From an uncultured Candidatus Peribacteria bacterium (lineage in GTDB: Bacteria > Patescibacteriota > Gracilibacteria > Peribacterales > Peribacteraceae), in NCBI GenBank assembly GCA_964597665.1, contig CAZQYX010000002.1, positions 12,723 through 76,722 of the forward strand: a stretch of 64,000 bases of DNA, in the 5' to 3' direction. How positions within the stretch are numbered: position 1 is the first letter of the stretch; every line of letters starts with the position of its first letter. Under the pieces are notes generated by a model. The model did not search any database, was not told the origin of the DNA, and worked only from the letters and a program-made list of their open reading frames with translations. Made by a program: the position numbers and the translations under genes. This document shows positions 1-64,000 of the stretch, piece by piece.

Positions 1-96
1 TATGAGCTCTTCAAAGGGGAATACGGCGAACACGAAATTATTCTTTCATTTGAAGGTGCAGGTGTTGAGGCATTTGCATTTACGTTCGGAGCGTAG
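1..96 (+). CDS. 3' end of an unidentified CDS entering from upstream (partial)
   Basis: Frame +1 is open from base 1 to TAG at 94-96 (YELFKGEYGEHEIILSFEGAGVEAFAFTFGA*). No family recognised. Confidence 0.3.
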   Translation, partial: YELFKGEYGEHEIILSFEGAGVEAFAFTFGA

Positions 97-98
97 AG

Positions 99-557
99 CT
101 AGGCTGCATTTTGAAGAGCTTTGAATTCCGTTCCAATTGAAATAATTCTTTCTGCACACTTGAAATCCAGCCTTTCATCGGTTTTTTGCATTGTTCTCTG
201 CATTACATCTCTTGTCTGTAGACATAGCCCAGCCCACATATATAGGGTATTTACCTGACCATTATGATCGTGTCGTTTCTCGACTGATCTTTCAATGGTT
301 TTCGATTGGACTGATCTCATCGCAAAGACTAATGCCCACAGCTTTTCACCGCATGTTAAATCAACTTCTCTATTCCTTGCGATTGCGCAAAGTCTCTTGA
401 GCTCAGCAAGCAATCCTTCAGCTTCCTCTAGATTCTTTACTTGCTCACTCCACTCGTCATTAAACCTTGCCACATGCTCATTCTCTTTCGGCTCTTCTGC
501 ATCTTGCTGATGCTCTGCGATTACTACAGCGCTATTCTGTGACTCGTCTAGGCTCAT
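99..557 (-). CDS. hypothetical protein (152 aa, acidic N-terminus)
   Basis: Single long ORF in a relatively AT-rich stretch. No motif recognised. Confidence 0.45.
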   Translation of the reverse strand: MSLDESQNSAVVIAEHQQDAEEPKENEHVARFNDEWSEQVKNLEEAEGLLAELKRLCAIARNREVDLTCGEKLWALVFAMRSVQSKTIERSVEKRHDHNGQVNTLYMWAGLCLQTRDVMQRTMQKTDERLDFKCAERIISIGTEFKALQNAA

Positions 558-636
558 TGAGACTGTATTGTAGTCTCATACTATTGCTAATACAAGTAAA
601 GATTGTATAACACTAATAAATGAGCCTGTATCGCTT

Positions 637-2049
637 CTACACATCGTAATACTTAAAGAACTCACTCGGTGTCGGTCGCTTCCTTTCGTCTGCCACTTCA
701 TCACGTTTCACTGCAATGAAGTCCGTGAGGAAACGCTTTCCAAAGACATCACCTTCGAGGAGGAATGCGTGATCGGACTCGAGTGCATCCAAGGCTTCCG
801 AGAGGTCTTCCGGCGCATGCGGGATTTTCATCAATTTCTCAGGATCCATGTGATAGAGGTTCTCATCGGTTGGCTCTCCCGGTTCTAGCTTTTTTTGTAT
901 GCCATCCAGTCCCGCCATGAGCATCGCTGCGAAGGCGACGTAGGGATTGCATGCGGCATCGGGTGAACGGAATTCGACTCGTTTGGCTTTCGGGCTCTCG
1001 GAGTACATCGGGATTCTGATCGCCGCGGAGCGGTTTCTGGCGGAGTAGATGAAGTTCACTGGAGCCTCGAATCCGGGGACGAGGCGCTTATAACTATTTG
1101 TCGTCGGATTGCAGATGGCGCAGAGTGCTTTCGCATGCTTGAGGATGCCTCCCATGTAGTGCATCGCCGTTGTACTCAGACCCGCGTACTCGCTGCCTGC
1201 AAAGAGCGGCTTTCCGCCCTTCCAGAGACTTTGGTGCGTGTGCATCCCGGAGCCGTTGTCCCCGAAGATTGGCTTTGGCATGAACGTCACCGACTTTCCG
1301 TGCTTCTTCGCCACGTTTCTCGTGATGTACTTGTAGCGCATGAGTTTGTCTGCGATCCGAAGGAGCGTATCGAATTTCATGTCGATCTCCGCTTGTCCGC
1401 CGGTTGCTACTTCGTGGTGGAACGTTTCGATTTCGATGCCGGCCTTCTCCATTTCGGCAACCATCGTTGCGCGAAGATCCTGCTGCGTATCAAAAGGTGA
1501 AGCAGGAAAGTAGCCCTCTTTATGCCTGATTGTGTAGCCGAGATTCGGCGAGTCGCAGCACTGCTTGCCACTGTTCCAGGTTGCTTCTTCGCTATCCACG
1601 CAGTAGTGCGAGGCACCAATACCCGCTTCGTAACTCACGGAATCGAAGATGAAGAACTCGGCTTCCGGACCGAAGTATGCGGTATCCGCAACTCCGCTCT
1701 TCTGTAGGTACTCCATGGCGCGTTTTGCAAGCGTTCTGGGGCTTCTTTCATACAGTTCCTTCTTCATAGGCTCGCGCACATCGCAGAGGAGTGAGAGGGT
1801 AACCCTCTCGGTGAACGGATCGATGATGGCTGTATCAGGGTCCGGAATCAGGAGCATGTCGGATTCCTGAATCTGCTGAAATCCTCTGATGCTGCTGCCA
1901 TCGAAGCCCGCACCGTCTCTCAGGACATCTTCCAGCTGGTGGATCGGCTTGCTGGTGTGATGCAGAGTGCCGGGGACATCCACGAAGGTGAGGTCCATCA
2001 TTTCACATTTCTTTTCCTTCGCCAGCGTGAGGACATCAAGGTCAGTCAT
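637..2049 (-). CDS. glnA: glutamine synthetase, type I
   Basis: 470 aa. Typical GSI length and blocks ([60 protein letters not shown]). Confidence 0.95.
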
Positions 2050-2254
2050 GACGTCACTTTTCTACTTCATGGTGATGCCGCTTTTCAACAGGTAGTTTGG
2101 CGACAATTTTTCGTCTGTTTCTTTTTTGAACAACAGAATGATATCCTCATTTTTTGGCTTCTAAGCAACATTGTAGGATAGAACAATCTTTGAAGAAATC
2201 GTCATCTGTTTCGGTGTTGTTTGAATCGTGAACATCTTGCTATGCTCCGTCCGT

Positions 2255-3070
2255 ATGGCAAAAGACATCATTCATGTATTGCAGGCAGTCGGACTCGACA
2301 GCAAACAATCACAACTCTACGTCGCCGGTTTGCAGCTTGGCACGGCACCGGCGTCGGAGTACGCAAAATCGACGGGAATCAATCGCATTACGACGTACAA
2401 CTTGCTTGAGGAGATGGTGCACCGGAGCTACTTCACGGTGATTAAGAAGATGCGTGCCAAGTGGTACTCGCCGGTTGCTCCGGAGTTCGTGGCTCTGGAA
2501 GCGAGAAAAAATGCGGAAGCGCTGGAGCGTGTTCTCCCGGAACTTCGCTCACTGCAGGGCGCGAAGTATCGAAAGCCCCGCGTACGCTTCTTCGAGGGAT
2601 GGGAAGGCGTGAAGCATGTGTACGAAGACACGCTGACATCGAGCAAGGAACTCCTGAACTTCGCGAACTCGGCAGTCGTGCGAAAATTTTGGCCGCAGTA
2701 CGACGAGGAGTATGTCGATGAGCGCGTGAAGAGAGGCATTCATCTTCGAGGAATTGCACCCGATGACATCGCAGGCAAGCGCGTACACGGTGACGATCGT
2801 GAACATCTGCGAGAAATTCGTCTCGTCCCCGCGTCGGACTTCGATTTTACGAATGAGATCAATATCTACGATCATAAAGTTGCCATCTGTTCTTTCGATT
2901 CGGGACTGCGCGGTGATAAAGATATGTTCGGCGTCATCATCGAGAGCAAGGAGGTAGCCGAGACGCAGCGGCAGATTTTCGAGATGGCGTGGCGTTTTGC
3001 ATCTGCGACAACGCCAAAGCAGAGTACAGAGAAGAAGCCAAGTACATTCAAGCGACGGTTGATTGCGTAA
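2255..3070 (+). CDS. TrmB-family transcriptional regulator
   Basis: N-terminal winged HTH (LQAVGLDSKQSQLYVAGLQLGTAPASEYAKSTGINRITTYNLLEEM) with a TrmB-like C-terminal domain. ATG at 2255 is preferred over the GTG at 2228 used in the ORF track. Confidence 0.8.
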   Translation: MAKDIIHVLQAVGLDSKQSQLYVAGLQLGTAPASEYAKSTGINRITTYNLLEEMVHRSYFTVIKKMRAKWYSPVAPEFVALEARKNAEALERVLPELRSLQGAKYRKPRVRFFEGWEGVKHVYEDTLTSSKELLNFANSAVVRKFWPQYDEEYVDERVKRGIHLRGIAPDDIAGKRVHGDDREHLREIRLVPASDFDFTNEINIYDHKVAICSFDSGLRGDKDMFGVIIESKEVAETQRQIFEMAWRFASATTPKQSTEKKPSTFKRRLIA

Positions 3071-4753
3071 GTGTACGATAGTACACTACCATCATTTTTC
3101 ATGCTGCAATCAGCCACTCAATTCCGGCTTACACCGTGCCAGGAAAAAGCATTGGATATTCTCCAAAGGCAGGGGAATGTGTTTTTAACCGGTGCTGCCG
3201 GAACAGGGAAAAGCTTTCTTCTGGATCACTATTTGCGTGGGAAATCTTCCGAGGATTTTCCAATCGTCGCAAGTACGGGTGCCGCTGCTGTGATTGTGGG
3301 GGGTAGGACATTCCACAGTTTCTTCGGCCTCGGCATCATGGAAGGCGGCCTCGAAGCGACGATTCTGCGTGCAATGCGCAGCAAGAGACTGATGCGACGA
3401 TTGCAGCGCGCATGTTGCGTGATTATCGATGAGATTTCGATGCTTTCAGGTATGACGCTTAGTGCTGCAGAGAATATTGCAAGGGTCGCGAGGGGGAATC
3501 CCGAACCGTGGGGAGGTCTCCGGATCATCGCCGTCGGGGATTTCGCACAGCTTCCACCAATCGCACAAAGCGGTACCGAGAAAGATTGGGCCTTTCTCCA
3601 TCCTGTGTGGCAGGAGAGCAACTTCGAGCCGGCACTCCTGACGACCGTCATGCGAACGCAGGACACAAGTTTTCTCGAGATTCTGAATTTCGTGCGTGAA
3701 GGGATCGTCAATGACCGCGTGCACGCATTTCTGAATGAACGTACGTCAGCGTCGTCCGGCGAAGAAGAGGGAACCCGCTTGTATCCGCATCGGGCGCAGG
3801 CCGAGCAGTACAATTTGCTTCGGCTTCAGGCACTGCCGGAAGCAGTACATACCTTTCCAACGGAGTATGTCGGAGAAGAAAAATATATCGATGCGGCAAA
3901 GCGGGTGATCCCAATCCCCGATACGCTGCTCCTCAAAATCGGTGCACTTATTATGATGCGCAAGAACGATGCCACCGGGGAGTATCGCTACGTGAACGGA
4001 ACGCTCGGACATATTCGGAGTTTCAGCGAGGATGCTCTACATGTTCGCTTGCTTTCGGGTGAAGAGATCGATGTCGTTAGGGACAAATTCACCTGTCTGA
4101 ATGGTGACGGGAATGAAATCGCTGCCGCATGGAATTTCCCCGTCACGCTCGCGTGGGCAACGACGATCCACAAAGCCCAGGGAGCCTCGCTCGATCGAAT
4201 GATTGTCGATTTGCATCAGCTCTGGGAGCCGGGACAGGCGTACGTAGCACTCAGTCGCGTGCGCTCGGGAGCCGGGCTTAGGATAGAGCGCTGGAGTCCT
4301 GCTTCGATTCGCGCAGAGCGCATCGTGACTTCGTTCTATGATGGTCTTAGTGAGCGGGCGTTGAAATACAAGCCTCAGCCGTTTTTTGAGCCTCCAGTTC
4401 CTTCTCCCGAAGAAGAAAAGACGATGAAGAAGCATGCGCTCTCACAGAAAGAACGTCTTACGAGAACGAGACAGCTTCTTGAGGACGGCGCGGGCATTTC
4501 TCTCATCGCGGAGGCGTGTTCTGTGACGCAGAGCACGGTGCTCAATTACATTGAGAAGCTGATCGCACTTGGTAAGGCCCCGAGTCTTACGTACCTGATT
4601 GACGATCTCCCTGAGGTCGATGTCATCAGAGCACTGTATGAAGAACACGGTCTGCAGTTCATGAAACCTGTGTTCGAGGCACTCGAAGGACGCGTGCCGT
4701 ATGATCACCTGAAGCTCGTGCGTATCGTTCTTATTTCTCAATCGCCATCGTGA
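3071..4753 (+). CDS. Pif1/RecD-like SF1 DNA helicase with C-terminal HTH domain
   Basis: Walker A GAAGTGKSF, Walker B CVIIDEISM, and the block WATTIHKAQGASLD...AYVALSRVRS. The C-terminal ~90 aa is HTH-like (SLIAEACSVTQSTVLNYIEKL). The start may be ATG 3101 rather than GTG 3071. Confidence 0.85.
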   Translation: MYDSTLPSFFMLQSATQFRLTPCQEKALDILQRQGNVFLTGAAGTGKSFLLDHYLRGKSSEDFPIVASTGAAAVIVGGRTFHSFFGLGIMEGGLEATILRAMRSKRLMRRLQRACCVIIDEISMLSGMTLSAAENIARVARGNPEPWGGLRIIAVGDFAQLPPIAQSGTEKDWAFLHPVWQESNFEPALLTTVMRTQDTSFLEILNFVREGIVNDRVHAFLNERTSASSGEEEGTRLYPHRAQAEQYNLLRLQALPEAVHTFPTEYVGEEKYIDAAKRVIPIPDTLLLKIGALIMMRKNDATGEYRYVNGTLGHIRSFSEDALHVRLLSGEEIDVVRDKFTCLNGDGNEIAAAWNFPVTLAWATTIHKAQGASLDRMIVDLHQLWEPGQAYVALSRVRSGAGLRIERWSPASIRAERIVTSFYDGLSERALKYKPQPFFEPPVPSPEEEKTMKKHALSQKERLTRTRQLLEDGAGISLIAEACSVTQSTVLNYIEKLIALGKAPSLTYLIDDLPEVDVIRALYEEHGLQFMKPVFEALEGRVPYDHLKLVRIVLISQSPS

Positions 4754-5186
4754 TCGCTGTCTGACCTTCAGCGCTTGCGATCAGAAGAGAGAGCGTGCTC
4801 CCTTCCTTCGTGGCGGAGAAGATGGAGGTTCCACCTGCTTCCATTGCCGTGTCGACCGTCCACCCTCTCGAAGCGAGTTCTGTTTTGTAGTAGGCAGCGG
4901 CAACCGGCATCGTATCCGTTGTCGAGAGCACGACAGCCATTCCCGGTTTTCCTGTTTGAGGATTCACCGTAGCCGAGTACGAGACCGTCGAGCCCGGATA
5001 GGCCGGAGCATCATCCGGCCAACCCTCCGGCAGGCTCTGGCTTCCCATCTTCGCTGTTCCTTCCTCCGTTTCCACTTCCATCGCTCCATCCATCAACACA
5101 TCGACGTCAGCATTGTTTCCGCATCCGGACAGTAGTCCGAGAATAGTCAGCGAAGAGAGGAGCGTTACTACGGATTTTTGTGACAT
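4731..5186 (-). CDS. lipoprotein, function unknown
   Basis: Signal peptide with lipobox (LTILGLLSGC). 151 aa. Confidence 0.6.
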   Translation of the reverse strand: MSQKSVVTLLSSLTILGLLSGCGNNADVDVLMDGAMEVETEEGTAKMGSQSLPEGWPDDAPAYPGSTVSYSATVNPQTGKPGMAVVLSTTDTMPVAAAYYKTELASRGWTVDTAMEAGGTSIFSATKEGSTLSLLIASAEGQTAITMAIEK

Positions 5187-5214
5187 GAGACGAGAGAGAA
5201 AAGTGAGGACGGAA

Positions 5215-5565
5215 TTATCGCTTCTTGAATTGCCAGTACGACAGTGCCCAGATGAGGATCGAGACGAACATGATCCACGGAATGCCGGGCATCGTCATGA
5301 CGACTGCTTGCAGAGCAAGTAGGATGATGAAGAGGTAACCCGCATACGCCCATTCCTTCAGGACACGTGGAACGAAAGGGAAAACGATGGCGATCCCGCC
5401 GAGAATTTTCGCAGTTGCATTGAAGTACATCGTGTAGACGGGGTAGCCAAGCTGTACGAACACTTTTGCGACTTCTTCAGACTGTACGAAGTACATGATT
5501 CCGGAACCGACCATCAGCAGGAGCAGCAGAGTAGTAGGGATCCAGTAGGCGAGAGCTTTTTTCAT
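5215..5565 (-). CDS. DoxX-like membrane protein
   Basis: 116 aa with 3-4 TM helices. Resembles the DoxX_2 family in sequence and sits next to a YceI gene, a common pairing. Confidence 0.6.
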   Translation of the reverse strand: MKKALAYWIPTTLLLLLMVGSGIMYFVQSEEVAKVFVQLGYPVYTMYFNATAKILGGIAIVFPFVPRVLKEWAYAGYLFIILLALQAVVMTMPGIPWIMFVSILIWALSYWQFKKR

Positions 5566-5592
5566 AGAAAGGAAGAGGGAAGCGTGTCCTGA

Positions 5593-6201
5593 TTATTTCA
5601 TGAACACGAGTTTGATGTCCACGGGCACATTTGGCTCCAGAAGTTTACTTCCGTAAGTGTCTTTGCCGATACCGAAGTCCTTCCGCAGAAGTTCGTAGTG
5701 CGCAGTGAGGGCGCTGTCCGTGATCTCTGCAGTGAAGACAATCGATTTCGTTGTGCCCTTGATCGTCAGGTCACCCGTGATCTCGTACCAATTCCCTGCG
5801 GTTCCTACAATGCTCGTCGATGAAAATGTCGCCTTCGGGTGCTTTGTCGTGTCGAAGAACTCCTCGCTTTGCAAATGTCCGTCGAGTCCTTTTGCATCAG
5901 TTTTAACACTGGCGATACTGATTTCGGCGGTGATCTTCGCTTTCTCCAGATCGGCAGGATTCTCCGCATCGAGTGTCAGTGCCGCACCGTACTCATTGAA
6001 TTTTCCCTCATGGTTGACGACGCTGCTTTTTCCGACGAAGGAAATCACACTTTTACTCTTATCGATTCCCCGTACTTGACCACTGAACTCGGTATCCGAC
6101 TTTGGCGCAGGAGCTTTCTCGGTTTCCGAGAGAGAGGACGTCTGGCACGCGCTGAGCGTGAGGACCGTGAGAGCGAAGAGGGTGGCAGAGAGTTTCTTCA
6201 T
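5593..6201 (-). CDS. YceI-family lipoprotein (polyisoprenoid-binding-like)
   Basis: Lipobox LTLSAC. YceI-like blocks (SFVGKSSVVNHEGKF, SVKTDAKGLDGHLQSEEFFDT, GDLTIKGTTK). Start taken at MKKLSA (ATG 6201). Confidence 0.8.
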   Translation of the reverse strand: MKKLSATLFALTVLTLSACQTSSLSETEKAPAPKSDTEFSGQVRGIDKSKSVISFVGKSSVVNHEGKFNEYGAALTLDAENPADLEKAKITAEISIASVKTDAKGLDGHLQSEEFFDTTKHPKATFSSTSIVGTAGNWYEITGDLTIKGTTKSIVFTAEITDSALTAHYELLRKDFGIGKDTYGSKLLEPNVPVDIKLVFMK

Positions 6202-6283
6202 AGTGAATCTTGGGAAAGAAAAGAGGGATCTCATACTACATCCACAGTGTCAAAATTTCCAGCCTCCTGATTTCCAGCAGCGG

Positions 6284-7624
6284 TTATCGTTTTTTCTCTC
6301 GCAAACGAATACAACCCTGGAAGATGAGGAGAGAAACCAGTGCGACAGGCAGGGGGATGAGTGCCGTTTCCGGACTGAGCATACCTAGCACGAAGAGCGG
6401 TACGATACTCAGGAGTGCGAGGAGCAAACTTGCCCCTACGGCGAGGTCGTTCAGTCGTACATAGAAAGAGAGGAGGACTGCTGGAGCAATCGAAATACCG
6501 ATACCCCCGAGCGCGAATCCGATCGTGAGAATATTCTGGTTTACAATACTGATGAGAACGGCGAGCAGAATGACGGTGAGCATGATCATGCGCGTGAAGA
6601 GGCGCATGGAGGCGTCTTTGAAGCGATTTGAATAATTCAGAATATCGCGTGTCACGATCGACGACAGCACGAACGTGAACGTATCCGAGGACGAGAGCGA
6701 GACGGCGTAGAGGAGCACCATCCCAAGCTCCATGAATCCGGGTGGCAGAAGGTAAGAAAAGCCATGGACGAGCGCATTCTCGGGAGCGATCTCCGGAAAA
6801 AATTGTTTCGTAGCAAGCCCCATGATGCCGATGATTGCAGCGAGGAGCGGAATCATGCCCGAGGCAAACGAGAGTCCGCGTCGAAGCGCACGTTCATCTC
6901 TGGAAGCGAAGATGCGTTGCCAGAGGTCCGGTCCGACCATCGAGCTGATGGCTCCGATGATGAAGAAGCTGATCAGGTTGCCGCTCCCGAGTGTGACGGG
7001 ACTAAAGTCTGAGAGCTGAAATGAACTTTGCCCGACGAGAAAGAGGCCTACCGATACGCTCATGACGATCATGATCAGGAACTGGAAGACATCCGTTTTA
7101 ATAACCGCTTTCAGTCCTGCGAGGAAGAGATAGGTGAGGACGATGATGCCTCCGATACTGACCGAGATCTCATAGGAGATCGGGAAAATCGTCGAGAGTA
7201 CTTTTCCGCTGACGATGAGATTGACGACGAGGAGCAGCGAGAACCCGATCACGAGGATCACGGAGAACATGATCCCGCTGCATGGGCCGATCGTTTTAAA
7301 GAAGTACTCGGGGAGTGAGTAGATCCCGCGCTCGTCGGCGGTTTTCTTGATTCTCGGTGCAAATTTCCTGAGCACCAGAAAACCGCAACCGAATCCGACA
7401 AAGAGCCATAAGGCCGAGAGTCCGAACTGGTACACGTAGGCGATATAGATTGCGAGGGTCGCACCGTCGAAGAATCCGGCTGTCATCGTGATCGCGAGCG
7501 GGAGTCCCGCTACCTTTCGGTCGGCAATCATAAACCCTTCCTCTGTCTCATTCTTCGATGCGAACCATCCGATCATGAAGACGACAGCGATATACAGAAC
7601 GAAAAAGAGGATGCTCAGCTGCAT
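6284..7624 (-). CDS. sodium:solute symporter family transporter
   Basis: 446 aa polytopic membrane protein with an SSS-like N-terminus (FMIADRKVAGLPLAITMTAGFFDG). Confidence 0.75.
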   Translation of the reverse strand: MQLSILFFVLYIAVVFMIGWFASKNETEEGFMIADRKVAGLPLAITMTAGFFDGATLAIYIAYVYQFGLSALWLFVGFGCGFLVLRKFAPRIKKTADERGIYSLPEYFFKTIGPCSGIMFSVILVIGFSLLLVVNLIVSGKVLSTIFPISYEISVSIGGIIVLTYLFLAGLKAVIKTDVFQFLIMIVMSVSVGLFLVGQSSFQLSDFSPVTLGSGNLISFFIIGAISSMVGPDLWQRIFASRDERALRRGLSFASGMIPLLAAIIGIMGLATKQFFPEIAPENALVHGFSYLLPPGFMELGMVLLYAVSLSSSDTFTFVLSSIVTRDILNYSNRFKDASMRLFTRMIMLTVILLAVLISIVNQNILTIGFALGGIGISIAPAVLLSFYVRLNDLAVGASLLLALLSIVPLFVLGMLSPETALIPLPVALVSLLIFQGCIRLREKKR

Positions 7625-7649
7625 GATGATGCATTGTACTCGGTACTGT

Positions 7650-8438
7650 TCAAATCTCTACGTTCTTTGCCTGTTTCCAGCAGAGCTCGAAGATCACGAG
7701 GCGGAAGAAGTGCGCAAGGTCCCTATTCTCGATAATCGTGCACGTCAGTTGCCGCTCGGTATACGACATCAGCGCCAAGGAGTCATTCCACGAGAAAATC
7801 CCGGACTGCCAGACATATTGCTGTGGGAGTGTTCGGACCTGGATGCGGTATTCGCGGGACTTCGCAGCTACTTTGTTTGCGAAATCGCAAGGAGGGAAGA
7901 GGAGGCGCGTATGGATTTCTCGCTGTGCACGGCGCTGGAAATACTCTTCCAGATATTTCACGCCTACGAGTTCCGAGAAGAGTGATACATAGGAGAAGAC
8001 GAGGATCTCGCCCCGAGCCGAGAGCGTTTCCTCCAGCATCTTTTTAAATCCGTCCGCACCTTCGTAGAGTTTCACGGTCGGTACGGACTGATCTGTCGAT
8101 TGCAGTGATGTCAGAAGTTGCATGATATGTTCCATGCCTCCGCGTACACGCGTGATTTCACGTTCTTTCTGTGCAAGTAACCGAAGCAAGCTCACCGGTT
8201 CCTCGGCGACGATCAATCGGCGCTTTCCTTTCCGCGACTCGAAGAGGAGACCTTTCTCCAGCATTTGTCCAACGGCACTATGGACCGTCACACGGTTCAT
8301 CCGCATCGTCCGGGCCAATTCTTGTACCGAGCAAGGCCCTAACTGCAGGCACCTCATATAGATGCCCGATTCACGCGCATTCGCTCCAAAGAAGCGGAGT
8401 TGTTCGTGGATGCGTCCGGTATCGGTGCGTGTGAGCAT
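7650..8438 (-). CDS. TrmB-family transcriptional regulator
   Basis: HTH (RESGIYMRCLQLGPCSVQELARTMRMNRVTVHSAVGQMLEKGLL) plus a TrmB C-terminal domain. Paralogous in layout to 2255-3070. Confidence 0.8.
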   Translation of the reverse strand: MLTRTDTGRIHEQLRFFGANARESGIYMRCLQLGPCSVQELARTMRMNRVTVHSAVGQMLEKGLLFESRKGKRRLIVAEEPVSLLRLLAQKEREITRVRGGMEHIMQLLTSLQSTDQSVPTVKLYEGADGFKKMLEETLSARGEILVFSYVSLFSELVGVKYLEEYFQRRAQREIHTRLLFPPCDFANKVAAKSREYRIQVRTLPQQYVWQSGIFSWNDSLALMSYTERQLTCTIIENRDLAHFFRLVIFELCWKQAKNVEI

Positions 8439-8442
8439 AAAT

Positions 8443-8461
8443 GTAGAGTAAAGCTCTACAC
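8443..8461. promoter_or_regulatory. perfect inverted repeat TGTAGAG-N5-CTCTACA abutting the TrmB start codon (candidate operator)
   Basis: Read directly: tgtagag taaag ctctaca, 4 nt upstream of the TrmB ATG (minus strand). It lies in the divergent intergenic region shared with the Cys-rich gene. Confidence 0.3.
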
Positions 8462-8613
8462 AATATTATAATCTTTGATTTTGTTTACTGCAAGAGCAAA
8501 ATGAGCACTCAAAACATTAGAAGATGCATGAAATGTTCTATCGTTTTTGACAAAAAACAGCGTGTGCCTCACACTGCTTCCAGCATCAAATCTCCTTCAC
8601 TGCCCCCAATTAT

Positions 8614-9615
8614 ATGGATTTCGTCCATGAATTTCAACGTCTTCTTTTAAGCAAGCCTCGGTACAACCTGATTCAAAACGGGGCCGAAAACTGTGATTTT
8701 GCGGAAGCCGTACGGTCCAAGAATTGCTACTACTGCTTTGGGATCTTCTACTCGGAAGATGTGTACTACGCACGGTACTCGAGAAAGTGCATCAGCTGCA
8801 GCGGGCTCACGTTCTGCTTAGGTTGCGAGTGGTGCACGGAGTGCGTCGACTGCAACAACTGCTACATGGCAGATTACTGCCAGGATTGTGCAAACTGCAG
8901 AGACTGCCAATTCTGCAAGGACTGCTTCGGCTGCAGCAATTGTTTCGGGTGTGTCGGCCTCTATCAGAAGCAGTACCGAATCTTCAATGAGCAGTGCACG
9001 AAAGAAGAATATGAGAAACGAATGCAGTCCATCGATCTCAAGAGTGGAGAGCAGCGCAGTGCGATTCAGGAGAAGGTGAAGGAGCTTCGAACGAAGGCTC
9101 CAAACCTCGGCTTGTATCAGTTCAGCTGCGAAGATTGCATTGGTAATCATTTGTCCGAATGCAAGAATTGCTACCGCTGTCACGATTCGTTCGCGCTCGA
9201 AGATTGTCTCTTCTGCATCGAAACCAACGGTCATAAAAACTGTTGCGATCTATCGCACTGTTTCGAGTGTGAATGGTCGTATCAGTGCGTCCATTGCCCG
9301 AATTGTCATACATGCGACTTCTGCTTCCATTGTTCGTTCTGCAGTGACTCTGAATTCTGCGCCTTCAGTAAAAACATCAAGAACTGTTTCGGGTGCGTGT
9401 TTTTGGAGAACAAGGAGTACCACATCCTGAATAAGCCCTACTCTGCCGAGGAGTACCCGAAGGAAGTCGAGCGCATCCGTGCCGAGCTTCAGAAATCCGG
9501 CAAGTACAACTTGCTTCCGTTCTTCGCGTCGCCCTACGAGGAGCACCGGCTCAAAAACGAAACCGACAGTGCGATCCAAGCTCTTCCCCCGACTCTTTCC
9601 CCCTCCTCTCTATGA
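8614..9615 (+). CDS. cysteine-ladder protein (about 42 Cys in 333 aa), two internally duplicated modules, function unknown
   Basis: Runs of C-x2-C (CLGCEWCTECVDCNNC...CQDCANCRDCQFCKDCFGCSNCFGCV). Each module ends in NCFGCV.L..K.Y.I.N....EEY.K. No signal peptide. Confidence 0.8.
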   Translation: MDFVHEFQRLLLSKPRYNLIQNGAENCDFAEAVRSKNCYYCFGIFYSEDVYYARYSRKCISCSGLTFCLGCEWCTECVDCNNCYMADYCQDCANCRDCQFCKDCFGCSNCFGCVGLYQKQYRIFNEQCTKEEYEKRMQSIDLKSGEQRSAIQEKVKELRTKAPNLGLYQFSCEDCIGNHLSECKNCYRCHDSFALEDCLFCIETNGHKNCCDLSHCFECEWSYQCVHCPNCHTCDFCFHCSFCSDSEFCAFSKNIKNCFGCVFLENKEYHILNKPYSAEEYPKEVERIRAELQKSGKYNLLPFFASPYEEHRLKNETDSAIQALPPTLSPSSL

Positions 9616-9902
9616 GTACATCCGCTACCGACAATGTCATCATGCTCCAATGCACCAATCCCGAATGCGGGAAGGATTTCATCGTCATCTCGCAGGAAGC
9701 CGCTTTCTATGAGCAGAAGAAATTGCCGCTGCCCGATCACTGTCCGGCGTGTCGCCATCGTCAGCGCATGGCTTTGCGTAGTGAGCGGCAGCTCTATAAG
9801 CGCACGTGTGACAAATGCAAGAAGCAGATGGTCTCGGTCTATCCGCAGGAAGCACCGTACCTCGTCTACTGCACCAATTGTTTCTGGGAGAATATTGAGT
9901 GA
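9612..9902 (+). CDS. zinc-ribbon protein (zf-trcl-like, probable zinc-ribbon domain)
   Basis: CTNPECGKDF...FYEQKKLPLPDHCPACRHRQR then CDKCKK...YCTNCF. Its ATG overlaps the upstream stop (ATGA at 9612-9615). Confidence 0.75.
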   Translation: MSTSATDNVIMLQCTNPECGKDFIVISQEAAFYEQKKLPLPDHCPACRHRQRMALRSERQLYKRTCDKCKKQMVSVYPQEAPYLVYCTNCFWENIE

Positions 9903-10564
9903 GTTGGTTTTGATTTGAGAACCTCATGGAGATTCCTCGGCTTGTCCTCAAACTTTGGAAGTTATATGATAAATGGCCGATTTTCTTTATTCTATATGCA
10001 CCCACCAAATGCCGTATGCACTGGAACTGATGGACGATCCGAGCCCTTTGCAATGTTCCATATCAGAAGTAACTCTTCCGCTCATGATGGAGGGAGTGGA
10101 ACCAATGCGATCTATACGAATGCAATGTTTACTCAGAGCGAATGTCGACGCATGGATCCTGACGGGAACTGCATGGCGACGGGTAAATCATGCAATGCTC
10201 CTATGCACGCCATCAAATCGAGTGATCAATGCAGTATCGAAACATTGTTGAAGCTGACAGGCATTTACCATCAGTGGCTACAAACTAGGGTTCAAGGCGA
10301 TGGACAAATTTAAACTGGTGGCAGCACCAAGTGTGCGAGTTGCGAACTCTCTTTGTGAAGCAATGATGGGTTGGTATAAGGTTTTAAAATCCTTTTCCAA
10401 CCCATTTCATGCCACTTAGTGATGCACTTATTAGGGAATTCATGGTCATAGTGAAAGAAGAGCATGGGAAATAACTTACTTTTGAAGAAGCGCGAGAGTG
10501 GGGACTGAACATAGTGAATTTTTATGCATGTTTAGCGAGACAAAAATCAGGCAAAAATCCTTAA

Positions 10565-11716
10565 TTATTGTCCTTCATTGGGTATAACTGCCTCTGTAAC
10601 AAATTCGCGTGCGTCTTGTAAAAACCATAATCGACCCTCTCTTTTCAATGAACCCTTACAGCGGATTACATGATATGCCTTATGGGCATTAATTGCGCGG
10701 ACATAATCTTCACCGCTAAGTTCGATACGAATATGCTTGTTCTCATAGTCTTCATTTGAAGAAACAACTATGACTCGTCCGGTGCCACTGGGTGCCTCTC
10801 TTTCAAGTCTCATAATCCAGCCTTTTAACTCAAAGTCTTCTACGACATCAGACTCCCTCATTTTTTCGGCTGCTTGTTGCAAAATAGGTATTTGAGCTAC
10901 TGAAAACTCAAAATGCTTAGGAAGCTCTGTGGGTGGATCAAAACTAGGAGCCCAGTCCAAATCAATAACCACATTTGCAGATGGGTCATGAGAACGGATT
11001 CCGGCAATAGCCTCACAAAGGTTTGCGCTTACCCCACTCTCAACAATGGTATTAAAAGATTCTAAGTTTCCTTGGCTTAAAGCCTGAGCAGATGCTGTAT
11101 GTACTGCACTCAAGGCTTTAGAGAATTGTTTTAAAACTCTCCGTCCAAATAAATCTTCGGCATCATTAACTATCGACCTTTGGTCTGATTGTGGCAGCGG
11201 GGAATGGGCTGTTACTACATAGCTTCCGACCTCAGTTTGTCCTAGGCGTACACCTGCAATGTATTTCATGGCTTGTTCGTATTTTCTTCCGGGATAGACT
11301 GCTTTTTTAGTTATTTCCCCACAAGCTGCTGAGAGAATCATATCATATGTTTGCTTAATTAATTCAACACCATTGGCTAGAGGAATTTGTCCGTCTGTCG
11401 TACTTGGTCCTACCACACGTACTCTAACTACGTCGGTAGACACGGAGCTAATTTTTGCCAAAATTTCTTCAGGATTAACTTTTTCAACAACCGACAATGT
11501 ATGCAAAGCGTCACTGATTCGCTCAACAAAGTCATCAAGCATTCTTTTTTTCGGGGTCAAAATTTCATATTCCTCATTCTGAATTCTTTTAATCCAGACC
11601 TTGCCCAAGCCAAAGCTGCGTGTCTCCGTCCAATTGTTGAGTTCTAGATAGACCTCAAGTAAAGCTAAATCTAAAGCTTGGATTCTGCCTATAATTGATG
11701 AATTAAAACGACTCAT
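10565..11716 (-). CDS. hypothetical protein, 383 aa, no recognisable domain (third gene of the tRNA-Glu-linked cassette)
   Basis: Clean long ORF in an AT-rich segment. Its start overlaps the upstream stop by ATGA (11713-11716). Confidence 0.75.
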   Translation of the reverse strand: MSRFNSSIIGRIQALDLALLEVYLELNNWTETRSFGLGKVWIKRIQNEEYEILTPKKRMLDDFVERISDALHTLSVVEKVNPEEILAKISSVSTDVVRVRVVGPSTTDGQIPLANGVELIKQTYDMILSAACGEITKKAVYPGRKYEQAMKYIAGVRLGQTEVGSYVVTAHSPLPQSDQRSIVNDAEDLFGRRVLKQFSKALSAVHTASAQALSQGNLESFNTIVESGVSANLCEAIAGIRSHDPSANVVIDLDWAPSFDPPTELPKHFEFSVAQIPILQQAAEKMRESDVVEDFELKGWIMRLEREAPSGTGRVIVVSSNEDYENKHIRIELSGEDYVRAINAHKAYHVIRCKGSLKREGRLWFLQDAREFVTEAVIPNEGQ

Positions 11717-12303
11717 AAAGTTCCAGCGTTAGCTTGCCTCATAAGCTCGATTAAAGTTGCAGGAGTGAATACATTATCGCTTGGCAAAAGCACTGTAACA
11801 TTTGAAGTATTAGCTGTGTCAGGTTCGCCCTTCAGGCTTCTCCAATAGGCATGGTTTTTAAGAATTAGTTCAGCGGGAGTTTGATTTAACCATGTATTCA
11901 AATCTCTGGGCACAACTACAACGATTAATAATCGTGGGATGACGACCTCCTTTTTAAGGTCATTGTAATTTTTTAGAGTAAGCGGGTAATGCATGCCATC
12001 CGCATGCATCAGGTCATCTCGATATGTGCATTTTAGCTGCACATCAATTTGTGGTGATTTCTTTGTTCCGTGTGCTCCGTGCGAATAAATGGATGTATCG
12101 ACACTATCAATGTCCAAAGCTCCGGTTTTTGCAGATTCAAAAAGAGCAGCTGTTGCAACCGCAGAGACAAATGTTCTGCTGAATAATTCCATTTGGAGTT
12201 CTTCGATCATCAGAAAATAAACATATCTAAGTATGAAACTTTTGTCATTAGCTGTTAGTAATTGCTGCATAGGATTAGGGTGTACAATTGTACACCCAAT
12301 CAT
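11713..12303 (-). CDS. DUF4365-like restriction-endonuclease-fold protein
   Basis: Pattern E..FSRTFV.AVA ... LDIDSVDTSIY ... PQIDVQLKCT matches the DUF4365 / PD-(D/E)xK layout (acidic residues followed by Q-L-K). Called from memory of the family; not searched. Confidence 0.6.
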   Translation of the reverse strand: MIGCTIVHPNPMQQLLTANDKSFILRYVYFLMIEELQMELFSRTFVSAVATAALFESAKTGALDIDSVDTSIYSHGAHGTKKSPQIDVQLKCTYRDDLMHADGMHYPLTLKNYNDLKKEVVIPRLLIVVVVPRDLNTWLNQTPAELILKNHAYWRSLKGEPDTANTSNVTVLLPSDNVFTPATLIELMRQANAGTL

Positions 12304-12312
12304 ATATATGAT

Positions 12313-12828
12313 TCAAGTATTTAAGTAGAATTTAAAATTTCTATCCGCTTTGATAAGCCTCTCTGCGCTGTGTGCTGCAATTAATAGACCCCTAGCCTTA
12401 GAAACATAGTCCTTCATATTAAATCCCCAAAAGTCGGTATCTCTTCCTCCCGCATCTACAAACTGCTTGCTTGAGAACACAGCATGTTCATGAACTTCTT
12501 TAGATGGAAGGCAATAAAAATGTGCAGGGGGCTTATCAAGATTATTCTTTGGAATTCCAACAAATATGTACCATTTGTCAGCGCCAACCCATCGCAAAAC
12601 TTGTGGTTTCTTAAGAATGACTTTTTGGTTTCCTTCCTCATAGGACTTTACTTGAATCCAAAGCACACGGTCAGAAGCTGTATCTTCAATACAAAGATCG
12701 CTATCGCGGAAATTTCCTCCTAAATAAACAACATTCCAGCCATTTCTTGCTAGTTCTGCTGCCGCGTAGAATTCTGCCGATTTTCCGGAGCTCGACATGT
12801 ACAGGAGAGTTAGTTGGCCGAAGGCCAT
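12313..12828 (-). CDS. small PD-(D/E)xK-like nuclease-fold protein
   Basis: AEFYAAAELARNGWNVVYL..NFRDSDLCIED....VLWIQVKS follows the E...G-W...D-x-D...(I/V)QVK pattern of small endonuclease-fold proteins. The start could be the internal ATG at 12798. Confidence 0.5.
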   Translation of the reverse strand: MAFGQLTLLYMSSSGKSAEFYAAAELARNGWNVVYLGGNFRDSDLCIEDTASDRVLWIQVKSYEEGNQKVILKKPQVLRWVGADKWYIFVGIPKNNLDKPPAHFYCLPSKEVHEHAVFSSKQFVDAGGRDTDFWGFNMKDYVSKARGLLIAAHSAERLIKADRNFKFYLNT

Positions 12829-12856
12829 GAGCGAGGCACCGCAGTGCCGAGTCGAG

Positions 12857-12931
12857 TGGCAGCCCCAGGGAGAATTGAACTCCCGTTAACGGATTGAAAA
12901 CCCGCTGTCCTAACCATTAGACGATGGGGCC
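12857..12931 (-). tRNA. tRNA-Glu (anticodon UUC), CCA encoded
   Basis: Folded by hand: GGCCCCA/TGGGGCT acceptor, D-loop with GG, anticodon stem GCGGG/TCCGT with loop TTTTCAA, T-arm GGGAG-TTCAATT-CTCCC, then GCCA. 75 nt. Confidence 0.92.
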
Positions 12932-12936
12932 GGACG

Positions 12937-13035
12937 AAATTGAAAATGGAAAATTGATAATTGAGAATGAACGATAACAACCCCAGATGCAAGGCGTGGT
13001 CTAATTCTCAATTCTCAATTGTCAATTGTCAATTC
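12937..13035. repeat. periodic inverted repeat, ATTGAGAAT-type arms (12937-12968 and 13004-13035)
   Basis: Left arm aaattgaaaatggaaaattgataattgagaat and right arm attctcaattctcaattgtcaattgtcaattc are imperfect reverse complements separated by about 35 nt. Confidence 0.6.
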
Positions 13036-13087
13036 TGCTCATGTCGCCGAGAATTAGCAACAAGCTCTATTTCTGCGCTCACTTCCT

Positions 13088-13489
13088 ATGTCTCTCTCCA
13101 GCTTCGCCCTCGTCCTCAGTGTCTTCTTCTACGTCTTCGGTTTCCCCTTGGTGTTCTGCGATGAAGACTATGCCGTATGGCGAAAGAAGGTCCTGAAGGA
13201 CGGTAATATGGTGCGTATCATCGGCATGGCGTTCACCATGATCGCCGCGGTGACACTCAGGCAGCAGTGGAAGGTCAGTCAGGATGGTGAGGGGATCGTC
13301 ATTCTCTTCGCATGGATCGTTCTTCTGAAGAGCTTATTCATGGCATGGTGGCCGAAGTACTATCAAGGCATCCGGTCCTACATCGAAGATGAATATCTGG
13401 CGATTCCTGCCGTGAGCGTGACTGCAGGCTTTCTTATGGTTCTTCTTGGTGCGATTTTCCTGTACTTTGGGATCCTCCTCCCTCAGTAA
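13088..13489 (+). CDS. membrane protein, function unknown
   Basis: 133 aa with 4 predicted TM segments. Its stop overlaps the next start (TAATG). Confidence 0.55.
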   Translation: MSLSSFALVLSVFFYVFGFPLVFCDEDYAVWRKKVLKDGNMVRIIGMAFTMIAAVTLRQQWKVSQDGEGIVILFAWIVLLKSLFMAWWPKYYQGIRSYIEDEYLAIPAVSVTAGFLMVLLGAIFLYFGILLPQ

Positions 13490-14052
13490 TGGAAACATTG
13501 GCCCTCATCAGTGCGGTTTTTCTTCTCGTGCTCGTGCTGATTTTCTTCTTTTTGCTGATTGCCAGTACGTCGGTCCAGGCACTCTGGATGGTTCCATTCG
13601 TTCCGACTCCAAGAGCCATCATCGACGGGATGGTCGAGTTTGCGGATCTGAAGCCGAATCAGATTGTCTACGATCTCGGTGCGGGAGACGGACGCGTGCT
13701 CTTCGCTGCGGAGAAGCGTGAGCCGACAATACGGGGGATTGGTTACGAAGGTGCGATCGGTGTGTGGCTCCTTGCGAAGCTTCGCATTGCGATGCGGCGC
13801 AGCAAGATCACGATGCGGCGTGAGGATTTTATGAAGAATGTCGATTTCTCAGACGCCGATGTCATTTTCACCTATCTCTCGATTGCAAGTATGAAGAAGC
13901 TGAAGCCGAAATTTGATGTGCAACTCAAGGACGGTGCGCGTGTCGTGACGCATGCGTTTCGTGTGCCGGATATGGTTCCCGAGAAAGAGAGGATGGTGAA
14001 TATGCCCATGGGGAGAGGCAGTCGCATCTACTCGTACGTCTGGAAGAAGTAG
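13489..14052 (+). CDS. class I SAM-dependent methyltransferase with N-terminal TM anchor
   Basis: Motif I VYDLGAGDGRVL preceded by a hydrophobic N-terminus. Confidence 0.8.
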   Translation: METLALISAVFLLVLVLIFFFLLIASTSVQALWMVPFVPTPRAIIDGMVEFADLKPNQIVYDLGAGDGRVLFAAEKREPTIRGIGYEGAIGVWLLAKLRIAMRRSKITMRREDFMKNVDFSDADVIFTYLSIASMKKLKPKFDVQLKDGARVVTHAFRVPDMVPEKERMVNMPMGRGSRIYSYVWKK

Positions 14053-14053
14053 C

Positions 14054-15328
14054 TCAAAGCTGGATCACTGCAAACGGGAGTGACGATGCGACACCCGCGA
14101 TCCAGATGATCGCATGCAGCAACGCCCAGCAGAAATATCCCATGAGAAGCCCAAGTGGTAACCAGAGTATGCCGAGGATTGTTGCGGTGAAACCGAGGAG
14201 CATCGAAAGCGGAAGCAGCGGAGCGACGAGAATGTTTGTGACAGGGGCGATCAGCGAGATTTGCTTGAAGAGAATCATCGTGAGGGGAAGCGTTGCGATT
14301 TGTGCTGCGAGCGTTGCGACCAGTGACTCACGCAGTGCCAGTGTTTCCGGAACGAATCGTAGAAGTTTCTTGAGCGGTGCCGACAGCTCTGCAATGCCGA
14401 TGACCGCGAGGAAGCTCAGTTGGAATCCTGCGTCGTACCAGAGATAGAGAGGGTTCCAGAGGAGCATGAAGAATGCAGTCCAGAGGATGGAGAGACGGAC
14501 GGTCGTCTGTCTTCCTGTCTGGAGTGCAAGGAGACCAAGAATACCCATGATAGAAGCACGGACAACCGATGCGCTCGCGCCGACGAAGATCGTGAAGACA
14601 ACGATGGACATCACGAGGAGCGGGAATCGTTTCTTGAGCGGTATCCAGAAGAAGATTCCTGAAAGCAGTGCAAGGATGATCGTCACGTTGTACCCCGAGA
14701 TCGCGATGATGTGCGTGATGCCCGCCATGCGGAAATCTTCGCTCACGTGCTCCGGAATGCCGCGACGGGAACCCGTGAGAAGCCCCGCAAGAAGCGATGC
14801 GTGCGGTTCGGGGAAGATACGGTTGATACGCTCCTCGAAGCCTGTCCTGAGTGCATACAGATTCCGGAAGAAACGATCGGAGAGCGAAAGTGGATCACTA
14901 CCTGCCTCCGCTCTTTCGATCTTTGCTCGCTGCATCAGTGCATAGATTCCCCGCACGCTCAGGTACTCGTCATACGCGAAATCTTCGATTGTTCCGGGTC
15001 TCGAGAGTTTCCCGGTAACGGTGACCCTTGCTCCATAGGTGTACTGCGGCCAACCGCCCATATCACTGACCAGAATTTTTCCGGTGACGGGAATAGCATT
15101 CTTCTTTGTATCAATCAGCGTATCGGCCATCACCGTATATTTCGTGACCGTTGGACGAACGTCTGCTGCTTCGACGATTTTGCCGTGCACGGTCACGACC
15201 GTATCGTTTGCATAGAAATCAATATCCGAAGACGTCGAAATATGCGCGGGTCCTCCGAAAAAATGCTGAAGAGTGATGAACGTAAAAAACATTCCCAAAA
15301 AGCCATAGCTAAGAGTCGATGCTTTCAT
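14054..15328 (-). CDS. comEC: ComEC/Rec2-family competence membrane protein (no C-terminal metallo-beta-lactamase domain)
   Basis: OB-like DUF4131 region (VTVHGKIV...ARVTVTGKL) followed by the competence domain (LLAGLLTGSRRGIP...FRMAGITHIIAISGYNV). 424 aa. Confidence 0.85.
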   Translation of the reverse strand: MKASTLSYGFLGMFFTFITLQHFFGGPAHISTSSDIDFYANDTVVTVHGKIVEAADVRPTVTKYTVMADTLIDTKKNAIPVTGKILVSDMGGWPQYTYGARVTVTGKLSRPGTIEDFAYDEYLSVRGIYALMQRAKIERAEAGSDPLSLSDRFFRNLYALRTGFEERINRIFPEPHASLLAGLLTGSRRGIPEHVSEDFRMAGITHIIAISGYNVTIILALLSGIFFWIPLKKRFPLLVMSIVVFTIFVGASASVVRASIMGILGLLALQTGRQTTVRLSILWTAFFMLLWNPLYLWYDAGFQLSFLAVIGIAELSAPLKKLLRFVPETLALRESLVATLAAQIATLPLTMILFKQISLIAPVTNILVAPLLPLSMLLGFTATILGILWLPLGLLMGYFCWALLHAIIWIAGVASSLPFAVIQL

Positions 15329-16152
15329 GATGATGCACGGATATTTGTGAGTGCCGTATCAAGCATGATCCACTCATCGATCGAGAGTGTCTGTGGTCTT
15401 CGCATCGCATCGATTCCGACCTGTGTCATTGCTTCACTACCGCTTGGCATTTCGCCGATGGTATTCCTGAGCATTTTCCGGCGCTTGCTGAATGCCAGCT
15501 TCGCAAGCTTGAGGATTCGCTGTATTGCTTCCGGACTAGCTTTCGGCTGAGAAAAACATTCGATGTGAATCACAGCGGAATTGACCTTCGGCGGAGGCAG
15601 AAAACAACTGGGTGGCACGAGTCGAACCAGCGAAGGTATGCCAAAAAGTCGCACGAGGATTGTCAGCATACTGTCACTTTCCTCTGAGCAGATATTCTCT
15701 GCGACCTCTCGCTGAATGAGAAGTGTTAGCGACGTCGGCCTTCGGGGCGATTCGAGGAGCGAATGTGTGAGGAGGGGCGACGTGATGTGGTAGGGGATAT
15801 TCGCAACGATTTTGTACGCTTCGGTTGGCATCGGTGCCTGCAACGCATTCGCTTCGATGATCGTAAGATTCTTCGGCATCACGGCTTTGTCATTCATCGT
15901 GAAGATCCTCAGAAGTGGAATCATCCGTGGATCAATTTCGATTGCCGTGACAGAACCGGCTCGGCTGAGAAGCTCGCGCGTCAGGATGCCGATACCGGGA
16001 CCGATCTCGACGATTGCATCGGTTTTTTGAATATCGGCAACCGTCACGATGTCTTCGAGGACGGACTCGTCGGTCAGGAAGTGCTGACCGAGGTCCGTGT
16101 CCAGCCGTATTCCGCGCCCGCGTAAGAAATCGCGTACTGCATCGTCTATCAT
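15325..16152 (-). CDS. rsmA: 16S rRNA (adenine1518/1519-N6)-dimethyltransferase
   Basis: LGQHFLTDESVLEDIV, EIGPGIGILT and ANIPYHITSP motifs. Start taken at ATG 16152. Confidence 0.9.
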   Translation of the reverse strand: MIDDAVRDFLRGRGIRLDTDLGQHFLTDESVLEDIVTVADIQKTDAIVEIGPGIGILTRELLSRAGSVTAIEIDPRMIPLLRIFTMNDKAVMPKNLTIIEANALQAPMPTEAYKIVANIPYHITSPLLTHSLLESPRRPTSLTLLIQREVAENICSEESDSMLTILVRLFGIPSLVRLVPPSCFLPPPKVNSAVIHIECFSQPKASPEAIQRILKLAKLAFSKRRKMLRNTIGEMPSGSEAMTQVGIDAMRRPQTLSIDEWIMLDTALTNIRASS

Positions 16153-16193
16153 GGGTACAGTATGCCTGAATCTTCTTCTTTCCATTCTCTCTC

Positions 16194-17825
16194 ATGAAAC
16201 GTCTTCTCTTCCTCTCTGCATTCTTCGTTCCGGCTGTCGCTCTGGCTCTCACCATCGCTCCTGCGAATCTGTATACCGATGTGCGTTCCAGTAGTCCGGA
16301 AGCCGCAGGCATCAATATGCTCAGCCGCGAGGGGATCGTGAAGGGCTACGGGAATGGTTTTTTTGGGGTAGCGAGGCAGATCAACCGAGCGGAATTCTTA
16401 AAGATCGCGATGATCGCTTCCGGCTTGCCGGCATCGTCCTCGGGACAGAACTGCTTCCCGGATGTCAGGAGTGCCGACTGGTTCAGTCCTTTTATTTGTG
16501 CAGCCAAAGACCGCAGTATCGTGCGTGGCATCAACGATGGGCTGTTCCATCCTGAATATACGGTGACCTATGGCGAAGCGCTCAAGATGCTGACACTGCT
16601 CTTCGGATATGAAGTGATTTCAATCGATGCTCCGCATTGGGCAGAACCCTACTATCGTGCGGCTGCCGCCAGAGGTGTAGATATTCCGGTGACGATCGAT
16701 CTCGACACGCCGCTCACTCGAGGTCTCGCTGCACGTCTCGCTGCCGCATTCCTTGCAGAATCGAAGGAGCAACTCAGTGAACTTCGCTTTGCGGAGAGCG
16801 GGCAGTATGGGCAGAGCTCTTCGAGTAGCATGAGTTCTTCACAGAGTTCATCGCTTTCTTCTTCACATTCCTCTGTGTCGTCTTCCTCGTTTCCAAAAGA
16901 TCCTCGCAGCGATACCGAGATCCGTTCGCAATTCCTGCTCCTTGGGGAAGTCGGACCGATCCTCGGAGCGGCATCGATTTTCCTTGAACAGGAACCGCTG
17001 CAAGTGTTGTCCATTTCCATCAATCTCACGCAGCAGGTGACGACCGTTGACGCATTCCTTGTCTATGACGATCAGCGCCAATTCCTCGGAACCGCGCTCC
17101 TCGATCCTTCGATGTCGACGAATCGGACATACAAAGTAACCCTCTCGCCAAATGCTTTCATGATCGACAAGCGTGAGGAACGTACCGTGTACGCGCGTCC
17201 GAGATTGACGGCTAAAGATAACGGCGGACAGAGCAATCAGCTCGTGCAGATCAGTTCGGTGACCGTGAAAGGCAATGGCGTTTGGAGCAATCAGCAGTAC
17301 ACGAAAGTCTCCTCGGAGAGTTCTCGCTTTCCGGAGTTCGTGACGGCACGGTCGATGATGACGTCCGTGAAGCGCATTGGCGAAGCAACGTCTTCACTTG
17401 TTACCGGACTGCAGAGAAATCTTGGAGCATTCGAGTTTGCAGGACGGAAGTCTGATTCAAGTGCGCACATCGATATCACGAGTCTCACGTTCGATATCGG
17501 ACAGACGGGAGGGGTTAGTCTGACCAATGTCAGTCTCGGATCCGTCGGCATCAATGAGAAGTTTCCGTGCACGACGGGTGTATCGCAGATCGTGTGTTCT
17601 GCAATACCCGATTTCTATGGCTCACTCACCGATGCTCCCCGCCAACTGACGGTGTACGGCGATATCGCTGCATCCGATGTTCTGCATGCCTCATTGCGCC
17701 TCACACTCAACAGTGCCGGTGATCCGGATACTGATGGTTCGATTTCCTGGAGTGACGGTTCGACGGGCTTTGGATGGGTGAGTGTACCGGAGCCGGTCGG
17801 AGAAGGAACGTATTCCAAGTACTAA
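16194..17825 (+). CDS. secreted SLH-domain-like protein with Ser-rich linker
   Basis: Signal peptide. SLH-like repeats (GYGNGFFGVARQINRAEFLKIAM; GINDGLFHPEYTVTYGEALKML) followed by a poly-Ser tract. Confidence 0.65.
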   Translation: MKRLLFLSAFFVPAVALALTIAPANLYTDVRSSSPEAAGINMLSREGIVKGYGNGFFGVARQINRAEFLKIAMIASGLPASSSGQNCFPDVRSADWFSPFICAAKDRSIVRGINDGLFHPEYTVTYGEALKMLTLLFGYEVISIDAPHWAEPYYRAAAARGVDIPVTIDLDTPLTRGLAARLAAAFLAESKEQLSELRFAESGQYGQSSSSSMSSSQSSSLSSSHSSVSSSSFPKDPRSDTEIRSQFLLLGEVGPILGAASIFLEQEPLQVLSISINLTQQVTTVDAFLVYDDQRQFLGTALLDPSMSTNRTYKVTLSPNAFMIDKREERTVYARPRLTAKDNGGQSNQLVQISSVTVKGNGVWSNQQYTKVSSESSRFPEFVTARSMMTSVKRIGEATSSLVTGLQRNLGAFEFAGRKSDSSAHIDITSLTFDIGQTGGVSLTNVSLGSVGINEKFPCTTGVSQIVCSAIPDFYGSLTDAPRQLTVYGDIAASDVLHASLRLTLNSAGDPDTDGSISWSDGSTGFGWVSVPEPVGEGTYSKY

Positions 17826-17871
17826 TCTTATTGCTTGTACCAGATTCCTAATCGTGATTGAATGTTTGTAT

Positions 17872-18033
17872 ATGGAATTATCTGAGACGCCGTTTACGCG
17901 ATGCCTGAAAGATGACTTGAAAGAAGGATATACATCCATTCCTTTAGCAGGGAAAACAGCTGAAGAGATGCGCGAGTTATTTTCGGGTCGTCATGGATTT
18001 GTCATGAAAGGAATTGCTTGGGTCAAAAATTAA
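17872..18033 (+). CDS. small ORF (53 aa), doubtful
   Basis: An ATG-initiated ORF in a short AT-rich spacer. No family recognised. Confidence 0.2.
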   Translation: MELSETPFTRCLKDDLKEGYTSIPLAGKTAEEMRELFSGRHGFVMKGIAWVKN

Positions 18034-18042
18034 ATTGGTGGT

Positions 18043-20310
18043 TTAATTATTTGCTGCTGCCAGTATCTTTATCGGTGCAATCCCGATTGCAAGCCTTTTC
18101 GTCTGTCCCGAATCAAATTTCACTTCGATGATGTCTCCACTGCGACTGAGGACAAGCCCTTCTCCGAGTGATTTGTGTCCGATCCGCATGCCTTCAGCAA
18201 GTTCCTCTTCGACGTGCTCGAGGAAAGTCTCATCGTCGGTGTCCTGATTGAAATCATTGCGTTGGATGAACGGCTGTACCGTGCTTTTTCGGTAACTTTC
18301 GCTCGGCCTCGACGGGGTCGATGCTTGCAGCCAGCCGAACTTACTTTCGAGGATGTCGCTCTTCACTTCGAGGACTGACGTTGGTATGTCATCCAAAAAT
18401 CTGCTGCGCGCATTACTTTGCGTCGATCCCCACAGCATGCGGCTGCTTGCATGCATCAGCGAGAGGAAGTCTTTGGCGCGGGTCATGCCGACGTACAACA
18501 GTCGACGCTCTTCTTCGAGCTGGCTTCGATCCAGCTGCGATGCGCTGTGGGGCAGGATGCCTTCTTCACAGCCGACAATTGTCACCGAGCTGAACTCTAA
18601 ACCTTTACAGAGGTGCAGTGTCATCAGTGTCAGTGCGTCGGTCGCTTGATCATTCAGCTTATCCACTTCCGAGACGAGTGCGACTTCCTCGAGGAAGCTC
18701 ATGAGCGATTCCTGCGGCGGCAGAGAATCATATTTCTTCGTGACCGACAGAAGTTCCAGAATATTCTCCCAACGTGTCTCGCCTTCATCGGTCTGATCAC
18801 GTACCCATTTCTCGAGTCCGGTACTCGTGATCACTCGCTCTGCAACCGAGCTGACGACAGCAGTCTCTGCGAGAGTTTTCAAGGTCTGCAACAGATCCAC
18901 GAATGCGCTGATTCTCTTCTTCACACCATCATTCAGTTCATCGACCATCTCGATATGTTTCATTGCATCCCACAAGCTGATACTCCGGAGATTGCAAAAA
19001 TTTTGCAGATGCCCGAGTGTCGTATCTCCTATTTTTCGTGAGGGAACGTTGATGATTCTTAAAAGCGAGAGCGTGTCGTTTGGATTCAGAATCGCATACA
19101 AATATGCGAGCACATCTTTCACTTCGCGGCGTGCGTAGAATTTCATCCCGCCGAGAATGCGATAGGGGATGCCGGCTCGAAGGCACGCTTCTTCAAATTG
19201 CCTCGACTGTGCGTTCGTGCGGTAGAGGATGACTTGGTCTTTCAGTGCAGTGCCGGATTTTTTTCTCTCAAGCACGCCTCGGATTGCTTCTTCCGCTTCG
19301 CGCCGCTCATCCATGACTTCCTCCAGTTTCACTTTTGCTCCATCTTTCCTGTCCGTCCACATCTTCTTCTCGGGTCGATTTGGGTTTGCGGCGATGACGC
19401 CGTCCGCAGCATCGAGCACCTGCTGCGTTGATCGGTAATTGCGTTCGAGCTTGATGCTGATGGCATCGGGGTATTCGTTTCTGAATTCCAGAATGTTCCG
19501 GATATCCGCGCCGCGGAATGCATAAATCGACTGATCCGGGTCGCCGATGACGCAGAGGTTTCTGTCGCGCTTGCTCAGTAAGCTGATGAACTGATACTGC
19601 ACGTGGTTCGTGTCCTGATACTCATCGACGTGAAGAAATCTCCAGGTGTTCTGGTATCTCTCGAGAATTTGCGGACACTCGGTGAAGAGACGTACGGTTT
19701 CAAGCAGAAGATCGTCGAAATCGAGTGCATTCGCTTCTCTGAGTTTCTTCTGATAATTGCCATAGATCTCGGCCATTTGCTGAAAGGTATACGTTGCAGC
19801 TGCTTTCCGTGCCTGATCAACGGTCACCGCTTCGCTTTTCCATGCGCTCACGTGACCGATGGCTGTCTTCGGTTTTAGTTCTTCCGGTGCGATTTTCATG
19901 TCTTTCAGAACAGACAGCATCAGTTTCTCCTGATCGTCGGTATCGTAGATCACGAATGTTTTATTTCGCCCAATTGCTTCGATGTCACGACGCAGGATGC
20001 GAACGCAGATGGAGTGGAATGTTCCCGACAGCGGTAATCTTCCTCCTGAGTTTGTTGGATCATCGCCGGTCGTCAGCTGGAGAATCCGTGCGATGCGCTC
20101 TTTCAATTCTTTCGCTGCTTTATTCGTGAACGTTACGGCAAGTATTTGCCACGCAGGCACACCTTGTGAGATCAGATTTGCGATGCGATGTGTGATCGTT
20201 CTGGTCTTCCCGGATCCTGCTCCAGCAAGAATCAATAGAGGCCCGCGTAGTGTTTCTACCGCTTGTTTCTGCTGCTCATTCAGGCCTGCGAAAATCGGAT
20301 CATTATTCAC
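18043..20310 (-). CDS. pcrA: UvrD/PcrA-family ATP-dependent DNA helicase
   Basis: LNEQQKQAV, AGAGSGKTRT, VDEYQDTN, VIGDPDQSIYAFRGA, VGMTRAK. 755 aa. Confidence 0.93.
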   Translation of the reverse strand: MNNDPIFAGLNEQQKQAVETLRGPLLILAGAGSGKTRTITHRIANLISQGVPAWQILAVTFTNKAAKELKERIARILQLTTGDDPTNSGGRLPLSGTFHSICVRILRRDIEAIGRNKTFVIYDTDDQEKLMLSVLKDMKIAPEELKPKTAIGHVSAWKSEAVTVDQARKAAATYTFQQMAEIYGNYQKKLREANALDFDDLLLETVRLFTECPQILERYQNTWRFLHVDEYQDTNHVQYQFISLLSKRDRNLCVIGDPDQSIYAFRGADIRNILEFRNEYPDAISIKLERNYRSTQQVLDAADGVIAANPNRPEKKMWTDRKDGAKVKLEEVMDERREAEEAIRGVLERKKSGTALKDQVILYRTNAQSRQFEEACLRAGIPYRILGGMKFYARREVKDVLAYLYAILNPNDTLSLLRIINVPSRKIGDTTLGHLQNFCNLRSISLWDAMKHIEMVDELNDGVKKRISAFVDLLQTLKTLAETAVVSSVAERVITSTGLEKWVRDQTDEGETRWENILELLSVTKKYDSLPPQESLMSFLEEVALVSEVDKLNDQATDALTLMTLHLCKGLEFSSVTIVGCEEGILPHSASQLDRSQLEEERRLLYVGMTRAKDFLSLMHASSRMLWGSTQSNARSRFLDDIPTSVLEVKSDILESKFGWLQASTPSRPSESYRKSTVQPFIQRNDFNQDTDDETFLEHVEEELAEGMRIGHKSLGEGLVLSRSGDIIEVKFDSGQTKRLAIGIAPIKILAAANN

Positions 20311-20342
20311 ACCATCATTGTAGCGTCCTTTTCCAAAGATTT

Positions 20343-20639
20343 TTATTGATCATTATTTTCTCGCTTCTTTCCTTCAATTTTTTCTATCTCAGCAAATAAT
20401 CTCTCTCTAAAATCTGGGAATTTTTCCTCGAATTCTATTCGAGCTCGCTCCTCAGCATTCATTACTCCTTCATCGATAAGTAATTCCAATTCTCTATCGC
20501 TCATTAATGGTTCTCCGAGCGCCAATTCCACTTCTGCATCTGTTAGCGGTTCCCCAGGATTGTATCTAGCATCTGGCGCAGATCTTTTTCTACGTGTGTG
20601 GTCATCGGAATTGCTGCTATTTGACATTGCTTCAGACAT
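20343..20639 (-). CDS. hypothetical acidic protein (98 aa)
   Basis: ORF in an AT-rich spacer. No family recognised. Confidence 0.45.
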   Translation of the reverse strand: MSEAMSNSSNSDDHTRRKRSAPDARYNPGEPLTDAEVELALGEPLMSDRELELLIDEGVMNAEERARIEFEEKFPDFRERLFAEIEKIEGKKRENNDQ

Positions 20640-20796
20640 AGTTGAATTATATAAAAAATGAATGATTTGTCAAGAATTCATTGCTTGCGAAAACAAAAAA
20701 TGCGCGAAGCAGCGGGTCTCGCGGGCCCCGCTGCTGGAGCGCTCCGAATAAGGGAAGGAGAGCGCACGAGAGGAAACCGTAGGTTTCCTTTCGTGA

Positions 20797-21972
20797 TTAC
20801 AGCAGCTTCTGCACCATCACCTCCTCCACATTCTGCAGATGCTTTTTGCGTATCGCCGCCTTCGGCGACGTCAGCTGCTGCATTTCCAAATTCTGCTCGC
20901 TTAAACTCGTCGCAAGCCGCTTAATCTCCGATGGTGCAAGTTGCGAGATTTTCTTTTCGGCTTTCTTCTGCTCAACATCGCCTGCAATCTCCGGATCGAT
21001 CTGCGATACGCGTTCGAGTGTCACTGCGCCCATCTTCGTGAGGAGAATTTCGTGCGCGTTCCGGTAACTGATGTGTGCGGCAAGCTCGGCAATCATATTG
21101 ATGATGTTCTCTCGCTTCTGCGGATCCAAAGTCTCTGCAAGCTCATATGTTGAAATGCGTCGGAGAGAAGAGAGGATCGGTGCGAGCGCTTCTCTGGAGA
21201 CGACGTAGAAGTAGTACTCGTCTTTTGCGTAGATCAGCTTCTTCAGTTCGCCGATCGCTTCGGTCGGAACGACGAGGAAAATATGCGGGTAGATTTTGTT
21301 GTTTTTTCTCACTTTCTCTGCAGTCTTCTTCACGGCATCATCGATGTACGTCTGCAGACTCTGTGACTTACTGACTTTCGCATCGAAGATCACATACTGA
21401 TCGAGAAATTCGATCAGAAAGTCAGGTTTGAGACTGCCATCGAAGTCATCGGGGAGCGTCGTGTTGCTATAGGACTTGAATTGCAGATGCGGAAGCTTGC
21501 AGAGGTCCGTCAGCGCTGCAATGACGGTGTTCTCATGGTCATTCCACAGACGATCTCGCTCTTCTTCTACTATCTGCTTTGCCTTCACTTCACTTTCCAG
21601 TACGCGTTGCCGCTCTTCCTTTAATGCGCGTTCCGCGGCATCGATCTTCTCGAGTCCACGTGCGTGCTCTTTCTCCTGCTGCTCGCGTTTTGCTTCCGCT
21701 TTGGTCATCGTTTTCTGCAGGCTGTCCCGCTCGCGCTCGATCGCGTCCAGCTTCGCTTTCGCCTGCTCGAGTGCAATAAAGAGCTGCTTACTTTTTCCAG
21801 AATTTTCGGCGAGTTCCTGCTTGGCATTCTGCAAATCCTTCTCGGCTCTTGCAAGATCCTTACTCAAATCTGCTTGTGGAGTACCTCCCTGCGGCTTTCG
21901 TATTTGCATGATCAGATTCGCAAAAATTCCGAGTGCACAGATGATGCCGATCACAATTAGGGTAGTGTTCAT
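20797..21972 (-). CDS. rmuC: RmuC-like protein (TM anchor, long coiled coil, nuclease-fold C-terminus)
   Basis: N-terminal TM and a roughly 130-aa E/K/Q/A-rich coiled coil. KPDFLIEFLDQYVIFDAKVSKS resembles the RmuC P-D...(I/V)-D-(A/S)-K block. Confidence 0.5.
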   Translation of the reverse strand: MNTTLIVIGIICALGIFANLIMQIRKPQGGTPQADLSKDLARAEKDLQNAKQELAENSGKSKQLFIALEQAKAKLDAIERERDSLQKTMTKAEAKREQQEKEHARGLEKIDAAERALKEERQRVLESEVKAKQIVEEERDRLWNDHENTVIAALTDLCKLPHLQFKSYSNTTLPDDFDGSLKPDFLIEFLDQYVIFDAKVSKSQSLQTYIDDAVKKTAEKVRKNNKIYPHIFLVVPTEAIGELKKLIYAKDEYYFYVVSREALAPILSSLRRISTYELAETLDPQKRENIINMIAELAAHISYRNAHEILLTKMGAVTLERVSQIDPEIAGDVEQKKAEKKISQLAPSEIKRLATSLSEQNLEMQQLTSPKAAIRKKHLQNVEEVMVQKLL

Positions 21973-22066
21973 ACGTAGATAGTATCAGGGTTTACCCTGA
22001 GCGTAGTCGAAGGGTGGACGCTTGTCCACTCTCTGAAAATTTCTGAGCGCTGCAAGTGGCCTACTC

Positions 22067-22094
22067 TTGACATTTTTCTTTCTGCGAGTACTAT
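22067..22094 (+). promoter_or_regulatory. sigma70-like promoter for rpsO (TTGACA-16 nt-TACTAT)
   Basis: TTGACA at 22067-22072 and TACTAT at 22089-22094, about 84 nt upstream of the rpsO ATG. Confidence 0.45.
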
Positions 22095-22177
22095 GCCGCA
22101 GCACTCGCGCTTTTCCTTTAGTTCAACTTCAGGAGAGGCCCGAAGAATCGTTTTCTGTTGTGTTTCCCCCTCACGTT

Positions 22178-22447
22178 ATGGCTCTCAAGCGCTCCGTCAA
22201 GAAGAAGATCATCACGAAGTACCGCACACACGAAAAGGATACCGGCTCACCGGAGATCCAAGTCGGACTTCTCACCAAGAAGATCGATGAGGTCACGAAG
22301 CACTTAAAAGAGCATAAGAAGGATAACTCTGCTCGTCGCGGTTTGCTTGCGAACGTTGCCCACAGAAGGAAGCTTCTTACGTACCTCAAGATGAACAAGC
22401 CCGAGGCGTACCAGAAAGTGATCGATGCACTGGATTTAAAAAAGTAG
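22178..22447 (+). CDS. rpsO: 30S ribosomal protein S15
   Basis: 89 aa. GSPEIQVGLLTKKI...HLKEHKKDNSARRGLL..V..RRKLL.YL. Confidence 0.93.
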   Translation: MALKRSVKKKIITKYRTHEKDTGSPEIQVGLLTKKIDEVTKHLKEHKKDNSARRGLLANVAHRRKLLTYLKMNKPEAYQKVIDALDLKK

Positions 22448-22516
22448 TCAATCTTATTGCTTTATCATTTCATTTGTACTACAATTGTCATGCTTTAGCA
22501 TTTCACCGTATTCTCC

Positions 22517-22804
22517 ATGTCCACCATTCAGGTACGCGTTTCAGACAAGAATAAGAAGAGCGTCGAGAAGATCCTTGAGTCGCTCGGTCTGGATATCACG
22601 ACTGCGGTGCGTATGTTTCTCTGCCGCATTGAGATGGATCGTGGATTACCCTTCCCCGTTACGCAGAAGAAAAATCTAACTGTGAACGGGTTCACGCCGG
22701 AATTTGAGGCGGAAATAGTGGCGGCGATGAATGATAAAGAGGATAGCGTAAAATTTGATAACAGCGACGATGCCGTAGCCTTCTTGAGGCAGATGACAAA
22801 ATAA
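22517..22804 (+). CDS. RelB/DinJ-family antitoxin
   Basis: N-terminus IQVRVSDKNKKSVEKILESLGLDITTAVRMFL...GLPFPV is the DinJ/RelB ribbon-helix-helix signature. Confidence 0.8.
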   Translation: MSTIQVRVSDKNKKSVEKILESLGLDITTAVRMFLCRIEMDRGLPFPVTQKKNLTVNGFTPEFEAEIVAAMNDKEDSVKFDNSDDAVAFLRQMTK

Positions 22805-22806
22805 TC

Positions 22807-23067
22807 ATGCAAATCTTCTACCACAAGCGGTTTTTGAAGCAGATGGAGAAGTTGCAGAAACATCAGAAGATCTCCGTCACCGATGCCGTTGATCTTTTTC
22901 GCAAGCATCCTTTCAGCCCCTCATTGAAAAATCACCCACTGAAAGGTTCGGCAAAAGGTGCAAGATCGATCTCCGCTGGGTTCGATTTGCGAATTATTTT
23001 CGAAGAAGAGGATCACTATATGATCGTGCTCATGCTTGCGGTTGGCAGTCATGAGAAGGTGTATTAG
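22807..23067 (+). CDS. RelE/YafQ-family mRNA interferase toxin
   Basis: 86 aa. KNHPLKGSAKGARSISAGFDLRIIFEE....IVLMLAVGSHEKVY. Starts 2 nt after the antitoxin stop. Confidence 0.8.
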   Translation: MQIFYHKRFLKQMEKLQKHQKISVTDAVDLFRKHPFSPSLKNHPLKGSAKGARSISAGFDLRIIFEEEDHYMIVLMLAVGSHEKVY

Positions 23068-23114
23068 CGCAGATATTTATTGACAGTTTTTCTTCTATCA
23101 CTAACATCAGAAGC

Positions 23115-23372
23115 ATGTCGGAAGTCCAAAAAGTACCGGTAGAAATAGTAAGTGCGGAGCAGATGGACAGGGTCCGTCATCAACAAGCTGCTTCTAGGTT
23201 TTTGGAAGTGGCAATTGATGAAGCTGATGCAGTTCTTGCTCAGCAGAGCGTGTTGCGTGAGAAGTTGTTTGGTCCTGGTGCAGAAACAATAGAAGGTGGT
23301 GGTACTTGCGGCGGTGGAGTTATGGCTTTTCGCGAGATTATCGTGGGCGAAGAATTACCAGATTACTTGTAA
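23115..23372 (+). CDS. hypothetical protein (85 aa)
   Basis: ORF preceded by TTGACA-16-TAACAT (23080-23107). No family recognised. Confidence 0.4.
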   Translation: MSEVQKVPVEIVSAEQMDRVRHQQAASRFLEVAIDEADAVLAQQSVLREKLFGPGAETIEGGGTCGGGVMAFREIIVGEELPDYL

Positions 23373-23562
23373 GTAGCTATGATATTGAGGTGGTGTAATC
23401 TATTTTTTTGAAGTAAAATACTTATACGCTCTTTGACCTTGCACCAATCGATTTTTGTCTGGATTTACGTACCAGCGCCCAGCAGGGCATTGATGTGTAC
23501 GTCCAGATCAAAGCAAGAATCTATCGGCAGCAGGGAAGATCTATTTCCTTCCCCTTCTTCGT

Positions 23563-25773
23563 ATGATGAAAGAATATTCCATGACGCTCGGTAGCGAGCA
23601 GATGATCATCAAAACAGGACAGCTTGCGACGCAGGCCAACTCCTCGGTGATCTGCCAAATGGGCGATACGGTTGCACTCGGCAACTGTACGATTTCTGCA
23701 AAAGCACGCGCGGGCGTCGACTTCCTGCCACTGCAGGTCGTCTATCAGGAAAAGTACTACGCTGGTGGCAAGATCGCAGGCAGCAGATTTCGGAAGCGCG
23801 AAGGCCGTCCGGGTGACGACTACGTTCTCCTTGCCCGTGTGATCGACCGTGGTCTTCGTCCGATGTTCCCGAAGTACCTCAGGAAAGACATTCAGGTCTT
23901 CGCGACCGTGATGTCCTATGACTTCGAGCATGCACACGATATCGTTTCGGCGAATGCCGCAAACCTCTGCTGCTCGCTTTCAGATTGTCCTTTTGAAGGT
24001 CCTCTTGGTACGGTACGAGTCGGTTTGATCGGCGGTGAATTGGTACTGAATCCAACTGTAGAAGCAAGAGCAAAGTCCGATCTCGATATGTTTGTCACAG
24101 CTTCGCTTGAGCGCGTTGTCATGATCGAAGCCGGTGCCAATCAGGTGTCCGAAGAAGATATTCTTCGTGCGATTGATTTTGGCAAGAAGTGGGCGCAGAA
24201 GATCGCCAAGTTCTTCGAGGGAATTCAGAAAGAGATCGGCAAGAAGAAGTTCGAGGTCGAGGCTCCTTTTGCTCCGAAAGATGAAGACATGAAGTTCTTG
24301 AAGGACTGGACGCTTCCGATCGTTACGAAAGCGATCAAGGATCCTCTTGGGAAACTTGAGCGTCGTGCAATTTTCAATGATCTGATGGCGACTGCTGCCG
24401 AGAAATTGGAAGAAAAGAAAGGACCTGCGGGTGAAGACGAGTACCTCATCAATCTTTACGCAGGAGCCGCTGCAGCAGTCGACAAAATTATCAAGAACGA
24501 AATGCGTCGTCTTGTCCTTGAAGAAGGTATCCGTATGAGCAGCCGCAAGGTTGATGAGATTCGTCAGCTTTCCGCCATCGTCGATATTCTCCCGAAGCGT
24601 GTTCACGGTTCCGCTCTCTTCCAGCGTGGAGAGACGCAGGGCCTTGTCACCTGCACGCTCGGATCCCCGGGCAGCAAGCAGCTCGTAGAAGGCATGGAAG
24701 GGGAGCATGAGCTCCGGTACATGCATCACTACAATTTCCCGCCGTTCTCTGTTGGCGAGACCAGCAATCGCTTGTTCGTTGGCAACCGCGAGATCGGTCA
24801 CGGCAATCTTGCGCAGCGCGGACTGGAGCCGGTACTTCCTGATGTCGAATCTTTTCCGTACACGATCCGTACGGTCACCGAAATTCTCGAAAGCAACGGT
24901 TCTTCCTCGATGGCAGCAACATGCGGCTCGACTCTCGCACTCATGGCTGCCGGTGTGCCAATCACTGCACCGGTTTCCGGTATCGCACTCGGACTGATCT
25001 CCGATGAAGAGAAGGGCAAGTACATCATTCTCTCCGATCTTCAGGATGAAGAAGACTTCGGCGGTGATATGGATTTCAAACTTGCAGGCACTGCAAAAGG
25101 AGTCACGGCGATCCAGATGGATATCAAGATCAAGGGACTGCCGGACTCTGTCTTTAAAGAGGCTCTCGAGAGGTCGAAGACAGGGAGAGCGATCATTCTG
25201 AAAGTCATGCTTGCAGCAATTGCAGAGCCGAGGAAAGAGCTTTCTCCGTTCGCACCGAGAATCGAAACGATTCATATCGATCCTGCAGACATTCGTCTCG
25301 TCATCGGTAAAGGCGGCGAGATGATCCAGAAGATCACGAAGGATCTTGGTGTCGAGATCGATATCGAGGACAGCGGGATGGTCTTCGTGACTGCTCCAAA
25401 CGGTGACATCATGACGAAAGCCAAAGAATGGATCCTCGGCATCGTCGAGAAGCCGGAGGTCGGCAAAGTCTACGACGCCAAGATTATCCGCATCATCGAC
25501 GGTGTCGGTGCCATTGCGGAATTCGGTCGCGGTAAGGACGGCATGGTCCACATTTCCGAGCTTGCGTGGTCTCGCACGGAGAAAGTCGAAGATGTCGTCA
25601 AAGTCGGGCAGGAACTGAAAGTGAAGTGCGTCGAGTTCGATGCAGCGGAAGGCAAAACTCGTCTATCGCTGAAGCAAATGACAGCACCACCTGCAGGTTG
25701 GGTCGCACCACCACCTCGTCCGAGTTTCGGAGGCAGGAGTGGTGGAGGATTTAGAGGACCGCCGAGGAGATAG
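23563..25773 (+). CDS. pnp: polyribonucleotide nucleotidyltransferase (PNPase)
   Basis: 736 aa with two RNase PH domains, a KH domain (IGKGGEMIQKI) and an S1 domain (GKVYDAKIIRIIDGVGAIAEF). Confidence 0.95.
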   Translation: MMKEYSMTLGSEQMIIKTGQLATQANSSVICQMGDTVALGNCTISAKARAGVDFLPLQVVYQEKYYAGGKIAGSRFRKREGRPGDDYVLLARVIDRGLRPMFPKYLRKDIQVFATVMSYDFEHAHDIVSANAANLCCSLSDCPFEGPLGTVRVGLIGGELVLNPTVEARAKSDLDMFVTASLERVVMIEAGANQVSEEDILRAIDFGKKWAQKIAKFFEGIQKEIGKKKFEVEAPFAPKDEDMKFLKDWTLPIVTKAIKDPLGKLERRAIFNDLMATAAEKLEEKKGPAGEDEYLINLYAGAAAAVDKIIKNEMRRLVLEEGIRMSSRKVDEIRQLSAIVDILPKRVHGSALFQRGETQGLVTCTLGSPGSKQLVEGMEGEHELRYMHHYNFPPFSVGETSNRLFVGNREIGHGNLAQRGLEPVLPDVESFPYTIRTVTEILESNGSSSMAATCGSTLALMAAGVPITAPVSGIALGLISDEEKGKYIILSDLQDEEDFGGDMDFKLAGTAKGVTAIQMDIKIKGLPDSVFKEALERSKTGRAIILKVMLAAIAEPRKELSPFAPRIETIHIDPADIRLVIGKGGEMIQKITKDLGVEIDIEDSGMVFVTAPNGDIMTKAKEWILGIVEKPEVGKVYDAKIIRIIDGVGAIAEFGRGKDGMVHISELAWSRTEKVEDVVKVGQELKVKCVEFDAAEGKTRLSLKQMTAPPAGWVAPPPRPSFGGRSGGGFRGPPRR

Positions 25774-25775
25774 CA

Positions 25776-25847
25776 CGAAATTCCAGAATCCAAATTTCAA
25801 ATTCCAGTAGGGCAACTTGGAATTTGTTTTTTGGATTTTGGATTTTT
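25776..25847. repeat. AATTCCAAA-type periodic inverted repeat (copy A1)
   Basis: gaaattccagaatccaaatttcaaattccag / ttggaatttgttttttggattttggatttt, between convergent genes. Confidence 0.7.
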
Positions 25848-25849
25848 TC

Positions 25850-26119
25850 TTATGTCGATGATTTTGCAGGAGCTGATGATGGCGTCGCTGCAGGTGCCGT
25901 CGGTGCCGGAGCAACCGGAGCAGATTTCTCAGTTGCCGGTTTCACCGCACTATCTGTTTTATAAAAACCGCTTCCTTTGAAATGTACCATTGGTGGAGTG
26001 ATGAGACGCTTTGTCATCCCTTTGCAGACCGGACAGGCCGGAGATTCCTTTGTGCCGAAGGGGAGAGACTTTTGAAACTGCTTGCTGCAGCTGCTGCATC
26101 GGAATTCGTAGTTCGGCAT
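25850..26119 (-). CDS. FmdB-family zinc-ribbon protein with Ala/Pro-rich tail
   Basis: MPNYEFRCSSCSKQF...CPVCKG is the CxxC..CxxC FmdB signature. Confidence 0.8.
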   Translation of the reverse strand: MPNYEFRCSSCSKQFQKSLPFGTKESPACPVCKGMTKRLITPPMVHFKGSGFYKTDSAVKPATEKSAPVAPAPTAPAATPSSAPAKSST

Positions 26120-26139
26120 ACCCGAGGATTGTAGCGCAA

Positions 26140-26352
26140 TTACTTCCCGACGATATTTTGAATGAATTTCGGCGGCTGACCGATGACCGTCTTCAGCCCC
26201 CAGTAGGCTGCGATGAGTCCAAGTGCGGGTCCTGCAAGCGGGAGCAGAAATTTTCCGACAGTATTTACGCCTGCATTTGCGATTCCTGCTGCGGTGTTCG
26301 GACCTGCACTTGCTACATTGCTCAAGTCTAATGTTTCAAATTCGCCTGCCAT
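26140..26352 (-). CDS. small membrane protein (70 aa)
   Basis: Gly/Ala-rich N-terminal half followed by one TM segment (LLPLAGPALGLIAAYWGL). Confidence 0.4.
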   Translation of the reverse strand: MAGEFETLDLSNVASAGPNTAAGIANAGVNTVGKFLLPLAGPALGLIAAYWGLKTVIGQPPKFIQNIVGK

Positions 26353-26392
26353 ATAAATATTATAACATATATATTAATATTTGCAAATATCG

Positions 26393-26533
26393 TCATTTTA
26401 TGACACCTAATCCTCTCGCCAGACGTCGCGTTACTCCGATTCCGAAGGCAACGAGCCCAACAGCGACGATCCCTTTAATGAAGAGTGGATTATGGATGAC
26501 GTTCTCTAGCGGTGCCGGGAAGTTGAGTGCCAT
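26393..26533 (-). CDS. small membrane ORF (46 aa), below the ORF-track size cutoff
   Basis: Hand translation: MALNFPAPLENVIHNPLFIKGIVAVGLVAFGIGVTRRLARGLGVIK*. One TM segment. Confidence 0.3.
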   Translation of the reverse strand: MALNFPAPLENVIHNPLFIKGIVAVGLVAFGIGVTRRLARGLGVIK

Positions 26534-26544
26534 ATGAATACCGT

Positions 26545-27003
26545 CTACGAAAGGCTAGAAGCAACTCTTGATCTTGTTTCATTACTGACAGCCCTTGGAC
26601 CGGTGTGCTTATATCCAAAGACCGTATCCACTCCATCCATTGGAACATCTGTTGTTGCGAGTCGTACGACATCCAAAAATGCTCCAACAGGACGTACATG
26701 GGTAACATCGGTAAATAATTGTTCCATGTCTCTTCTTGTGCGACTGAATGTAACATTCGACGGAGCCTGAAGATCCTGACCGGCTATGGTTGCGAAAAAA
26801 TAGTCAGGTGCTTCGAGGACCGTGCTTGTAACAAACATACCTGCGCCAAGACCTGTTTTGACGGGGTCCCCATTGTTGACGGGATCTTGAACATACGTAG
26901 TACTCGTATCATTGAACCACGTCTCCATATTGCCCATATGGACAAGCCTATTCTCCCTCGCCGACCATGTAAAAAGATGATTCATCAGATATTCAGTATA
27001 CAA
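26545..27003 (-). CDS. hypothetical protein (152 aa)
   Basis: ORF with no recognised family. First gene of a run of three small same-strand genes. Confidence 0.45.
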   Translation of the reverse strand: MYTEYLMNHLFTWSARENRLVHMGNMETWFNDTSTTYVQDPVNNGDPVKTGLGAGMFVTSTVLEAPDYFFATIAGQDLQAPSNVTFSRTRRDMEQLFTDVTHVRPVGAFLDVVRLATTDVPMDGVDTVFGYKHTGPRAVSNETRSRVASSLS

Positions 27004-27070
27004 CTGTTACGACGAAGGAAAGGAAAAAACCTTACATTTTTACACATCCATTCCCCCGTTCTCTTCGCAG

Positions 27071-29878
27071 ATGTATGCCATTTTTAGAGAGATGCCCTCG
27101 ATCGGCCTCCTTCCCGTTTTTTTGCAAAGCTTCTGGTACACTTTCCCTGTGCTCGACAAAGCTTACGATCCAAAGGCGGTAGAGGATCGCATCTATAAGA
27201 TGTGGGAGGAGAGCGGTGCGTTCAAACCCGAATCCTGCCCCAAGGACGGAGAGCCCTTCACGATCAGCATGCCGCCGCCGAATGCGACGGGGCAGCTGCA
27301 TCTCGGGCATGCGGCGCGTATGTCCACTGAAGATATCCTTACGCGTTTTGCACGCATGCAGGGGAAGAAAACATTATGGGTTCCCGGTACTGACCATGCA
27401 GCGATTGCAACGGAGAACGTTGTGATTAAGTTGCTCAAAGAGCAGGGGATGAAAGATCCTCGAAAGGAATTGGGACGAGAAAAGCTGATTGCAAAAATCG
27501 CCGAGTTCGTGGAGAGAAGTAAAGCGACGATACGCTCGCAAGTTCGAAAAATGGGTAGCAGCTGCGATTGGTCACGAGAACGGTACACATTCGAACCGTC
27601 ACTGAATCGTTGCGTGAACGAGGTGTTTTGCAAGATGAAGAATGACGGCCTTATTTATCGCGGTCATCGTATTGTGAATTGGGATCCGAAACTGCAGACG
27701 ACCGTTTCCGATGATGAAGTTGTGTACAAAGAGGAGCAGTGTTCCTTCTACACCTTTCAGTATGGTCCGTTTGAGATCAGTACTGCGCGTCCGGAGACAA
27801 AGTTCGGTGACAAGTATGTCGTCATGCATCCGAAAGACCCGCGCTACAAAAAATATAAGCATGGTGAGACGTTTGAGGCAGAGTGGATAAACGGAAAAGT
27901 TCGTGCGACGGTCATCAAAGACGATTCCGTCGATCCTGAATTTGGCACTGGCGTGATGACGATTACGCCTTGGCACGATCATATTGATTTTGAGATCGCC
28001 GAGCGCCATGGGCTGGAGAAAGAGCAGATCATTGGCTTTGATGGTCGTTTGCTGGAGATCGCCGGTGAATTTTCGGGCATGAAGATCGAAGAGGCTCGTC
28101 CTCTGATTGTGGAGAAGTTGAAGACAAAAAAACTTCTGGTGAAAGTCGTCGATCACTACGTTCACAACAAGGCGGTGAGCCAGCGTGGCGGGGGAGTACT
28201 TGAACCGCAAATCAAACTTCAGTGGTTCATCGATGTGAATAAAGAAACAGTCGCATGGAAAGCAAAAGGCTCAAACAAATCTGAGAAGATGAGTCTGAAG
28301 CAAATCATGCATTCGGTCGTGCATCACGGAGATATCGAGATCATTCCAGATAGGTTCGGCAAGACCTATTTCCACTGGATCGATAATCTGCGTGACTGGT
28401 GCATCTCCCGTCAGATCTGGTGGGGACATAGAATCCCCGTGTACTACTGTACGAAGTGTAAAAATCCCGACGGCAGTCCTTTGGATCTTCTGTCCATCGA
28501 TCCGAAGGGCTTTAAGGTTCATGAACTTTGCGGATTTCCGGTTGAACAGGATCCCGATACGCTCGATACGTGGTTCAGCTCTGCCATGTGGACGTGGTCG
28601 ACGCTCGTCGATCCAAAGGTTACGGAGAATTTGGGCCTGAGTCTCGAAGAAATCCTCAAACAAAGTCCTGATTTTCAGTCATTTCATCCAACGACAGTGA
28701 TGGAGACAGCGTACGATATCCTCTTTTTTTGGGTTGCGCGTATGATTTTGATGACGACCTATGCAATCGGCGATGTTCCATTTAAAACGGTGTATCTTTC
28801 CGGTCTTATCCGAACCAGAGACGGAAGAAAAATGAGTAAATCAGATCCTGATACTGCGATCGATCCGCTCGAGATCGTCAAAGAGTATGGAGCGGATGCT
28901 CTTCGTTTAAGCATGATTGTCGGTCAGAGTGCTGGGAATGACACGCGTCTCTATAAGGAGAAGATCGCGGGCTACAGGAACTTCATCAACAAGCTCTGGA
29001 ATGCATCGCGCTTCGTGCTCATGCAGTGCGAGCAGGCAGGGATTGATCCAAAGACGATCGACAAGCTTCCGGAAAATTCGTCTTTATCACTCGCTGACCG
29101 TGCAGTCCTTCATGCATCTGAAATCCTGATTGCAGACGTAACAAAAGGCCTTTCGGCCTACAGTCTCAGCGAGGCAGGGGATAGGCTGTATAGCTTCGTC
29201 TGGGACTACTTCTGCGACTGGTACCTCGAGCTCTCGAAAGGGACAGCGAACCATGCCGTGCTCGTGCATGTCCTGCGGAGGATTCTCAAGCTTCTGCATC
29301 CCTACTGTCCGTTCGTTACGGAAACATTATGGGCTGAGGTGAAGAAGAAGGCCGACGGTGCGCTGATCTCAGAGACGTGGCCTGCTCCCCATGAGAAGCG
29401 GAAAGATCCGAAGGCCTTTGCCGATCTGCAGATCCTCATCGATGTCATCTCGGCAATTCGAAAGCTGCGGACAGACCAGAATGTCGAGCCGGGGAAAGAG
29501 ATTGCAGTTACGATTGTCGGAAAAAAATTCTGCGAGCTTCTTGAGTCGCAGGAAGCGCATATTCGGCGCATGTGTAAAGTAGGAAGCCTCACGTTTACGA
29601 CGGATACGGCGAAAGTGGAGAATGCAGCGAGCGCATTCCTGCCGGATATTGAGATTCATCTTTCGCTTGCTGGCCTCTTCGATGCAGGGAAGTTGAAGGA
29701 AAGTTTAAATAAAGAGCAGGCGGAGCTTACGAAGTATATCGGCGGTCTGCAGGGGAAGCTTAACAATAAGAGTTTTGTCGATAAGGCTCCGAAAGAACTT
29801 GTCGATGAACAGAAGGTAAAACTTGCGGAGGCGGAGGAGAAGTTGAAGAAGATAGGGGAGAGGTTGAGGAGTCTTTAA
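27071..29878 (+). CDS. valS: valine--tRNA ligase
   Basis: PPPNATGQLHLGHA (HIGH), KMSKS, and a C-terminal coiled coil. The true start may lie slightly downstream of 27071. Confidence 0.95.
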   Translation: MYAIFREMPSIGLLPVFLQSFWYTFPVLDKAYDPKAVEDRIYKMWEESGAFKPESCPKDGEPFTISMPPPNATGQLHLGHAARMSTEDILTRFARMQGKKTLWVPGTDHAAIATENVVIKLLKEQGMKDPRKELGREKLIAKIAEFVERSKATIRSQVRKMGSSCDWSRERYTFEPSLNRCVNEVFCKMKNDGLIYRGHRIVNWDPKLQTTVSDDEVVYKEEQCSFYTFQYGPFEISTARPETKFGDKYVVMHPKDPRYKKYKHGETFEAEWINGKVRATVIKDDSVDPEFGTGVMTITPWHDHIDFEIAERHGLEKEQIIGFDGRLLEIAGEFSGMKIEEARPLIVEKLKTKKLLVKVVDHYVHNKAVSQRGGGVLEPQIKLQWFIDVNKETVAWKAKGSNKSEKMSLKQIMHSVVHHGDIEIIPDRFGKTYFHWIDNLRDWCISRQIWWGHRIPVYYCTKCKNPDGSPLDLLSIDPKGFKVHELCGFPVEQDPDTLDTWFSSAMWTWSTLVDPKVTENLGLSLEEILKQSPDFQSFHPTTVMETAYDILFFWVARMILMTTYAIGDVPFKTVYLSGLIRTRDGRKMSKSDPDTAIDPLEIVKEYGADALRLSMIVGQSAGNDTRLYKEKIAGYRNFINKLWNASRFVLMQCEQAGIDPKTIDKLPENSSLSLADRAVLHASEILIADVTKGLSAYSLSEAGDRLYSFVWDYFCDWYLELSKGTANHAVLVHVLRRILKLLHPYCPFVTETLWAEVKKKADGALISETWPAPHEKRKDPKAFADLQILIDVISAIRKLRTDQNVEPGKEIAVTIVGKKFCELLESQEAHIRRMCKVGSLTFTTDTAKVENAASAFLPDIEIHLSLAGLFDAGKLKESLNKEQAELTKYIGGLQGKLNNKSFVDKAPKELVDEQKVKLAEAEEKLKKIGERLRSL

Positions 29879-29883
29879 TGCAA

Positions 29884-31080
29884 TTATTCAATAAACATCA
29901 AATCCAACTCCTTCTTTGTCCCGCTCCTTACCGACAGTGCCGCTCCTCTCGTCACGCTGTCTCTGCCGAACCGCATGTGCAGCGTATCAATTGCTTTCTG
30001 CAAATGTTCCTCATTGTTTGATTTTTTGGTGTCATCGAAGAGAGACTGCTGCATCACGTCGGTCGATCGTAAGCCATGAAGAGCAAGGCCAACTTGCGTG
30101 TACCGTCGACTGGCTTTTAGCAATTCTTCGAGTGCGGAGAGTGCTGCCGGTACCAACTGAGAGGTATTCGTGCATGGGTCATGCAATCTTCGTCGTGCGT
30201 ATGAACCGTCGTAGTCTCCCGTTCGCAGCCATACGGAAATTTCTCTGCAAGCAAGACTGTCGCGTCGCATCTTCATGATGCAATATTCAAGATGCTTCAG
30301 AAGATGCGCTTTCACGAGATCTCTGTCGGCCGTTGCTCTGAACGCTCTGCAGCGGGAGATGGACTTTGGTGGACGTGTGTCTTTGCTTACTGTGTACACC
30401 TGTTCACCGAGTAATTCCCGCTTCAGCTCGATGCCCGTGCTGCCGCAGATAGCACGAAGCGAATTGTCCGGTGCACGGGCGAGATCCCATGCGGTGATCC
30501 AGCCAGCCGCATCGGTTTTTATGCTTCGCTGTCTGCCGATTCCGCAGATGGCTCCTGCAGGACGGTCTTTGAGAAACTGTTCAATGTTTCTTTTTTCAAC
30601 AACAGTGATCCCTCCCGGTTTTCGATACTCACTTGCCATTTTTGAGAGCGTTTTTGTTGGGGCAACGCCGATGGACATCGAGAGATCGGTTTCCCGGAGG
30701 ATCTTTTCCCGTGTTTTTTTCGCCCATGCTTCCGGATGATCCGGATCACCGCCGACAAGTGATGATAGATCTAAAAACCATTCATCGATCGACATCTGTT
30801 CCACGATTGGGCAGATGTCTTTCAGGATCGATTCGATTTGTGATGAGGCGATACCGGTCTCTCTGAAATCGGATGGCATTTCGATCGCGTTTGGTACAAG
30901 TTTTCTGGCTTCCGAAAGCCTCATACCGGTTTTTACGCCGAAGGCTTTCGCTTCGTAGGTTGCGGCGATGATACATCCACCGCCCATGCCGACGGCGAGC
31001 AGCGGTTTTCCTCTCAAATGAGGATGCTTTCGAACAAGAACGGATGCAAAGAAAGAATCCGCATCAAGATGCGCAATCAT
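29884..31080 (-). CDS. dinB: Y-family DNA polymerase (Pol IV-like)
   Basis: MIAHLDADSFFASV, SIDEWFLD, and little-finger region. 398 aa, immediately downstream of lexA. Confidence 0.88.
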   Translation of the reverse strand: MIAHLDADSFFASVLVRKHPHLRGKPLLAVGMGGGCIIAATYEAKAFGVKTGMRLSEARKLVPNAIEMPSDFRETGIASSQIESILKDICPIVEQMSIDEWFLDLSSLVGGDPDHPEAWAKKTREKILRETDLSMSIGVAPTKTLSKMASEYRKPGGITVVEKRNIEQFLKDRPAGAICGIGRQRSIKTDAAGWITAWDLARAPDNSLRAICGSTGIELKRELLGEQVYTVSKDTRPPKSISRCRAFRATADRDLVKAHLLKHLEYCIMKMRRDSLACREISVWLRTGDYDGSYARRRLHDPCTNTSQLVPAALSALEELLKASRRYTQVGLALHGLRSTDVMQQSLFDDTKKSNNEEHLQKAIDTLHMRFGRDSVTRGAALSVRSGTKKELDLMFIE

Positions 31081-31098
31081 GACGATGAAGGAAAAATG

Positions 31099-31728
31099 CT
31101 AATAATATTTCCTGACCGTTCCCGTCACCACTCCCGCGATTTTCAGTTCCTCCATCGCGAAAAGATCGGGGTACTCTGGATTCTCCGCTTGCAGATAGAA
31201 TTTCCCTTGGCCTTTCTTGAGGCGCTTTAGGGTGAATTCTCCGTCCATGATACCAACGACGATGTCTTCGGGCTTCGGATGTCGGTTTCTGTCGACGATG
31301 ACAAGATCTCCTTCTCTGATCCCTGCATTGATCATACTGTCGCCTTTCACGCGCAGGAGGAACGTCGAGGACCTATCTTTCACGAGGTAATTCTCGAGCG
31401 TGATCTTTTCTTCTGCATGTTCCTCAACTGGGGCGGCAAAGCCTGCGGCGATGGGGCCGAAGAGCGGGAGGATCATCGGCATGAACGCATCATCGCCCTG
31501 CGACATCGAGACAATCTTGATTCTTCCTTTTGGGTCTTTCTCGATTTGCTTCTCGGCAACGAGCGTATTCACTACTTTTGCCACCGAGTTCTTACTTCGC
31601 ACACCGAAGGCAACGGCAAGATCTGCAAGAGAAGGCGAGTACCCTCGCTTGCTTTGGAATTCTGTAATGTAATTGAGAACGGTTCTCTGGTGAGGAGTGA
31701 GAGTCATGAGGGTGTGGGGTAAGGACAA
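31099..31728 (-). CDS. lexA: LexA repressor
   Basis: Winged HTH N-terminus (LTPHQRTVLNYITEFQSKRGYSPSLADLA) and S24 peptidase core (VKGDSMINAGI...GEFTLKRL). Confidence 0.92.
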   Translation of the reverse strand: MSLPHTLMTLTPHQRTVLNYITEFQSKRGYSPSLADLAVAFGVRSKNSVAKVVNTLVAEKQIEKDPKGRIKIVSMSQGDDAFMPMILPLFGPIAAGFAAPVEEHAEEKITLENYLVKDRSSTFLLRVKGDSMINAGIREGDLVIVDRNRHPKPEDIVVGIMDGEFTLKRLKKGQGKFYLQAENPEYPDLFAMEELKIAGVVTGTVRKYY

Positions 31729-31773
31729 AACACTCGTACACCATCATAGGTGGACGAATGTACACGGTCAATA

Positions 31774-31847
31774 GAAAATTCCAAATTCCAAAAACCAAAA
31801 TCCAAGCAGCGATACGATCTATTGGAATTTGGGTTTTGGTTTTTGGC
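31774..31847. repeat. AATTCCAAA-type periodic inverted repeat (copy A2)
   Basis: gaaaattccaaattccaaaaaccaaaatccaa / ttggaatttgggttttggtttttggc with a 16-nt loop. Confidence 0.7.
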
Positions 31848-31857
31848 TTTTTTTGTC

Positions 31858-32760
31858 TCATCCAATCTTATCTAGCTCCTTCTCCTTAATAAGTTCCATG
31901 TACATGATGGTCCACACGGCCTGCTTGAAGACGTGCAGGTAGGCGAAGAAGTACGCGGCAACGAGTGTCAGAGCAAGTCCGACAAAACCTGCGATCGAAT
32001 AACTGACAATCGGCTGGAAGACGTAGGTGAGCCCGAGCCCGATGCCGAGCATGGCGACCGGAACGAGGACGATCACGAGCGTATTGATGAAGATCCTGAG
32101 CGAAATGACGAGGAGGAGCATCGCGAGGAACATGACGTGCGGCATGTATCCCATGATCAGCTTCACACTCTTGGCCCCGGAGACAAAGATGCTGAGCTTC
32201 TCGACGACGATACCTGGTTCAGTGAAGCTGCTGAAGAATTTCATGATGTTCGAGACGATCCAGACGATCGATGCGACAACGATCATCATGGTTTTCAGCC
32301 CCGCTCCGTAGCGCAGGATAATCGAGATGGCCGTGATGAAGATCGATAGGCTCGAGAAGATGAAGACTTCGTGCACCGCCAGGATCGGGAAGAAGTTATA
32401 CAGAGCGAGGATGAAGCCGCCCTGCACCTTTTCCTTTCCGTGCGCTTTTGCCGTGAGACCGATGATGGCACCGTCCGCGAGACTGGGGACGAAGAGCTCG
32501 ACGATGACGAGCAGGATGAAGGCGATCATCAGGCTTATAAACAACCAGAAGGGGATACTGTTATAGAGGAGAATCTCGATATCGAAGAGCCCTCCGCCTT
32601 CTCCTTTGAAGTAGCTGTAGATGAAGTAGACCTGGTAGACGAGGAGTTTCACGTCGAGCAATATTTCGAAGAACGACCCAAAGAACCCCCAACGTTTGAG
32701 GTGAGACTCGGTCGTTGTGATGGCCCACGCGTGTGCAATGATCTCTCGTGGGGTGAGCAT
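31858..32760 (-). CDS. polytopic membrane protein, function unknown
   Basis: About 7 TM segments. Start placed at ATG 32760 to avoid overlapping the upstream gene. Confidence 0.6.
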   Translation of the reverse strand: MLTPREIIAHAWAITTTESHLKRWGFFGSFFEILLDVKLLVYQVYFIYSYFKGEGGGLFDIEILLYNSIPFWLFISLMIAFILLVIVELFVPSLADGAIIGLTAKAHGKEKVQGGFILALYNFFPILAVHEVFIFSSLSIFITAISIILRYGAGLKTMMIVVASIVWIVSNIMKFFSSFTEPGIVVEKLSIFVSGAKSVKLIMGYMPHVMFLAMLLLVISLRIFINTLVIVLVPVAMLGIGLGLTYVFQPIVSYSIAGFVGLALTLVAAYFFAYLHVFKQAVWTIMYMELIKEKELDKIG

Positions 32761-32779
32761 CGGGAAGAGAGAAGGGAAT

Positions 32780-34336
32780 TTACGGGACGAGATTCTGCAA
32801 AGGAGTGTAGTGGTAATCCTTGCCGAGGACGATGACAATATCAGGCTGTTCTTCGCCGAATGACAGAGCCTCGGGCGTTCTATTCTCCGTCATCGTGAGG
32901 AGCTTCGTGAGGAGAGCAAGCGTTGCCTCCGCATGATCTTTCAATGCCGGATCGCTTGGACGCAGTGCAAACCATGAACGATCGAACGCGGTATTCGGTT
33001 TGCTGAAGTTGCGTGTCTTGATCACGTTGAACCCATATCTGGTCATCTCATCGCCGAGCGCGCGTGCAGCACCCGATATCGCACCGGCGTTGAGGATCAT
33101 GATGGACGGAGGACGAAGGAAGGCTTCTCTTTCGGTTGTGAGGAGCTTTTGCAGTCCCTGAATTTGTTTCCACGTCACCGGGAACTCCGGCATCGAAACG
33201 GGGAGGAAGACGGAAGCACCCTCGAACTCTTCACGTGGGGGAGCGTAGAGGAAACCTCCGGATTTGCTGAGACCTCCGTAGAGACCATTCTGATCCGACA
33301 GCTGGATATTGATGATATTGCTTCGATCGATATTTTTGGCAAGCTCTGTGAGTCCGAGGAGTTCGCGCGCCTCAAATGTGGTATGCATATTGCGTGCGAT
33401 GATGCTCAGGATATCGCTCACCTTTCCGAGATTCTTGAGGAGACCCATGGATTTTGCTTTCTCCGAAGCGGCGATGATGATTTGCTGTTGTCTGCCTGAG
33501 CGTGAGAAATCGCTTGTTGAGTGCCTGCTGCGCGCATACTTGAGAGCGGTCGCTCCATCGAGATGCTGCGGACCTTTGGCAAGAGAAAACGTCTCGTACG
33601 AGTAGTTCGGCCCCGGATATTGCGTGTCCAGAAGATCGTCCGGGACATCGATATCGATGCCTCCGATTGCATCGATGCCTTGCTCGAATCCCGAAAAATT
33701 CAATTTGATCACGCCGTGGATCTGCAGACCCAGTACTGCACCGATCTCTCTTGCAAGTTGTCGCATCGATTCCTTGGCTGCATTGCCTTGGTCCATTCCC
33801 GACCGTAGAAGTTGGTTTTTGTAATCGCGATAGAGACTGTTGATCCGTCCCTTCCCCATTTTGTCGGTGGAGAGGAAGTAGAGATCGCGCGGAAGAGAGA
33901 GCATCACTGCACTCTTCGTTGTCTTGGGATCCAGACTGACGACCATGACGGTGTCGGTGAGATCGATGCCCGAGTGATCGCTGTCTCCCTCTCCGAGTAG
34001 CAGTACATTCGTCATTCCATGATCGTCTTTGCCGGGATGGCTACTGACTGCCGAGACCATGCTCCCAAGAGAGATTGCTTTCAGGCGAACGAGAAATTTT
34101 AGCGTACCGATGAGGAGAAGTAGGATCAGGAGCCCCGAAACCAGGATTACCATCGTGCGTTTCAGGACGCGAACACGCTTCTGTTCCTCTTTTTCCTTCT
34201 CCTCACGGTGCTTCATTTGACGGTAGAGATGGACTGCCGCTTCGAGGATGCCTGTGCCGATCACTGCAAACTTCCGAAACCGGCTTGGCTTCTTCTCCTC
34301 GCGAATGGGTCGTGAGACGAAAGACATCGCAGGCAT
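32780..34336 (-). CDS. LytR-CpsA-Psr (LCP) family protein
   Basis: TM anchor, then TNVLLLGEGDSD...DTVMVVSLDP...SLPRDLY, ALKYARSRHS, and a LytR_C-like tail. Confidence 0.85.
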   Translation of the reverse strand: MPAMSFVSRPIREEKKPSRFRKFAVIGTGILEAAVHLYRQMKHREEKEKEEQKRVRVLKRTMVILVSGLLILLLLIGTLKFLVRLKAISLGSMVSAVSSHPGKDDHGMTNVLLLGEGDSDHSGIDLTDTVMVVSLDPKTTKSAVMLSLPRDLYFLSTDKMGKGRINSLYRDYKNQLLRSGMDQGNAAKESMRQLAREIGAVLGLQIHGVIKLNFSGFEQGIDAIGGIDIDVPDDLLDTQYPGPNYSYETFSLAKGPQHLDGATALKYARSRHSTSDFSRSGRQQQIIIAASEKAKSMGLLKNLGKVSDILSIIARNMHTTFEARELLGLTELAKNIDRSNIINIQLSDQNGLYGGLSKSGGFLYAPPREEFEGASVFLPVSMPEFPVTWKQIQGLQKLLTTEREAFLRPPSIMILNAGAISGAARALGDEMTRYGFNVIKTRNFSKPNTAFDRSWFALRPSDPALKDHAEATLALLTKLLTMTENRTPEALSFGEEQPDIVIVLGKDYHYTPLQNLVP

Positions 34337-34375
34337 TCTACTGAAGCAATGATCATTGAGGAAGGGACAGGTTCT

Positions 34376-34972
34376 TCACTTGCCCGCTTTTTTCTTTGTC
34401 TCCTCATAGTACGTGACCAAGGACCCAAGCGGTTTTCTCTCAGGCTCGCGAGACGCTTCTTCATCGCCTTTTTTGATAGAACCGAGCATGAGTCCTCCGA
34501 CAACCATCTGATGCTCTTTCAGCTTCAGCGCTTGGTGTGCGGGACCGTGGTGCAGCGAGACCCAGCAGCTGCCGATGCCCATACTCGTTGCCGCGAGCAT
34601 CATGCTGTAGGCCGCCATCGCACAGGAATATTCCATCTCCCGCGGGTTCCACATCGTGCACACCGCACCTGCAGCCGAGCTCTTGTCGCAGGCGAGAACG
34701 ATGAAGACACTCGAGCCGGCGACGAAATTTCCATAGCATGATGTTTTCATGAGCTCTGTCTTGAGTAGAGAATCGAGAACGACATGGAACTCCCATGGTT
34801 GAATATTTTCGACACTGGGAGCGATTCTGCCCGCTTCGAGAATCTTTTTCAGGTTCTCCCACTCGATGGGATCGCTTGAGAACGAGCGAATGCTTCGTCT
34901 TGTCGTCATGAGTGCTAGGAGTTGATCGTAGGTTGTCATAGTGAGGAGAGGGAACAGGAGCAGAGTATACAC
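34376..34972 (-). CDS. nitroreductase-family protein
   Basis: TRRSIRSF, APSVENIQPWEF. 198 aa. Confidence 0.8.
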   Translation of the reverse strand: MYTLLLFPLLTMTTYDQLLALMTTRRSIRSFSSDPIEWENLKKILEAGRIAPSVENIQPWEFHVVLDSLLKTELMKTSCYGNFVAGSSVFIVLACDKSSAAGAVCTMWNPREMEYSCAMAAYSMMLAATSMGIGSCWVSLHHGPAHQALKLKEHQMVVGGLMLGSIKKGDEEASREPERKPLGSLVTYYEETKKKAGK

Positions 34973-35001
34973 AAAAAAAGACCCCGCAGTGCGGGGTCTT
35001 T
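34973..35001 (-). terminator. Rho-independent terminator after the zinc-ribbon gene
   Basis: Minus strand reads GACCCCGC-act-GCGGGGTC followed by TTTTTTT. Confidence 0.75.
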
Positions 35002-35017
35002 GATAGCGGATGGAAGC

Positions 35018-35311
35018 TTACGCAGCCATACCTGTGTTCTTCTCTGCCTTGAAGCAGTTGAGACACAGAACCGGACGACCGCCTTCGGACTCCGGACGTG
35101 GCTTGAACGGAACCTCGCAGGGCGCGGCGCACTTGGCGCACGTTGCGGGGAACATTTGCCTCGTGGCATTGCGATCCTGCTTGCGCTTGTCGCGGCAGTC
35201 CTTGCACCTCTGGGGTGCTGCGAGACCGCGCTCGGCGTAGAAGGCTTGCTCACCCTCGGTGAACGTAAAGGCTGCGCCGCAATCGCGGCAGGTGATCTGT
35301 TGATCAGCCAT
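35018..35311 (-). CDS. zinc-ribbon protein (zf-trcl-like), paralogue of 9612-9902
   Basis: MADQQITCRDCGAAFTFTEGEQAFYAERGLAAPQRCKDCRDKRK ... CAKCAAPCEV...LCLNCF. Start at ATG 35311. Confidence 0.7.
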   Translation of the reverse strand: MADQQITCRDCGAAFTFTEGEQAFYAERGLAAPQRCKDCRDKRKQDRNATRQMFPATCAKCAAPCEVPFKPRPESEGGRPVLCLNCFKAEKNTGMAA

Positions 35312-35460
35312 AAAAAAGAAAGAAAAAAAGAAGTAAAGTTGCACACGTTCCTTCTTTTCTAGCTTCTTCGGGATTGTATTCCGCGGGTCAGACTATTCGA
35401 GAGAGGTCGTTTTGCACTCTCACTGTATTCCTTTCGAGCGCTTTCGTCAATAGAACTTGA

Positions 35461-35874
35461 CTAACTGATCCAAATTCCGAGGACGGTCACCGCCGCTCCA
35501 AACAGGATTCCGCCGATGACTTCTTTCATCGAGTGTCCGATGCGTTCCGAGAAATGTGCTTTCTTTTGAAGCAGGTTGAGGATCTTTGCTTGTTCGCCTA
35601 TAGCATGACGGGAGCTCATTGCGTCGTAGTAGACAAGGCATGCAAAGACGAAGCTGATTGCAAATTCCACTGACTCAGTTCCTGTCTTCACGCCGACGAT
35701 CATCAGAAGAGACGTCACGAATGCAGCATGGCTGCTTGGCATGCCACCCGGACGGAAGAGTCCCTCGTGCCATGCACCGCGCTCGATGCCCTCCGTGATC
35801 ACTTTCAGCAGTTCGGCAGCTACACCGACGAGGAGCGGGATGAGGAAGAGGTAGTGGCTGAGGAGGAAGTGCAT
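35461..35874 (-). CDS. divergent PAP2 / DUF212 (YuiD-like) membrane protein
   Basis: GGMPSSHAAFVTSL and GHS..EV..G blocks. Start at ATG 35874; the longer track ORF reads through a repeat arm. Confidence 0.75.
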   Translation of the reverse strand: MHFLLSHYLFLIPLLVGVAAELLKVITEGIERGAWHEGLFRPGGMPSSHAAFVTSLLMIVGVKTGTESVEFAISFVFACLVYYDAMSSRHAIGEQAKILNLLQKKAHFSERIGHSMKEVIGGILFGAAVTVLGIWIS

Positions 35875-35884
35875 CGGGAGGTGA

Positions 35885-35990
35885 GGAAGGTCGGGTAGGT
35901 TTGGTAGGTACGGTAGGGGACCCACGTTTTTCTTTCAATCAAAAGTAGGTGTCTTTCGACACCTACCCTACTTACCAAACATACCAAACC
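35885..35990. repeat. GGTAGGTT-type periodic inverted repeat (copy B1) enclosing the rplL terminator
   Basis: Left arm aggtcgggtaggtttggtaggtacggtagggg (35885-35919) and right arm cctaccctacttaccaaacataccaaacc (35961-35990). Confidence 0.7.
35941..35966 (-). terminator. Rho-independent terminator of rplL
   Basis: Minus strand reads GTAGGTGTC-GAAA-GACACCTAC followed by TTTT, about 25 nt after the rplL stop. Confidence 0.7.
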
Positions 35991-36383
35991 TTATTTCAGT
36001 GTTACCTTCCCTCCTGCTGCTTCGATCTTCTTCTTCATGTCGTCGGCTGCAGCTTTATCGACTCCCTTCTTGAGTACGGACGGGGCCTTGTCGACTAAGT
36101 CCTTCGCTTCGCCAAGACCAAGCTGCGTGAGCTCGCGAACGACTTTGATGATCGCGATCTTCTGCGCACCTGCTTCGGTGAGCTCGACGTCGTAGCTGGA
36201 CTTCTCTTCGGCTGCTGCTGCGGCCGGTGCGGCTGCTGCTGCGGCTGCAACAGGAGCTGCTGCGGAGATTCCGTACTGCTTCTCCATGAACTTCACGACG
36301 TTATTGAGCTGAATGACGTTCAGCTTCTCGAGTGCGTCGATCACTGCTTGTTCCTCTTTTACGAGGGTGAGTGCGTCTGACAT
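35991..36383 (-). CDS. rplL: 50S ribosomal protein L7/L12
   Basis: Ala-rich hinge and C-terminal domain (KIAIIKVVRELTQLGLGEAKDLVD...). 130 aa. Confidence 0.95.
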   Translation of the reverse strand: MSDALTLVKEEQAVIDALEKLNVIQLNNVVKFMEKQYGISAAAPVAAAAAAAPAAAAAEEKSSYDVELTEAGAQKIAIIKVVRELTQLGLGEAKDLVDKAPSVLKKGVDKAAADDMKKKIEAAGGKVTLK

Positions 36384-36416
36384 AGGAATGAGGGGAAAAA
36401 GAGGGGATAAAATTGA

Positions 36417-37022
36417 TTATACGGTTGGGGTTGCTGCAGCGGGAGCAGCAGCTGCCGGAGTTTCTGCAGCGACAGGTGCGCTGGCAGCCGGAGTGGACAG
36501 AGCTTTGTTCTTCGCGATCTCGCTGAGAAGTCTTGCAAAACCGGAGAGCGGACTGCTGCAGGCGGAGGCGAAGGATACGAGCGGGCTTTGGCACATCGAC
36601 ATGAACGTTGCAAGCAGAACCTGCTTGCTCGGAATCACGGCGAGATCATTGGCTTCGACCTTCGAGAGAATTTTTCCGGAAAACACTCCGCCAATGAGCT
36701 TCACCTGTGCATGCGTCTTACCAAATGAAAAAGCGATAGAGGCGCCGGCTGTCGGTTCCTTCATACTGAAGAGACAGGCAACGGCTCCATCAAGCATCGC
36801 ATCGGAGATTTCCGGGAGCTTTGCTTCCTTCGCAGCGATTTGAATGAGGGATTTCTTGGCTACCTGCATTTCGGCGTGCTCTTTCTTGAGAGCTGCGCGG
36901 AGCTTCGTGATATCAGAAACGGTGAGCCCGATATACTGCGTGAAGATCACGGATGAGGCCTTGGACATTTTGTCCTTCAATTCGGTGATCTGGGTTGCCT
37001 TTTGCGACCTTGAGAGGGCCAT
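36417..37022 (-). CDS. rplJ: 50S ribosomal protein L10 (with Ala/Pro-rich C-terminal tail)
   Basis: MALSRSQKATQITELKDKMSKASSVIFTQYIGLTVSDITKLR. Start at ATG 37022. Confidence 0.92.
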   Translation of the reverse strand: MALSRSQKATQITELKDKMSKASSVIFTQYIGLTVSDITKLRAALKKEHAEMQVAKKSLIQIAAKEAKLPEISDAMLDGAVACLFSMKEPTAGASIAFSFGKTHAQVKLIGGVFSGKILSKVEANDLAVIPSKQVLLATFMSMCQSPLVSFASACSSPLSGFARLLSEIAKNKALSTPAASAPVAAETPAAAAPAAATPTV

Positions 37023-37237
37023 ACGGGAGAGGGGGACCAAAAAAAAGCTGATCTCCGTCCGGGAGACCAGCGAGGAACACGGCACGATCCACCAAGCCGG
37101 AGCCGGGTGAGCGCTGCTGTACTCCTCGGGAGGATTTACTGTAGGCCTGGGGCCTACGACCTCCGGTCTTCGGACTTGGCTGAAGCATACGCAGGAAGTG
37201 AGAAGATGTCAAATGAAAAGTTAGCAGGTGTGGGAAG

Positions 37238-37291
37238 TGGGGTACGTTGGGTAGGTTCGGTACGTACCAAACGTACCCAACCTACCAAACC
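37238..37291. repeat. GGTAGGTT-type periodic palindrome (copy B2), loopless, centred on GGTACGTACC
   Basis: gtggggtacgttgggtaggttcggtac | gtaccaaacgtacccaacctaccaaacc. Lies between divergent rplJ and relA/spoT. Confidence 0.75.
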
Positions 37292-37330
37292 TTTTCCTTG
37301 TCGCTTTCTGGTATACTTCAAACTCTTCCC

Positions 37331-39271
37331 ATGTCTACAGTCTTGACCCCCGCCGTCGACTCGATGCTGGAGACACTAAAGAAGGCGATGCCTGCGTTGG
37401 ATGAGGGCCGGCTGCGCAAGGCTTTTGTGTATGCGCAAAACATCTACGGAGACCAGAAGTATGAACTGATGGAAGGGGTGACGCTTCTGGAGCATGCCAC
37501 CAAAACCACGGAGCGACTTGTCGAATTTTGCCCCGATGACGATGCACTTATTGCCTGTCTGCTCCAGCATGCTCTCCGGGTCCCCGATTCTGTTCTCGAT
37601 TCTGTCGCAAAGGAATTCGGTCGCGGGGTACGGGATATGGTGAGCCGCATTCATCTGCTGTCGCACCTCAGCACCAGCGACTGGAGAAAGTCCGTCGACG
37701 ATATGAAAATTATGCTTGTCTCGGTTTCCGATGATGTGCGGATTCTCCTGATCATCCTCACGGTCATGTCCCATGCAGCGTCGCATATCACACTCGTCAA
37801 ATTGAAGTATCGCGCAAGACTCTGTCGTCAGTCACTCCAGCTTTTTGCGCCCGTTGCGGCGAGGCTCGGCATTTATGCCATCAAGTATCGGTTGGAGAAA
37901 GATGCTTTTTGCGAGTGCTATCCCACGGATGCAGAGCATATTGCACTTCAGCTTTCTTCTCTGCACGAAGAGAACGGCTCTTTCCTGATGAAGACGGTAG
38001 CCGGCGTGAAGCGTTTTCTTGTAGAAGAAGGGATCGATGCAGATCTGATGGGTCGGGAGAAGCAGCCCTACAGCATTTTCCGGAAGATGCGTACCAAAAG
38101 CGTCACCGGTCTCCAGAAGATCAATGATCTCTTTGCCATCCGTGTGATTGTTCCGACTGTTCACGACTGCTATCAAGTGCTCGGGCTTTTGCATCGCATC
38201 GGAACGCCAATCTCGAAGCGGTTTAAAGATTATATTTCCTTTCCGAAACCGAACGGGTATCAGAGTTTGCACACCAGTCTCATCGGTCTGCCGAATGCGC
38301 CCAAGAATGTCATTATCGAAGTGCAGGTCCGCACACTCGCCATGCACAGAGAGGCGGAATACGGAGTCGCAGCACACTGGCTCTATAAGGAAGGAGGCAA
38401 GGGAACAAGCGTGCTTCGCTCCATGAGCCAGCTGCACATGAGCGACGTGCTGCTCAGGCAGCAGAGTGTCGGGTCCGTCGTGCACACGGGAGGGCGCGCG
38501 GAGAGTCGGCTCGTCAACGATATTTACGTGCTGACTCCTCGCGGAGACATCATCGAACTCCCCGAGAGCGCCACCCCGCTCGACTTTGCCTTCATGCTCC
38601 ATACGGATCTCGGACTCAAGTTTAAATCTGCGCGCGTGAACGGTTCTATCGTTCCGCTCTCCCATCGACTCGAGAATGGCGATGTGGTCGAGATCCAAAC
38701 GCACAAATATCCGCGTCCGTCGCTGCAGTGGGCCCAGGAACTGGTGACACCGTCGGCCCGCTCGAAACTGAAAGCGTACTTCTTCTCGCATAATCGCCCG
38801 CAATTTCTGCAGAAGGGTCGGGAGAATGTGAATGCCGAACTGAAGACGAGGGGGCTGCCTGAACTCGACAACGATTTCACCGCGATTTCGACGTTCGACG
38901 GCAAAGCTCTGAGTGTTCGTCAGCGGGAAGATCTTCTCGTAAAGGTCGGCATGGGTTCCGTCAGGACCTCGTCCATTCTCCGGCATTTGCCGATGGTTGT
39001 GCCGAAGAGGAAGTCTCAGCTTCCAACGAAAGCGAAGAAGAGTTCGATGGTTAGCACCTCTACTCCAAAAGATCTTGTTCTCTTCGAAGACAAATCACTC
39101 AAGATGCCGTACCGTTTTGCGAAGTGCTGCAGCGCGCAGAATGTCAGCCCGAAACCGAAAGAGATTCTTGGCATTGTGACGCGAGCGGGGATCGTAAGTG
39201 TTCACCGGAAGGATTGTGGCATGACGAAGGCGGCGAATAGCGAGAGGAAAGTGAGGATGAGGTGGGCATAA
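37331..39271 (+). CDS. relA: RelA/SpoT-homologue (p)ppGpp synthetase, hydrolase motif apparently degenerate
   Basis: Synthetase blocks (YQSLHTSLIG, EVQVRTLAMHREAEYGVAAHWLYK), TGS (VLTPRGDIIELPESATPLDFAF) and ACT-like tail. Start at ATG 37331. Confidence 0.88.
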   Translation: MSTVLTPAVDSMLETLKKAMPALDEGRLRKAFVYAQNIYGDQKYELMEGVTLLEHATKTTERLVEFCPDDDALIACLLQHALRVPDSVLDSVAKEFGRGVRDMVSRIHLLSHLSTSDWRKSVDDMKIMLVSVSDDVRILLIILTVMSHAASHITLVKLKYRARLCRQSLQLFAPVAARLGIYAIKYRLEKDAFCECYPTDAEHIALQLSSLHEENGSFLMKTVAGVKRFLVEEGIDADLMGREKQPYSIFRKMRTKSVTGLQKINDLFAIRVIVPTVHDCYQVLGLLHRIGTPISKRFKDYISFPKPNGYQSLHTSLIGLPNAPKNVIIEVQVRTLAMHREAEYGVAAHWLYKEGGKGTSVLRSMSQLHMSDVLLRQQSVGSVVHTGGRAESRLVNDIYVLTPRGDIIELPESATPLDFAFMLHTDLGLKFKSARVNGSIVPLSHRLENGDVVEIQTHKYPRPSLQWAQELVTPSARSKLKAYFFSHNRPQFLQKGRENVNAELKTRGLPELDNDFTAISTFDGKALSVRQREDLLVKVGMGSVRTSSILRHLPMVVPKRKSQLPTKAKKSSMVSTSTPKDLVLFEDKSLKMPYRFAKCCSAQNVSPKPKEILGIVTRAGIVSVHRKDCGMTKAANSERKVRMRWA

Positions 39272-39278
39272 GAACCCC

Positions 39279-40565
39279 TTACTTCTCCTCCCCAATCATT
39301 CCATCCACAAGCTTCTGCATCGACTTCTCCCACTTGATGCGCTCATAGGCGGAGCCGCCTTCCTTTTGGTCTTCGTCTGAAAGTGGATGGCCGTGTTCTT
39401 TTGCATGCGCGATCTCTGCTTTCATCGCAAGGTGTATCTCGGTCGGGTCGACCTCTATTTTCTTCGCTTCTGCGAGTGATTGCATGCCGAATCGGAGTGT
39501 GATGCGTGACTGCGCAATCTCCTTCATCTCTTCGATCACTGCCTTTTGGTCTTTTCCTGTGGATTTCAGCCAGTCTTCGACAGTACTTCCTTGTTTTTTG
39601 AGACGCTCCTGAAGATCGAGGACCATTTCTTGGACATCGGCATCGATCAGTTCCGGAGCGATCCCGATTTTTGTTGCAGCTTTCACTTTCTCGTACAGCT
39701 CTTCTTCGCGACGCTTCATCTCCTGACTTCGTCTTTGGTTTGTCAACATCGTTCCCACTTCTTTGCGGAATGCATCGGGTGTTCTGTCAGCCCCCAGTCT
39801 CGTCTTGATGTACTCGCCAGTCAGTTCGGGCAGTTTCACTTCTGCGACTTCCGTCACTTCGATCTCGACGTTCAGTTTTTTGCCCTGAATTGCCGGAATA
39901 TCGTGGTCTTTCGGGAATTCGATATCGACGGATTTCTTCTCACCTTTTTTGATACCCAGAAGATGCGGCTCAAGTTCCGAGAGCAGATCTTCGCTCCCAA
40001 GCAGGACGCCGTACCTTGGGACAGTGAGTTCATTCACCTGTTTTCCGTCTTTGTCTTTGGCGGCGAGACTGACTTTCACGCTGTCGCCTTTCTTCGCTTC
40101 TCTCCTCACCGGTGTGTCGATGCGATCCTGCACGAGTAATTTCTGAATGAAGTCTTCGATGTCTTTTGCCGAGCTTTCCGGAATGATCTTCTTTTCTACT
40201 TTGATGCTGTCCGGCTTCTTCAATTCCGCAGTCGGTCGTTCCACGAACGTGATGCTGATCGTGAGAGGATCAAGAGAGACCACACTTGCCGCCGGACGGA
40301 TGATCGGTTTTGCACCACTCACTTTCAGCGCGTCGGCCATGATGTCCGGGATGACCGCACGTACGGTCTCCTGCGCAATTTGTTCCTGTGTCACGTGCTC
40401 ACGGACAAGCTCCGGAGGAGCCATTCCTTCGCGGAATCCTTTGATGCGCACGCGTTTCGCAAGAGCTTTGAGGGCGCTGTCTTCGGCTTTTTTTTTCGCT
40501 TCAGCCGAAACGATTGTCGTGGTCTTGATGCGGGACTCTTTGAGTTTCTCTACTTTTGTTTCCAT
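39279..40565 (-). CDS. tig: trigger factor
   Basis: 428 aa. Ribosome-binding N-terminal domain (KGFREGMAPPELV) with PPIase-like and C-terminal arm regions. Confidence 0.9.
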   Translation of the reverse strand: METKVEKLKESRIKTTTIVSAEAKKKAEDSALKALAKRVRIKGFREGMAPPELVREHVTQEQIAQETVRAVIPDIMADALKVSGAKPIIRPAASVVSLDPLTISITFVERPTAELKKPDSIKVEKKIIPESSAKDIEDFIQKLLVQDRIDTPVRREAKKGDSVKVSLAAKDKDGKQVNELTVPRYGVLLGSEDLLSELEPHLLGIKKGEKKSVDIEFPKDHDIPAIQGKKLNVEIEVTEVAEVKLPELTGEYIKTRLGADRTPDAFRKEVGTMLTNQRRSQEMKRREEELYEKVKAATKIGIAPELIDADVQEMVLDLQERLKKQGSTVEDWLKSTGKDQKAVIEEMKEIAQSRITLRFGMQSLAEAKKIEVDPTEIHLAMKAEIAHAKEHGHPLSDEDQKEGGSAYERIKWEKSMQKLVDGMIGEEK

Positions 40566-40566
40566 G

Positions 40567-40604
40567 TAGGTAAGGTAAGGAAGGTATGGAAAGTATGGAA
40601 GGTA
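40567..40604. repeat. GGTAAGG/GGTATGG periodic repeat, solo arm (copy B3)
   Basis: gtaggtaaggtaaggaaggtatggaaagtatggaaggtag. I could not find a complementary arm nearby. Confidence 0.5.
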
Positions 40605-40641
40605 GAAACGACGAGAGTACTATTCCGCAATTTTCCATTCA

Positions 40642-41532
40642 CTATTTCTTATCGTTCCAATAGACGAGCAGCGGCGTTGCCACGAAGATCGAGGAATACG
40701 TGCCGAGAAGAATACCGACAATCAGCGTGAGGACGAACCACTGGATGCTTGCACTCCCGAGGAAGAAGAGAGAGAAGAGCATGATCAGCGTGGACCCCGA
40801 TGTGTAGCACGAACGTTTCCATGTTTGATTGACGGCCTTGTTCGCCGTGATGGCGAAACTCTCCTTCCTCTCCTGCACGTACAAATTGTCTCTAATGCGG
40901 TCGAAGATGATAATGGTGTCATTCACCGAGTAACCGAGGATCGTGAGGAGTGCGGTGACAAACAGCGTGTCCACTTCGAAGGTGGAATGGTAACTGAGGA
41001 TGACGAAGACACCGACGGTCACCATGACGTCATGGAGCAGCGTGACGACGGCGACCACGCCGAACTTCCACGGACTGTACTTACGTGGAATTTTTCGGAA
41101 CGCGAACGCGAGGTAGACGATGATCCCAAGCGATGCGACGATCAGGGCGTAGGCAGCGCGGGCTTTAAGCGTTTCACCCACTGTGGGACCAATGGTCGTG
41201 TACTGCACTTCTTCGAAGTCTCCGAGCGTTGTTTTCAGGTGAGCGATCAGTGCTTTGTGCGTAACATCATTGATCTCTTTCATGCGTATGAGGAAGTTCC
41301 CGCTCTGCATCTTGTTGACCGTCGGACTCAAGTCCTCGCTTTTGAACGCCTGAACGGCAGCAATGACTCGCTCCGAGGTGACTTCGGAGGATGCTGCCCT
41401 CAGTTCCATGCGGGTACCCCCTGTGAACTCGATCGAGAGCCGTGGGCCGGGTACGAAGACGAGGATGACCGACACGACCGTCAGGACTGTCGAGAGAACG
41501 AAGAAGTACTTTGCGGGCTTGAGAAAATCCAT
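40642..41532 (-). CDS. secF: protein translocase subunit SecF
   Basis: RLSIEFTGGT and the six-TM RND-like core (NDTIIIFDRIRDN). Start at ATG 41532. Confidence 0.9.
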   Translation of the reverse strand: MDFLKPAKYFFVLSTVLTVVSVILVFVPGPRLSIEFTGGTRMELRAASSEVTSERVIAAVQAFKSEDLSPTVNKMQSGNFLIRMKEINDVTHKALIAHLKTTLGDFEEVQYTTIGPTVGETLKARAAYALIVASLGIIVYLAFAFRKIPRKYSPWKFGVVAVVTLLHDVMVTVGVFVILSYHSTFEVDTLFVTALLTILGYSVNDTIIIFDRIRDNLYVQERKESFAITANKAVNQTWKRSCYTSGSTLIMLFSLFFLGSASIQWFVLTLIVGILLGTYSSIFVATPLLVYWNDKK

Positions 41533-41559
41533 AGTGAGGAGAGGGTAGCGTGAAATGGG

Positions 41560-41617
41560 GAAAATTCCAAAATCCAAATTTCAAATTCCAATTGGTTTTT
41601 GGTTTCTGGAATTTGGC
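41560..41617. repeat. AATTCCAAA-type periodic inverted repeat (copy A3)
   Basis: gaaaattccaaaatccaaatttcaaattccaa / ttggtttttggtttctggaatttggc. Confidence 0.7.
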
Positions 41618-41630
41618 TTTTTCACAGAGG

Positions 41631-42989
41631 TTATCTTGTTATCCGATATCTCACCTTCACAACATCTCCTTCGTCTGTCGCTTCCCATGTGATGCGTGTT
41701 TCTGGGCCGATCATCGATTGCAGCGCCGTCCCCTCTGCGTCAAGCGTTCTCACGAGCCAATCGGTATCAACAGTTCCTCTCATCGATGCTTTCACTTGCA
41801 GTACATCGCTCTGTGGTTCATTGGCTGTACGTATAGCATTTCTGAGAAGACTATGGTCATTACTCAGGAAGATCGTCGTTGCTTTCATAGCAAGAGAAAC
41901 AGAGTGCGTACTGCCTGAGTTGGACGTCAGAAGCGTCCAGCCGTTCTCTGCGTTCAGTGTCTTCTCGAGAGGCGCTGCAATGACATCCGTCCTACTATTG
42001 CCGTGGAGGAATGTCTGCTTCCGAATGACCGCCGGGGTCGCAGCTGAGCGAATGTGTGCAAGCCACTGGTCGATGACGTTTGCATTCTTTCCTTCCATCT
42101 GAAGAAGCATGCTTTGGTCCTCCTCCCCTTGGAACATACTGACACTCAGTCCGTTGTGACCAAGATCTTCCAACGCTGCTTCGATATCGCTCCGATGCGT
42201 CAGTGCTTCCATCCTGTATTGCAGGATACCTTTGAGTCCTTCGACGAACTCCCTGTTAGGGGTCTCCAATTCCTCTTGTAATACTGCGAAGAGAGTGAGG
42301 GGATTGCCGATCGATAGTGAGAAGAGGGGATCCTTGCCTACTCCGATCGTTATCGGGGCTATGCCCGAGAGCAGGGAGAGCGACTGGTTTTTCTTTTCAA
42401 GGATCAAGAGACTCTCGTTCTTGCTGTCGAGAGTTCGCAGTGCCCCCGAAAACATCGAAAGCATCGTGCGGAGACTGCCAGGTTCCGCTGTGTCCGCGAA
42501 CACTACTTTCTCCAGATTGATGAACGTGCAGTTGGAGCTCTTCTTCCCTCCCTGCGTATGGAAGAAATCGGACGCGCCGAATGAGTCTCCGATGCGGTCG
42601 ACCGGAAGGAGGTGACGCGTCTCCGATGATTCGAACATCTTCTGTTCCTGATTCCTCATGTGCACGAGGACGATCCAATGCTGCGTTCCGCTTCCGGTCA
42701 TCAGCGCATACTCATAGGAAACGCCTTCTGGGAGTTTTGGAACAGCGGGCAGTTTCTCATGGCTTAACAGTCGGTTTATATCGACGATGGCCTTTCTAAA
42801 GCCCCCTTCATCCGTGGTACGGGCGAATGCGAGGAGCTCTTCCCGGTCGATGCGGTACGCAAGACTGATCGTCTGCGGTCCGACGGAGCGGATGACGATA
42901 CCGACCCAGAAAATACTGACAAGTGCGAGAGCGAGTCCGATGCTTGCGATGATTGCCGATCGCAGCCAGTGAGGGTGAGGGGATTGCAT
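41631..42989 (-). CDS. single-pass membrane-anchored protein, function unknown (occupies the position usually held by secD)
   Basis: One N-terminal TM (AIIASIGLALALVSIFWVGIVI) then about 420 aa that look extracytoplasmic. No SecD-like multi-TM core. Confidence 0.6.
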   Translation of the reverse strand: MQSPHPHWLRSAIIASIGLALALVSIFWVGIVIRSVGPQTISLAYRIDREELLAFARTTDEGGFRKAIVDINRLLSHEKLPAVPKLPEGVSYEYALMTGSGTQHWIVLVHMRNQEQKMFESSETRHLLPVDRIGDSFGASDFFHTQGGKKSSNCTFINLEKVVFADTAEPGSLRTMLSMFSGALRTLDSKNESLLILEKKNQSLSLLSGIAPITIGVGKDPLFSLSIGNPLTLFAVLQEELETPNREFVEGLKGILQYRMEALTHRSDIEAALEDLGHNGLSVSMFQGEEDQSMLLQMEGKNANVIDQWLAHIRSAATPAVIRKQTFLHGNSRTDVIAAPLEKTLNAENGWTLLTSNSGSTHSVSLAMKATTIFLSNDHSLLRNAIRTANEPQSDVLQVKASMRGTVDTDWLVRTLDAEGTALQSMIGPETRITWEATDEGDVVKVRYRITR

Positions 42990-43160
42990 GTGGCTATGAT
43001 AATAACATAGGCATTTTCAGTGTTTTTCTCTGAATACCTTATTTGATCAAATAAACTATTTTCATAATTTTTCCAGTGCAACTTCTTGTGTAAATTCTTA
43101 GGGTGAGTACAATGACATGATTTCTTCCAAACAAAGAAATCTTTCACATCAAGAGAAATA

Positions 43161-43208
43161 CAAACAAGGCTCCGTCACGTCAGCTTAAGATGACGTGACT
43201 CCGGAGCC
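43161..43208 (-). terminator. long hairpin, probable terminator on the minus strand
   Basis: GGCTCC-GTCACGTCA ... TGACGTGAC-(bulge)-GGAGCC, followed on the minus strand by TTGTTTG. Confidence 0.45.
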
Positions 43209-43520
43209 ACCAATACAAATAGATCCTTCACATCACCCGCCCGTAAACGTAGAGAGGACAGTGCTCGTAGCAACTGCCTCCGGTCACCGTCCTCTCTGCT
43301 CTGTAATGTCGCCCCTTCTTTAGAGAGAGTTTGAGGGGGTGCGCCCCCTTTCTCCCCAGTGTTCTCCCGGAGCCTTTTGGCACCGCGCGATGGACCGGTA
43401 CGGGGACTTCGTCTAGTCACGAGGAGAAACAAGAGACTATAGCAAGGCAGAGTTTCGGGCTCCTCCCCATGTAGACCCTCCGCACGAAGGCTCAGTGGAA
43501 GTTTCCAACCCATTCATCCA
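43209..43520 (-). ncRNA. candidate structured non-coding RNA, class unassigned
   Basis: GC-rich block flanked by AT-rich DNA. The only ORF (43175-43513) is R/E/G/L/P-rich and not protein-like. Several strong local stems (GGGGG-cgca-CCCCC; AGAGAGGAC...GTCCTCTCT). Ends at a hairpin. Confidence 0.3.
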
Positions 43521-43752
43521 TTGATAGCCGAGGAGGCGAATACAAACACAAAAAGGCCAGCAATGGTCTTTTTGTTTATATTCAAGAAAGACAAACCTCC
43601 GGCTCCCAGCGACAAGCTCTTGAGCGGAGCGAAAGGCTTGTTGCGCAGTCCTTGTGGGATTTTTCTTTCTTGGACTCTTTTTTTATGGGGCTGCTTTTTC
43701 TTGCCCTTGCGTTCTAGTAGTGCAACTATTCTGGTACTTTCCCTTTATTTCT

Positions 43753-44010
43753 ATGCCTGAGAGCGTTTCTAATCGCAGAGAGTTCTTGAGGGACTGTAGT
43801 TACGGGGGTCTTGGTGGAGCAATCGGAGCGGGTGTGAATTGTCCTTCTAATGTTTCAAAAGTTCAGAAATCAATGGCAATGGCTTTCGGAGGAATATGCG
43901 GAGCAACGCTAGCGACGTTTGGTATAATCGTGAGGCACTACGATGCAAAGGAGAAAGAAGAAATTGAAGCCATTCTTTCTGAATGCGATGAACCTCCCAA
44001 AGGAGGTTAG
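43753..44010 (+). CDS. small protein (85 aa) with twin-arginine-like N-terminus
   Basis: MPESVSNRREFLRDCSYGGLGGAIGAG resembles an S-R-R-x-F-L Tat motif. Start taken at ATG 43753. Confidence 0.4.
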   Translation: MPESVSNRREFLRDCSYGGLGGAIGAGVNCPSNVSKVQKSMAMAFGGICGATLATFGIIVRHYDAKEKEEIEAILSECDEPPKGG

Positions 44011-44092
44011 TAGATGAGATCATGATTACAGAGTTATTCGTTTCAGAAACGAAGAAGTACTTCAGGAATTGCCGAGAGTGCTGCGATATATT

Positions 44093-44224
44093 ACAGCCCT
44101 CACCTCCCGGCCTCCTCTCCAGCGGTCTGGAGAGGAGGGGGCCTGAGTTTTTCTTTGATTACGGACATTTCTCTCTCCGGAACGCCGGAGAGAGATGTCG
44201 CATCAGCGACAGAGTGAGGGCTGT
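44093..44224. repeat. multi-hairpin repeat element, copy R1 (second copy at 62240-62363)
   Basis: Closing stem ACAGCCCTCA...TGAGGGCTGT around three hairpins. Shares a nearly identical roughly 55-nt core (gattacggacat..tctctctccggaacgccggagagagatgtcgc) with R2. Confidence 0.8.
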
Positions 44225-44240
44225 ATTAAGGAGATGTGTA

Positions 44241-45572
44241 TTAATCCGTCTTCCTCATCATCTCCTGTACCTCCAGCGCTTTTCTGTTCCTTGGGTCAAT
44301 TCTGAGTGCACTCTGGAGATAGTTCTCTGCATCAGTTTTGTTTCCGGCAGCGAAGGAGGCTTTTGCCGCAAGTGCGAACGCGGAGGCGTCATTTGAGAAA
44401 CGAGCGAGAGCTTTCTTCGCAAGTGTCAGGGCATCCTGCAGATGACTGGATGACGTTATTCCCAAAGTGACCGCGCGTTCATAGGCACGGATATCACTGT
44501 CGCTCCGGAGCGCAAGTGTTGTCAGTTCCTCCAGTGCGAGATCGGTATTGCCGAGTTCGAGTGCGTACTCCGCAAGCAGTTGTCTCGCTTCGCGTTCGGG
44601 TGTGAAGCCGTTTAAGAGTGCGTACTGCAGGAACGTCACGGCGTTCTGCGGATCGCCGAGCGCCGCATGCACTCGTGCGAGGAAGTACTGGATCTCTGGC
44701 TTTTCGGGGTCGAGCGAGTATGCTTCTTCAAGTGAGGTGAGTGCGTCTTTCAGGCGCTCCGAGGTGAATTCGCAGTATCCTTTCACGATCCATGCGTCGC
44801 GGTAGCGTTCCTGTTTCAAAATTACCGCTTGCAAGAGAGGAAGGGCCGTCTCGCATTCGTTCACCTGTGCGAGAGACCTGGAAAGAAGTGTCAGGAGATG
44901 AATGTCCTGGCCTTCGGGGAAGAGTGCAAATTCATCGTAAGCAGTGAGGATGATATTCGCGTACGTCCGAATCGTTGCATCGTTTCCGGCGACTGCAAGT
45001 GACAGTTTGTTCTTCGCAGTCTCATGGTCTCCTCCCGAGATCGCAACCAGTGCCATTCCGTATTGCGATTGAGGCAGATCCGGAGAGCGGGAAAAAATGT
45101 CAGAAGCTCCTTTTCTGTCTCCGCTCCGGAGCGCAAGCAAGCCTTCGAGGAGCACGATGTCACCCGTCTTCGGGTTCGCTGCCTTCAGTGACTCGATTGT
45201 TTCTTTGACACCGTCGAACTCGCGCCGTTGCAATTGGATACTCGCAAGCTTCTTGAGTGCCGGAGACCCGCCGCCGGCTTGCACGCTCTGGGCATAGTGA
45301 TCCTGCGCCTGTTTCCATTCGCCTTTCAGTTCGAAGATCTCGCCCTGGCGGAGTTCCAGGAGCGCTTCGGACTGGTTGGGCACAGTGATGAACGATGCTT
45401 CTCCCGTCGGGAGAATCTTCCTGATCATCGCCGCCTCTTGGCCACGATTCTGGAATGATGATTCGATGGTGCGGACGGAGGCATGGATCTGCCAGAGAAA
45501 GATCGCTGCAGAGGCACCACTGAGGACCAGTGCGATGACGATCGGAACGGCGATGCGCGGAGGAATCTTCAC
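44241..45572 (-). CDS. TPR-repeat protein with N-terminal TM anchor
   Basis: Multiple TPR-like units (AQDHYAQSV, ALVAISGGDHETAKNKL, EIQYFLARVHAALGDPQNA). GTG 45572 (MKIPPRIAVPIVIALVL) is preferred; the track ORF to 45698 reads through a repeat arm. Confidence 0.7.
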   Translation of the reverse strand: MKIPPRIAVPIVIALVLSGASAAIFLWQIHASVRTIESSFQNRGQEAAMIRKILPTGEASFITVPNQSEALLELRQGEIFELKGEWKQAQDHYAQSVQAGGGSPALKKLASIQLQRREFDGVKETIESLKAANPKTGDIVLLEGLLALRSGDRKGASDIFSRSPDLPQSQYGMALVAISGGDHETAKNKLSLAVAGNDATIRTYANIILTAYDEFALFPEGQDIHLLTLLSRSLAQVNECETALPLLQAVILKQERYRDAWIVKGYCEFTSERLKDALTSLEEAYSLDPEKPEIQYFLARVHAALGDPQNAVTFLQYALLNGFTPEREARQLLAEYALELGNTDLALEELTTLALRSDSDIRAYERAVTLGITSSSHLQDALTLAKKALARFSNDASAFALAAKASFAAGNKTDAENYLQSALRIDPRNRKALEVQEMMRKTD

Positions 45573-45623
45573 GGAGGTGAAGAGTATCACCTCTAAGGTA
45601 TCGAAGGCGAAAAGAAAACGACG

Positions 45624-45752
45624 GGAAGGTTTGGTAGGTTGGGTAGGTTCGGTAAGCCCCTCCATTTCTCCATGGAAAAAACTTTCAGTGAATAGCAATG
45701 GATCTTGTTTTGTTCCCTACCCAACCTACCAAACATACCAAACGTACCTCAC
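45624..45752. repeat. GGTAGGTT-type periodic inverted repeat (copy B4)
   Basis: Left arm ggaaggtttggtaggttgggtaggttcggtaag (45624-45656) and right arm ccctacccaacctaccaaacataccaaacgtacctcacc (45715-45752). Confidence 0.75.
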
Positions 45753-45753
45753 C

Positions 45754-46419
45754 TTACTCCTCCATCTTCGGACTCATCTCTCCGTCATCATTCTTCTTCG
45801 CTTTTGATGCTCGTGTCTTTGGCTTCTTCTCACCGTCCGATTCCTCCACACCGACGGTCGCGCGTGCAGCGGCTTCGACAATGTGTCTCGGAATGATGGC
45901 TTCGACGGTTCCCCACGTTGCGGTTCCCTTCTTTGGAACGAGGATCGTGACCTGATCGCCGATTTCGGCGCGGTAGAACGTGACGGACGCGAGGAGCAAG
46001 CGATAGGCTTTTCCCTCAGCCAATACTTTGTACTGTCCGTCTTCCTGAATGAGCACGCCGACCATCGTTCGTCTCTCGACGGGTGCGATCTGCTTGTAGA
46101 TGAATTTGCCCTCGTCGGTGATACTGAGCTTCATGCCGTCACCCTCCACGAGCTTGCTCTTCGACGCATAGTTCGCGGGAATCGGATACGTCTGACCGAG
46201 CGAGTCGACCATGTTCTGTCCATCGAAGACGCCTTCGATGATTTTTGAGGTGCTTGGGTTATAGGCACTCATGCCGATTGAACTTGCTTTCGAACTGAGT
46301 CTCTCGCGCGAAGGATCGCTGATTCCGGTCACCTCCCGCAGGAGGCTGTTTGCGGTCTTCAGTGAACTCATGGCGGAATCGATCAGTTCCTGGATCGAGA
46401 GGAGATTGTCGTCTGACAT
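45754..46419 (-). CDS. hypothetical protein (221 aa) with Lys-rich C-terminal tail
   Basis: Clean ORF. No family recognised. Confidence 0.55.
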   Translation of the reverse strand: MSDDNLLSIQELIDSAMSSLKTANSLLREVTGISDPSRERLSSKASSIGMSAYNPSTSKIIEGVFDGQNMVDSLGQTYPIPANYASKSKLVEGDGMKLSITDEGKFIYKQIAPVERRTMVGVLIQEDGQYKVLAEGKAYRLLLASVTFYRAEIGDQVTILVPKKGTATWGTVEAIIPRHIVEAAARATVGVEESDGEKKPKTRASKAKKNDDGEMSPKMEE

Positions 46420-46429
46420 AAATATTTTG

Positions 46430-47431
46430 TTAAGAAATTATTTCCACTTCGAGAAGGTTCTGATTCAGTTTTTCGCGTATCTGAGTTTCTGTCAGCAGTC
46501 CTGCTTGAGCGCCTATCGCTCCAACAACACTTGCACCGTTCAGTGTACCTGAGAGCAGTGCTTTTTGCAATGAATTTCCGGTGAGGAGCGACCAGAAAGC
46601 TGCAGTACCGAAGGCATCTCCGGCACCGGTCGTGTCGATCACGGGAGCGTTTTTCAGGATCGGACAACGGAACATTTGGGTCCCGTTCGAGGCGACCACA
46701 CCATTCTTTCCATCCGTGATGCACACGTTCTTCGCTCCCGCGTCCGTGAGTTTTTTGAGTGCCTCTTCAGTCGTTTTTGTCTTCGAGAACGCAAGCGCTT
46801 CCTCCTTGTTGAGAAGCAGAAGATTGGTGATCTTCAGGAGTGCTGCAGCGTCGCGGCTTCCCATCCCTGCATGGATTTGAGATCCTCCCGGGTTCCACGC
46901 GAGCATGATTTTTTTCGCTTTGGAGAGAGCACTGACGATGTCGTCCTGGATCATGCACGAGGTTTCGCAGAGGTGATTCAGATACACCGCATCCGTGTCT
47001 CCGATTGCAGCAGTATCGAAAGTCGTATCGTGCAGGTGTTCGTTCACTCCGGGTGCATAGAGGATGGTTCGTTCTCCATTTTTCAGGGACAGGATGATCG
47101 AGAAGCTGCTGGTCTCATGTTCGACGATTGTTGCCGGCAGCGTATTGACGCCTTCCTTTTTCAGATTCTGCAGGAGTTTTTCTCCCCATTGGTCGGACCC
47201 CACGATGCCGCAAAAAGAAGCCGAAAGTCCGAGTCTTGAAAGACCGACGGATGTATTACTAGCACCACCGCCGCAACATTCGATGACACGTTCCACTTGT
47301 ACTTTTCCTCCGATCTCCAGGCGAATCGATTCATCTGCTTTCAGTGCTTCGCCCATCGTCAAAAAAAGATCGTACGTCGCTCCTCCGATGGAGAGTGACC
47401 GATTCGCTGAGGATGTTTGTGACGGGGACAT
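46430..47431 (-). CDS. PfkB-family carbohydrate/nucleoside kinase
   Basis: GGGASNTSVGLSRLGL and DTTGAGDAFGTAF motifs. Confidence 0.88.
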   Translation of the reverse strand: MSPSQTSSANRSLSIGGATYDLFLTMGEALKADESIRLEIGGKVQVERVIECCGGGASNTSVGLSRLGLSASFCGIVGSDQWGEKLLQNLKKEGVNTLPATIVEHETSSFSIILSLKNGERTILYAPGVNEHLHDTTFDTAAIGDTDAVYLNHLCETSCMIQDDIVSALSKAKKIMLAWNPGGSQIHAGMGSRDAAALLKITNLLLLNKEEALAFSKTKTTEEALKKLTDAGAKNVCITDGKNGVVASNGTQMFRCPILKNAPVIDTTGAGDAFGTAAFWSLLTGNSLQKALLSGTLNGASVVGAIGAQAGLLTETQIREKLNQNLLEVEIIS

Positions 47432-47437
47432 GGTTCG

Positions 47438-49840
47438 TTACGAAATGTACCGCTGGCCGATCGTCTGCAGGAATGCATCGACACGCCTCTTCTCCTTACG
47501 CGCTTTTAGCCAGTAGAAAGCGATGGCGATGGCACTGACGAAAACGATGCCAAATGCCGCAGAGGGGATACCACTTCCTGCATTTTCCGGAACGCGTTCA
47601 AGAGAGGGTTCGAGGAGTGGTGCGCCGGGATGGCCGATCATATCGGTGGGTACCGCTTCGGCATTGCCTGCAACGAAGCCGTCACTCGTCGGTGTTCCAT
47701 GCGTGATCGCAGAAAGCTCAGGGAGTTCTTTTCCCGTCACGGTGACAGGCGTGAGTTTCACTTCGTACGTGACACCTGCGATGAGATCTCTGAGGACGGT
47801 GGAACTGCTGAGGCCGTTGATCGAGCGGCGTTCCGTGTACACCCCCGGTTCCGTGCCGTACTCAAGAATGTAGTGATCGAGCGGGAGAGAGGGCATGGGT
47901 GTCCACTCGAGGAGCAGGCTGTCTTTTCCGGCGGTCGCACGGAGATCGATTCCGAGTGGGGAAGCCGATGCAGGCTCACTTTTTTCCGTACTCTCGGCGC
48001 CGTCCACACTCACCACTGTCAGAGAGAAGAGATATGTTTTTCCGAGCGGGAGGTCGCGGATCTTCGCAGCGGTCGTCGGTTTTTTCGTTCCGATGCTATA
48101 CAGCACGTTCTCCGGATCATCTTGGAGAGCAACATAGATTTTGTATTCCGCAACGTCGAAACCCTCGACGGCTGCCCATTGCACTGCGACGGCTCCAGGT
48201 AGTCCTTCCGCAGTGACACCCTGGACGACCGGAAGCAGGGATGGCCCCACTTTCCACTTCGTGAGCATCGCCGAAGAATTCTCCGCCGAATCTTTTGCTG
48301 TGACGGTGATGTCGACCATCCCTGATTTCACCGGTGACGTCAGCACACCTGTATAGAGTCCGCCGGATCCTTCCGTAAGCGTAATGCTTCGTTCCTGTAC
48401 CGATGCGACAACGGCGTTCAGACCTGCTTCGGATTTCACGGTGATCGTCGCCTGCTCGGCTACTTTTGCTTCAGGAGGGTCGAGCGTGATGGACTCGATG
48501 ACAGGGGGTGTGTTGTCGATGAGGATGTGCACGGGATTGGATTCATACGCTCCGTTCTCGCTGACGACGAACAGCGTGACTTCTTTATCTGCCGGATTGA
48601 TCGGTACGCTGATCCGAAAGACGCCTTCCTGATCGCTCTCGCCACTCGTTAGTTCGCTTCCACCTTTCACTTTCAGATTGATAAGACTGGGAGCATGACC
48701 CTGGAGCAGAATCGGGCCACCCTTCACGTACGAACGATCTTTCGGATCCAGAATCGTAATGCTGCTGTCTCCGATCGGACCACTGGCTTGCACGACATTC
48801 AGCGTGATCTTGCCGACGAATGTCGGATCATTGCTGTCGCTGACTTCGATGGTGTGCGTGTTGCCGTTTCTGAGCATGAATGCGAGCGGAACTTTCCGCT
48901 CCCCCTGATCAACTCCGCGCATCTCGATGGAACCGGTTTTGGGATTTCTGGGGTCCTGGCCTTGCTTTGGGAGCACGGCATCGGGGTCCGAACTCTTGAC
49001 GATCAGTGTGCCGATGTACCCTCTTGCGACGTCGGCTCCGCGCATGGCACGGATCTCAAGTCCGAAGAGCTCGTTCGCTTTCACGTCGGTTGCGTTTTGA
49101 GGGAGTGAGAGTTCGAAGCGATCGATCACTTCGCTCGCGAGATCCGGTGCCGCCTCTCCGCCTTGAGCGAATGCTGTCAGTGAAGCGCCGAAGATGGACT
49201 TGGTTCTTCCGACTGTGAGGAGAGTTTTCAATTTCATCTGTCTGTTCCCTGCGATGTCGTACACCGTCAGATTCGTGCTCCCTGCTTCGGTGGATCGTAC
49301 TGTCCAGAGAAAGCGTCCGGTCGTGTCCGTCTGCTTCGACTGCGCGGTCACTTCGTCATTCAGGCGACTGGCGATGAGCGCCAGGGGTCTGCTGTCGACT
49401 GGATTGTCGTAGCGATCCCGTAGAATCGCCGTGACGGTTGCCGTGTCTCTTCCGTCGGAGTCGATCGATTGCGGACTGACGATCAGCGACGATTGCGAGT
49501 CATCGGCACGATCCGGAAGGACAGTGAAGCCCGTACTTTTTCCCGCAACCGTTACCGCGTACCGCCCCGAGACCGTTGTGGATTCGGAAGGTGTGGGTAT
49601 CACGGCGTTCCCGGCACCGTCTAAAGAGATTGTCTGTGTGTAGTTTTGGTTATCAGGACTCTGAACGACGAGCAGGGAAGACGCATTGCTCTCGCATCCG
49701 ACGATCGTTACTTCTGTTCCAAGGCCTGCAATCGTATCGGGAGCCGTAACGGTGCAGCTGTCCGCTGCAATTGCAGCCGGCGCAACCACCTGCATGAGGA
49801 GGAGGGCAAGCGTTGCTTTGGAGGATATTGATCGTTTCAT
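47438..49840 (-). CDS. large surface protein with Ig-like (Big_1-type) and fibronectin-III-like domains and a C-terminal TM anchor
   Basis: Signal peptide. SLIVSPQSIDSDGRDTATVTAILRDRYDNPV (Big_1-like). FN3-like units (AVQWAAVEGFDVAEYKIYV; LLEWTPMPSLPLDHYILEYG). C-terminal TM plus KARKEKRR. Confidence 0.7.
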   Translation of the reverse strand: MKRSISSKATLALLLMQVVAPAAIAADSCTVTAPDTIAGLGTEVTIVGCESNASSLLVVQSPDNQNYTQTISLDGAGNAVIPTPSESTTVSGRYAVTVAGKSTGFTVLPDRADDSQSSLIVSPQSIDSDGRDTATVTAILRDRYDNPVDSRPLALIASRLNDEVTAQSKQTDTTGRFLWTVRSTEAGSTNLTVYDIAGNRQMKLKTLLTVGRTKSIFGASLTAFAQGGEAAPDLASEVIDRFELSLPQNATDVKANELFGLEIRAMRGADVARGYIGTLIVKSSDPDAVLPKQGQDPRNPKTGSIEMRGVDQGERKVPLAFMLRNGNTHTIEVSDSNDPTFVGKITLNVVQASGPIGDSSITILDPKDRSYVKGGPILLQGHAPSLINLKVKGGSELTSGESDQEGVFRISVPINPADKEVTLFVVSENGAYESNPVHILIDNTPPVIESITLDPPEAKVAEQATITVKSEAGLNAVVASVQERSITLTEGSGGLYTGVLTSPVKSGMVDITVTAKDSAENSSAMLTKWKVGPSLLPVVQGVTAEGLPGAVAVQWAAVEGFDVAEYKIYVALQDDPENVLYSIGTKKPTTAAKIRDLPLGKTYLFSLTVVSVDGAESTEKSEPASASPLGIDLRATAGKDSLLLEWTPMPSLPLDHYILEYGTEPGVYTERRSINGLSSSTVLRDLIAGVTYEVKLTPVTVTGKELPELSAITHGTPTSDGFVAGNAEAVPTDMIGHPGAPLLEPSLERVPENAGSGIPSAAFGIVFVSAIAIAFYWLKARKEKRRVDAFLQTIGQRYIS

Positions 49841-49968
49841 ATTCTCTCTAGTATACCAAAAATACCACTTTTTGCCTATGGTCTATAGGATGATTTCGCC
49901 TCGTTGCTGGGAGTTGTCAATTCATCACTTTCTTTAGCCTGCTCGCAAATCATGGTAGCATCTCCATC

Positions 49969-50550
49969 ATGCAACACGTCCGCTCGGTGACTCTGCTCCT
50001 CGCTTTCCTCACGCTGACCGCGTGCGGTTCTTCAACCACCACGGAAACGGTAACCTGTGACCAGCAGTACTGGAACGGTTCGGTTGCAGCCTGTTTGCCG
50101 AAGGGGTGGAAAGTGTTGAGCAGAGAGCAGCTCACGGTGCTCGGCGTTCCCGAAGAAACCGTTGCGGCCTTCCAGTTCGAGACGCCGCATGCCGGCCAGC
50201 TCGATACGGTGACGGTGACGAAGGAACCACTCAGTCAGGAGATGAGTACTCCTGAGTACAGTTCATCGAATATTCTCGCGGTGTCAGCCCTTCCCGATTA
50301 CAAACTGATCGACAAGATTGTCGTGACGATTGACGGAGAGGAGTCGTCGATTCATGTCTTCAGTGCCAGGCCCTCACCCGATCAGCCGATTCGTCGCTAC
50401 TACCAGCTCTCGGCTACCGTTGAGCGTACCGGCTACACCTTCACGGGTTCATTCCCGCTCAGTATCCAAGACAGTGAGGCTTCTGAAATTCTCTTCATCC
50501 TGAAGAATGCGTCGTTTAAGGAGCCGGAGGCGAAGGCGGAGGGGGAGTAG
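49969..50550 (+). CDS. lipoprotein, function unknown
   Basis: Lipobox LTLTAC. 193 aa. Confidence 0.6.
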   Translation: MQHVRSVTLLLAFLTLTACGSSTTTETVTCDQQYWNGSVAACLPKGWKVLSREQLTVLGVPEETVAAFQFETPHAGQLDTVTVTKEPLSQEMSTPEYSSSNILAVSALPDYKLIDKIVVTIDGEESSIHVFSARPSPDQPIRRYYQLSATVERTGYTFTGSFPLSIQDSEASEILFILKNASFKEPEAKAEGE

Positions 50551-50586
50551 AGAGTGGCGGAATCATGAGTCATGCATTGATTTCTC

Positions 50587-50615
50587 TTGACTTTTTTCAT
50601 AAGAAAAAGTACAAT
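50587..50615 (+). promoter_or_regulatory. sigma70-like promoter (TTGACT-17 nt-TACAAT) with an inverted repeat in the spacer
   Basis: TTGACT at 50587-50592 and TACAAT at 50610-50615. ACTTTTT-N7-AAAAAGT spans the spacer, 27 nt upstream of the antitoxin ATG. Confidence 0.45.
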
Positions 50616-50641
50616 TGGAGTACATTTGCCCCATACAATAT

Positions 50642-50923
50642 ATGTCACTCTCACGCCTCCAGCAGCGAATCGATCCCGTGCTTCGACGTGAGGCGGAACA
50701 GATTTTGCATGTCCAAGGGATCAAGCCGTCGCAGGCGATCATTCTCTTCTACACTGAGATAAAGCGTTCCAATGGTCTTCCCTTCACACCTTCCCCCGTT
50801 CGCCCTTCGGAAATTCCGAATCGTCGGTTGCAAAAAGAAATTCGGAATGCAAGGAAAGGTGTCGGCGTACAGAGTTTTACGAATGAACGAGACCTCTTTG
50901 CCAGTCTTAAGACTCCTCGATGA
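50642..50923 (+). CDS. RelB/DinJ-family antitoxin
   Basis: LQQRIDPVLRREAEQILHVQGIKPSQAIILFYTEIKRSNGLPF. Start at ATG 50642. Confidence 0.8.
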   Translation: MSLSRLQQRIDPVLRREAEQILHVQGIKPSQAIILFYTEIKRSNGLPFTPSPVRPSEIPNRRLQKEIRNARKGVGVQSFTNERDLFASLKTPR

Positions 50924-51207
50924 TGCGACATTCACGCACGACAAAGGAATTTCGGCGTCATTACACGAAGTGTGAACGTTCCGGTAAGGATATGGAGAAG
51001 CTGAAAGCGGTCATGAGTATGTTGGTGCGACGGAGGCAGATTCCTGCAAAGCACAGAGACCACGCATTGCAGGGAAAATGGAAGTATATCCGCGATTGCC
51101 ATATTGAGGGCGATTGGATTCTTCTCTATGAACTTGGTACTGATCAAGACGGACATGAGACGATCATATTTCATGCAACGGACAATCATGAGAATTTGTT
51201 TGGGTGA
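50920..51207 (+). CDS. yafQ: YafQ-family mRNA interferase toxin
   Basis: FRRHYTKCERSGKDM, HRDHALQGKWKYIRDCHIEGDWILLYE, ATDNHENLF. Overlaps the antitoxin stop by 4 nt. Confidence 0.85.
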   Translation: MMRHSRTTKEFRRHYTKCERSGKDMEKLKAVMSMLVRRRQIPAKHRDHALQGKWKYIRDCHIEGDWILLYELGTDQDGHETIIFHATDNHENLFG

Positions 51208-51217
51208 GGATTGTCAT

Positions 51218-51685
51218 TCAGCGGAAAAATAGGATCCAAATGTATGGTGATGAAAGTAGATTGTTCAGGTAGTGCAGAATGACACTAGGCCAAATGGATT
51301 TTGTTTGAAGTGTTATCCAACAGAAAATAGGACTAATCAGCAGTGTTGCATACAAGATCTGAGTGGTGAGTTGTTGCGGGCTCAACCAGAAAATATTTTT
51401 TGCATGCCATGCACCAAAGAGGATTGATACGAAAATAATGGCTTTTGGCTGAGAAATTTTCTTAGTTATATTTTCCAATACTATGCCGCGAAACAGGATC
51501 TCTTCATAGATGGGTACGAATAGAATGGAGAGCGAAAGCGGATATCCGAAGAATGTACCCAATGATTGATATTCCATATATCCAACAACTATCGTCGAAA
51601 GATAAAGAAAAATGACAATGCCGATTTGCATCGGACCCGAAAGTCGTCCTACTTTTCTTGGGATGAGAAAGTCGAATGTGAACAT
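51218..51685 (-). CDS. CPBP-family intramembrane glutamic endopeptidase (CAAX protease-like)
   Basis: EEILFRG, FGAWH and HYLNN motifs. Start moved to ATG 51685 because the track ORF overlaps tRNA-Cys. Confidence 0.8.
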   Translation of the reverse strand: MFTFDFLIPRKVGRLSGPMQIGIVIFLYLSTIVVGYMEYQSLGTFFGYPLSLSILFVPIYEEILFRGIVLENITKKISQPKAIIFVSILFGAWHAKNIFWLSPQQLTTQILYATLLISPIFCWITLQTKSIWPSVILHYLNNLLSSPYIWILFFR

Positions 51686-51710
51686 AAGAATCTTATTCCT
51701 TTCATGATTT

Positions 51711-51785
51711 TGGAGGTGCCGGCGAGGATCGCACTCGCGCATGGGGGATTTGCAGTCCCCTGCCTTACTGCTTGGCTACGGCACC
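51711..51785 (-). tRNA. tRNA-Cys (anticodon GCA), CCA encoded, atypical D- and T-loops
   Basis: Perfect acceptor GGTGCCG/CGGCACC. Anticodon arm GGGGA-CTGCAAA-TCCCC. T-arm GCGAG-TGCGATC-CTCGC. 75 nt. Confidence 0.82.
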
Positions 51786-51838
51786 ACGCAGGCGGGATTG
51801 TACTGATTTTTCGGTTGCGTCACTAGGCGAGAAAAAAA

Positions 51839-51927
51839 GTTTGGTAAGTTTAGTAGGTTCGGTAGGTTGAGAATATTGAGGTTTCGATACTTTCCACACC
51901 TACCAAACATACCCCACCTACCAAACC
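51839..51927. repeat. GGTAGGTT-type periodic inverted repeat (copy B5)
   Basis: Left arm gtttggtaagtttagtaggttcggtaggttg and right arm acacctaccaaacataccccacctaccaaacc. Confidence 0.75.
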
Positions 51928-51991
51928 TTTCCCTGTTCCAAAGAAAGTATTGCAGAATGATTGTTTTAGGGAGTACACTTCCCGAAATACC

Positions 51992-53044
51992 ATGACTCCT
52001 GCCAAGAAAGCAGCGGCCGTTTCAAATAATCCTAAAGATTATTGCATCGCAACGATCGGCAGTCACACGGCACTGCAAATTCTGAAGGGTGCGCGGGACG
52101 AAGGCATTCCGAATCTTGTGGTTTGCAAGAGAGGAACAGAACGCGTGTACAAAAGCTTCGGTGTTGCGGACGATATTCTCATTGTCGACGATTGGAGCGA
52201 GTGGGATAAGAAAGTCGAGCCGGAACTGATCAAGCGCAACGCCATCATCATCCCGCACGGATCGTTCATTGCGTACATGGGGCCTGAGAAAGTGCAGACG
52301 ATGAAGAGCATGTACTACGGAACGAAAGAAATTCTCGAGTGGGAGAGCAACAGAACGATGGAACGAAAGTGGCTTCTGGATGCCGATATTCTCATGCCTC
52401 GCGTCTTCGAGAAACCGGAGGACATCGACTGTCCTGTCATCGTCAAGTTCCATGGAGCGGGAGGAGGGTTCGGGTACTTCGTCGTCAGGTCGGCCGAGCA
52501 GTTCTACGAGGTGAAGAATCGCAAGTACCCCGACGAGACCGATTTCAACATTCAGGAGTACATCATCGGCGTGCCGCTCTACATTCACTACTTCTACTCG
52601 CCGATCACAAAGGAACTGGAGATCATGAGCTTCGACAAGCGGTATGAAAGCAATGCGGACTCCATCGGTCGCATTAAAGCGGAGGACCAGCTCGCCGCGA
52701 AGATCCACACGAGCTACACGATCGTCGGCAATATTCCCATCGTCGTTCGAGAATCCATGCTTCCCGAATTCTTCGCAATGGGTGAGCGTGTCGTCGCCGC
52801 AAGCAGGAAGCTCTGCGGCAAGGGTTTGTTTGGCTCATTCTGCCTCGAGACAATCGTGACACGAAAACTGCAGACGTTCGTGTTCGAGATCAGCGCAAGA
52901 ATCGTTGCCGGTACGAATCCGTTCATCGAAGGTTCTCCTTACACTGCACTCAAATATGACGTGCCGATGAGCACCGGCCGTCGCATTGCGAGGGATATTA
53001 AGCAGGCGATAGAGGCTGGAAGGCTTGCGGAGATTTTGGGCTAA
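51992..53044 (+). CDS. purP: PurP-like ATP-grasp enzyme (archaeal-type FAICAR synthetase family), paralogue 1
   Basis: IATIGSHTALQILKGARDEGI...IIPHGSFIAYMG (DUF1246-like N-domain) plus an ATP-grasp C-domain (VIVKFHGAGGGFGYF). Start at ATG 51992. Confidence 0.78.
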   Translation: MTPAKKAAAVSNNPKDYCIATIGSHTALQILKGARDEGIPNLVVCKRGTERVYKSFGVADDILIVDDWSEWDKKVEPELIKRNAIIIPHGSFIAYMGPEKVQTMKSMYYGTKEILEWESNRTMERKWLLDADILMPRVFEKPEDIDCPVIVKFHGAGGGFGYFVVRSAEQFYEVKNRKYPDETDFNIQEYIIGVPLYIHYFYSPITKELEIMSFDKRYESNADSIGRIKAEDQLAAKIHTSYTIVGNIPIVVRESMLPEFFAMGERVVAASRKLCGKGLFGSFCLETIVTRKLQTFVFEISARIVAGTNPFIEGSPYTALKYDVPMSTGRRIARDIKQAIEAGRLAEILG

Positions 53045-53118
53045 CAGTTTACAAATGAAGCACCTTGTTTTTCTCAACTTCTATTCATACTTCATAATTC
53101 TTACTTCATAATCCACGT

Positions 53119-54285
53119 ATGGACATTTCCTCACTTCTCTCCGACTACGATCTTAAAAATCTCACCATCGGTGTGCTCGGCGGACACAGCGCGCTCGATG
53201 TGTGTCACGGAGCGAAGCAGCATGGATTCCGTACGGTGTGCGTAGCTCGGAAGGGGAGAGAGCAGACGTACGAAAAATATTACAAAACGAGAAATTCCAA
53301 AAACCAAAAACCAAATTCCAATAACGATTCAATTGGATGCATTGACGACGTGATCGTGGTTGATCAGTTTCAAGATGTTCTTGATGAAAAGATAGAAAAA
53401 AAGCTGCAAAGTATGAACACAATATTTGTTCATAATCGGTACTTCTGGGTGTACTTCGATGACTTCTCGAAGGTCGAAAATGATTTCAATGTTCCGATCT
53501 TCGGGTCACGCACACTGCTGAAATTGGAAGAGCGCGATCAACCGTTTAACCAATATGATTTACTCAAGAAAGCAGGCATTCGGATTCCGAAAATTTTCAA
53601 ATCTCCAAAAGAGATCGACCGACCGGTTCTCGTGAAGGCCGCGGAAGCGAAGAGGGGATACGAGCGTGCGTTCTTCATCTCGACGTCTCCGAAAAGTTAT
53701 GAAGCGACTGGGTCTGCACTCGAGGCGGACGGAAAAGTTTCGAAGAACTGGCGAGAGGCGACGATCGAAGAATTCGTCGTCGGTGCTCCCGTAAATTTTA
53801 ATTTTTTCTACTCGCCTCTCTCAGGCGAGCTTGAGCTGCTTGGTACTGACACACGTCGTCAGACCAACCTCGATGGTTTCCTGCGAATGACGGCCGATCA
53901 GCAAACTCTTGCGCTGAAGCACGTTCCCCTCAAGATGATCGAGACAGGACATATCGCATGCACGGTGAAAGAATCGATCCTCGAGAAAGCATTCGACTTG
54001 GGTGAGAAATTTGTGAAAGCGACGCAGTCACTTCCGGCGAATCTTGATCCGAGCAAGAAAGGCATCATCGGACCGTTTGCACTGCAGGGTGCAGTCGTTG
54101 CGGAAGATGGTAAAGAAGACATCGTGATCTTCGATGTCTCGCTCCGTATTCCCGGCTCACCCGGCATCGCCGCGACTCCGTACTCAGGGTATTTGTACGG
54201 GAAGAGTATGAGTGTCGGGGAAAGAGTAGGACTTGAGATAAAGAATGCAGTACAACAGAAGAGACTCCTGGAGATTGTGACGTAG
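53119..54285 (+). CDS. purP: PurP-like ATP-grasp enzyme, paralogue 2 (carries a repeat-derived insertion)
   Basis: IGVLGGHSALDVCHGAKQHGFRTVCVARKGREQTYE... and an ATP-grasp C-domain. Collinear with paralogue 1 except for an insertion near residue 58. Confidence 0.78.
   Translation: MDISSLLSDYDLKNLTIGVLGGHSALDVCHGAKQHGFRTVCVARKGREQTYEKYYKTRNSKNQKPNSNNDSIGCIDDVIVVDQFQDVLDEKIEKKLQSMNTIFVHNRYFWVYFDDFSKVENDFNVPIFGSRTLLKLEERDQPFNQYDLLKKAGIRIPKIFKSPKEIDRPVLVKAAEAKRGYERAFFISTSPKSYEATGSALEADGKVSKNWREATIEEFVVGAPVNFNFFYSPLSGELELLGTDTRRQTNLDGFLRMTADQQTLALKHVPLKMIETGHIACTVKESILEKAFDLGEKFVKATQSLPANLDPSKKGIIGPFALQGAVVAEDGKEDIVIFDVSLRIPGSPGIAATPYSGYLYGKSMSVGERVGLEIKNAVQQKRLLEIVT
53291..53321. repeat. half-copy of the AATTCCAAA-type repeat inside the purP-2 reading frame (copy A4)
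   Basis: gaaattccaaaaaccaaaaaccaaattccaa is translated in frame as NSKNQKPNSN. Confidence 0.7.
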
Positions 54286-54370
54286 ATGAAATTGTAGAGA
54301 TGCAGAATGAGATTGGAGTTCATTTGCAGATTTTCTTTTGGCAGGATTCTCTTTTAAAGCACTTTGCTAT

Positions 54371-54616
54371 TTAAAATTGAAGCGTTATACCAGCACTTTT
54401 ACATAGAGTATCTAATGAACTTTGCGCATGTGCCTGAAGTTGCTGAACTTCTTCCGCACCGATATGACGCCATCCCCTTGCGCCTATACGACAAACAAGG
54501 CTGCTGACGATTCCTGCTTGTATATCTAAGAGCAGTGTAAAGTCAGGAGCTCTTTCTCCAAGACGCTTTTTTGCCTCGTCTATGAGGGCTAATCCTTCGT
54601 TATAGTTGGGTGACAT
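54371..54616 (-). CDS. hypothetical protein (81 aa)
   Basis: ORF in an AT-rich patch. No family recognised. Confidence 0.4.
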   Translation of the reverse strand: MSPNYNEGLALIDEAKKRLGERAPDFTLLLDIQAGIVSSLVCRIGARGWRHIGAEEVQQLQAHAQSSLDTLCKSAGITLQF

Positions 54617-54766
54617 AGGTTCAGTACTATACTTCTAAAGAATTCATCCGTCAAATATAGAGTTTTGTTCTACATTGGTGGAGCCTTAGCGAATGATTGG
54701 GGACTTTTCAGGTCTTCACTTGTTGAAATTCTTGCTGAAGCCAGCGACAGGGAGTAAAGAATTGTC

Positions 54767-55420
54767 ATGATCAGAAATCCTGAAAGATACTCATTTCTTG
54801 CTCACGCACAGGGATATTTGAAAGCAGCCCGGCTCTACTGTCAGCAATTATTGAATCCAGTCCACAAGTGGAGTGACGGGAATTCACGGGTGCCGCCGGA
54901 ATGGCCTAGCCCGATTGAATATCATGCTGTGGAAATACTCCCAGCGGCTCTTTTCAATATTCACCACGCAATAGAATTGTTTCTGAAATCATTTTTGATC
55001 GATATAGGGAAGCCCAATAATTACTCCCATGATCTCAAAGTTCTCTTTGCCCCCATTGAGCAAGTCGTCATCAAGACAGGATGGTTGCCGATAACAATTA
55101 ATCAATATCAGGAAATTCTTGATCAAGAAGAAATTGATCGTGTCCAACAAGTAGTCATTCCTGAACTCAGAGACTTAATAAATTTTGTCTCCGATAGAGC
55201 CGTTCTCCAGCAAAAGCTTGATGACCCAGCTAATGAGCTATTTAGGTATCCTAAAACACGCAAAGGACAGGAGTATGATATTAACTCCTTAGGGAATGTG
55301 GATGTGGCTGATTTATTAGGCAAAATAGACAAGCTCTATGAGCATCTCAACGACATCGGCTATTTATTTGCTGTTGATATTAGGCACAAGCCACGTGGTC
55401 ATTCTAAGTTCGATCTCTAA
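54767..55420 (+). CDS. hypothetical protein, possibly HEPN-like helical fold
   Basis: IHHAIELFLKSFL....NYSHDLKVLF resembles HEPN helix 1-2 wording. I did not find a clean Rx4-6H motif. Confidence 0.45.
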   Translation: MIRNPERYSFLAHAQGYLKAARLYCQQLLNPVHKWSDGNSRVPPEWPSPIEYHAVEILPAALFNIHHAIELFLKSFLIDIGKPNNYSHDLKVLFAPIEQVVIKTGWLPITINQYQEILDQEEIDRVQQVVIPELRDLINFVSDRAVLQQKLDDPANELFRYPKTRKGQEYDINSLGNVDVADLLGKIDKLYEHLNDIGYLFAVDIRHKPRGHSKFDL

Positions 55421-55561
55421 TACAAACGCGCCCCATCCTCATATATCTTCAATATATTCGGATCATCCAGCTGTTCCTCTTCTTGAGTCTTTTTCATGAG
55501 TAGTAGCTATGAAAGCAGTGAGAGCGGCTGTACTGCATTTACGTATGACATGCTCACATTT

Positions 55562-56758
55562 TTACGCAGGAATTTCTTTCCATGCAGAACGCATCGAAAC
55601 AAATGCGAACAGAAGTGCGATACCGCCTACAATGCCGGTTATAAAGAGAGCGTACGGAATGCCGCGTGCATCGGCGAGTGCTCCGACAAAAGGCGATACG
55701 CATACGAATAGCAGGCGACTGAAGAATGAGCGTACCGACAATACGGTGGCACGCACATCGGATGACGTCATGCGATTGATGAGATCGGCACTGAGCGGGC
55801 CGACGAAATGCCAGGATAAGCGACTGACCAGAAAGAAGATCAGCAGCAACGGTGCGGGTGGGAGGCTGAGCGAGAGAAAGCAGATGATCGTGATGAGTGC
55901 CGGAATGATGAGAAGCAGTCGATCATCGGAACGCTTTTCAAACCATGACACCGATTTTGCGGCACAAGCGCCTGCGACAACCGTCACGGCATGCGTGATT
56001 CCAAACAGTGCAACCGGCACGCCGATCAATGTTTGGTACGGCTGGAAAAACCAGAAGAACATGAGCGACAGTGAGGCAATGAGTCCGTACGTGAGGATGA
56101 CCTTGCGGAGTCCCGGATGCCGAAAGAGCGCATGAGACGATGCATGCACGATTGCTTTGAAATGCTTGGATTCTTGGAGCTTCTGACGCTTCGGTTCTTC
56201 GAGAGACGCTGCTGTACACACGGCAAGCGCCATGGGGATGGCAGTAAGCCAGAGCGGGAGCACGAGACTGATGGCGCCGAGCAGACCTCCAAGGATGCCG
56301 CTTATTGCTTCCGTATTGAATTCAAAAAATGCTTGATTGCCCGCAATCTTGCGATACTCACGTTCGCGTCCGAGTTCTAAGAGCGTGTCGTACGTCATCG
56401 CTTCGATGGTTCCGGATAAGAGACTAGCTCCTGTGCCGATGAGAATTTCTGCAAGTAGGAAGCGCCAGAAGGTCTCGCCGGTTGCGTAGGTAACGAACGC
56501 CGCAACGCCGAAGCAACACCCGAGAACCAACGTATTTCTCCGACCCCAGCGATCGGCAAGATAGCCTGTCGGGATTTCCAGAAGAAAAATCGTCAGCGCG
56601 AAACCGGATTGCAGCAGCATGATTTGTTTCAGATTCAGTCCGTGCGACTGCCAGAACAGCACGATGATGGGAATCATGAACAAGGCCTGCGTGAGTGCTT
56701 GGATGACGTAGAGTTTCCAAATATTCGAGGCAATGGTCGGTGTGCGGGTAATTTTCAC
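55562..56758 (-). CDS. MFS transporter
   Basis: About 12 TM segments. The loop GYLADRWGRRNTL is the MFS signature. Confidence 0.85.
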   Translation of the reverse strand: MKITRTPTIASNIWKLYVIQALTQALFMIPIIVLFWQSHGLNLKQIMLLQSGFALTIFLLEIPTGYLADRWGRRNTLVLGCCFGVAAFVTYATGETFWRFLLAEILIGTGASLLSGTIEAMTYDTLLELGREREYRKIAGNQAFFEFNTEAISGILGGLLGAISLVLPLWLTAIPMALAVCTAASLEEPKRQKLQESKHFKAIVHASSHALFRHPGLRKVILTYGLIASLSLMFFWFFQPYQTLIGVPVALFGITHAVTVVAGACAAKSVSWFEKRSDDRLLLIIPALITIICFLSLSLPPAPLLLIFFLVSRLSWHFVGPLSADLINRMTSSDVRATVLSVRSFFSRLLFVCVSPFVGALADARGIPYALFITGIVGGIALLFAFVSMRSAWKEIPA

Positions 56759-56902
56759 ATATCTATTCTATCGACGAGCTGGAGGGATTTACATCGATTG
56801 CGTGCAAAGTCGCACGAAGTTGTGCGCTCTAATCTTTGTGCAACAAAAAAGCGCCAGGTGGCGCTTTCTAGATCAGACTCGATCAAAGTGTGCAAAGTTG
56901 TC

Positions 56903-56979
<77 letters not shown>

Positions 56980-57034
56980 AACAAAAGTTATCTTATATAA
57001 TTCAAAGCTCATTGGCGAGTACGCTTTTTTCTTT

Positions 57035-57706
57035 CTATTTCTTCGGTTTTCGTAGAAATATCGCCCACTGATCGTGTCTTGCTTCCGATTGTCCGTCTCT
57101 GTCAGCGAGCCACTCGAATTTCCTGAGCATGTGTCTAATAGCGGATTCCGCAAAAACGGTGCGATAGGGATCCCAAGAGGTGCTGTTCGGAGGAGACCGG
57201 AACCAGGAGCAGAAGAAACGTCCTCCGGGTTTTAGTACGCGAAAGATCTCTTGTAGGCAGCGCACTGCAATCGCTTCGTTCTCCAGATGCGTGAAGACCG
57301 ATCCTGCGATTAGAGAGTCGAAAGAGGCACTCCTGAAAGGCAGGCTCAGCAAGTCTTCGGGGATGACACCATAGGGATTGTAAAGACGATGACGGACATC
57401 CAGATGCCGGAAGGTGCAGTGTGTCCACGGTGCGAATGCATGGGTACAGAAGTCGATGCTCGGGGCGTGAATGTCGATTCCGACGTACTCGATATTCAGA
57501 GCGGGCATCAGCATCGCAAGTCGCCCGTTCCCGCAGCCAAAATCGAGAACCCGGTACCCGTCGGAGAGAAAAGAATTCTCCTGCAGACATTGTATTTGCA
57601 CGACAGTATTGTTCCACAGTTCCTCAAAGTCTCCCGGCATGATGGGTGGCGACTCTTCAAGAAGTATCCGCCAATCACTTTTTTCTCTCATGAACATTGC
57701 TCTCAC
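57035..57706 (-). CDS. class I SAM-dependent methyltransferase
   Basis: Motif I VLDFGCGNGRLA and post-I GIDI. Confidence 0.8.
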   Translation of the reverse strand: MRAMFMREKSDWRILLEESPPIMPGDFEELWNNTVVQIQCLQENSFLSDGYRVLDFGCGNGRLAMLMPALNIEYVGIDIHAPSIDFCTHAFAPWTHCTFRHLDVRHRLYNPYGVIPEDLLSLPFRSASFDSLIAGSVFTHLENEAIAVRCLQEIFRVLKPGGRFFCSWFRSPPNSTSWDPYRTVFAESAIRHMLRKFEWLADRDGQSEARHDQWAIFLRKPKK

Positions 57707-57744
57707 TGTATCACGGAAGAATTTTTCGACGCATCCAAGAATGC

Positions 57745-57990
57745 CTACACGGGTCCATTCCCTACGCCCGGCACGAACATCAATATCGGAGCAAAAAGAA
57801 TATCCGTTGTGCCGCTGATTGCTGCGACACTCCAGAAGAAGATGAAGACGCCGACGATGATGAGAACGTTATAGATGCCGCCGACTTTCTGAGCCCACTC
57901 GGGATCGCCAATCATCCCGCCGATTGCCTCGCGGTAGCGGATGATGCAGTAAGCGAAGATGACACCGAAGAGACCTTGGAGGATGTGCAT
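57745..57990 (-). CDS. small membrane protein (81 aa)
   Basis: Two to three TM segments. No family recognised. Confidence 0.4.
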   Translation of the reverse strand: MHILQGLFGVIFAYCIIRYREAIGGMIGDPEWAQKVGGIYNVLIIVGVFIFFWSVAAISGTTDILFAPILMFVPGVGNGPV

Positions 57991-57995
57991 AGTGC

Positions 57996-58316
57996 TCAGA
58001 CGAGAAGTGCATCGAGGCGCTTGCTGACATCTTCTTTCGACTTCACACCGACGAATGTGTCTTTCGCCTCTCCTCCCTTGAAGAGGATGAACGTTGGGAT
58101 GCTCATGACACTGAACTGCTGTGGGATCTCGCTATTCTCATCCACGTTCATTTTGTAGAATGCCACCTTTCCAGCGTACAGAGTGCCGAGTTCATCGATG
58201 ATTGGAATCATGGCTTTACAGGGACCGCACCATGGAGCCCAGAAGTCGACGAGGACGGGAATGGGGGACTTCAGTACTTTCTCAGAGAATTCGGCGTCGG
58301 AGAGGGGGAGAGCCAT
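57996..58316 (-). CDS. trxA: thioredoxin
   Basis: WAPWCGPCK active site. 106 aa. Confidence 0.93.
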   Translation of the reverse strand: MALPLSDAEFSEKVLKSPIPVLVDFWAPWCGPCKAMIPIIDELGTLYAGKVAFYKMNVDENSEIPQQFSVMSIPTFILFKGGEAKDTFVGVKSKEDVSKRLDALLV

Positions 58317-58360
58317 GAGAGTAGGGGGAAAGTCTGTGGGATGATTGTATCATGAAAAAA

Positions 58361-58452
58361 GTAGTAAGTAGTATGTAGTAAGAAGTAAGAATTGCATGCA
58401 AAAAATCAAATGTGATGCTTGCCGTACTACATACTTCTTACTACGTACTTCT
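58361..58452. repeat. GTAGTAAG-type periodic inverted repeat
   Basis: Left arm gtagtaagtagtatgtagtaagaagtaaga (58361-58390) and right arm gtactacatacttcttactacgtacttct (58424-58452). Confidence 0.65.
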
Positions 58453-58454
58453 CC

Positions 58455-59735
58455 TCAAGCTTGTCCTTTCGACAGTATTCCTCTCGTGATTTGCTTGCCT
58501 ATCTCCACCGCCGGCTGTCCGTAGATATTGATGCGGTAGAGCTTGCCGAGGTAGACGACTTCGGTCATCAGAAGGAAGAAGAGTTGCCCGAGATGGTATT
58601 CGTCGAGACGCTGGAGCGAGATGGTCACATGCGGACGCTTGGCGGAGGTGAGGGCTTGACTGGTTCCTTCGTAGCAGGCATCGAGGAGCTGTCCGAAGGT
58701 CTTGTTACCGATGTACGAAAACGCATCGGGCAGATTCCTCGGTACTTCCAGTCTCGGCTTATCAATCTCCCGTAAAAACAAGTGCCACGATTTTCTGGGC
58801 CCCGCCATCCACTGCTGGAGGAGCGAGTGTTGATCCTGCGTGCCGATTGCCGCAACCGGAATAGGATTAAATCCGTCGGATTTCCCGAGGCTTTCCGCCA
58901 GTAGCTGCTGCTCCCAGCGTGCCATGGATAAGAGCCTGTCGCCGTAGGGCATGATGACGCGGATCGGATAATTACGCCTCGTGTCGAGGAGGTACTGCAC
59001 GGCTGCTAGCGAGGCTGCGGGGTTTCTCGCGAGTGTTGTTTCCTGGCAGTGCGTGTCCATCTCTTTGGCGCCGCGGATGAATTGAGTAAGGTCTCCTCCA
59101 AGAAGGCCAAGAGCGAGGAGACCGACGGGAGTGAAGATACAGAATCGTCCTCCGACGTTCGGCGGGATTGCGAGAGTGCGCATGTGCTCCGCGTCCGCAA
59201 ATGCCTTCAGTGGTCCTCCTTCCGGATCGGTGATTGCAATGACGCGGTTCTCGGGACGGGACTTCACCGCATCCTTCAGTTTTTCGTAGCAGGCGAAGAA
59301 GGCTGCCATCGTTTCGAGCGTGCTTCCGGACTTGCTGACGACGACGATGAGCGCGTTTTTCCAGTCGATGAGCTGCAGATGCGTATCGAGCGTTGCCGGA
59401 TCGATCGTATCGATGACGATGAATGCGGGAGTGGTCGGTGATTCGAAAATTTCCTGCAGCACCTTCGGTCCGAGTCCGGATCCTCCGATTCCGATCCAGA
59501 CGATCGTCTTGACCCCTTCGCTTTTGACCGTGTCAGACAGAGCTTTTACCGCTCCAATCGTCTCTTTGTCGTAGGGATTCATCGACCATCCATGTTGTCC
59601 TTTCTCGCGTTCCGAGAGCCATTCTTCCGTGTACCTCCGTATCGAAGAACGGATGGCCGAAAACTCCTGATCCGGAATACCGTGGCTTGGAGTGATGACT
59701 TTTGCAAGCGTGCCTTTGATGTCGAGGGTGAGCAT
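58455..59735 (-). CDS. pgi: glucose-6-phosphate isomerase (short form)
   Basis: IGIGGSGLGP, VVSKSGSTLET and GGRFCIFTPVG blocks. 426 aa. Confidence 0.86.
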   Translation of the reverse strand: MLTLDIKGTLAKVITPSHGIPDQEFSAIRSSIRRYTEEWLSEREKGQHGWSMNPYDKETIGAVKALSDTVKSEGVKTIVWIGIGGSGLGPKVLQEIFESPTTPAFIVIDTIDPATLDTHLQLIDWKNALIVVVSKSGSTLETMAAFFACYEKLKDAVKSRPENRVIAITDPEGGPLKAFADAEHMRTLAIPPNVGGRFCIFTPVGLLALGLLGGDLTQFIRGAKEMDTHCQETTLARNPAASLAAVQYLLDTRRNYPIRVIMPYGDRLLSMARWEQQLLAESLGKSDGFNPIPVAAIGTQDQHSLLQQWMAGPRKSWHLFLREIDKPRLEVPRNLPDAFSYIGNKTFGQLLDACYEGTSQALTSAKRPHVTISLQRLDEYHLGQLFFLLMTEVVYLGKLYRINIYGQPAVEIGKQITRGILSKGQA

Positions 59736-59744
59736 AGGATGAGA

Positions 59745-60329
59745 CTAGAGACTTCGGAGTGCTGCGGCGACACGTTCCTCGGTTTTCTTGAGCGATCCGG
59801 GGAGACGCTTGAGTGCACTCAGCACGGTTCCCTGATCGTATCCCAAAGACACGAGAGCCGCGATGGCATCGGCATCGAACGTTGCATGGTGCTCCTGCAT
59901 TGCCTCTCCTTTGATCGTCGTCCATTCGGGATGTTTTTCAAGGAGCGACTTGAGGTCGACGAGGAGTTTTTCTGCCGTCTTCTTGCCGATTCCTTTGATC
60001 CTCGTGAGCATTCCGCTGTCATCGGTCTCGGCAGCTGTTAGGAGCATTGCAAGTGGAATCGAACACAGTTCCAGAGCGATTTTCGGGCCGATGCCCGAGA
60101 TGTTTAAGAGTTCGGTGAAGAGCGCACGTTCCTCCGGTTTCTTGAAGCCGAAGAGTTCGAGCCGGTCTTCCCGTACGTACGTGTAGGTCACCAGTGTTTC
60201 CTCCGTGCCCTCTTTCAGCGCATCCCACACAGGATGAGGGACGGAGACCAGGTATGCGACTCCCGCAACATCGATTGCGACGTGGGGGAGGGGGAGCTTT
60301 CGCACGGTACCGGTCAGTGCGTAGAACAT
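59745..60329 (-). CDS. ruvA: Holliday junction DNA helicase subunit RuvA
   Basis: MFYALTGTV...IDVAGVAYLV, LFGF, HhH motifs (ISGIGPKIA, IKGIGKKTAEKL). Start at ATG 60329. Confidence 0.9.
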   Translation of the reverse strand: MFYALTGTVRKLPLPHVAIDVAGVAYLVSVPHPVWDALKEGTEETLVTYTYVREDRLELFGFKKPEERALFTELLNISGIGPKIALELCSIPLAMLLTAAETDDSGMLTRIKGIGKKTAEKLLVDLKSLLEKHPEWTTIKGEAMQEHHATFDADAIAALVSLGYDQGTVLSALKRLPGSLKKTEERVAAALRSL

Positions 60330-60356
60330 GCGCAGAGTATAGCAAAGAATCCTGAT

Positions 60357-60415
60357 AAAAATTCCAAATTCCAAAAATCAAAATCCAATTGGAATTTGGC
60401 TTCTGGAATTTGGTA
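60357..60415. repeat. AATTCCAAA-type periodic inverted repeat (copy A5)
   Basis: aaaaattccaaattccaaaaatcaaaatccaa / ttggaatttggcttctggaatttggtatttt with no loop. Lies between divergent ruvA and the M23 peptidase gene. Confidence 0.75.
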
Positions 60416-60469
60416 TTTTGTTGTTCATTTTCTCTTCAAAAACCCCTCTTTTTGTGCTATAGTATTGGG

Positions 60470-62233
60470 ATGCTTTTACGCAAACAAACACACAAAAAAA
60501 CGATCGCAATTGTTTTGGCATTCTGCGTGTTCGTTCCGCTTGCTGCCTTTGGTGCGCAGGGCTCGGAACAACTCCGCGATATGAGAGGACAGTTTGACGA
60601 GCTCTGGCATTCCGCTGCGGAGACAACGAAGCGCAGAGCCACACTCGAACAGAATCTTGTACAATTTGATGTGAAGGTGGCAAACGCGAAGCGCGATCTG
60701 GAGAAGGCGGCCATGGATCGCAGAGACAACCGCCAGCAGATCCTCGATCGTCAGAAACTGATCGATGTTCTGAATCTGCAATTGCACGCGGCAGCAGAGT
60801 CACGAGGGCTCTATGAAGCGGTCGCTGTCAGCCAGAAGGACGATATCGTGTCTTTCATTCGTTATCTCTCGGGAAGGGAAATCGCTCTTCGGGAGAGCGG
60901 ACCTGCAGTCGGCGGGTCGCTTCTGAAACATATTCTCCGGGGATCTCTTGGGAGTAGTGTCGATGAGTCGCTTGCAGAGACCGCGCTCCTTAGGACGCGC
61001 AGACGTTTCGCACTGCAGATCGATGTGCTCGTAAGCGAAGCCGACAGAGCGGAATCGCGCATACGGTCTGTCCTTGCAGATCTCATCCAGGAGGTCGACG
61101 GACTCGAGGAGAGAGGCAAGCATCTCACGCAGACAGTCGAGAGACAGACCGCACTCATCGATGACAGTTGGCGCAGGAAGGAGCTCAGTCAGGAAGAACT
61201 TGGTAACGTCACCCAGGAAGCAGCAGAAGCGAATGCACGTATCGGATTGATGCAAGCCAGTCTCCTCAAAATCAATGCCGAGCTTCGTGAGGAGACACTG
61301 AATACTCTCCGTAGTGATCTTGCCGCTCTGCAGTCGCAGCGTCAGTCGCTCCAAGAAACTCTCACGGCGCTCCAGAGGAAAGACCTCGCGATGAGTCTTT
61401 TAGAAACAGCAGGCGAGCATGCGTTCGAGGATATGCAGAAAGAGCGCAACACGGATAAGAAAATCTATAAGCGCATCGAAGATGCGGAGCTTCGGCTGGA
61501 GCAACTTCAGAAAAATCAGAGCGAACTCTTCGTCACTGCATCCGGGTCCGAGACTTTTTCTTCGTCTGCAGAGGCATCGCAATCTGCAATCGATGGACTC
61601 AAAGAGGTGATCCTCCTGATGAAGACGGGAGTGCCCGAGGATGCCGCAGAAGAATATTTGCAGAAGAAGCATCAATCGGAGCAGGCTTCGGTTCTGCGCA
61701 AAGATCTTGCCGTAGAGATTACAGGAAGCATCAGAAAAATAACCGCACTCGAAGCGTCGATCCTCACGAAGGAACAGGAACTACAGAAGACCGAAGAGGC
61801 CTCGGACCTGAGCGATCTTCCTCCACTGTTTCAGTGGCCGGTTGCTGGCCCCGTCACGGCCGGATACTTCGACCCCGATTACCGGAAGGTCTTCGGTGTG
61901 CCCCATAAGGGCATGGATATCGCAGTACCTCAGGCATCACCGATTCGTACCGTTTCGCAGGGAATCGTGTTCGCGGTGAAGGACGGCGGAAGAACAGGAT
62001 ACAGCTATATTTTGATCGGACATCAGAACGGGTATGCCTCACTCTATGGTCACGTGTCGGCGTCGTTCGTGAAGGCAGGAGACAAAGTCGGCTATGGTTT
62101 CATCATCGGCCTCACCGGCGGGCAGCCGGGAACGCATGGGGCGGGATACATGACGACGGGAGCACATTTGCATTTGGAGATGATGAAGAATGGTGTGCAT
62201 TTGAATCCGTTGGGGGTGCTGAGTGGGAGGTAG
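60470..62233 (+). CDS. M23-family metallopeptidase with long N-terminal coiled coil (EnvC-like layout)
   Basis: Signal/TM, about 400 aa of coiled coil, then HKGMDIA...GHVS...GAHLHLEM (HxxxD and HxH motifs). Start at ATG 60470. Confidence 0.85.
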   Translation: MLLRKQTHKKTIAIVLAFCVFVPLAAFGAQGSEQLRDMRGQFDELWHSAAETTKRRATLEQNLVQFDVKVANAKRDLEKAAMDRRDNRQQILDRQKLIDVLNLQLHAAAESRGLYEAVAVSQKDDIVSFIRYLSGREIALRESGPAVGGSLLKHILRGSLGSSVDESLAETALLRTRRRFALQIDVLVSEADRAESRIRSVLADLIQEVDGLEERGKHLTQTVERQTALIDDSWRRKELSQEELGNVTQEAAEANARIGLMQASLLKINAELREETLNTLRSDLAALQSQRQSLQETLTALQRKDLAMSLLETAGEHAFEDMQKERNTDKKIYKRIEDAELRLEQLQKNQSELFVTASGSETFSSSAEASQSAIDGLKEVILLMKTGVPEDAAEEYLQKKHQSEQASVLRKDLAVEITGSIRKITALEASILTKEQELQKTEEASDLSDLPPLFQWPVAGPVTAGYFDPDYRKVFGVPHKGMDIAVPQASPIRTVSQGIVFAVKDGGRTGYSYILIGHQNGYASLYGHVSASFVKAGDKVGYGFIIGLTGGQPGTHGAGYMTTGAHLHLEMMKNGVHLNPLGVLSGR

Positions 62234-62239
62234 TTCTTT

Positions 62240-62363
62240 ACAGCCCTCATCCCCGTCCCTTCTCCAGATTCTGGAGAAGGGTGCGCAGCTATTTTTGATT
62301 ACGGACATTCTCTCTCCGGAACGCCGGAGAGAGATGTCGCCGCAGCGACAGAGTGAGGGCCGT
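62240..62363. repeat. multi-hairpin repeat element, copy R2
   Basis: Same architecture and core as 44093-44224. Hairpin 1 differs by paired (compensatory) changes. Confidence 0.8.
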
Positions 62364-62388
62364 TTGCGGAGCAATTATCAGTGATTTT

Positions 62389-63063
62389 TTATCGAATTCC
62401 CTCCAACACAATCACAAACTCCCCCTTCACTGTCATCGTCTGAATTTCTTTCTCTAGAGAGGAAATAGTTGTATAAATAATTTGTTCATGAAGCTTTGTA
62501 AGCTCTCTCGCAATGACAGCCACTCGCTCAGGTTGATCTTGAAGAACAGTCCCAAGTTCTGACAACGTTTTTTGTATCCGATGGGGTGATTCATAGAACA
62601 CAATCGTCCGCTCTTCTTCTTTGAATGTCTCAAGCAGTGTTTTTCTTCCTTTCTTGAGCGGCAGAAATCCAAGGTACAAAAATTGATTGATCGGAAGACC
62701 GCTCGCAGACAGTGCGACGAGAAAAGCCGACGGTCCGGGCAGTGCTTCGATGTGTAGCCCTGCAGCGCGAACGCGCGAAACGACGATGTATCCAGGATCC
62801 GAAATCCCCGGGGTTCCCGCATCGGACACAAGACACAGATGTTCGTCTTTTTGCAGTCTCTGAATAATGTAGTCCGCTTTTCCGGCATCCGTGTAGCCGT
62901 GAAATGAAATAAATTCTTTTTTAGGAAGTTCTAGTAACTTGAGAAGTTGTCCCGTTACGCGCGTGTCTTCGCAAATAATCGCATCGCAAGCAGCGAGCGT
63001 TTCTTTTGCTCGGATCGTGATATCGCGAAGATTTCCGATGGGGGTGGGGATGATTGAGAGCAT
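62389..63063 (-). CDS. rsmI: 16S rRNA (cytidine1402-2'-O)-methyltransferase
   Basis: IIPTPIGNLRDIT, CEDTR, SDAGTPGISDPG. 224 aa. Confidence 0.9.
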   Translation of the reverse strand: MLSIIPTPIGNLRDITIRAKETLAACDAIICEDTRVTGQLLKLLELPKKEFISFHGYTDAGKADYIIQRLQKDEHLCLVSDAGTPGISDPGYIVVSRVRAAGLHIEALPGPSAFLVALSASGLPINQFLYLGFLPLKKGRKTLLETFKEEERTIVFYESPHRIQKTLSELGTVLQDQPERVAVIARELTKLHEQIIYTTISSLEKEIQTMTVKGEFVIVLEGIR

Positions 63064-63100
63064 GTTTGTATGATAACACTGTGCATTCTTCGGTACTTAC

Positions 63101-63547
63101 TTAGTTACCTAGGCCTTCCAGAATGGTGCGAGTTGTCGCAGTTAGTTCAGCGACATTAGTCGTTGGATTTTTTGCTGCGGCCTGTTCACGTAAATTTTGA
63201 ATGACGCCTGCGCATGCCATTAAGAAAAGTTCATCAAACCGTTCCGAGAGTGCCAATTGTAAGGCCATTGTTTCGCCTTGTACTTCTGCTGGCGTTCTTT
63301 CAATAGTTACCTGAGTGAGCATCCCTGTGATTTCAGCACTGGTTATTGGAGATCCGAAAAGTTCCATGCATTTCATGAGCGATTCACCCAGTAGCGTTTC
63401 CAATTCACTATCATCTATAGAATCAGGCTTCTGACTCGCCGCACATCGATAGTACTCATTTGCATACCTTCCAGCAGTTTCTTTCACATTTTGCAGTGCT
63501 TCTGTAACGGATTCAGGTGCCGACTTTTGTTCAATTGCTTCATCCAT
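63101..63547 (-). CDS. hypothetical protein (148 aa)
   Basis: Clean ORF. No family recognised. Confidence 0.5.
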   Translation of the reverse strand: MDEAIEQKSAPESVTEALQNVKETAGRYANEYYRCAASQKPDSIDDSELETLLGESLMKCMELFGSPITSAEITGMLTQVTIERTPAEVQGETMALQLALSERFDELFLMACAGVIQNLREQAAAKNPTTNVAELTATTRTILEGLGN

Positions 63548-63636
63548 AGTAGACTGATTTTAAGTTTATTTCTTCATATGTCAAGTGTAGCCTTCCTCCT
63601 TATTCTGCTACTCTCCTCGCGTTCCAAATTTGATGA

Positions 63637-64000
<364 letters not shown>

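Follow-up and report, generated by a model that had tools for sequence, protein, structure and literature searches.

A cysteine-ladder gene of an uncultured Peribacteria bacterium and its zinc-protein partner: a putative split solenoid, probably under TrmB-like control

What would a cytoplasmic bacterial protein do with 42 cysteines in 333 residues? The question is raised by a gene in a 64,000-nucleotide stretch of the genome of an uncultured Candidatus Peribacteria bacterium (hereafter the window). An original prediction, made from the letters of the sequence, had described a cysteine ladder without a signal peptide, built from two modules and coupled to a small zinc-binding protein in a cytoplasmic, metal-rich unit. 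It did not catch that the pair represents a split form of a huge family, nor the tandem arrays of that family and its link to a soluble ATPase resembling type IV coupling proteins (T4CP).

The ladder itself is readily seen: the 42 Cys and the C-x2-C runs are both present in the sequence, 30 of the 41 Cys-to-Cys gaps are of exactly 3 residues, and Cys makes up 12.6% of the protein versus ∼1.3% in the other long ORFs of the window. We found neither a signal peptide nor a membrane segment in it (highest 19-residue Kyte-Doolittle mean 1.05), as had been predicted, and this supports its cytoplasmic location. The solenoid is acidic (pI ∼5.2), and the 64-kb window holds no second ladder gene. Since the database contains 958 homologues of the ladder protein and 58 of the 96-aa zinc protein, numbers far above chance, both genes can be taken as real and under selection. 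The features of the locus, in window coordinates, are as follows.

7650..8438, minus strand: regulator of 262 aa with a TrmB/MarR-like winged helix, transcribed away from the ladder gene
8442..8460: perfect palindrome TGTAGA-N7-TCTACA, operator-like, ending 4 nt before the regulator ATG
8464..8472: TATAAT-like box adjoining the palindrome, probable -10 of the regulator promoter
8547..8552, plus strand: TTGACA, probable -35 of the promoter of the ladder and zinc protein genes
8614..9615, plus strand: ladder protein gene, 333 aa, 42 Cys
8614..9063, plus strand: module 1 (aa 1-150), with N-terminal helix, solenoid, NCFGCVGL..K.Y.I.N tail and helix; homologous to module 2
8725..8952, plus strand: period-3 core lattice of module 1 (aa 38-113, every third residue)
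8923..8952, plus strand: most conserved four-Cys coil (C104, C107, C110, C113), candidate metal site
9064..9513, plus strand: module 2 (aa 151-300), duplicate of module 1 by BLASTP, hhalign and the AF2 model
9160..9396, plus strand: period-3 core lattice of module 2 (aa 183-261)
9612..9615, plus strand: ATGA start/stop overlap, translational coupling
9612..9902, plus strand: zinc protein gene, zf_Tbcl family, 96 aa
9651..9752, plus strand: treble-clef finger 1 (C14, C19, C44, C47), Cys invariant or nearly so
9807..9881, plus strand: treble-clef finger 2 (C66, C69, C87, C90; CxxC-x17-CxxC), Cys invariant

Two modules, a zinc partner and a large family

The two halves of the ladder protein align by BLASTP with an E value of 3e-25 (36% identity over 133 ungapped residues) and by profile-profile comparison with hhalign at E=3.5e-42. 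The two-module build, predicted from a tail common to both halves, is thereby confirmed, and the duplication extends beyond the tails to the whole ∼140-aa module. Autocorrelation of the family profile gave peaks at lags of 3, 6, 9 and so on, with the maximum at 12 and 24. Family-wide, the lattice columns of module 1 are 57% Cys and 93% Cys, Ser, Ala, Leu, Ile, Val or Met, and those of module 2 are 40% Cys and 86% Cys, Ser, Ala or aliphatic, while the residues that flank the lattice are mainly Asp/Asn and aromatic. An AF2 model of moderate confidence (pLDDT 68.5, pTM 0.49) begins with a helix (residues 3-13), is rich in beta structure over 20-105 and has further helices at 130-161. The protein would thus be a solenoid of two homologous ∼145-aa modules, every third residue of each facing the core of a ∼12-residue coil.

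The 96-aa protein matches the Pfam family zf_Tbcl (PF13451) over residues 13-52, with 25.9 bits against a cut-off of 24 (E=9.3e-6). Eight Cys are conserved across 27 homologues, seven of them invariant and C47 nearly so. Four CxxC pairs had been predicted; three are present as such and the first pair is C-x4-C (C14/C19). The AF2 model (pLDDT 82.8) comprises two hairpin-helix units. In finger 1 a beta-hairpin (10-25) is followed by a helix from residue 45, with C44 and C47 at the helix N-terminus, and finger 2 is weakly similar, by profile, to the latter half of CRP-protein LIM domains (E=0.006 over 32 residues). A Foldseek search with this model returned no significant match. The protein very probably binds two Zn. 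It is basic and Arg-rich (pI ∼8.8), and it may bind nucleic acid, the grounds for which are its charge and a generic source name. Another free-standing zf_Tbcl member is encoded elsewhere in the window, at 35018-35344.

The ATGA overlap reported for the pair was confirmed, the second ORF lying in a different frame. Close orthologues have the same overlap or near-abutting ladder and zinc genes, and in distant orthologues the two are separated by gaps mostly below ∼80 nt (one of ∼220 nt) or are fused. The zinc protein gene follows the ladder gene in every assessable orthologous locus (27/27), and this constant adjacency, together with natural fusions of ladder and zinc module (ZnR) in the orders ladder-ZnR, ZnR-ladder and ZnR-ladder-ZnR, supports the idea of a two-protein unit. 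Ladder-ZnR fusions number 14 among the 120 closest clusters, and the best 150 representatives include 94 ZnR-ladder-ZnR, 10 ZnR-ladder, 8 ladder-ZnR and 33 ladder-only proteins. We considered whether the 420-430-aa fusions could be products of UGA read-through in code-25 Gracilibacteria and rejected this because the ladder and zinc ORFs differ in frame and 14 independent clusters carry the fusion. The ladder-only subfamily (for example L005 and L040-L043) has no ZnR nearby.

In total the family comprises more than 5,600 sequence clusters, found almost only in Peribacteria, Peregrinibacteria and Gracilibacteria, and its genes, of ∼1.7 kb each, stand in tandem arrays that reach nine members, with several loci per genome. 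No relatives were detected in 2.9 million IMG/VR viral contigs, and a phage origin was rejected on this basis. Our literature search did not find the family described; Cys-rich proteins have been discussed in Peribacteria, but these are large, exported and not members of it (PMC4736985). These data largely show that the window pair is a split form of a very large, unnamed, lineage-specific family whose usual form is zinc module, solenoid, zinc module.

The divergent regulator, the arrays and their ATPase

The Pfam scores of the regulator all fall just below the curated cut-offs: MarR_2 gave E=3.6e-5 (24.3 versus 27 bits), the TrmB winged helix E=6.5e-4 (19.9 versus 25.6 bits) and the C-terminal Regulator_TrmB domain E=7.8e-3. 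Its orthologue at locus L001 carries, in precomputed annotation, an unmarked PF01978 match. Regulator orthologues (48-83% identity) occupy the same divergent position at 20 of the 25 assessable loci. The palindrome is the sole exact match to TGTAGA-N7-TCTACA in the 64 kb, where 0.07 sites with at most one mismatch would be expected by chance; a site with a single mismatch lies at 54656-54674. Almost all orthologous intergenic regions contain it in the corresponding position, even though they cannot otherwise be aligned, and variants of it are also present in paralogous cassettes of TrmB-like and ZnR-ladder-ZnR genes. The retained neighbour and the conserved operator-like sequence bear out the suggestion that the pair is linked to the divergent TrmB-family gene. 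In most orthologous spacers a TATTATA/TATAAT string follows the palindrome and TTGAC(A/G) stands at a similar distance before the ladder start; our simple promoter scan did not call the TTGACA promoter because its -10 is poor. A minus-strand sequence at 8609-8637 that resembles a strong sigma-70 site is not conserved in orthologues and was therefore treated as chance. The safest inference is that the regulator acts on its own promoter through the palindrome, and its control of the ladder operon is likely.

A typical locus of the family consists of a divergent TrmB-like gene, then an array, then a gene for a soluble T4CP-like ATPase. A ladder or ZnR gene ends at most 600 nt upstream of the ATPase gene in 42 of the 68 T4CP-like loci having upstream sequence, and none lies that close downstream (0/63 loci); all 108 upstream ladder matches are on the ATPase strand. 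Three families recur in these loci, namely the ATPase (78 loci), ZnR-ladder-ZnR (59) and the TrmB-like regulator (26), and no other conserved neighbour was found. The ATPase matches T4SS-DNA_transf with 45.8 bits against a cut-off of 20.1, also passes the TrwB_AAD_bind and TraG-D_C models, and has the Walker A motif GKSGSGKS; its matches to the PADLOC model mad8 and to HerA models are weak. No N-terminal membrane anchor was evident (highest 19-residue hydropathy 1.12), unlike in canonical coupling proteins. Within 6 kb either side of the ATPase gene no T4SS gene recurs, and relaxase and channel genes are absent from its vicinity. The link between ladder and ATPase rests mainly on paralogues, because the 64-kb window has no T4CP-like gene and just two orthologous loci, L037 and L009/L010, are close to one. 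At L037 the ATPase gene is followed, at a distance of 8 nt, by a 48%-identical orthologue of the window ladder that is fused to its ZnR.

Coupling proteins select particular clients, and the genes of these clients are often close by. We propose that the family forms a zinc-headed rigid binding scaffold serving the ATPase. Most relatives would be a single chain made of a double treble-clef zinc module, a duplicated thin beta-solenoid and a second double treble-clef zinc module. In the window the 96-aa protein would supply the zinc module, the ATGA overlap coupling its synthesis to that of the solenoid, to which it would bind, and the TrmB-like repressor would act at the palindrome. The complex would be a rigid acidic rod with basic zinc heads that may bind a partner, nucleic acid or protein, and the family could be a client or an adaptor of the presumably hexameric, soluble ATPase encoded at the end of most arrays. 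As a whole, this explanation (split solenoid and zinc module, core-packing cysteines, TrmB-like control, and a client or adaptor role) seems to us quite possible, if somewhat short of probable.

The foremost alternative is that the ATPase recognises both the split pair and the ZnR-ladder-ZnR proteins as cargo, to be exported into the host or prey cells of these episymbiotic bacteria, with the zinc modules as recognition domain. Immediately upstream of the T4CP-like gene, and invariably in its orientation, stand arrays of diverged paralogues (28-40% identity); the proteins lack a Sec signal, and a conserved terminal domain is common to all members. To this may be added a 2025 survey in which 5,713 T4CP homologues were counted in Patescibacteria, only 148 of them near virB4, and their role was left open (PMC12102498). 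However, the missing membrane anchor and the lack of any other recurrent T4SS gene in the examined flanks argue against export, and the window orthogroup, which is conserved across lineages with one copy per locus and its own repressor, is more housekeeping-like than a variable effector. We therefore consider secretion unlikely.

Returning to the scaffold reading, since the survey left the role of the orphan ATPases open, the family is a concrete handle on what these enzymes do. In its boldest extension, which we also rate as improbable, the ZnR-ladder-ZnR family, including the TrmB-gated split pair, would be the missing clientele of the thousands of orphan Patescibacteria T4CP ATPases, a lineage-specific repertoire of cargo or adaptors. 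If true, this clientele would let ultra-small episymbionts act on DNA or on hosts.

Cysteines: core packing or metal binding

Among relatives of less than 45% identity, conservation of at least 84% is found only at C74, C107, C110, C113 and C261, and the coil C104/C107/C110/C113 is still 79-96% Cys, while the remaining Cys positions are Ser, Leu, Ile, Val or Ala. The cysteine positions on which the original prediction relied are therefore conserved in part: family-wide ∼5-8 are kept and the others are swapped. C228, C231, C237 and C240 are Cys in just 18-30% of close orthologues and are best read as lineage-specific gains of the window protein. Because a core position that is Cys here may be Cys, Ser, Ala, Leu, Ile or Val in relatives, most of the 42 Cys appear to pack the solenoid core rather than to bind metal as obligate ligands. 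One or two structural metal ions could be held by C104/C107/C110/C113, by C74/C77 and by the CFGC knuckle C258/C261. The description of the unit as metal-rich is thus supported for the 96-aa protein and probably does not extend to most ladder Cys, which are replaced in relatives.

It might still be argued that coils with three or four inward Cys bind Zn, Fe or Fe-S, with the zinc protein as an accessory, and that the ladder stores or buffers metal, senses redox state or oxidants, or conducts electrons along its stack. The Cys content and C-x2-C runs invite this reading, as do the family-wide retention of the C104-C113 coil and the weak match of the ladder to the Zn-binding KMT2A CXXC domain (E=0.07), the runner-up in our PDB profile search. 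AF2 confidence dips directly after both CFGC knuckles (residues 112-118 and 263-265), as would fit sites that require metal. Cys columns are also better conserved than the others (0.75 versus 0.56-0.61 in close relatives; 0.49 versus 0.29 in distant ones), and since the window protein, in addition, ranks third for Cys richness among 250 family members, a thiol-specific role may exist. At L005 a ladder-only paralogue comes just after genes for Fur, ferritin, a thioredoxin-reductase-like protein and desulfoferrodoxin, with a two-gene MazE-like module between, but this oxidative-stress neighbourhood was observed once only. Against metal binding, relatives carry Ser, Leu, Ile, Val or Ala at most of the Cys positions and retain four Cys in few coils, several Cys of the window protein are recent gains where close orthologues have Ser, Asn, Leu or Thr, and the Fer4, rubredoxin and metallothionein models have no match. 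We judge the metal-thiolate reading distinctly unlikely. Less likely than the clientele reading above is also that the most Cys-rich members, through their stacks of four-Cys coils, hold metal ions in a linear chain within the solenoid.

A defence or anti-defence function, for example as a DNA mimic or an immunity-type array in variable islands, is very unlikely: the window pair does adjoin a PDC-M02 candidate defence pair and a tRNA gene, genes for AbiEii-type and Pol-beta-type nucleotidyltransferases, MazE-like and GIY-YIG proteins are interspersed in related loci, the solenoid is acidic and the ATPase has its weak mad8 and HerA matches, but PADLOC has no match for the ladder, ZnR or a ZnR-ladder-ZnR protein, the viral contigs hold no homologue, neighbours vary between loci, and the orthogroup is syntenic with its regulator over deep divergence rather than patchy.

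On the preferred reading, in which the ladder cysteines mainly pack a core, a very high Cys count need not imply metal binding. Genomes of Peregrinibacteria and Gracilibacteria measure ∼1-1.4 Mb, and arrays and more than 5,600 clusters represent a large investment in a protein that nobody has named. What is gained here is a structural idea (a cytoplasmic 12-residue Cys-core solenoid), a defined zinc partner (the double treble-clef module), a dedicated repressor with a testable operator and a conserved operon partner (the soluble coupling-protein-like ATPase).

Comparison with known systems

The original prediction had failed to place the ladder in a characterised family, and our searches of Pfam, NCBIfam and PADLOC, which gave nothing above noise, and of the PDB, where the single ladder sequence had no match, agree with it. 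Judged by its sequence, the ladder fits no characterised family. Foldseek of the model against the PDB likewise returned no significant match. A viral-library Foldseek match to a mimivirus TNFR-Cys protein (E=1.7e-4) was taken as Cys-repeat bias, its TM scores being only 0.15 and 0.30. The spacing of the ladder is CxxCxxCxxC without Cys-Pro, versus CxxCxxCxxxCP in ferredoxins, and no Fer4 family of Pfam or NCBIfam matched at E up to 1. Unlike a metallothionein, which is small, poor in aromatic residues and devoid of regular secondary structure unless metal is bound, the ladder has 333 aa, is rich in Tyr and Phe and is predicted to be beta-rich with helices.

The nearest solved fold is that of the Tenebrio molitor antifreeze protein (TmAFP), a beta-helix with the 12-residue coil TCTxSxxCxxAx. 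Its entry 1ezg heads the PDB profile search, aligning in register at E=0.037, and among small solenoids it also fits the ladder model best (TM 0.59 on target, probability 0.77, Foldseek E 1.3), although at these E values homology is not significant; the other weak structural neighbours in Foldseek are all beta-helices. In both proteins the coil has 12 residues, every third of which is small (Cys, Ser or Ala) and points to the inside, and the Cys form stacks that run along the axis. TmAFP, however, is an insect protein that is secreted, carries a single disulfide in each coil and binds ice through a Thr-x-Thr face. The ladder belongs to the bacterial cytoplasm, and its coils contain as many as four Cys each, surrounded by Asp/Asn and aromatics rather than Thr; it also differs in its duplication, its helical inserts and its association with zinc modules. 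Convergence probably accounts for the likeness. As a cytoplasmic rigid repeat rod, the ladder is comparable to the pentapeptide-repeat proteins MfpA and Qnr, to left-handed hexapeptide beta-helices and to bactofilin. Pentapeptide-repeat proteins are acidic DNA mimics. The ladder repeat is, however, x-C-x-x-C-x in a 12-residue coil, neither of 5 residues nor of the form [LIV]-G-x2-[STAV]-x with an 18-residue coil; no Hexapep or Pentapeptide Pfam match was found, and the inward residues are at i and i+3, not i+4.

Finger 2 of the zinc protein is like the second zinc finger of a LIM domain in its CxxC-x17-CxxC spacing, a likeness that covers half a LIM domain only; LIM fingers are protein-binding treble clefs. 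Pfam describes zf_Tbcl (PF13451) and zf_Tbcl_2 (PF23477) as 'probable treble clef' zinc domains, with no assigned function. Unlike zf_Tbcl in general, the protein studied here combines two fingers and is dedicated to a solenoid as neighbour or fusion. The regulator recalls the archaeal sugar-sensing TrmB family in its predicted N-terminal winged helix, its weak C-terminal effector match and the operator-like palindrome at its own probable promoter, but it is paired with a Cys-rich solenoid gene rather than with sugar metabolism, and its scores remain below the curated cut-offs. The array ATPase, finally, is like the coupling proteins VirD4, TraG, TraD and TrwB in its nucleotide-binding domain and differs from the canonical ones in an extra domain of ∼300 aa.

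The ladder gene and its zinc partner

The cysteine-rich "ladder" protein of the original prediction was recovered: the ORF at 8614-9615 (+) encodes 333 amino acids with 42 cysteines, and 30 of the 41 cysteine-to-cysteine gaps are exactly three residues. Its cysteine content (12.6%, versus an average of 1.3% for the other long ORFs of the window) ranks third of 250, the family median being 9.6%. Since the Kyte-Doolittle mean nowhere exceeds 1.05 in any 19-residue segment, the protein has no membrane segment and, as had been proposed, no signal peptide. The suspected internal duplication proved to extend across the entire ∼140-aa module, the two halves matching in BLASTP (E=3e-25, 36% identity, no gaps) and in profile-profile comparison (E=3.5e-42). 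The gene overlap is likewise present, with the ladder stop codon sharing ATGA with the start of ORF 9612-9902 in another frame.

The product of the latter ORF (here ZnR) had been described as a zinc protein with four CxxC motifs. It does have eight cysteines in 96 amino acids, but the first pair is C-x4-C. It passes the Pfam model zf_Tbcl, a family without known function, and all eight cysteines are conserved in 27 homologues, seven invariantly and C47 nearly so. Its structural model (pLDDT 82.8) comprises two hairpin-plus-helix units with the last two cysteines at each helix start, a predicted treble-clef pattern. The second finger bears a weak likeness to half a LIM domain (E=0.006), and a structural search with the model returned nothing significant. 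The two proteins differ in charge, with a median pI of 8.8 (basic) in the ZnR family and of 5.2 (acidic) for the ladder. A free-standing ZnR paralogue (CxxC-x17-CxxC; 34% identity to ZnR, E=1.3e-9) is found at 35018-35344 (-), beside a nitroreductase gene and away from any ladder gene.

Ladder orthologues of at least 48% identity were collected from 28 species-level genomes, and ZnR lies directly downstream in 27/27 loci where the contig continues, which agrees with the proposed two-protein unit; it is also present in L001 and L003, though missed by gene callers there. Fusions of ladder and ZnR account for 14 of the 120 closest clusters. When the wider family is sampled by its best 150 representatives, 94 are ZnR-ladder-ZnR single chains (about 555 aa), 10 are ZnR-ladder, 8 ladder-ZnR and 33 ladders alone. 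The duplicated solenoid-like repeat depends on a zinc module, and a ladder-only subgroup with no nearby ZnR also exists. Judged by sequence comparison, the ladder and ZnR genes are real genes and not compositional artefacts, each having many homologues. A single locus (L005, 3090-6954) places a ladder-only paralogue, 39% identical and lacking a nearby ZnR, in an oxidative-stress and iron setting, after Fur, ferritin, a thioredoxin-reductase-like gene, desulfoferrodoxin and a MazE-like pair.

A PADLOC candidate defence pair lies directly downstream of the ladder/ZnR pair, followed by two further features:

Within 10565-12303 (-), PDC-M02B, 383 aa, PADLOC E=4.8e-106
Within 10565-12303 (-), PDC-M02A, DUF4365, 196 aa, PADLOC E=4.3e-51
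12313-12828 (-), ORF of no assigned family, 171 aa, next after the PDC-M02 pair
12857-12931 (-), tRNA-Glu, after the 171-aa ORF

Together, the PDC-M02 pair and the 171-aa ORF resemble a small insertion island at the tRNA, one that does not belong to the ladder unit. Elsewhere in the window, tandem genes at 51950-53044 (+) and 53119-54285 (+) carry DUF1246 and DUF1297 domains, which we take to mark PurP-type purine-synthesis enzymes, usually archaeal.

Family distribution, tandem arrays and a T4CP-like ATPase

With 2,342 ladder relatives (representatives at 50% identity, E up to 1e-3) and, for a ZnR-ladder-ZnR query, no fewer than 5,670 clusters at 90% identity, the family is very large. All relatives are metagenome-derived, and their source names are confined to "hypothetical protein", "uncharacterized protein", "zinc-ribbon domain containing protein" and one spurious "Epidermal growth factor receptor". 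A search of one GTDB genome per species gave 390 stretches that encode a relative, and the best 80 among them are almost all labelled as Peribacteria, Peregrinibacteria, Gracilibacteria or of the Patescibacteria group; the few labelled Kerfeldbacteria, Saccharibacteria, Bdellovibrionales or Gammaproteobacteria are all metagenome bins, with labels as recorded. No relatives were found in IMG/VR viral contigs.

Tandem arrays of ZnR-ladder-ZnR genes reach nine or more copies within 17 kb (L067, L070, L079 and L082), and one relative (L009/L010), whose ladder is 75% identical to that of the window, has seven in a row. Several arrays terminate in a 730-760-aa ATPase that matches the models of type IV coupling proteins (T4CP), namely T4SS-DNA_transf, TrwB_AAD_bind and TraG-D_C, and possesses a Walker A motif. 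We consider it unlikely that the ladder family, with these arrays, is an exported effector repertoire; no membrane segment was found in the array-end ATPase. Toxin-antitoxin-type nucleotidyltransferase genes (AbiEii-like, Pol-beta/MNT-like) occur within two arrays (L090, 7114-7668; L007, 7033-7635).

In the reverse direction, 80 metagenomic loci were retrieved via the T4CP-like ATPase. A ladder/ZnR gene ends within 600 nt upstream of the ATPase in 42 of the 68 loci with at least 1 kb upstream, and within a few kb upstream in others, whereas none was as close downstream in 63 loci; these tblastn counts depend on flank length and thresholds. All upstream ladder matches (108/108) are on the ATPase strand. 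ORF clustering of the loci gave three recurrent families, namely the ATPase (78 loci), ZnR-ladder-ZnR (59) and TrmB-like regulators (26, a count limited by flank length). The ladder family is linked by operon to the ATPase, and the canonical cluster opens with a divergent TrmB-like gene, continues with at least one ZnR-ladder-ZnR gene and closes with the soluble T4CP-like ATPase. In the window's own orthogroup the connection is indirect: the orthologue of L037 begins 8 nt past an ATPase gene, that of L009/L010 is convergent with and adjoins one, and no T4CP-like ATPase gene was found in the window itself. According to a 2025 survey, Patescibacteria have 5,713 T4CP homologues, of which only 148 are near virB4; the survey suggested that they may have been exapted (PMC12102498). 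At a single locus (L061, 915-3910), two ATP-grasp (D-Ala-D-Ala-ligase-like) genes and a lysine-2,3-aminomutase-like radical SAM gene, which hint at protein or peptide modification, lie between two ladder genes upstream of the T4CP-like gene.

The divergent regulator and its palindrome

Two features mark the regulatory side of the ladder gene:

7650-8438 (-), TrmB/MarR-like gene, divergent from the ladder gene
8442-8460, perfect palindrome TGTAGA-N7-TCTACA, the only exact copy in 64 kb

A TrmB-like orthologue occupies the same divergent place in 20 of 25 assessable loci. Only three elements can be aligned across the regulator-ladder spacers of orthologues: the palindrome immediately upstream of the regulator start, the TATAAT-like box that adjoins it, and a TTGAC(A/G) closer to the ladder gene. 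With up to one mismatch allowed, 0.07 chance matches to the palindrome are expected in 64 kb. At many other loci paralogous TrmB-like genes divergently precede ZnR-ladder-ZnR genes, with identical or variant palindromes (e.g. TTGTAA...TCTACA, TTGTCG...CGACAA). Repressor and candidate operator are conserved; position and conservation fit the palindrome as an autoregulatory operator, and the ladder operon is likely controlled from the same spacer.

In four stretches (L001, at 5054-5956, and the intergenic regions of L016, L018 and L027) an extra ORF is inserted between the TrmB-like and ladder genes; the spacer is then 490-630 nt or more, with the palindrome still next to the regulator. The palindrome recurs at 54656-54674 with a single mismatch (TATAGA-N7-TCTACA), flanked on one side by a small ORF on the minus strand that starts near 54618 and on the other by a HEPN-domain gene (54767-55420); the regulator, or its paralogue, may also act at this site. 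The window also encodes a second TrmB-like protein at 2228-3070 (+) (26% identical to the first, tblastn E=7e-23) and, directly after it at 3071-4753 (+), a PIF1-like helicase whose C-terminal domain is HTH_40. A near-consensus sigma-70-like site (TTGAAA-17-TATAAT, 11/12) at 8609-8637 (-) overlaps the ladder start codon and is directed at the regulator gene; it is probably a chance match since it is not conserved in orthologues.

Cysteine lattice, fold and comparison with known systems

In an alignment of 249 family domains, the ladder cysteines fall on a strict period-3 lattice at residues 38-113 (module 1) and 183-261 (module 2). Cys makes up 57% and 40% of the lattice columns, respectively, a share that rises to 93% and 86% when Ser, Ala, Leu, Ile, Val and Met are counted with it; aromatic residues never occupy these columns, and the preceding residue is often Asp or Asn. 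Profile autocorrelation peaks at all multiples of 3, with maxima at 12 and 24. Conservation of cysteine positions among homologues holds in part: 26 of the 42 are kept at 85% or more in orthologues of at least 45% identity, but below 45% only C74, C107, C110, C113 and C261 reach 84%, with C38, C77 and C104 just below, and Cys gives way to Ser, Leu, Ile, Val or Ala. Cys228, 231, 237 and 240 are Cys in just 18-30% of close orthologues and are therefore gains in the window's lineage. Conservation of the Cys columns still exceeds that of other columns.

The AlphaFold2 model of the ladder, of moderate confidence (pLDDT 68.5, pTM 0.49), shows a 12-residue rhythm in two beta-rich blocks, with helices after each. 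Foldseek gave no significant neighbour in the PDB; the weak ones are nearly all beta-helices, with the beetle antifreeze protein TmAFP fitting best among the small ones (TM 0.59 on target). Independently, TmAFP was the top PDB match to the family sequence profile (E=0.037), in register with the 12-residue repeat. The two proteins share this period and a small inward residue at every third position, but homology, secretion and an ice face were not found for the ladder. We read the ladder as a thin solenoid of 12-residue coils, its core packed mainly with cysteines, most of which would be structural; the conserved coil C104-C113 may be a true metal site, as perhaps may C74/C77 and the CFGC knuckle C258/C261. 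That the ladder is instead a true metal-thiolate, redox or storage protein seems distinctly improbable.

We propose that the complex would form an acidic, rigid rod whose basic zinc heads engage a partner, and that it would serve the ATPase as client or adaptor. A role as conflict-system component is highly doubtful, the ladder having matched no PADLOC system. The original prediction could assign the ladder to no characterised family and this stands: it fell outside every one compared, including ferredoxins, metallothioneins and the hexapeptide and pentapeptide repeats. Our literature search found no paper describing the ladder family. Because family and gene cluster appear to match no described system, we rate them as new at the level of family and cluster; their parts are of known kinds, namely a zinc finger, a beta-solenoid repeat, a winged-helix repressor and an FtsK/VirD4-class ATPase.

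Follow-up and report, generated by a model that had tools for sequence, protein, structure and literature searches.

The AT-rich DNA lying 3' of a tRNA-Glu gene in the genome of an uncultured Candidatus Peribacteria bacterium is best explained as an acquired islet that combines two unrelated modules, namely a pair of genes (genes 2 and 3) matching PDC-M02, a catalogued candidate defence system that would work as a sensor and an effector, and an independent gene (gene 1) predicted to encode a lone nuclease. This composite explanation is considered probable as a whole. The identity of the pair and the division of the islet into two modules are held with high confidence, and a defence function of the pair is favoured with moderate confidence. 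What the initial annotation supposed to be a new three-gene system is therefore replaced by a catalogued two-gene candidate and an unrelated nuclease gene.

An AT-rich islet 3' of a tRNA-Glu gene

The window, i.e. the whole stretch of 64,000 nucleotides that was analysed, carries on its minus strand a tRNA-Glu(UUC) gene and three ORFs that are all located 3' of the tRNA gene (ORF calling and ARAGORN; Table 1). As initially annotated, three genes transcribed from the same strand begin 28 nt beyond the CCA end of the tRNA, if longest ORFs are considered. On the same basis, genes 1 and 2 are separated by 9 nt, and the stop of gene 2 and the start of gene 3 share an ATGA sequence at 11713–11716.

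Table 1. Features of the islet and of the adjacent tRNA gene (positions in the window)
Feature	Position	Strand	Remarks
tRNA-Glu(UUC) (anticodon ttc)	12857–12931	minus	ARAGORN; Rfam RF00005, 62 bits; putative foreign DNA begins 3' of the tRNA
Small hairpin GGCAC-TGCG-GTGCC	12835–12848	minus	Left border of the insert; similarity with the sister genome stops here (end of blastn alignment)
Gene 1, ORF of 171 aa	12313–12828	minus	Longest ORF; predicted lone small PD-(D/E)xK-fold protein, outside the pair
AT-rich spacer between gene 1 and the corrected start of gene 2	12211–12312	minus	102 nt, GC 0.30
Gene 2, longest ORF of 196 aa	11713–12303	minus	Probable 165-aa form at 11713–12210; assigned to PDC-M02A, stand-alone DUF4365 (DREN-type)
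Gene 3, ORF of 383 aa	10565–11716	minus	Assigned as the PDC-M02B partner
AT-rich non-coding tail of the insert, GC 0.40	10314–10564	minus	Approximate right border; terminator-like hairpin at 10315–10330

The foreign, AT-rich composition that had been noticed by eye was borne out by windowed calculations. Indeed, the GC content of the cassette is 0.408 versus 0.513 ± 0.023 in the other 2.3-kb windows (minimum 0.443), which corresponds to a z-score of −4.6, and falls to 0.25 in the 12301–12360 segment. Furthermore, the GC3 of genes 1, 2 and 3 is 0.33, 0.35 and 0.32, respectively, versus 0.57–0.69 for 14 other genes. The sister genome L188 has the tRNA-Glu gene (98.8% identity over 85 nt) and its flanks in common with the window but lacks homologues of genes 1 to 3, the similarity between the two stopping at window position 12848, 9 nt beyond the CCA (blastn). 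Both the atypical composition and the absence from L188 at the same tRNA-Glu site argue for horizontal acquisition. From these comparisons, the segment is an acquired AT-rich islet of about 2.5 kb, located in a variable region 3' of the tRNA-Glu gene of a Peribacteria-like (CPR) genome.

This empty site was located in the sister species; an islet-free strain variant was not found among the contigs encoding exactly the same flanking proteins, all of which are 100% identical to the window. In four independent assemblies, contigs terminate or start at 12295–12309. The islet could not be classified as a genomic island inserted in a tRNA gene by an integrase, as it lacks both an integrase and, at its far border, a direct repeat exceeding chance. 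The ORFs scanned from 6284 to 16185 gave no match with integrase or recombinase families, and the search for a repeat of the tRNA 3' end gave a single candidate (10318–10330, 11 identical positions out of 13) that is not above chance, three matches of this level being seen in the window for 0.9 expected. This candidate, which doubles as a terminator-like hairpin, was dropped as an att site or border marker.

Assignment of genes 2 and 3 to PDC-M02

The assignment of gene 2 to DUF4365, already suggested by the initial annotation, is confirmed by its match with Pfam PF14280 (68.1 bits for a cut-off of 24.3, E = 1.1e-18). Gene 2 is also matched by 25 PADLOC HMMs of PDC-M02A, the best of which (E = 4.3e-51) aligns residues 34–194 with positions 5–164 of a 167-position profile. 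Gene 3 had been described as matching nothing recognisable, which holds for Pfam and NCBIfam (a Pfam scan of 56 PDC-M02B members also returned no family) but not for PADLOC, where 42 PDC-M02B HMMs match it. The best of them (E = 4.8e-106) aligns residues 12–374 with positions 11–373 of 380, and all 19 invariant residues of the family are present. Both models are matched by neighbouring, co-oriented genes arranged as A>>B, which assigns genes 2 and 3 to PADLOC PDC-M02A/B, a catalogued two-gene candidate for phage defence. The claim of an undescribed system is thus abandoned, this cassette being listed by Payne et al. 2024 (bioRxiv 10.1101/2024.01.29.577857). According to these authors, PDC-M02 is one of 145 candidates predicted by "guilt-by-embedding", originates from cassettes lying inside BREX, DISARM or type I restriction-modification (R-M) systems, and corresponds to the two-gene cassette CAS_00021 (FAM_01850>>FAM_00842), with 894 RefSeq instances. 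Literature searches on "PDC-M02" and "PDC-M" retrieved no functional study of this candidate.

Among 63 relatives of gene 2, no variation is seen at D64, D69, Q89 or K91 (ORF numbering; the last three are D38, Q58 and K60 in the 165-aa form), and conservation of E39 reaches 81%. The QxK pair corresponds to the active site that was experimentally inactivated in the DUF4365 domain of TmuRE (PMC10810196). Gene 2 is therefore classified, from its conserved residues and profile matches, as PDC-M02A, a predicted stand-alone PD-(D/E)xK nuclease of the DUF4365 (DREN) type, 165 aa in length. Sequence searches of the PDB, with gene 2 alone or with profiles of all three families, gave nothing meaningful.

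The length of 165 aa implies a start different from that of the longest ORF. The homologues of gene 2 have about 165 aa and 89% of them carry a methionine in the column of Met32, so that the true start is probably Met32, at 12210. As the homologues start at this position, the 9-nt gap between genes 1 and 2 is probably an artefact of longest-ORF calling, the actual spacer being 102 nt. Of the tight packing that had suggested a single operon, the ATGA overlap persists whereas the 9-nt gap vanishes with the corrected start, and the overlap between genes 2 and 3 is the sole robust sign of coupling. The spacer includes promoter-like hexamers and a 20-nt perfect palindrome, GGGTGTACAATTGTACACCC (12278–12297). 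This palindrome is local: across 61 loci, the best palindrome arms found 5' of PDC-M02A genes equal those of shuffled controls. No convincing intrinsic terminator was found downstream of gene 1, the palindrome having no ensuing T run; as the counts given by the promoter and terminator scans are at or near background, these signals are treated as suggestive only.

The organization of the pair is strongly conserved. In 75 of 80 genome loci, which belong to many phyla, the DUF4365 gene lies directly upstream of its partner on the same strand, and a 4-nt stop/start overlap is found in 67 of these 75 loci. More than 580 genome loci harbouring PDC-M02 were found in this analysis, the window pair sharing 35–43% identity with its nearest relatives. 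Proteins fusing A and B account for two of the 120 matches listed, one being truncated at its N-terminus and the other having an aberrant N-terminus; as they could result from frameshift artefacts at the 4-nt overlap, they were given little weight as Rosetta-stone evidence.

The genomic contexts of the pair are diverse. Some copies separate hsdS from hsdR in type I R-M systems, and type I R-M families are the commonest recurrent neighbours of the pair, but most loci have no recognisable defence gene adjoining the pair. A Mycobacterium abscessus prophage begins with the pair, which is also carried by at least 17 plasmids and matches PHROG families. In another Peribacteria MAG, the pair is found alone, 20 nt past a tmRNA gene, with a GC content of 0.37 versus about 0.65 for its host. 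These data show that PDC-M02 also enters CPR/Peribacteria genomes, in the form of minimal AT-rich inserts located beside tRNA and tmRNA genes.

Gene 1, a lone nuclease-fold protein

The initial annotation considered the three genes as a single operon-encoded system, in which a large partner would accompany two nucleases acting as effectors. The genes are indeed adjacent, on the same strand and very similar in GC and GC3 (a shared GC3 also fits a joint arrival). The 9 nt between the longest ORFs and the failure to find a convincing terminator after gene 1 are likewise consistent with this model. However, none of the 80 PDC-M02 loci includes a homologue of gene 1, and the six loci where close homologues of gene 1 reside are all devoid of PDC-M02. 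Furthermore, the closest PDC-M02 relative, from Peribacteria, abuts a tmRNA gene and lacks gene 1, the corrected start of gene 2 leaves a spacer of 102 nt, and the cassette of Payne et al. 2024 comprises two genes. The three-gene model is largely refuted by this lack of co-occurrence and is now extremely unlikely. The defence-module signature initially attributed to the trio is retained for the gene 2–gene 3 pair.

Gene 1 is a separate module, as indicated by its absence from the 80 pair loci, the unrelated contexts of its homologues and the 102-nt spacer with its promoter-like hexamers, and is probably transcribed as a unit of its own. The few homologues lie beside a TIR gene, within an island of DGR, HerA and methylase genes, or after gyrA. 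Its start may also differ from that of the longest ORF. Since four of eight homologues start at the position of Met11 or one residue earlier and since residues 1–14 are predicted to be disordered, gene 1 probably starts at Met11 (12798), 58 nt from the tRNA.

The nuclease-fold motifs quoted for genes 1 and 2 by the initial annotation are both present, and their D, Q and K residues proved invariant in the homologues. In gene 1, D44, Q59 and K61 are invariant, including across 60 divergent relatives, and E25 is nearly so. The AF2 model (pLDDT 79) retrieves with Foldseek the DREN domain of SPARDA, Hjc, PvuII and I-Ssp6803I (E from 5e-4 to 1e-2, probability about 1.0). According to this model and these residues, gene 1 adopts a PD-(D/E)xK fold, i.e. 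a restriction-endonuclease-like alpha/beta core with conserved E, D and QxK. A profile-profile comparison of the families of genes 1 and 2 is not significant (probability 4%), although their D and QxK columns align.

Gene 1 resembles the archaeal Hjc resolvases, PvuII, I-Ssp6803I (PF11645, PDDEXK_5) and Mrr_cat in its predicted fold and in its E...D...QxK signature. It differs from them in that it falls below the detection of all Pfam, NCBIfam and PADLOC models (no Pfam match even at E ≤ 1), in its additional C-terminal region bearing an invariant DRNF motif, and in lacking a methyltransferase or intron context. Only nine close homologues were found, within a wider superfamily of 361 representatives. 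Gene 1 thus represents a small uncharacterised nuclease family that escaped the four profile libraries searched.

Gene 1 could be a free-standing selfish gene of the homing-endonuclease type or an orphan type II or type IV restriction nuclease, acting without cooperating neighbours. Its family has neither a conserved partner nor a recurrent methyltransferase in its neighbourhoods, tRNA genes are found just upstream of gene 1 and of one homologue, 10 of 60 aligned sequences match PDDEXK_5 (best E = 5e-7; five of 60 match Mrr_cat), and the model resembles the intron-encoded I-Ssp6803I. These matches are nevertheless weak, as gene 1 itself matches neither Pfam family and I-Ssp6803I only ranks 33rd (E = 1e-2). 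Moreover, the neighbours of gene 1 relatives are often of defence type (TIR, HerA/MmeI-like methylase, GmrSD, ResIII). This reading is possible, though not the one on which most weight is placed. Put more broadly, gene 1 would most likely be another solo nuclease, of either defence or selfish type, that ended up at this hot spot.

Possible functions of the pair and comparison with known systems

The AF2 model of gene 3 (pLDDT 90.5) begins with an alpha/beta domain, continues with a helical part and ends with an OB fold (about residues 292–375), and Pfam detects no helicase or ATPase domain. Foldseek matches in the PDB cover only the OB fold (about 95 residues) and include SSB, the N-domains of Asn- and Lys-tRNA synthetases, RPA, Stn1 and RecO-type domains; their E-values are weak (about 1e-2), but the beta1-3/alpha/beta4-5 topology seen in the model is consistent with this assignment. 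A full-length structural match was obtained with Q6NE06 of Leptospira phage LE1. As the most conserved residues of the OB domain are located on a helix, off the classical ssDNA-binding face, this domain may instead mediate protein contacts.

In the proposed mechanism, A (gene 2) and B (gene 3) would form a complex in which B would act as sensor or regulator, the cue being most plausibly a nucleic acid that is single-stranded or abnormal in some other way, or else a phage protein binding such a molecule. B would then release or activate the A nuclease, DNA would be degraded, and the invader would be destroyed or the infection aborted, by analogy with SPARDA, in which the same nuclease domain is switched on by an Argonaute sensor. 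This specific sensor–effector mechanism is put forward tentatively, with chances well below even.

Alternatively, genes 2 and 3 could be a toxin–antitoxin or addiction module, in which B would curb a DUF4365 toxin and whose main role would be to stabilize mobile DNA without any phage sensing. The tight coupling of the genes, their occurrence on plasmids, prophages and small islets, the many loci devoid of defence neighbours and the absence of a sensor domain in the nuclease itself all agree with such a module. The putative antitoxin would however be a multi-domain protein of 380 aa encoded downstream, which is unusual for a type II toxin–antitoxin system. Moreover, the pair is recurrently embedded in type I R-M operons, and the method that identified it also found validated defence systems (Payne et al. 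2024). This alternative is rather unlikely, and toxin–antitoxin activity and abortive infection are not mutually exclusive.

Even less probable is a role of the pair in the replication, recombination or anti-defence functions of mobile elements rather than in host immunity, with an SSB-like OB protein and a resolvase-type nuclease. The matches of the OB fold with SSB, RPA and RecO-type domains, the existence of resolvases among PD-(D/E)xK nucleases and the presence of the pair in phages and prophages could all suggest such a role. But the pair stands without other mobile-element genes in the window and in L007 and L087, is embedded within R-M operons elsewhere, and occupies an extremity of the prophage, where accessory (moron) or defence genes are more usual than replication modules. 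This option is very unlikely.

For PDC-M02, which is widespread, these data provide a starting model, in which a free DREN-type nuclease is strictly coupled in translation to a partner ending in an OB fold, and a set of invariant residues is defined. A more ambitious reading concerns each module separately: PDC-M02 would provide an Argonaute-independent immunity based on a DREN nuclease, licensed when the partner, whose fold is largely unmatched, detects phage ssDNA or a phage SSB-type protein with its C-terminal OB domain, the gene 1 family would constitute a new class of defence nucleases that are minimal and act alone, and both would accumulate at tRNA and tmRNA hot spots of small CPR genomes. 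Taken as a whole, this reading is speculative and somewhat unlikely.

Among known systems, SPARDA shares with gene 2 the DUF4365 nuclease family and the QxK active-site signature. As described in published work, PMC10810196 included, its nuclease stays silent until its partner senses invader DNA and then degrades DNA non-specifically, which makes SPARDA a plausible working analogy for the pair. However, SPARDA associates a short pAgo with a DUF4365/DREN-APAZ nuclease, whereas the pair comprises neither Argonaute nor APAZ, its nuclease being a free protein of 165 aa. Indeed, none of the three proteins has a Piwi- or APAZ-type Pfam match, and the gene 3 model, whose PDB fold matches are limited to OB folds and which has no Pfam match, retrieves no Argonaute-like structure.

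Two-gene defence systems that combine a nuclease and a sensor, such as Hachiman (HamA DUF1837 nuclease and HamB helicase) or Shedu (DUF4263 nuclease), are also relevant comparators. Like the pair, they are compact mobile operons, in which a PD-(D/E)xK effector is controlled by, or fused to, a part that senses nucleic acids. They differ from it in that gene 3 has no helicase or ATPase domain and in that the best 25 PADLOC matches listed for genes 2 and 3 all correspond to PDC-M02, gene 1 having none.

With PADLOC PDC-M02 itself, the window pair shares gene order, strand and the 4-nt overlap, and its proteins align almost end to end with the A and B HMMs. It departs from this catalogued candidate by its location outside any R-M, BREX or DISARM system, in a CPR islet adjacent to a tRNA-Glu gene, with an additional and unrelated nuclease gene upstream.

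The cassette and its variable setting

Three same-strand ORFs, which make up the cassette, follow the tRNA-Glu gene (see table). When the longest ORFs are taken, their spacings are 28 nt (tRNA/gene 1), 9 nt (gene 1/gene 2) and a 4-nt ATGA overlap (gene 2/gene 3), as described in the initial annotation, whose sequence observations were sound. The AT-richness that it reported was also borne out, the GC content of the cassette being 0.408 versus 0.513 ± 0.023 elsewhere (z −4.6; lowest other stretch 0.443) and that of 12301–12360, estimated at about one quarter, 0.25. No other stretch of this size in the window is as AT-rich, and GC3 is 0.32–0.35 in the cassette genes versus 0.57–0.69 in 14 other genes.

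Features of the locus and of its neighbourhood (window positions)
Feature	Position	Strand	Remark
tRNA-Glu(ttc)	12857–12931	minus	
Gene 1	12313–12828	minus	ORF
Gene 2 (PDC-M02A)	11713–12303	minus	longest ORF
Gene 3 (PDC-M02B)	10565–11716	minus	ORF
zf_Tbcl protein gene	9612–9902	plus	96 aa
Cys-rich protein gene	8614–9615	plus	333 aa
Heptamer arrays	12937–12968; 13003–13036		AATTGAN
HEPN-domain protein gene	54767–55420		

The longest-ORF starts of genes 1 and 2 appear to need correction. Four of eight gene 1 homologues start at the Met11 position or one residue earlier, and residues 1–14 are predicted to be disordered. As 89% of gene 2 relatives (length ~165 aa) have their initiator Met in the Met32 column, the true start of gene 2 is most likely 12210. 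The gene 1/gene 2 spacer would therefore be 102 nt long (30% GC), which argues against extending the proposed single tight operon to gene 1. It includes a perfect 20-nt palindrome (12278–12297) and promoter-like hexamers. In four independent assemblies (ERZ27247828, ERR3094294, ERR3094295, ERR3094296), contigs begin or end within the 15 nt at 12295–12309, the gene 1/gene 2 junction beside this palindrome, and one more begins within tRNA-Glu, at 12886; these ends might reflect strain variants differing in cassette content.

The host is Peribacteria-like, the best named matches of its GlnA being from Peribacteria (77% identity). A sister genome (locus L188; GlnA 90% identical) shares the gene order of both flanks and the tRNA-Glu (98.8% identity). 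Similarity ends 9 nt past the CCA, at 12848, and returns only at 5190; in place of these 7.7 kb, the sister genome carries a different 3.4-kb segment (L188 3291–6734) with host-like GC and no homologue of genes 1–3. The cassette therefore sits in a variable region, whose AT-rich part is limited to 10.3–12.85 kb. No integrase was found near the cassette (ORFs scanned from 6284 to 16185), nor was any significant att repeat.

The 5190–12848 region, which spans tRNA-Glu to an AF_1845-family gene and is unrelated to the segment of the sister genome, also encodes a 132-aa ORF, a TrmB-like regulator, an SSF transporter, YceI, DoxX and a protein dense in CxxC-type cysteine repeats (no Pfam or PADLOC match), whose gene is overlapped and followed by that of a treble-clef zinc-finger protein. 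Directly upstream of tRNA-Glu and of a divergent 133-aa gene, outside the DNA similarity to the sister genome, lie two inverted arrays of ~4.6–4.9 heptamers each, 34 nt apart and found nowhere else in the window (6 hits of the pattern versus 0.13 expected), possibly a regulator binding array. A second lower-GC stretch (51218–55420; 0.43–0.47) includes a Rce1-like CAAX protease ORF adjoining tRNA-Cys, two tandem DUF1246+DUF1297 paralogues, which we take to be PurP-like, and a HEPN-domain protein, none with a PADLOC match.

Genes 2 and 3 and the candidate system PDC-M02

Gene 2 encodes, as suspected, a DUF4365 protein (PF14280, E 1e-18) and matches PDC-M02A of PADLOC-DB almost end to end (E 4e-51). 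Gene 3, initially regarded as an unrecognised orphan, matches PDC-M02B (E 5e-106), also almost end to end. PDC-M02 (CAS_00021, FAM_01850>>FAM_00842; RefSeq instances n=894) belongs to a set of 145 "phage defence candidates" drawn by Payne et al. from cassettes found inside BREX, DISARM or type I R-M systems; these entered PADLOC as predictions, without assay (10.1101/2024.01.29.577857). The literature search found no paper naming or testing it.

Scanning one genome per species for gene 3 relatives gave more than 580 loci, of which the best 80 were inspected. A DUF4365 gene lies directly upstream of B (gene 3), on the same strand, in 75 of these 80, a contig end interrupting three of the other five. 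The stop codon of A (gene 2) and the start codon of B overlap by 4 nt in 67 of the 75. A and B form a unit, being inherited together and coupled in translation.

Relatives of gene 2 show no variation at D64, D69, Q89 and K91; in TmuRE, a SPARDA-type nuclease, mutating Q62/K64, the equivalent of the gene 2 Q/K pair, inactivates the DUF4365 domain (PMC10810196). Judging from its residues, A keeps an intact DREN-type active site. Gene 3 retains 19/19 invariant family residues. Genes 2 and 3 are a new and divergent example of an already catalogued candidate system of predicted function.

The AlphaFold2 model of gene 3 is confident (pLDDT 90.5), and its PDB matches are solely OB-fold domains of ~95 residues (SSB, Asn/Lys-tRNA synthetase anticodon-binding domains, RPA, Stn1, PolC; E ~1e-2, probability ~1). 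The modelled C-terminal order (β292–306, β313–319, β328–333, α335–346, β350–360, β363–375) corresponds to the canonical OB topology; B is thus predicted to contain an OB fold. The N-terminal α/β domain and helical middle, which hold the invariant motifs RLGQTExGS and GxSANLCEA, have no match among PDB structures.

Gene 1, a separate nuclease-fold gene

Gene 1 has no match in Pfam, NCBIfam or PADLOC and just nine close homologues among 5.8 billion clusters. Profile searches place it in a wider superfamily of ~150-aa proteins (361 representatives) in which D44, Q59 and K61 do not vary and E25 hardly does. Because of these residues, of relatives matching PDDEXK_5 (10 of 60 aligned sequences) or Mrr_cat (5 of 60), and of a model (pLDDT 79) resembling the SPARDA DREN domain, Hjc resolvases, PvuII and I-Ssp6803I, the nuclease fold initially proposed is supported.

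Gene 1 is absent from all 80 PDC-M02 loci examined (the best 80 of more than 580); with genes 2 and 3 already catalogued, the undescribed three-gene system first suggested does not hold. Its close homologues are found after tRNA-Gln and a TIR gene, in a DGR/PDDEXK_1/HerA/MmeI-like island, or after gyrA. Around 75 superfamily members, neighbours are heterogeneous (T5orf172, ResIII, GmrSD_N, MazE and others), with neither constant partner nor recurrent methyltransferase. Gene 1 is thus an unrelated lone nuclease-fold gene, unlinked to the pair, and would represent a small new nuclease family. At L001 4–1601, in another genome (GCA_964513925.1), a TIR-domain gene comes after tRNA-Gln and precedes a 76% identical homologue; here the rare nuclease, in a second islet beside a tRNA gene, has another partner.

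Mobility and proposed mechanism of the pair

In three related contigs the pair is flanked by hsdS and hsdR of type I R-M systems. Among the large neighbours in 44 pair loci, type I R-M families recur most often, most neighbours being unrelated housekeeping genes. In loci inside type I R-M (L089, also L090 and L091), the gene that follows hsdS and immediately precedes the DUF4365 gene (L089 6292–7482) encodes a conserved 377–396-aa protein with no Pfam match on record, which may be a third component specific to this lineage.

In Mycobacterium abscessus prophages, the pair constitutes genes 1–2 at the extreme left end (first gene versus A family, hhalign probability 99.7%). Furthermore, it is carried by at least 17 plasmids, has PHROG counterparts, and Leptospira phage LE1 encodes a structural match to gene 3 over its full length. 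Its closest relative (43% identity), in another Peribacteria MAG, stands alone 20 nt after the tmRNA gene, with a GC of 0.37 in a ~0.65 genome. The pair moves in the manner of a defence module; that it is a toxin–antitoxin pair, or serves the mobile element itself, is less likely.

In the proposed mechanism, A and B would form a complex in which B would sense infection-associated nucleic acid or protein and then activate A, leading to DNA degradation. The widespread, uncharacterised PDC-M02 cassette thereby gains a testable model, for which SPARDA provides the analogy, the same nuclease domain being switched on there by its sensor (PMC10810196).

Follow-up and report, generated by a model that had tools for sequence, protein, structure and literature searches.

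Repeats of the BoxC/PIT/TM kind, known since the 1990s, have been reported from more than 260 genomes, and to our knowledge no origin, enzyme or function has been assigned to them. The work on BoxC, PIT and TMECO is reportedly that of Bachellier et al. in the 1990s and of Hoyne and Maher in 2000. Another described system, REPIN-RAYT, pairs REP doublets with a Y1 transposase that is inherited vertically and present in single copy. DUF559, a large protein family, has a solved structure (3HRL), and we know of no role for it. BoxC is listed in PMC2267715. The intrastrand triplex motif was studied by Holder et al. 2015 (PMC4666352), where an E. coli example unit reads CCCTCTCCC-TGTG-GGAGAGGG-CCG-GGGTGAGGG, and where TMECO is described with 23 copies in K-12, five in inverted pairs, and with TTA or CCG as loop 2. 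According to the same study, no mobility genes have ever been found near TM motifs, and in vivo footprinting of E. coli TMs did not support a stable triplex. Here we describe a repeat element that is present twice, as copies R1 and R2, in a stretch of 64,000 nucleotides (the window) from an uncultured Candidatus Peribacteria bacterium, which is part of a 109-kb metagenome contig. With a probability of roughly 70%, we regard the two copies as non-coding, DNA-level mobile repeats of the BoxC/PIT/TM kind that are tied to DUF559 as their putative cognate nuclease.

The original prediction, made from the letters of the window, had proposed an element of about 130 nt in two copies of the same orientation, and both copies were confirmed at the given positions, on the plus strand (Table 1). 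They share 95% identity over the 3' 56 nt and 78% over the 5' 27 nt, with no similarity beyond the limits of the element. The hairpin-2 palindrome of 26 nt is found exactly twice in the 64-kb window and in none of 100 shuffles, the window likewise contains exactly two instances of the 14-nt TTGATTACGGACAT, and a search of the window with a covariance model of the family returned no copy beyond R1 and R2. The flanks and flanking genes of the two copies are unrelated; therefore a local duplication that took the flanking genes along, which the original prediction had named as a competing explanation, does not account for them. The predicted anatomy, with terminal inverted arms, three hairpins and a conserved core, proved right. 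Both copies are much more stably folded than shuffles (z = -8.0 for R1 and -6.6 for R2 on the plus strand, -8.9 and -9.6 on the minus strand). Hairpin 1, given as common to both copies, has the proposed sequence in R1 but not in R2, where it reads CCCTTCTCCAG-att-CTGGAGAAGGG and differs from that of R1 through compensatory changes. R2 takes up most of the 155 nt that separate the convergent M23 peptidase and rsmI genes. R1 has a 118-aa ORF on one side and the TPR gene on the other and is not purely intergenic, since the remnant of a DUF559 gene runs into its hairpin 1. We agree that the ORFs across the copies (44022-44396 and 62039-62374) are spurious.

Table 1. Positions of the two repeat copies, their parts and the DUF559 remnant in the window
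Feature	Coordinates	Strand	Remarks
DUF559 (Vsr-like PD-(D/E)XK nuclease) remnant	44018-44146	+, frame 2	last 42 codons only, without start codon
R1, complete element	44093-44224	+	inverted pair of triplex-motif units round a spacer; 149 bits against the family model
R1 left unit	44098-44138	-	CCTCCTCTCC / loop AGACCGCT / GGAGAGGAGG / loop CCG / mirror block GGAGGTGAGG; 10 perfect purine-motif triads; hairpin 1 plus 5' arm of the original prediction
R1 spacer motif	44157-44168	+	GATTACGGACAT, unpaired, near-invariant in the family
R1 right unit	44170-44219	+	TCTCTCTCC / GGAACGCC / GGAGAGAGA / loop 2 = hairpin 3 / mirror block AGAGTGAGG; 9 perfect triads
R1 hairpin 3	44196-44211	+	loop 2 of the right unit
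R2, complete element	62240-62363	+	124 bits against the family model
R2 left unit	62245-62281	-	CCCTTCTCC / AGAATCT / GGAGAAGGG / ACG / GGGATGAGG; 9 perfect triads
R2 spacer motif	62297-62308	+	GATTACGGACAT
R2 right unit	62309-62358	+	TCTCTCTCC / GGAACGCC / GGAGAGAGA / hairpin 3 / AGAGTGAGG; 9-10 perfect triads
R2 hairpin 3	62335-62350	+	

Each half of the element is a unit in which a pyrimidine block is followed by loop 1, a complementary purine block, loop 2 and, as the mirror image of the first purine block, a second one. Since the two mirror blocks end in TGAGG-GCTGT, they pair with each other, which is what the original prediction had described as a closing stem. The arms of this stem do pair; in addition, each is a mirror repeat of the purine strand in the hairpin next to it, a point that had been missed, and they are therefore the third blocks of triplex motifs. 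The hairpin of a pyrimidine block and a complementary purine block round a short loop was found in all four units of R1 and R2, and all four contain 9-10 perfect purine-motif triads, scored as G.G:C, A.A:T and T.A:T. They are the sole such units in the 64-kb window, and 20 shuffled windows contained none. Among 19 copies of the family, 35 of the 38 half-units reach 9-10 perfect triads, compared with 0 after shuffling, and a matching third block is present for each of the six duplex variants, which constitutes three-way covariation. In the family alignment, paired cells amount to 98%, and double-change cells number 28 compared with 9.6 in shuffles. Covariation is seen only at the hairpin tops, as at those of hairpins 2 and 3 in the right unit of R1, while the sequences of the basal stems are invariant. 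Loop 2 measures 3 nt in left units (CCG, ACG and others) and is a hairpin of 13-19 nt in right units. The spacer motif has the variants GAGTACGGACAT, GATTACGGGCAT and GATTACAGACAT in the family, and its GGACA has an alternative pairing with TGTC(C) 3' of hairpin 2. With terminal inverted arms of 10-11 nt (ACAGCCCTCA(C) / (G)TGAGGGCTGT), the element is short, non-coding and bounded by inverted repeats, in the manner of a MITE.

Element length is 124-138 nt in 18 of the 19 copies, and the remaining one (L015:4340-4502, linked to DUF559) has 163 nt because of a nested insertion, a 30-nt extra hairpin inside the loop of hairpin 2. A variant in sequencing run X4 lacks hairpins 2 and 3, with GATTACGGACA joined straight to GAG(C)GAG. 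The extra hairpin and the deletion suggest that the element is assembled from nested modules and loses them.

Three identities had been offered for the element: a small RNA family, a protein-binding DNA element and a MITE-like element. A functional RNA on the plus strand, either an sRNA gene or a 3'-UTR module that stabilises or processes an mRNA, would agree with the strong conserved secondary structure and its compensatory changes, with the invariant unpaired 12-nt motif, with the co-orientation of most copies with the upstream gene and with a basal T-G pair, tolerated on the plus strand only, in the closing stem of 7 of the 19 copies. However, the Rfam scan that had been suggested gave no match at the gathering or a relaxed threshold, apart from a whalefall-1 match on R1 (17.9 bits against a gathering threshold of 37) that is absent from R2 and was therefore treated as chance, and R1 and R2 have no promoter-like or terminator-like sites, so that, as far as could be tested, we rejected an independent sRNA gene. 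A search for RNA sequencing runs containing the sequence found none. In 15 of the 19 copies the fold of the minus strand is as good as that of the plus strand or better, and the stems are almost purely Watson-Crick, with 1-3 G-U per 41-60 pairs; folding energies and G-U counts show no asymmetry that would assign a strand of action. Related members lie at the R2 site in the opposite orientation, one copy sits between divergent genes, two are antisense to a neighbouring RNA gene, and insertions are flanked by duplications, all of which argues against an RNA, as does the finding that E. coli PIT/TM elements have no promoter or terminator activity (PMC4666352). We therefore consider a functional RNA highly improbable and favour a MITE-like or other DNA element. 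Other classes were rejected in their turn: an integron attC site (no R'/R'' core sites and no cassette array), an intrinsic terminator (no T-run), a retron ncRNA (no reverse transcriptase nearby) and an omega-RNA-like guide (the element is dispersed without a partner gene).

R1 and R2 belong to a larger family. When one genome per species was scanned for the exact pattern, 12 further copies turned up, all of them in five Candidatus Peribacteria MAGs and eight in a single one. Two more copies were found in JGI metagenomes, and a covariance model of the kind that had been suggested, built from 14 copies, found divergent relatives in the fetched loci. The original prediction had allowed for the two copies being alone; they are not, given those in other genomes and metagenomes. 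Dozens of contigs from unrelated lake, freshwater and groundwater runs match positions 44093-44227 only and then continue into unrelated flanks. Runs containing this genome cover the flanks at a depth of 12-14, but the core sums to about 400 over 25-34 contigs. Two scans of viral contigs for phage carriage found nothing.

Target-site duplications were another of the suggested checks. R1 and R2 show no flanking duplication, whereas some other copies do. At L009, a 17-nt direct repeat (GGTCTTTTTGTTTATGG, at 2566-2582 and 2756-2772) flanks a 173-nt insert consisting of the element and short extensions. This 17-mer is the tail of the neighbouring terminator and is single-copy, as an empty site, at the same place in L017 and in the window. 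Duplications of 27 nt (L007), 10 nt (L011) and 9 nt (L006) flank other copies, so that four copies have duplications of no fixed length, one of them with matching empty sites; over all cases the lengths range from 8 to 27 nt, and those of 8 nt could have arisen by chance. Two relatives with RsmI 90-91% identical have, at the R2 site, divergent family members in the opposite orientation, and a relative with RsmI 79% identical has no member and an unrelated spacer of 108 nt. Along the stretch from a conserved RNA-like region to the TPR gene, both the number and the type of copies differ from genome to genome. Copies were found between convergent, tandem and divergent genes, insertion sites often lie directly 3' of terminators or between convergent genes, and orientation showed no relation to local GC skew. 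The family is thus multi-copy and dispersed in Peribacteria, its copies have inserted at new sites, and they turn over at orthologous sites.

This turnover also bears on the protein-binding candidate, that is, on a domesticated binding or chromosome-structuring site with a host function, such as has been proposed for REP/BIME with gyrase or IHF. The invariant basal stems, the invariant spacer motif and the placement between convergent genes would suit a site of that kind. However, its presence, absence and orientation vary at orthologous sites among close relatives, and no partner protein is indicated except DUF559. We judge such a site very unlikely and see no indication of a host function for R1 and R2.

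The conserved RNA-like region deserves description in its own right. Window positions 43086-43580 (+) hold a non-coding stretch of about 450 nt with 81-83% DNA identity, compared with 65-74% in neighbouring protein genes, and it is syntenic in L003:3640-4140(-), L007:2175-2700(-), L009:2100-2590, L015:2810-3340, L017:3470-3985 and L018:3290-3800. It contains a promoter-like TTGTGT-16 nt-TACAAT (43086-43113) and a terminator (43548-43575), which is an insertion hot spot for the repeat family. RNAalifold on seven sequences predicted 102 pairs, 25 of them with compensatory changes. Neither Rfam nor, for tmRNA, ARAGORN gave a match. The region is a candidate for an unknown or very divergent structured RNA of Peribacteria.

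The window contains two more families of repeats. The first (35878-35997, 37225-37298, 45617-45760, 51836-51934 and also 40572-40602) consists of long palindromes between genes, with arms built from 3-4 tandem units of 9 nt (GGTAGGTTN ... NAACCTACC), with predicted hairpins of -36 to -57 kcal/mol. The second (25777-25856, 31775-31861, 41561-41631, 53291-53323 and 60358-60428) consists of A/T-rich intergenic palindromes with 8-nt periodic arms (AAATTCCA / TGGAATTT), for example in the gap between ruvA and the M23 peptidase gene, and could represent bidirectional terminators or protein-binding arrays.

A gene remnant is fused to R1. This DUF559 remnant reads DHDYRVIRFRNEEVLQELPRVLRYITALTSRPPLQRSGEEGA* and has 71% identity with residues 100-141 of the protein P0001 (E = 2e-15, tblastn); its stop codon, TGA at 44144-44146, lies just 3' of hairpin 1. 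At the syntenic locus, the gene is intact in five relatives (L003, L007, L015, L017 and L018), where it matches Pfam PF04480 (E = 1.4e-34) with 3HRL as the closest solved relative. There, too, the stop codon lies just past hairpin 1, and the element spans the gene end. Its intact state in these relatives, at the corresponding locus, shows that the gene has been vertically inherited and has decayed in the genome of the window; the synteny of the orthologues likewise means that the gene itself is not hopping. R1 is the residue of a resident DUF559 locus after gene decay, and R2 is a dispersed copy. This fusion, the triplex-motif halves and the tie of the family to DUF559 genes are the points that the original prediction did not see.

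Two small genes neighbour this locus. A 111-aa HNH-like gene, with a weak Pfam HNH match and a weak PADLOC PtuB match, lies directly 5' of the syntenic DUF559 gene at L003:3054-3389(-) and L015:3605-3940(+) and is absent from the window, L017 and L018. The 118-aa ORF beside R1 (43654-44010, +) has no Pfam match, sits where relatives have the HNH-like gene and the 5' part of DUF559, and may be lineage-specific or spurious. As for DUF559 itself, a defence role was rejected, the only hit being a weak PADLOC match to a methyl-directed restriction enzyme.

The repeats accompany DUF559 genes well beyond this locus. The HNH-DUF559 gene pair of L003 and L015 has a second, inverted copy upstream of it, and in L018 a hybrid element lies upstream of the DUF559 gene. 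A second DUF559 paralogue (L024) is located inside an inverted pair whose arms (GTCCTCA...) match the dispersed subfamily found at the R2 site (L028). Hairpins of the form CCCTCTCC..GGAGAGGG with GGGTGAGG-type arms were seen at each of five further DUF559 loci, namely ycjD of E. coli K-12 and those of Nitrospirae, Bacteroidia, a 39%-GC genome and another Peribacteraceae genome. Altogether, palindromes of similar type were found within 400 nt of all 11 DUF559 loci inspected, which represent six independent gene lineages including ycjD. Under a strict rule of perfect triads, units were confirmed at 8 of the 11 loci and never in shuffles. Consistently, tails that are translated hairpins (..PSP..GEG..) occur in 26 of 120 DUF559 homologues compared with 0 of 120 RsmI homologues, and the reading frame of the tail differs between lineages, indicating that the DNA and not the peptide is conserved. 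DUF559 and the repeats are therefore physically linked in at least four phyla, E. coli K-12 included. Among the papers that could be searched (subscription journals lay outside the search), we found none linking DUF559 to such repeats, and the association appears to be unreported.

E. coli allowed gene and repeats to be compared across many genomes of one species. In K-12, the region 3' of ycjD contains a degenerate hairpin that spans the stop codon, a duplicate, likewise degenerate, of the gene's 3' end, and TMECO number 9. The published supplement names fabI and ycjD as the neighbours of TMECO number 9 and draws no link (PMC4666352). The partial duplicate, which lies between ycjD and TMECO number 9 (L032; NC_000913.3, 1351194-1351760), together with the TMECO recalls the layout of R1, a gene 3' end plus a repeat. 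The gene is single-copy in 3378 of 5426 complete E. coli genomes. The E. coli motif occupies a median of 19 places per genome. In an evenly spaced sample of 60 genomes, there were 11-26 places in ycjD-positive genomes (n = 37) and 1-12 in ycjD-negative ones (n = 23); with the ycjD locus excluded, the medians were 16 and 4, respectively (Mann-Whitney p = 1.6e-9). ycjD is found in phylogroups A, B1 and C, and eefRABCD takes its place in B2, D and E (PMC12817139). Because the presence of ycjD follows phylogroup, this contrast represents few independent events; it fits a partnership of DUF559 with the repeats without proving it.

These observations have to be weighed against the possibility that the repeats are mobile elements of the BoxC/TM kind whose enzyme is not DUF559. 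The DUF559 gene would then be a selfish, free-standing nuclease gene of the homing type with a preference for landing in or next to these multi-copy palindromes, or gene and repeats would have accumulated together at permissive sites, and the repeats would be moved by something else, for example the RAYT of this genome or host replication and repair. Vsr-like nucleases have indeed been proposed as homing endonucleases (PMC2677866), an HNH gene adjoins DUF559 in L003 and L015, DUF559 occupies two positions, inside a pair or upstream of a whole pair, a true RAYT (NF047646, 105.9 bits) lies about 4.7 kb beyond R2, and GTAG occurs within the outer arms of some copies. However, the DUF559 orthologues sit at one syntenic locus across genera and are single-copy, and the arms of each paralogue match a distinct dispersed subfamily. 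The RAYT, for its part, is accompanied by GTAG-CTGGGACGCSGCGTCCCAG REPs of its own that are unrelated to R1 and R2 and do not appear in the window, and E. coli lineages without ycjD have few copies of the motif. We therefore hold it unlikely that DUF559 is a bystander. The RAYT gene itself is at L001:5534-6010, corresponding to about 67054-67530 in window numbering, just outside the window, and is flanked by GTAG-CTGGGACGCSGCGTCCCAG palindromes.

Taking the repeats as mobile DNA with DUF559 as their putative nuclease, we propose that during replication or repair the elements are active in a single-stranded or extruded form, which may be a hairpin, a cruciform or a purine-motif triplex. The Vsr-like DUF559 nuclease would be the cognate enzyme that nicks or processes the folded unit, and by analogy with the RAYT transposases of REPINs, such nicking or processing might copy or maintain the repeats. 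More speculatively, the flanking duplications of variable length would be compatible with nicks that are staggered, or with repair synthesis, at targets rich in hairpins. Units that bear DUF559 share arms, hairpin and spacer with the family, as a parent of MITEs would, but DUF559 is not a proven transposase. Since the syntenic DUF559 gene is dead in the genome of the window, R1 and R2 may be inert relics. The model of a mobile repeat leaves the invariant unpaired GATTACGGACAT unexplained; the motif could reflect an RNA or protein-binding role, and so could the frequent co-orientation with the upstream gene. The wider proposition, that DUF559 proteins, small Vsr-like nucleases that form a very large orphan family, are dedicated partners of BoxC/PIT/TM repeats across bacteria and recognise and copy, maintain or process the folded unit, is a tentative one, to which we give somewhat less than an even chance.

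The kind of repeat is already known. New are its occurrence, in composite form, in a CPR lineage, the three-way covariation as evolutionary support for the mirror block, and direct evidence of insertion, the first for BoxC/PIT/TM repeats. If the partnership is real, it would be a second nuclease-repeat partnership similar to REPIN-RAYT, in which the nuclease is of the PD-(D/E)XK type and the DNA motif is triplex-capable, and would give a joint function to E. coli YcjD and the BoxC repeats, orphans for 30 years. Two orphan problems would thereby merge into one that can be tested in a model organism with YcjD and TM oligonucleotides. For annotation, the repeats account for the '...PSP..GEG..' tails on DUF559 proteins and for spurious ORFs over repeats.

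Among described systems, BoxC/PIT/TMECO is similar to R1 and R2 in the order of the blocks and in the blocks themselves (CCCTCTCC / GGAGAGGG / GGGTGAGG). The types of loop 2 are shared, with CCG in R1 and TTA in the relative at L028, and so are the inverted pairs, the intergenic position in either orientation, the tens of copies per genome and the rearranging loci. However, the TMECO consensus (CCCTCNCCC N3-6 GGGNGAGGG N3 GGGNGAGGG) has no match on either strand of the window, the right unit has a hairpin of 13-19 nt instead of the 3-nt loop 2, and the element, of about 130 nt, has a conserved 12-nt spacer motif and a CPR host. The missing consensus match, the loop-2 hairpin and the conserved GATTACGGACAT together make R1 and R2 a variant and not the same subfamily. 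Unlike the published TMECO work, in which no mobility or enzyme partner was found, our analysis adds flanking duplications and the link to DUF559.

Correia/NEMIS and ERIC/IRU MITEs resemble the family as non-coding, folded, intergenic elements of 100-150 nt with terminal inverted repeats and flanking duplications, but in the R1/R2 family the duplications are of variable length (9-27 nt), G-rich mirror blocks form the arms, and no parent bearing a DDE transposase is known. The Vsr-like homing endonucleases (Dassa et al. 2009, PMC2677866) recall DUF559 as small genes of the Vsr fold that are selfish or element-associated and have hairpins by the ORF; in contrast to DUF559, they belong to another subfamily, split protein genes or lie in introns, and have no dispersed repeats (PMC2677866).

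REPIN-RAYT parallels the proposed partnership in several respects. In both, short palindromic units form an inverted doublet, the dispersed copies are non-autonomous, the nuclease gene is single-copy and syntenic and has its own type of repeat on its flanks, gene and repeats form cognate subfamilies, and lineages without the gene have few repeats. The core here lacks the GTAG/CGTC tag, GTAG being confined to the outer extensions of some copies, and the RAYT of this genome is flanked not by these repeats but by unrelated REPs. In contrast to REPINs, the units have a third mirror block and flanking duplications, and the partner is a Vsr-like PD-(D/E)XK protein, DUF559, in place of an HUH Y1 transposase.
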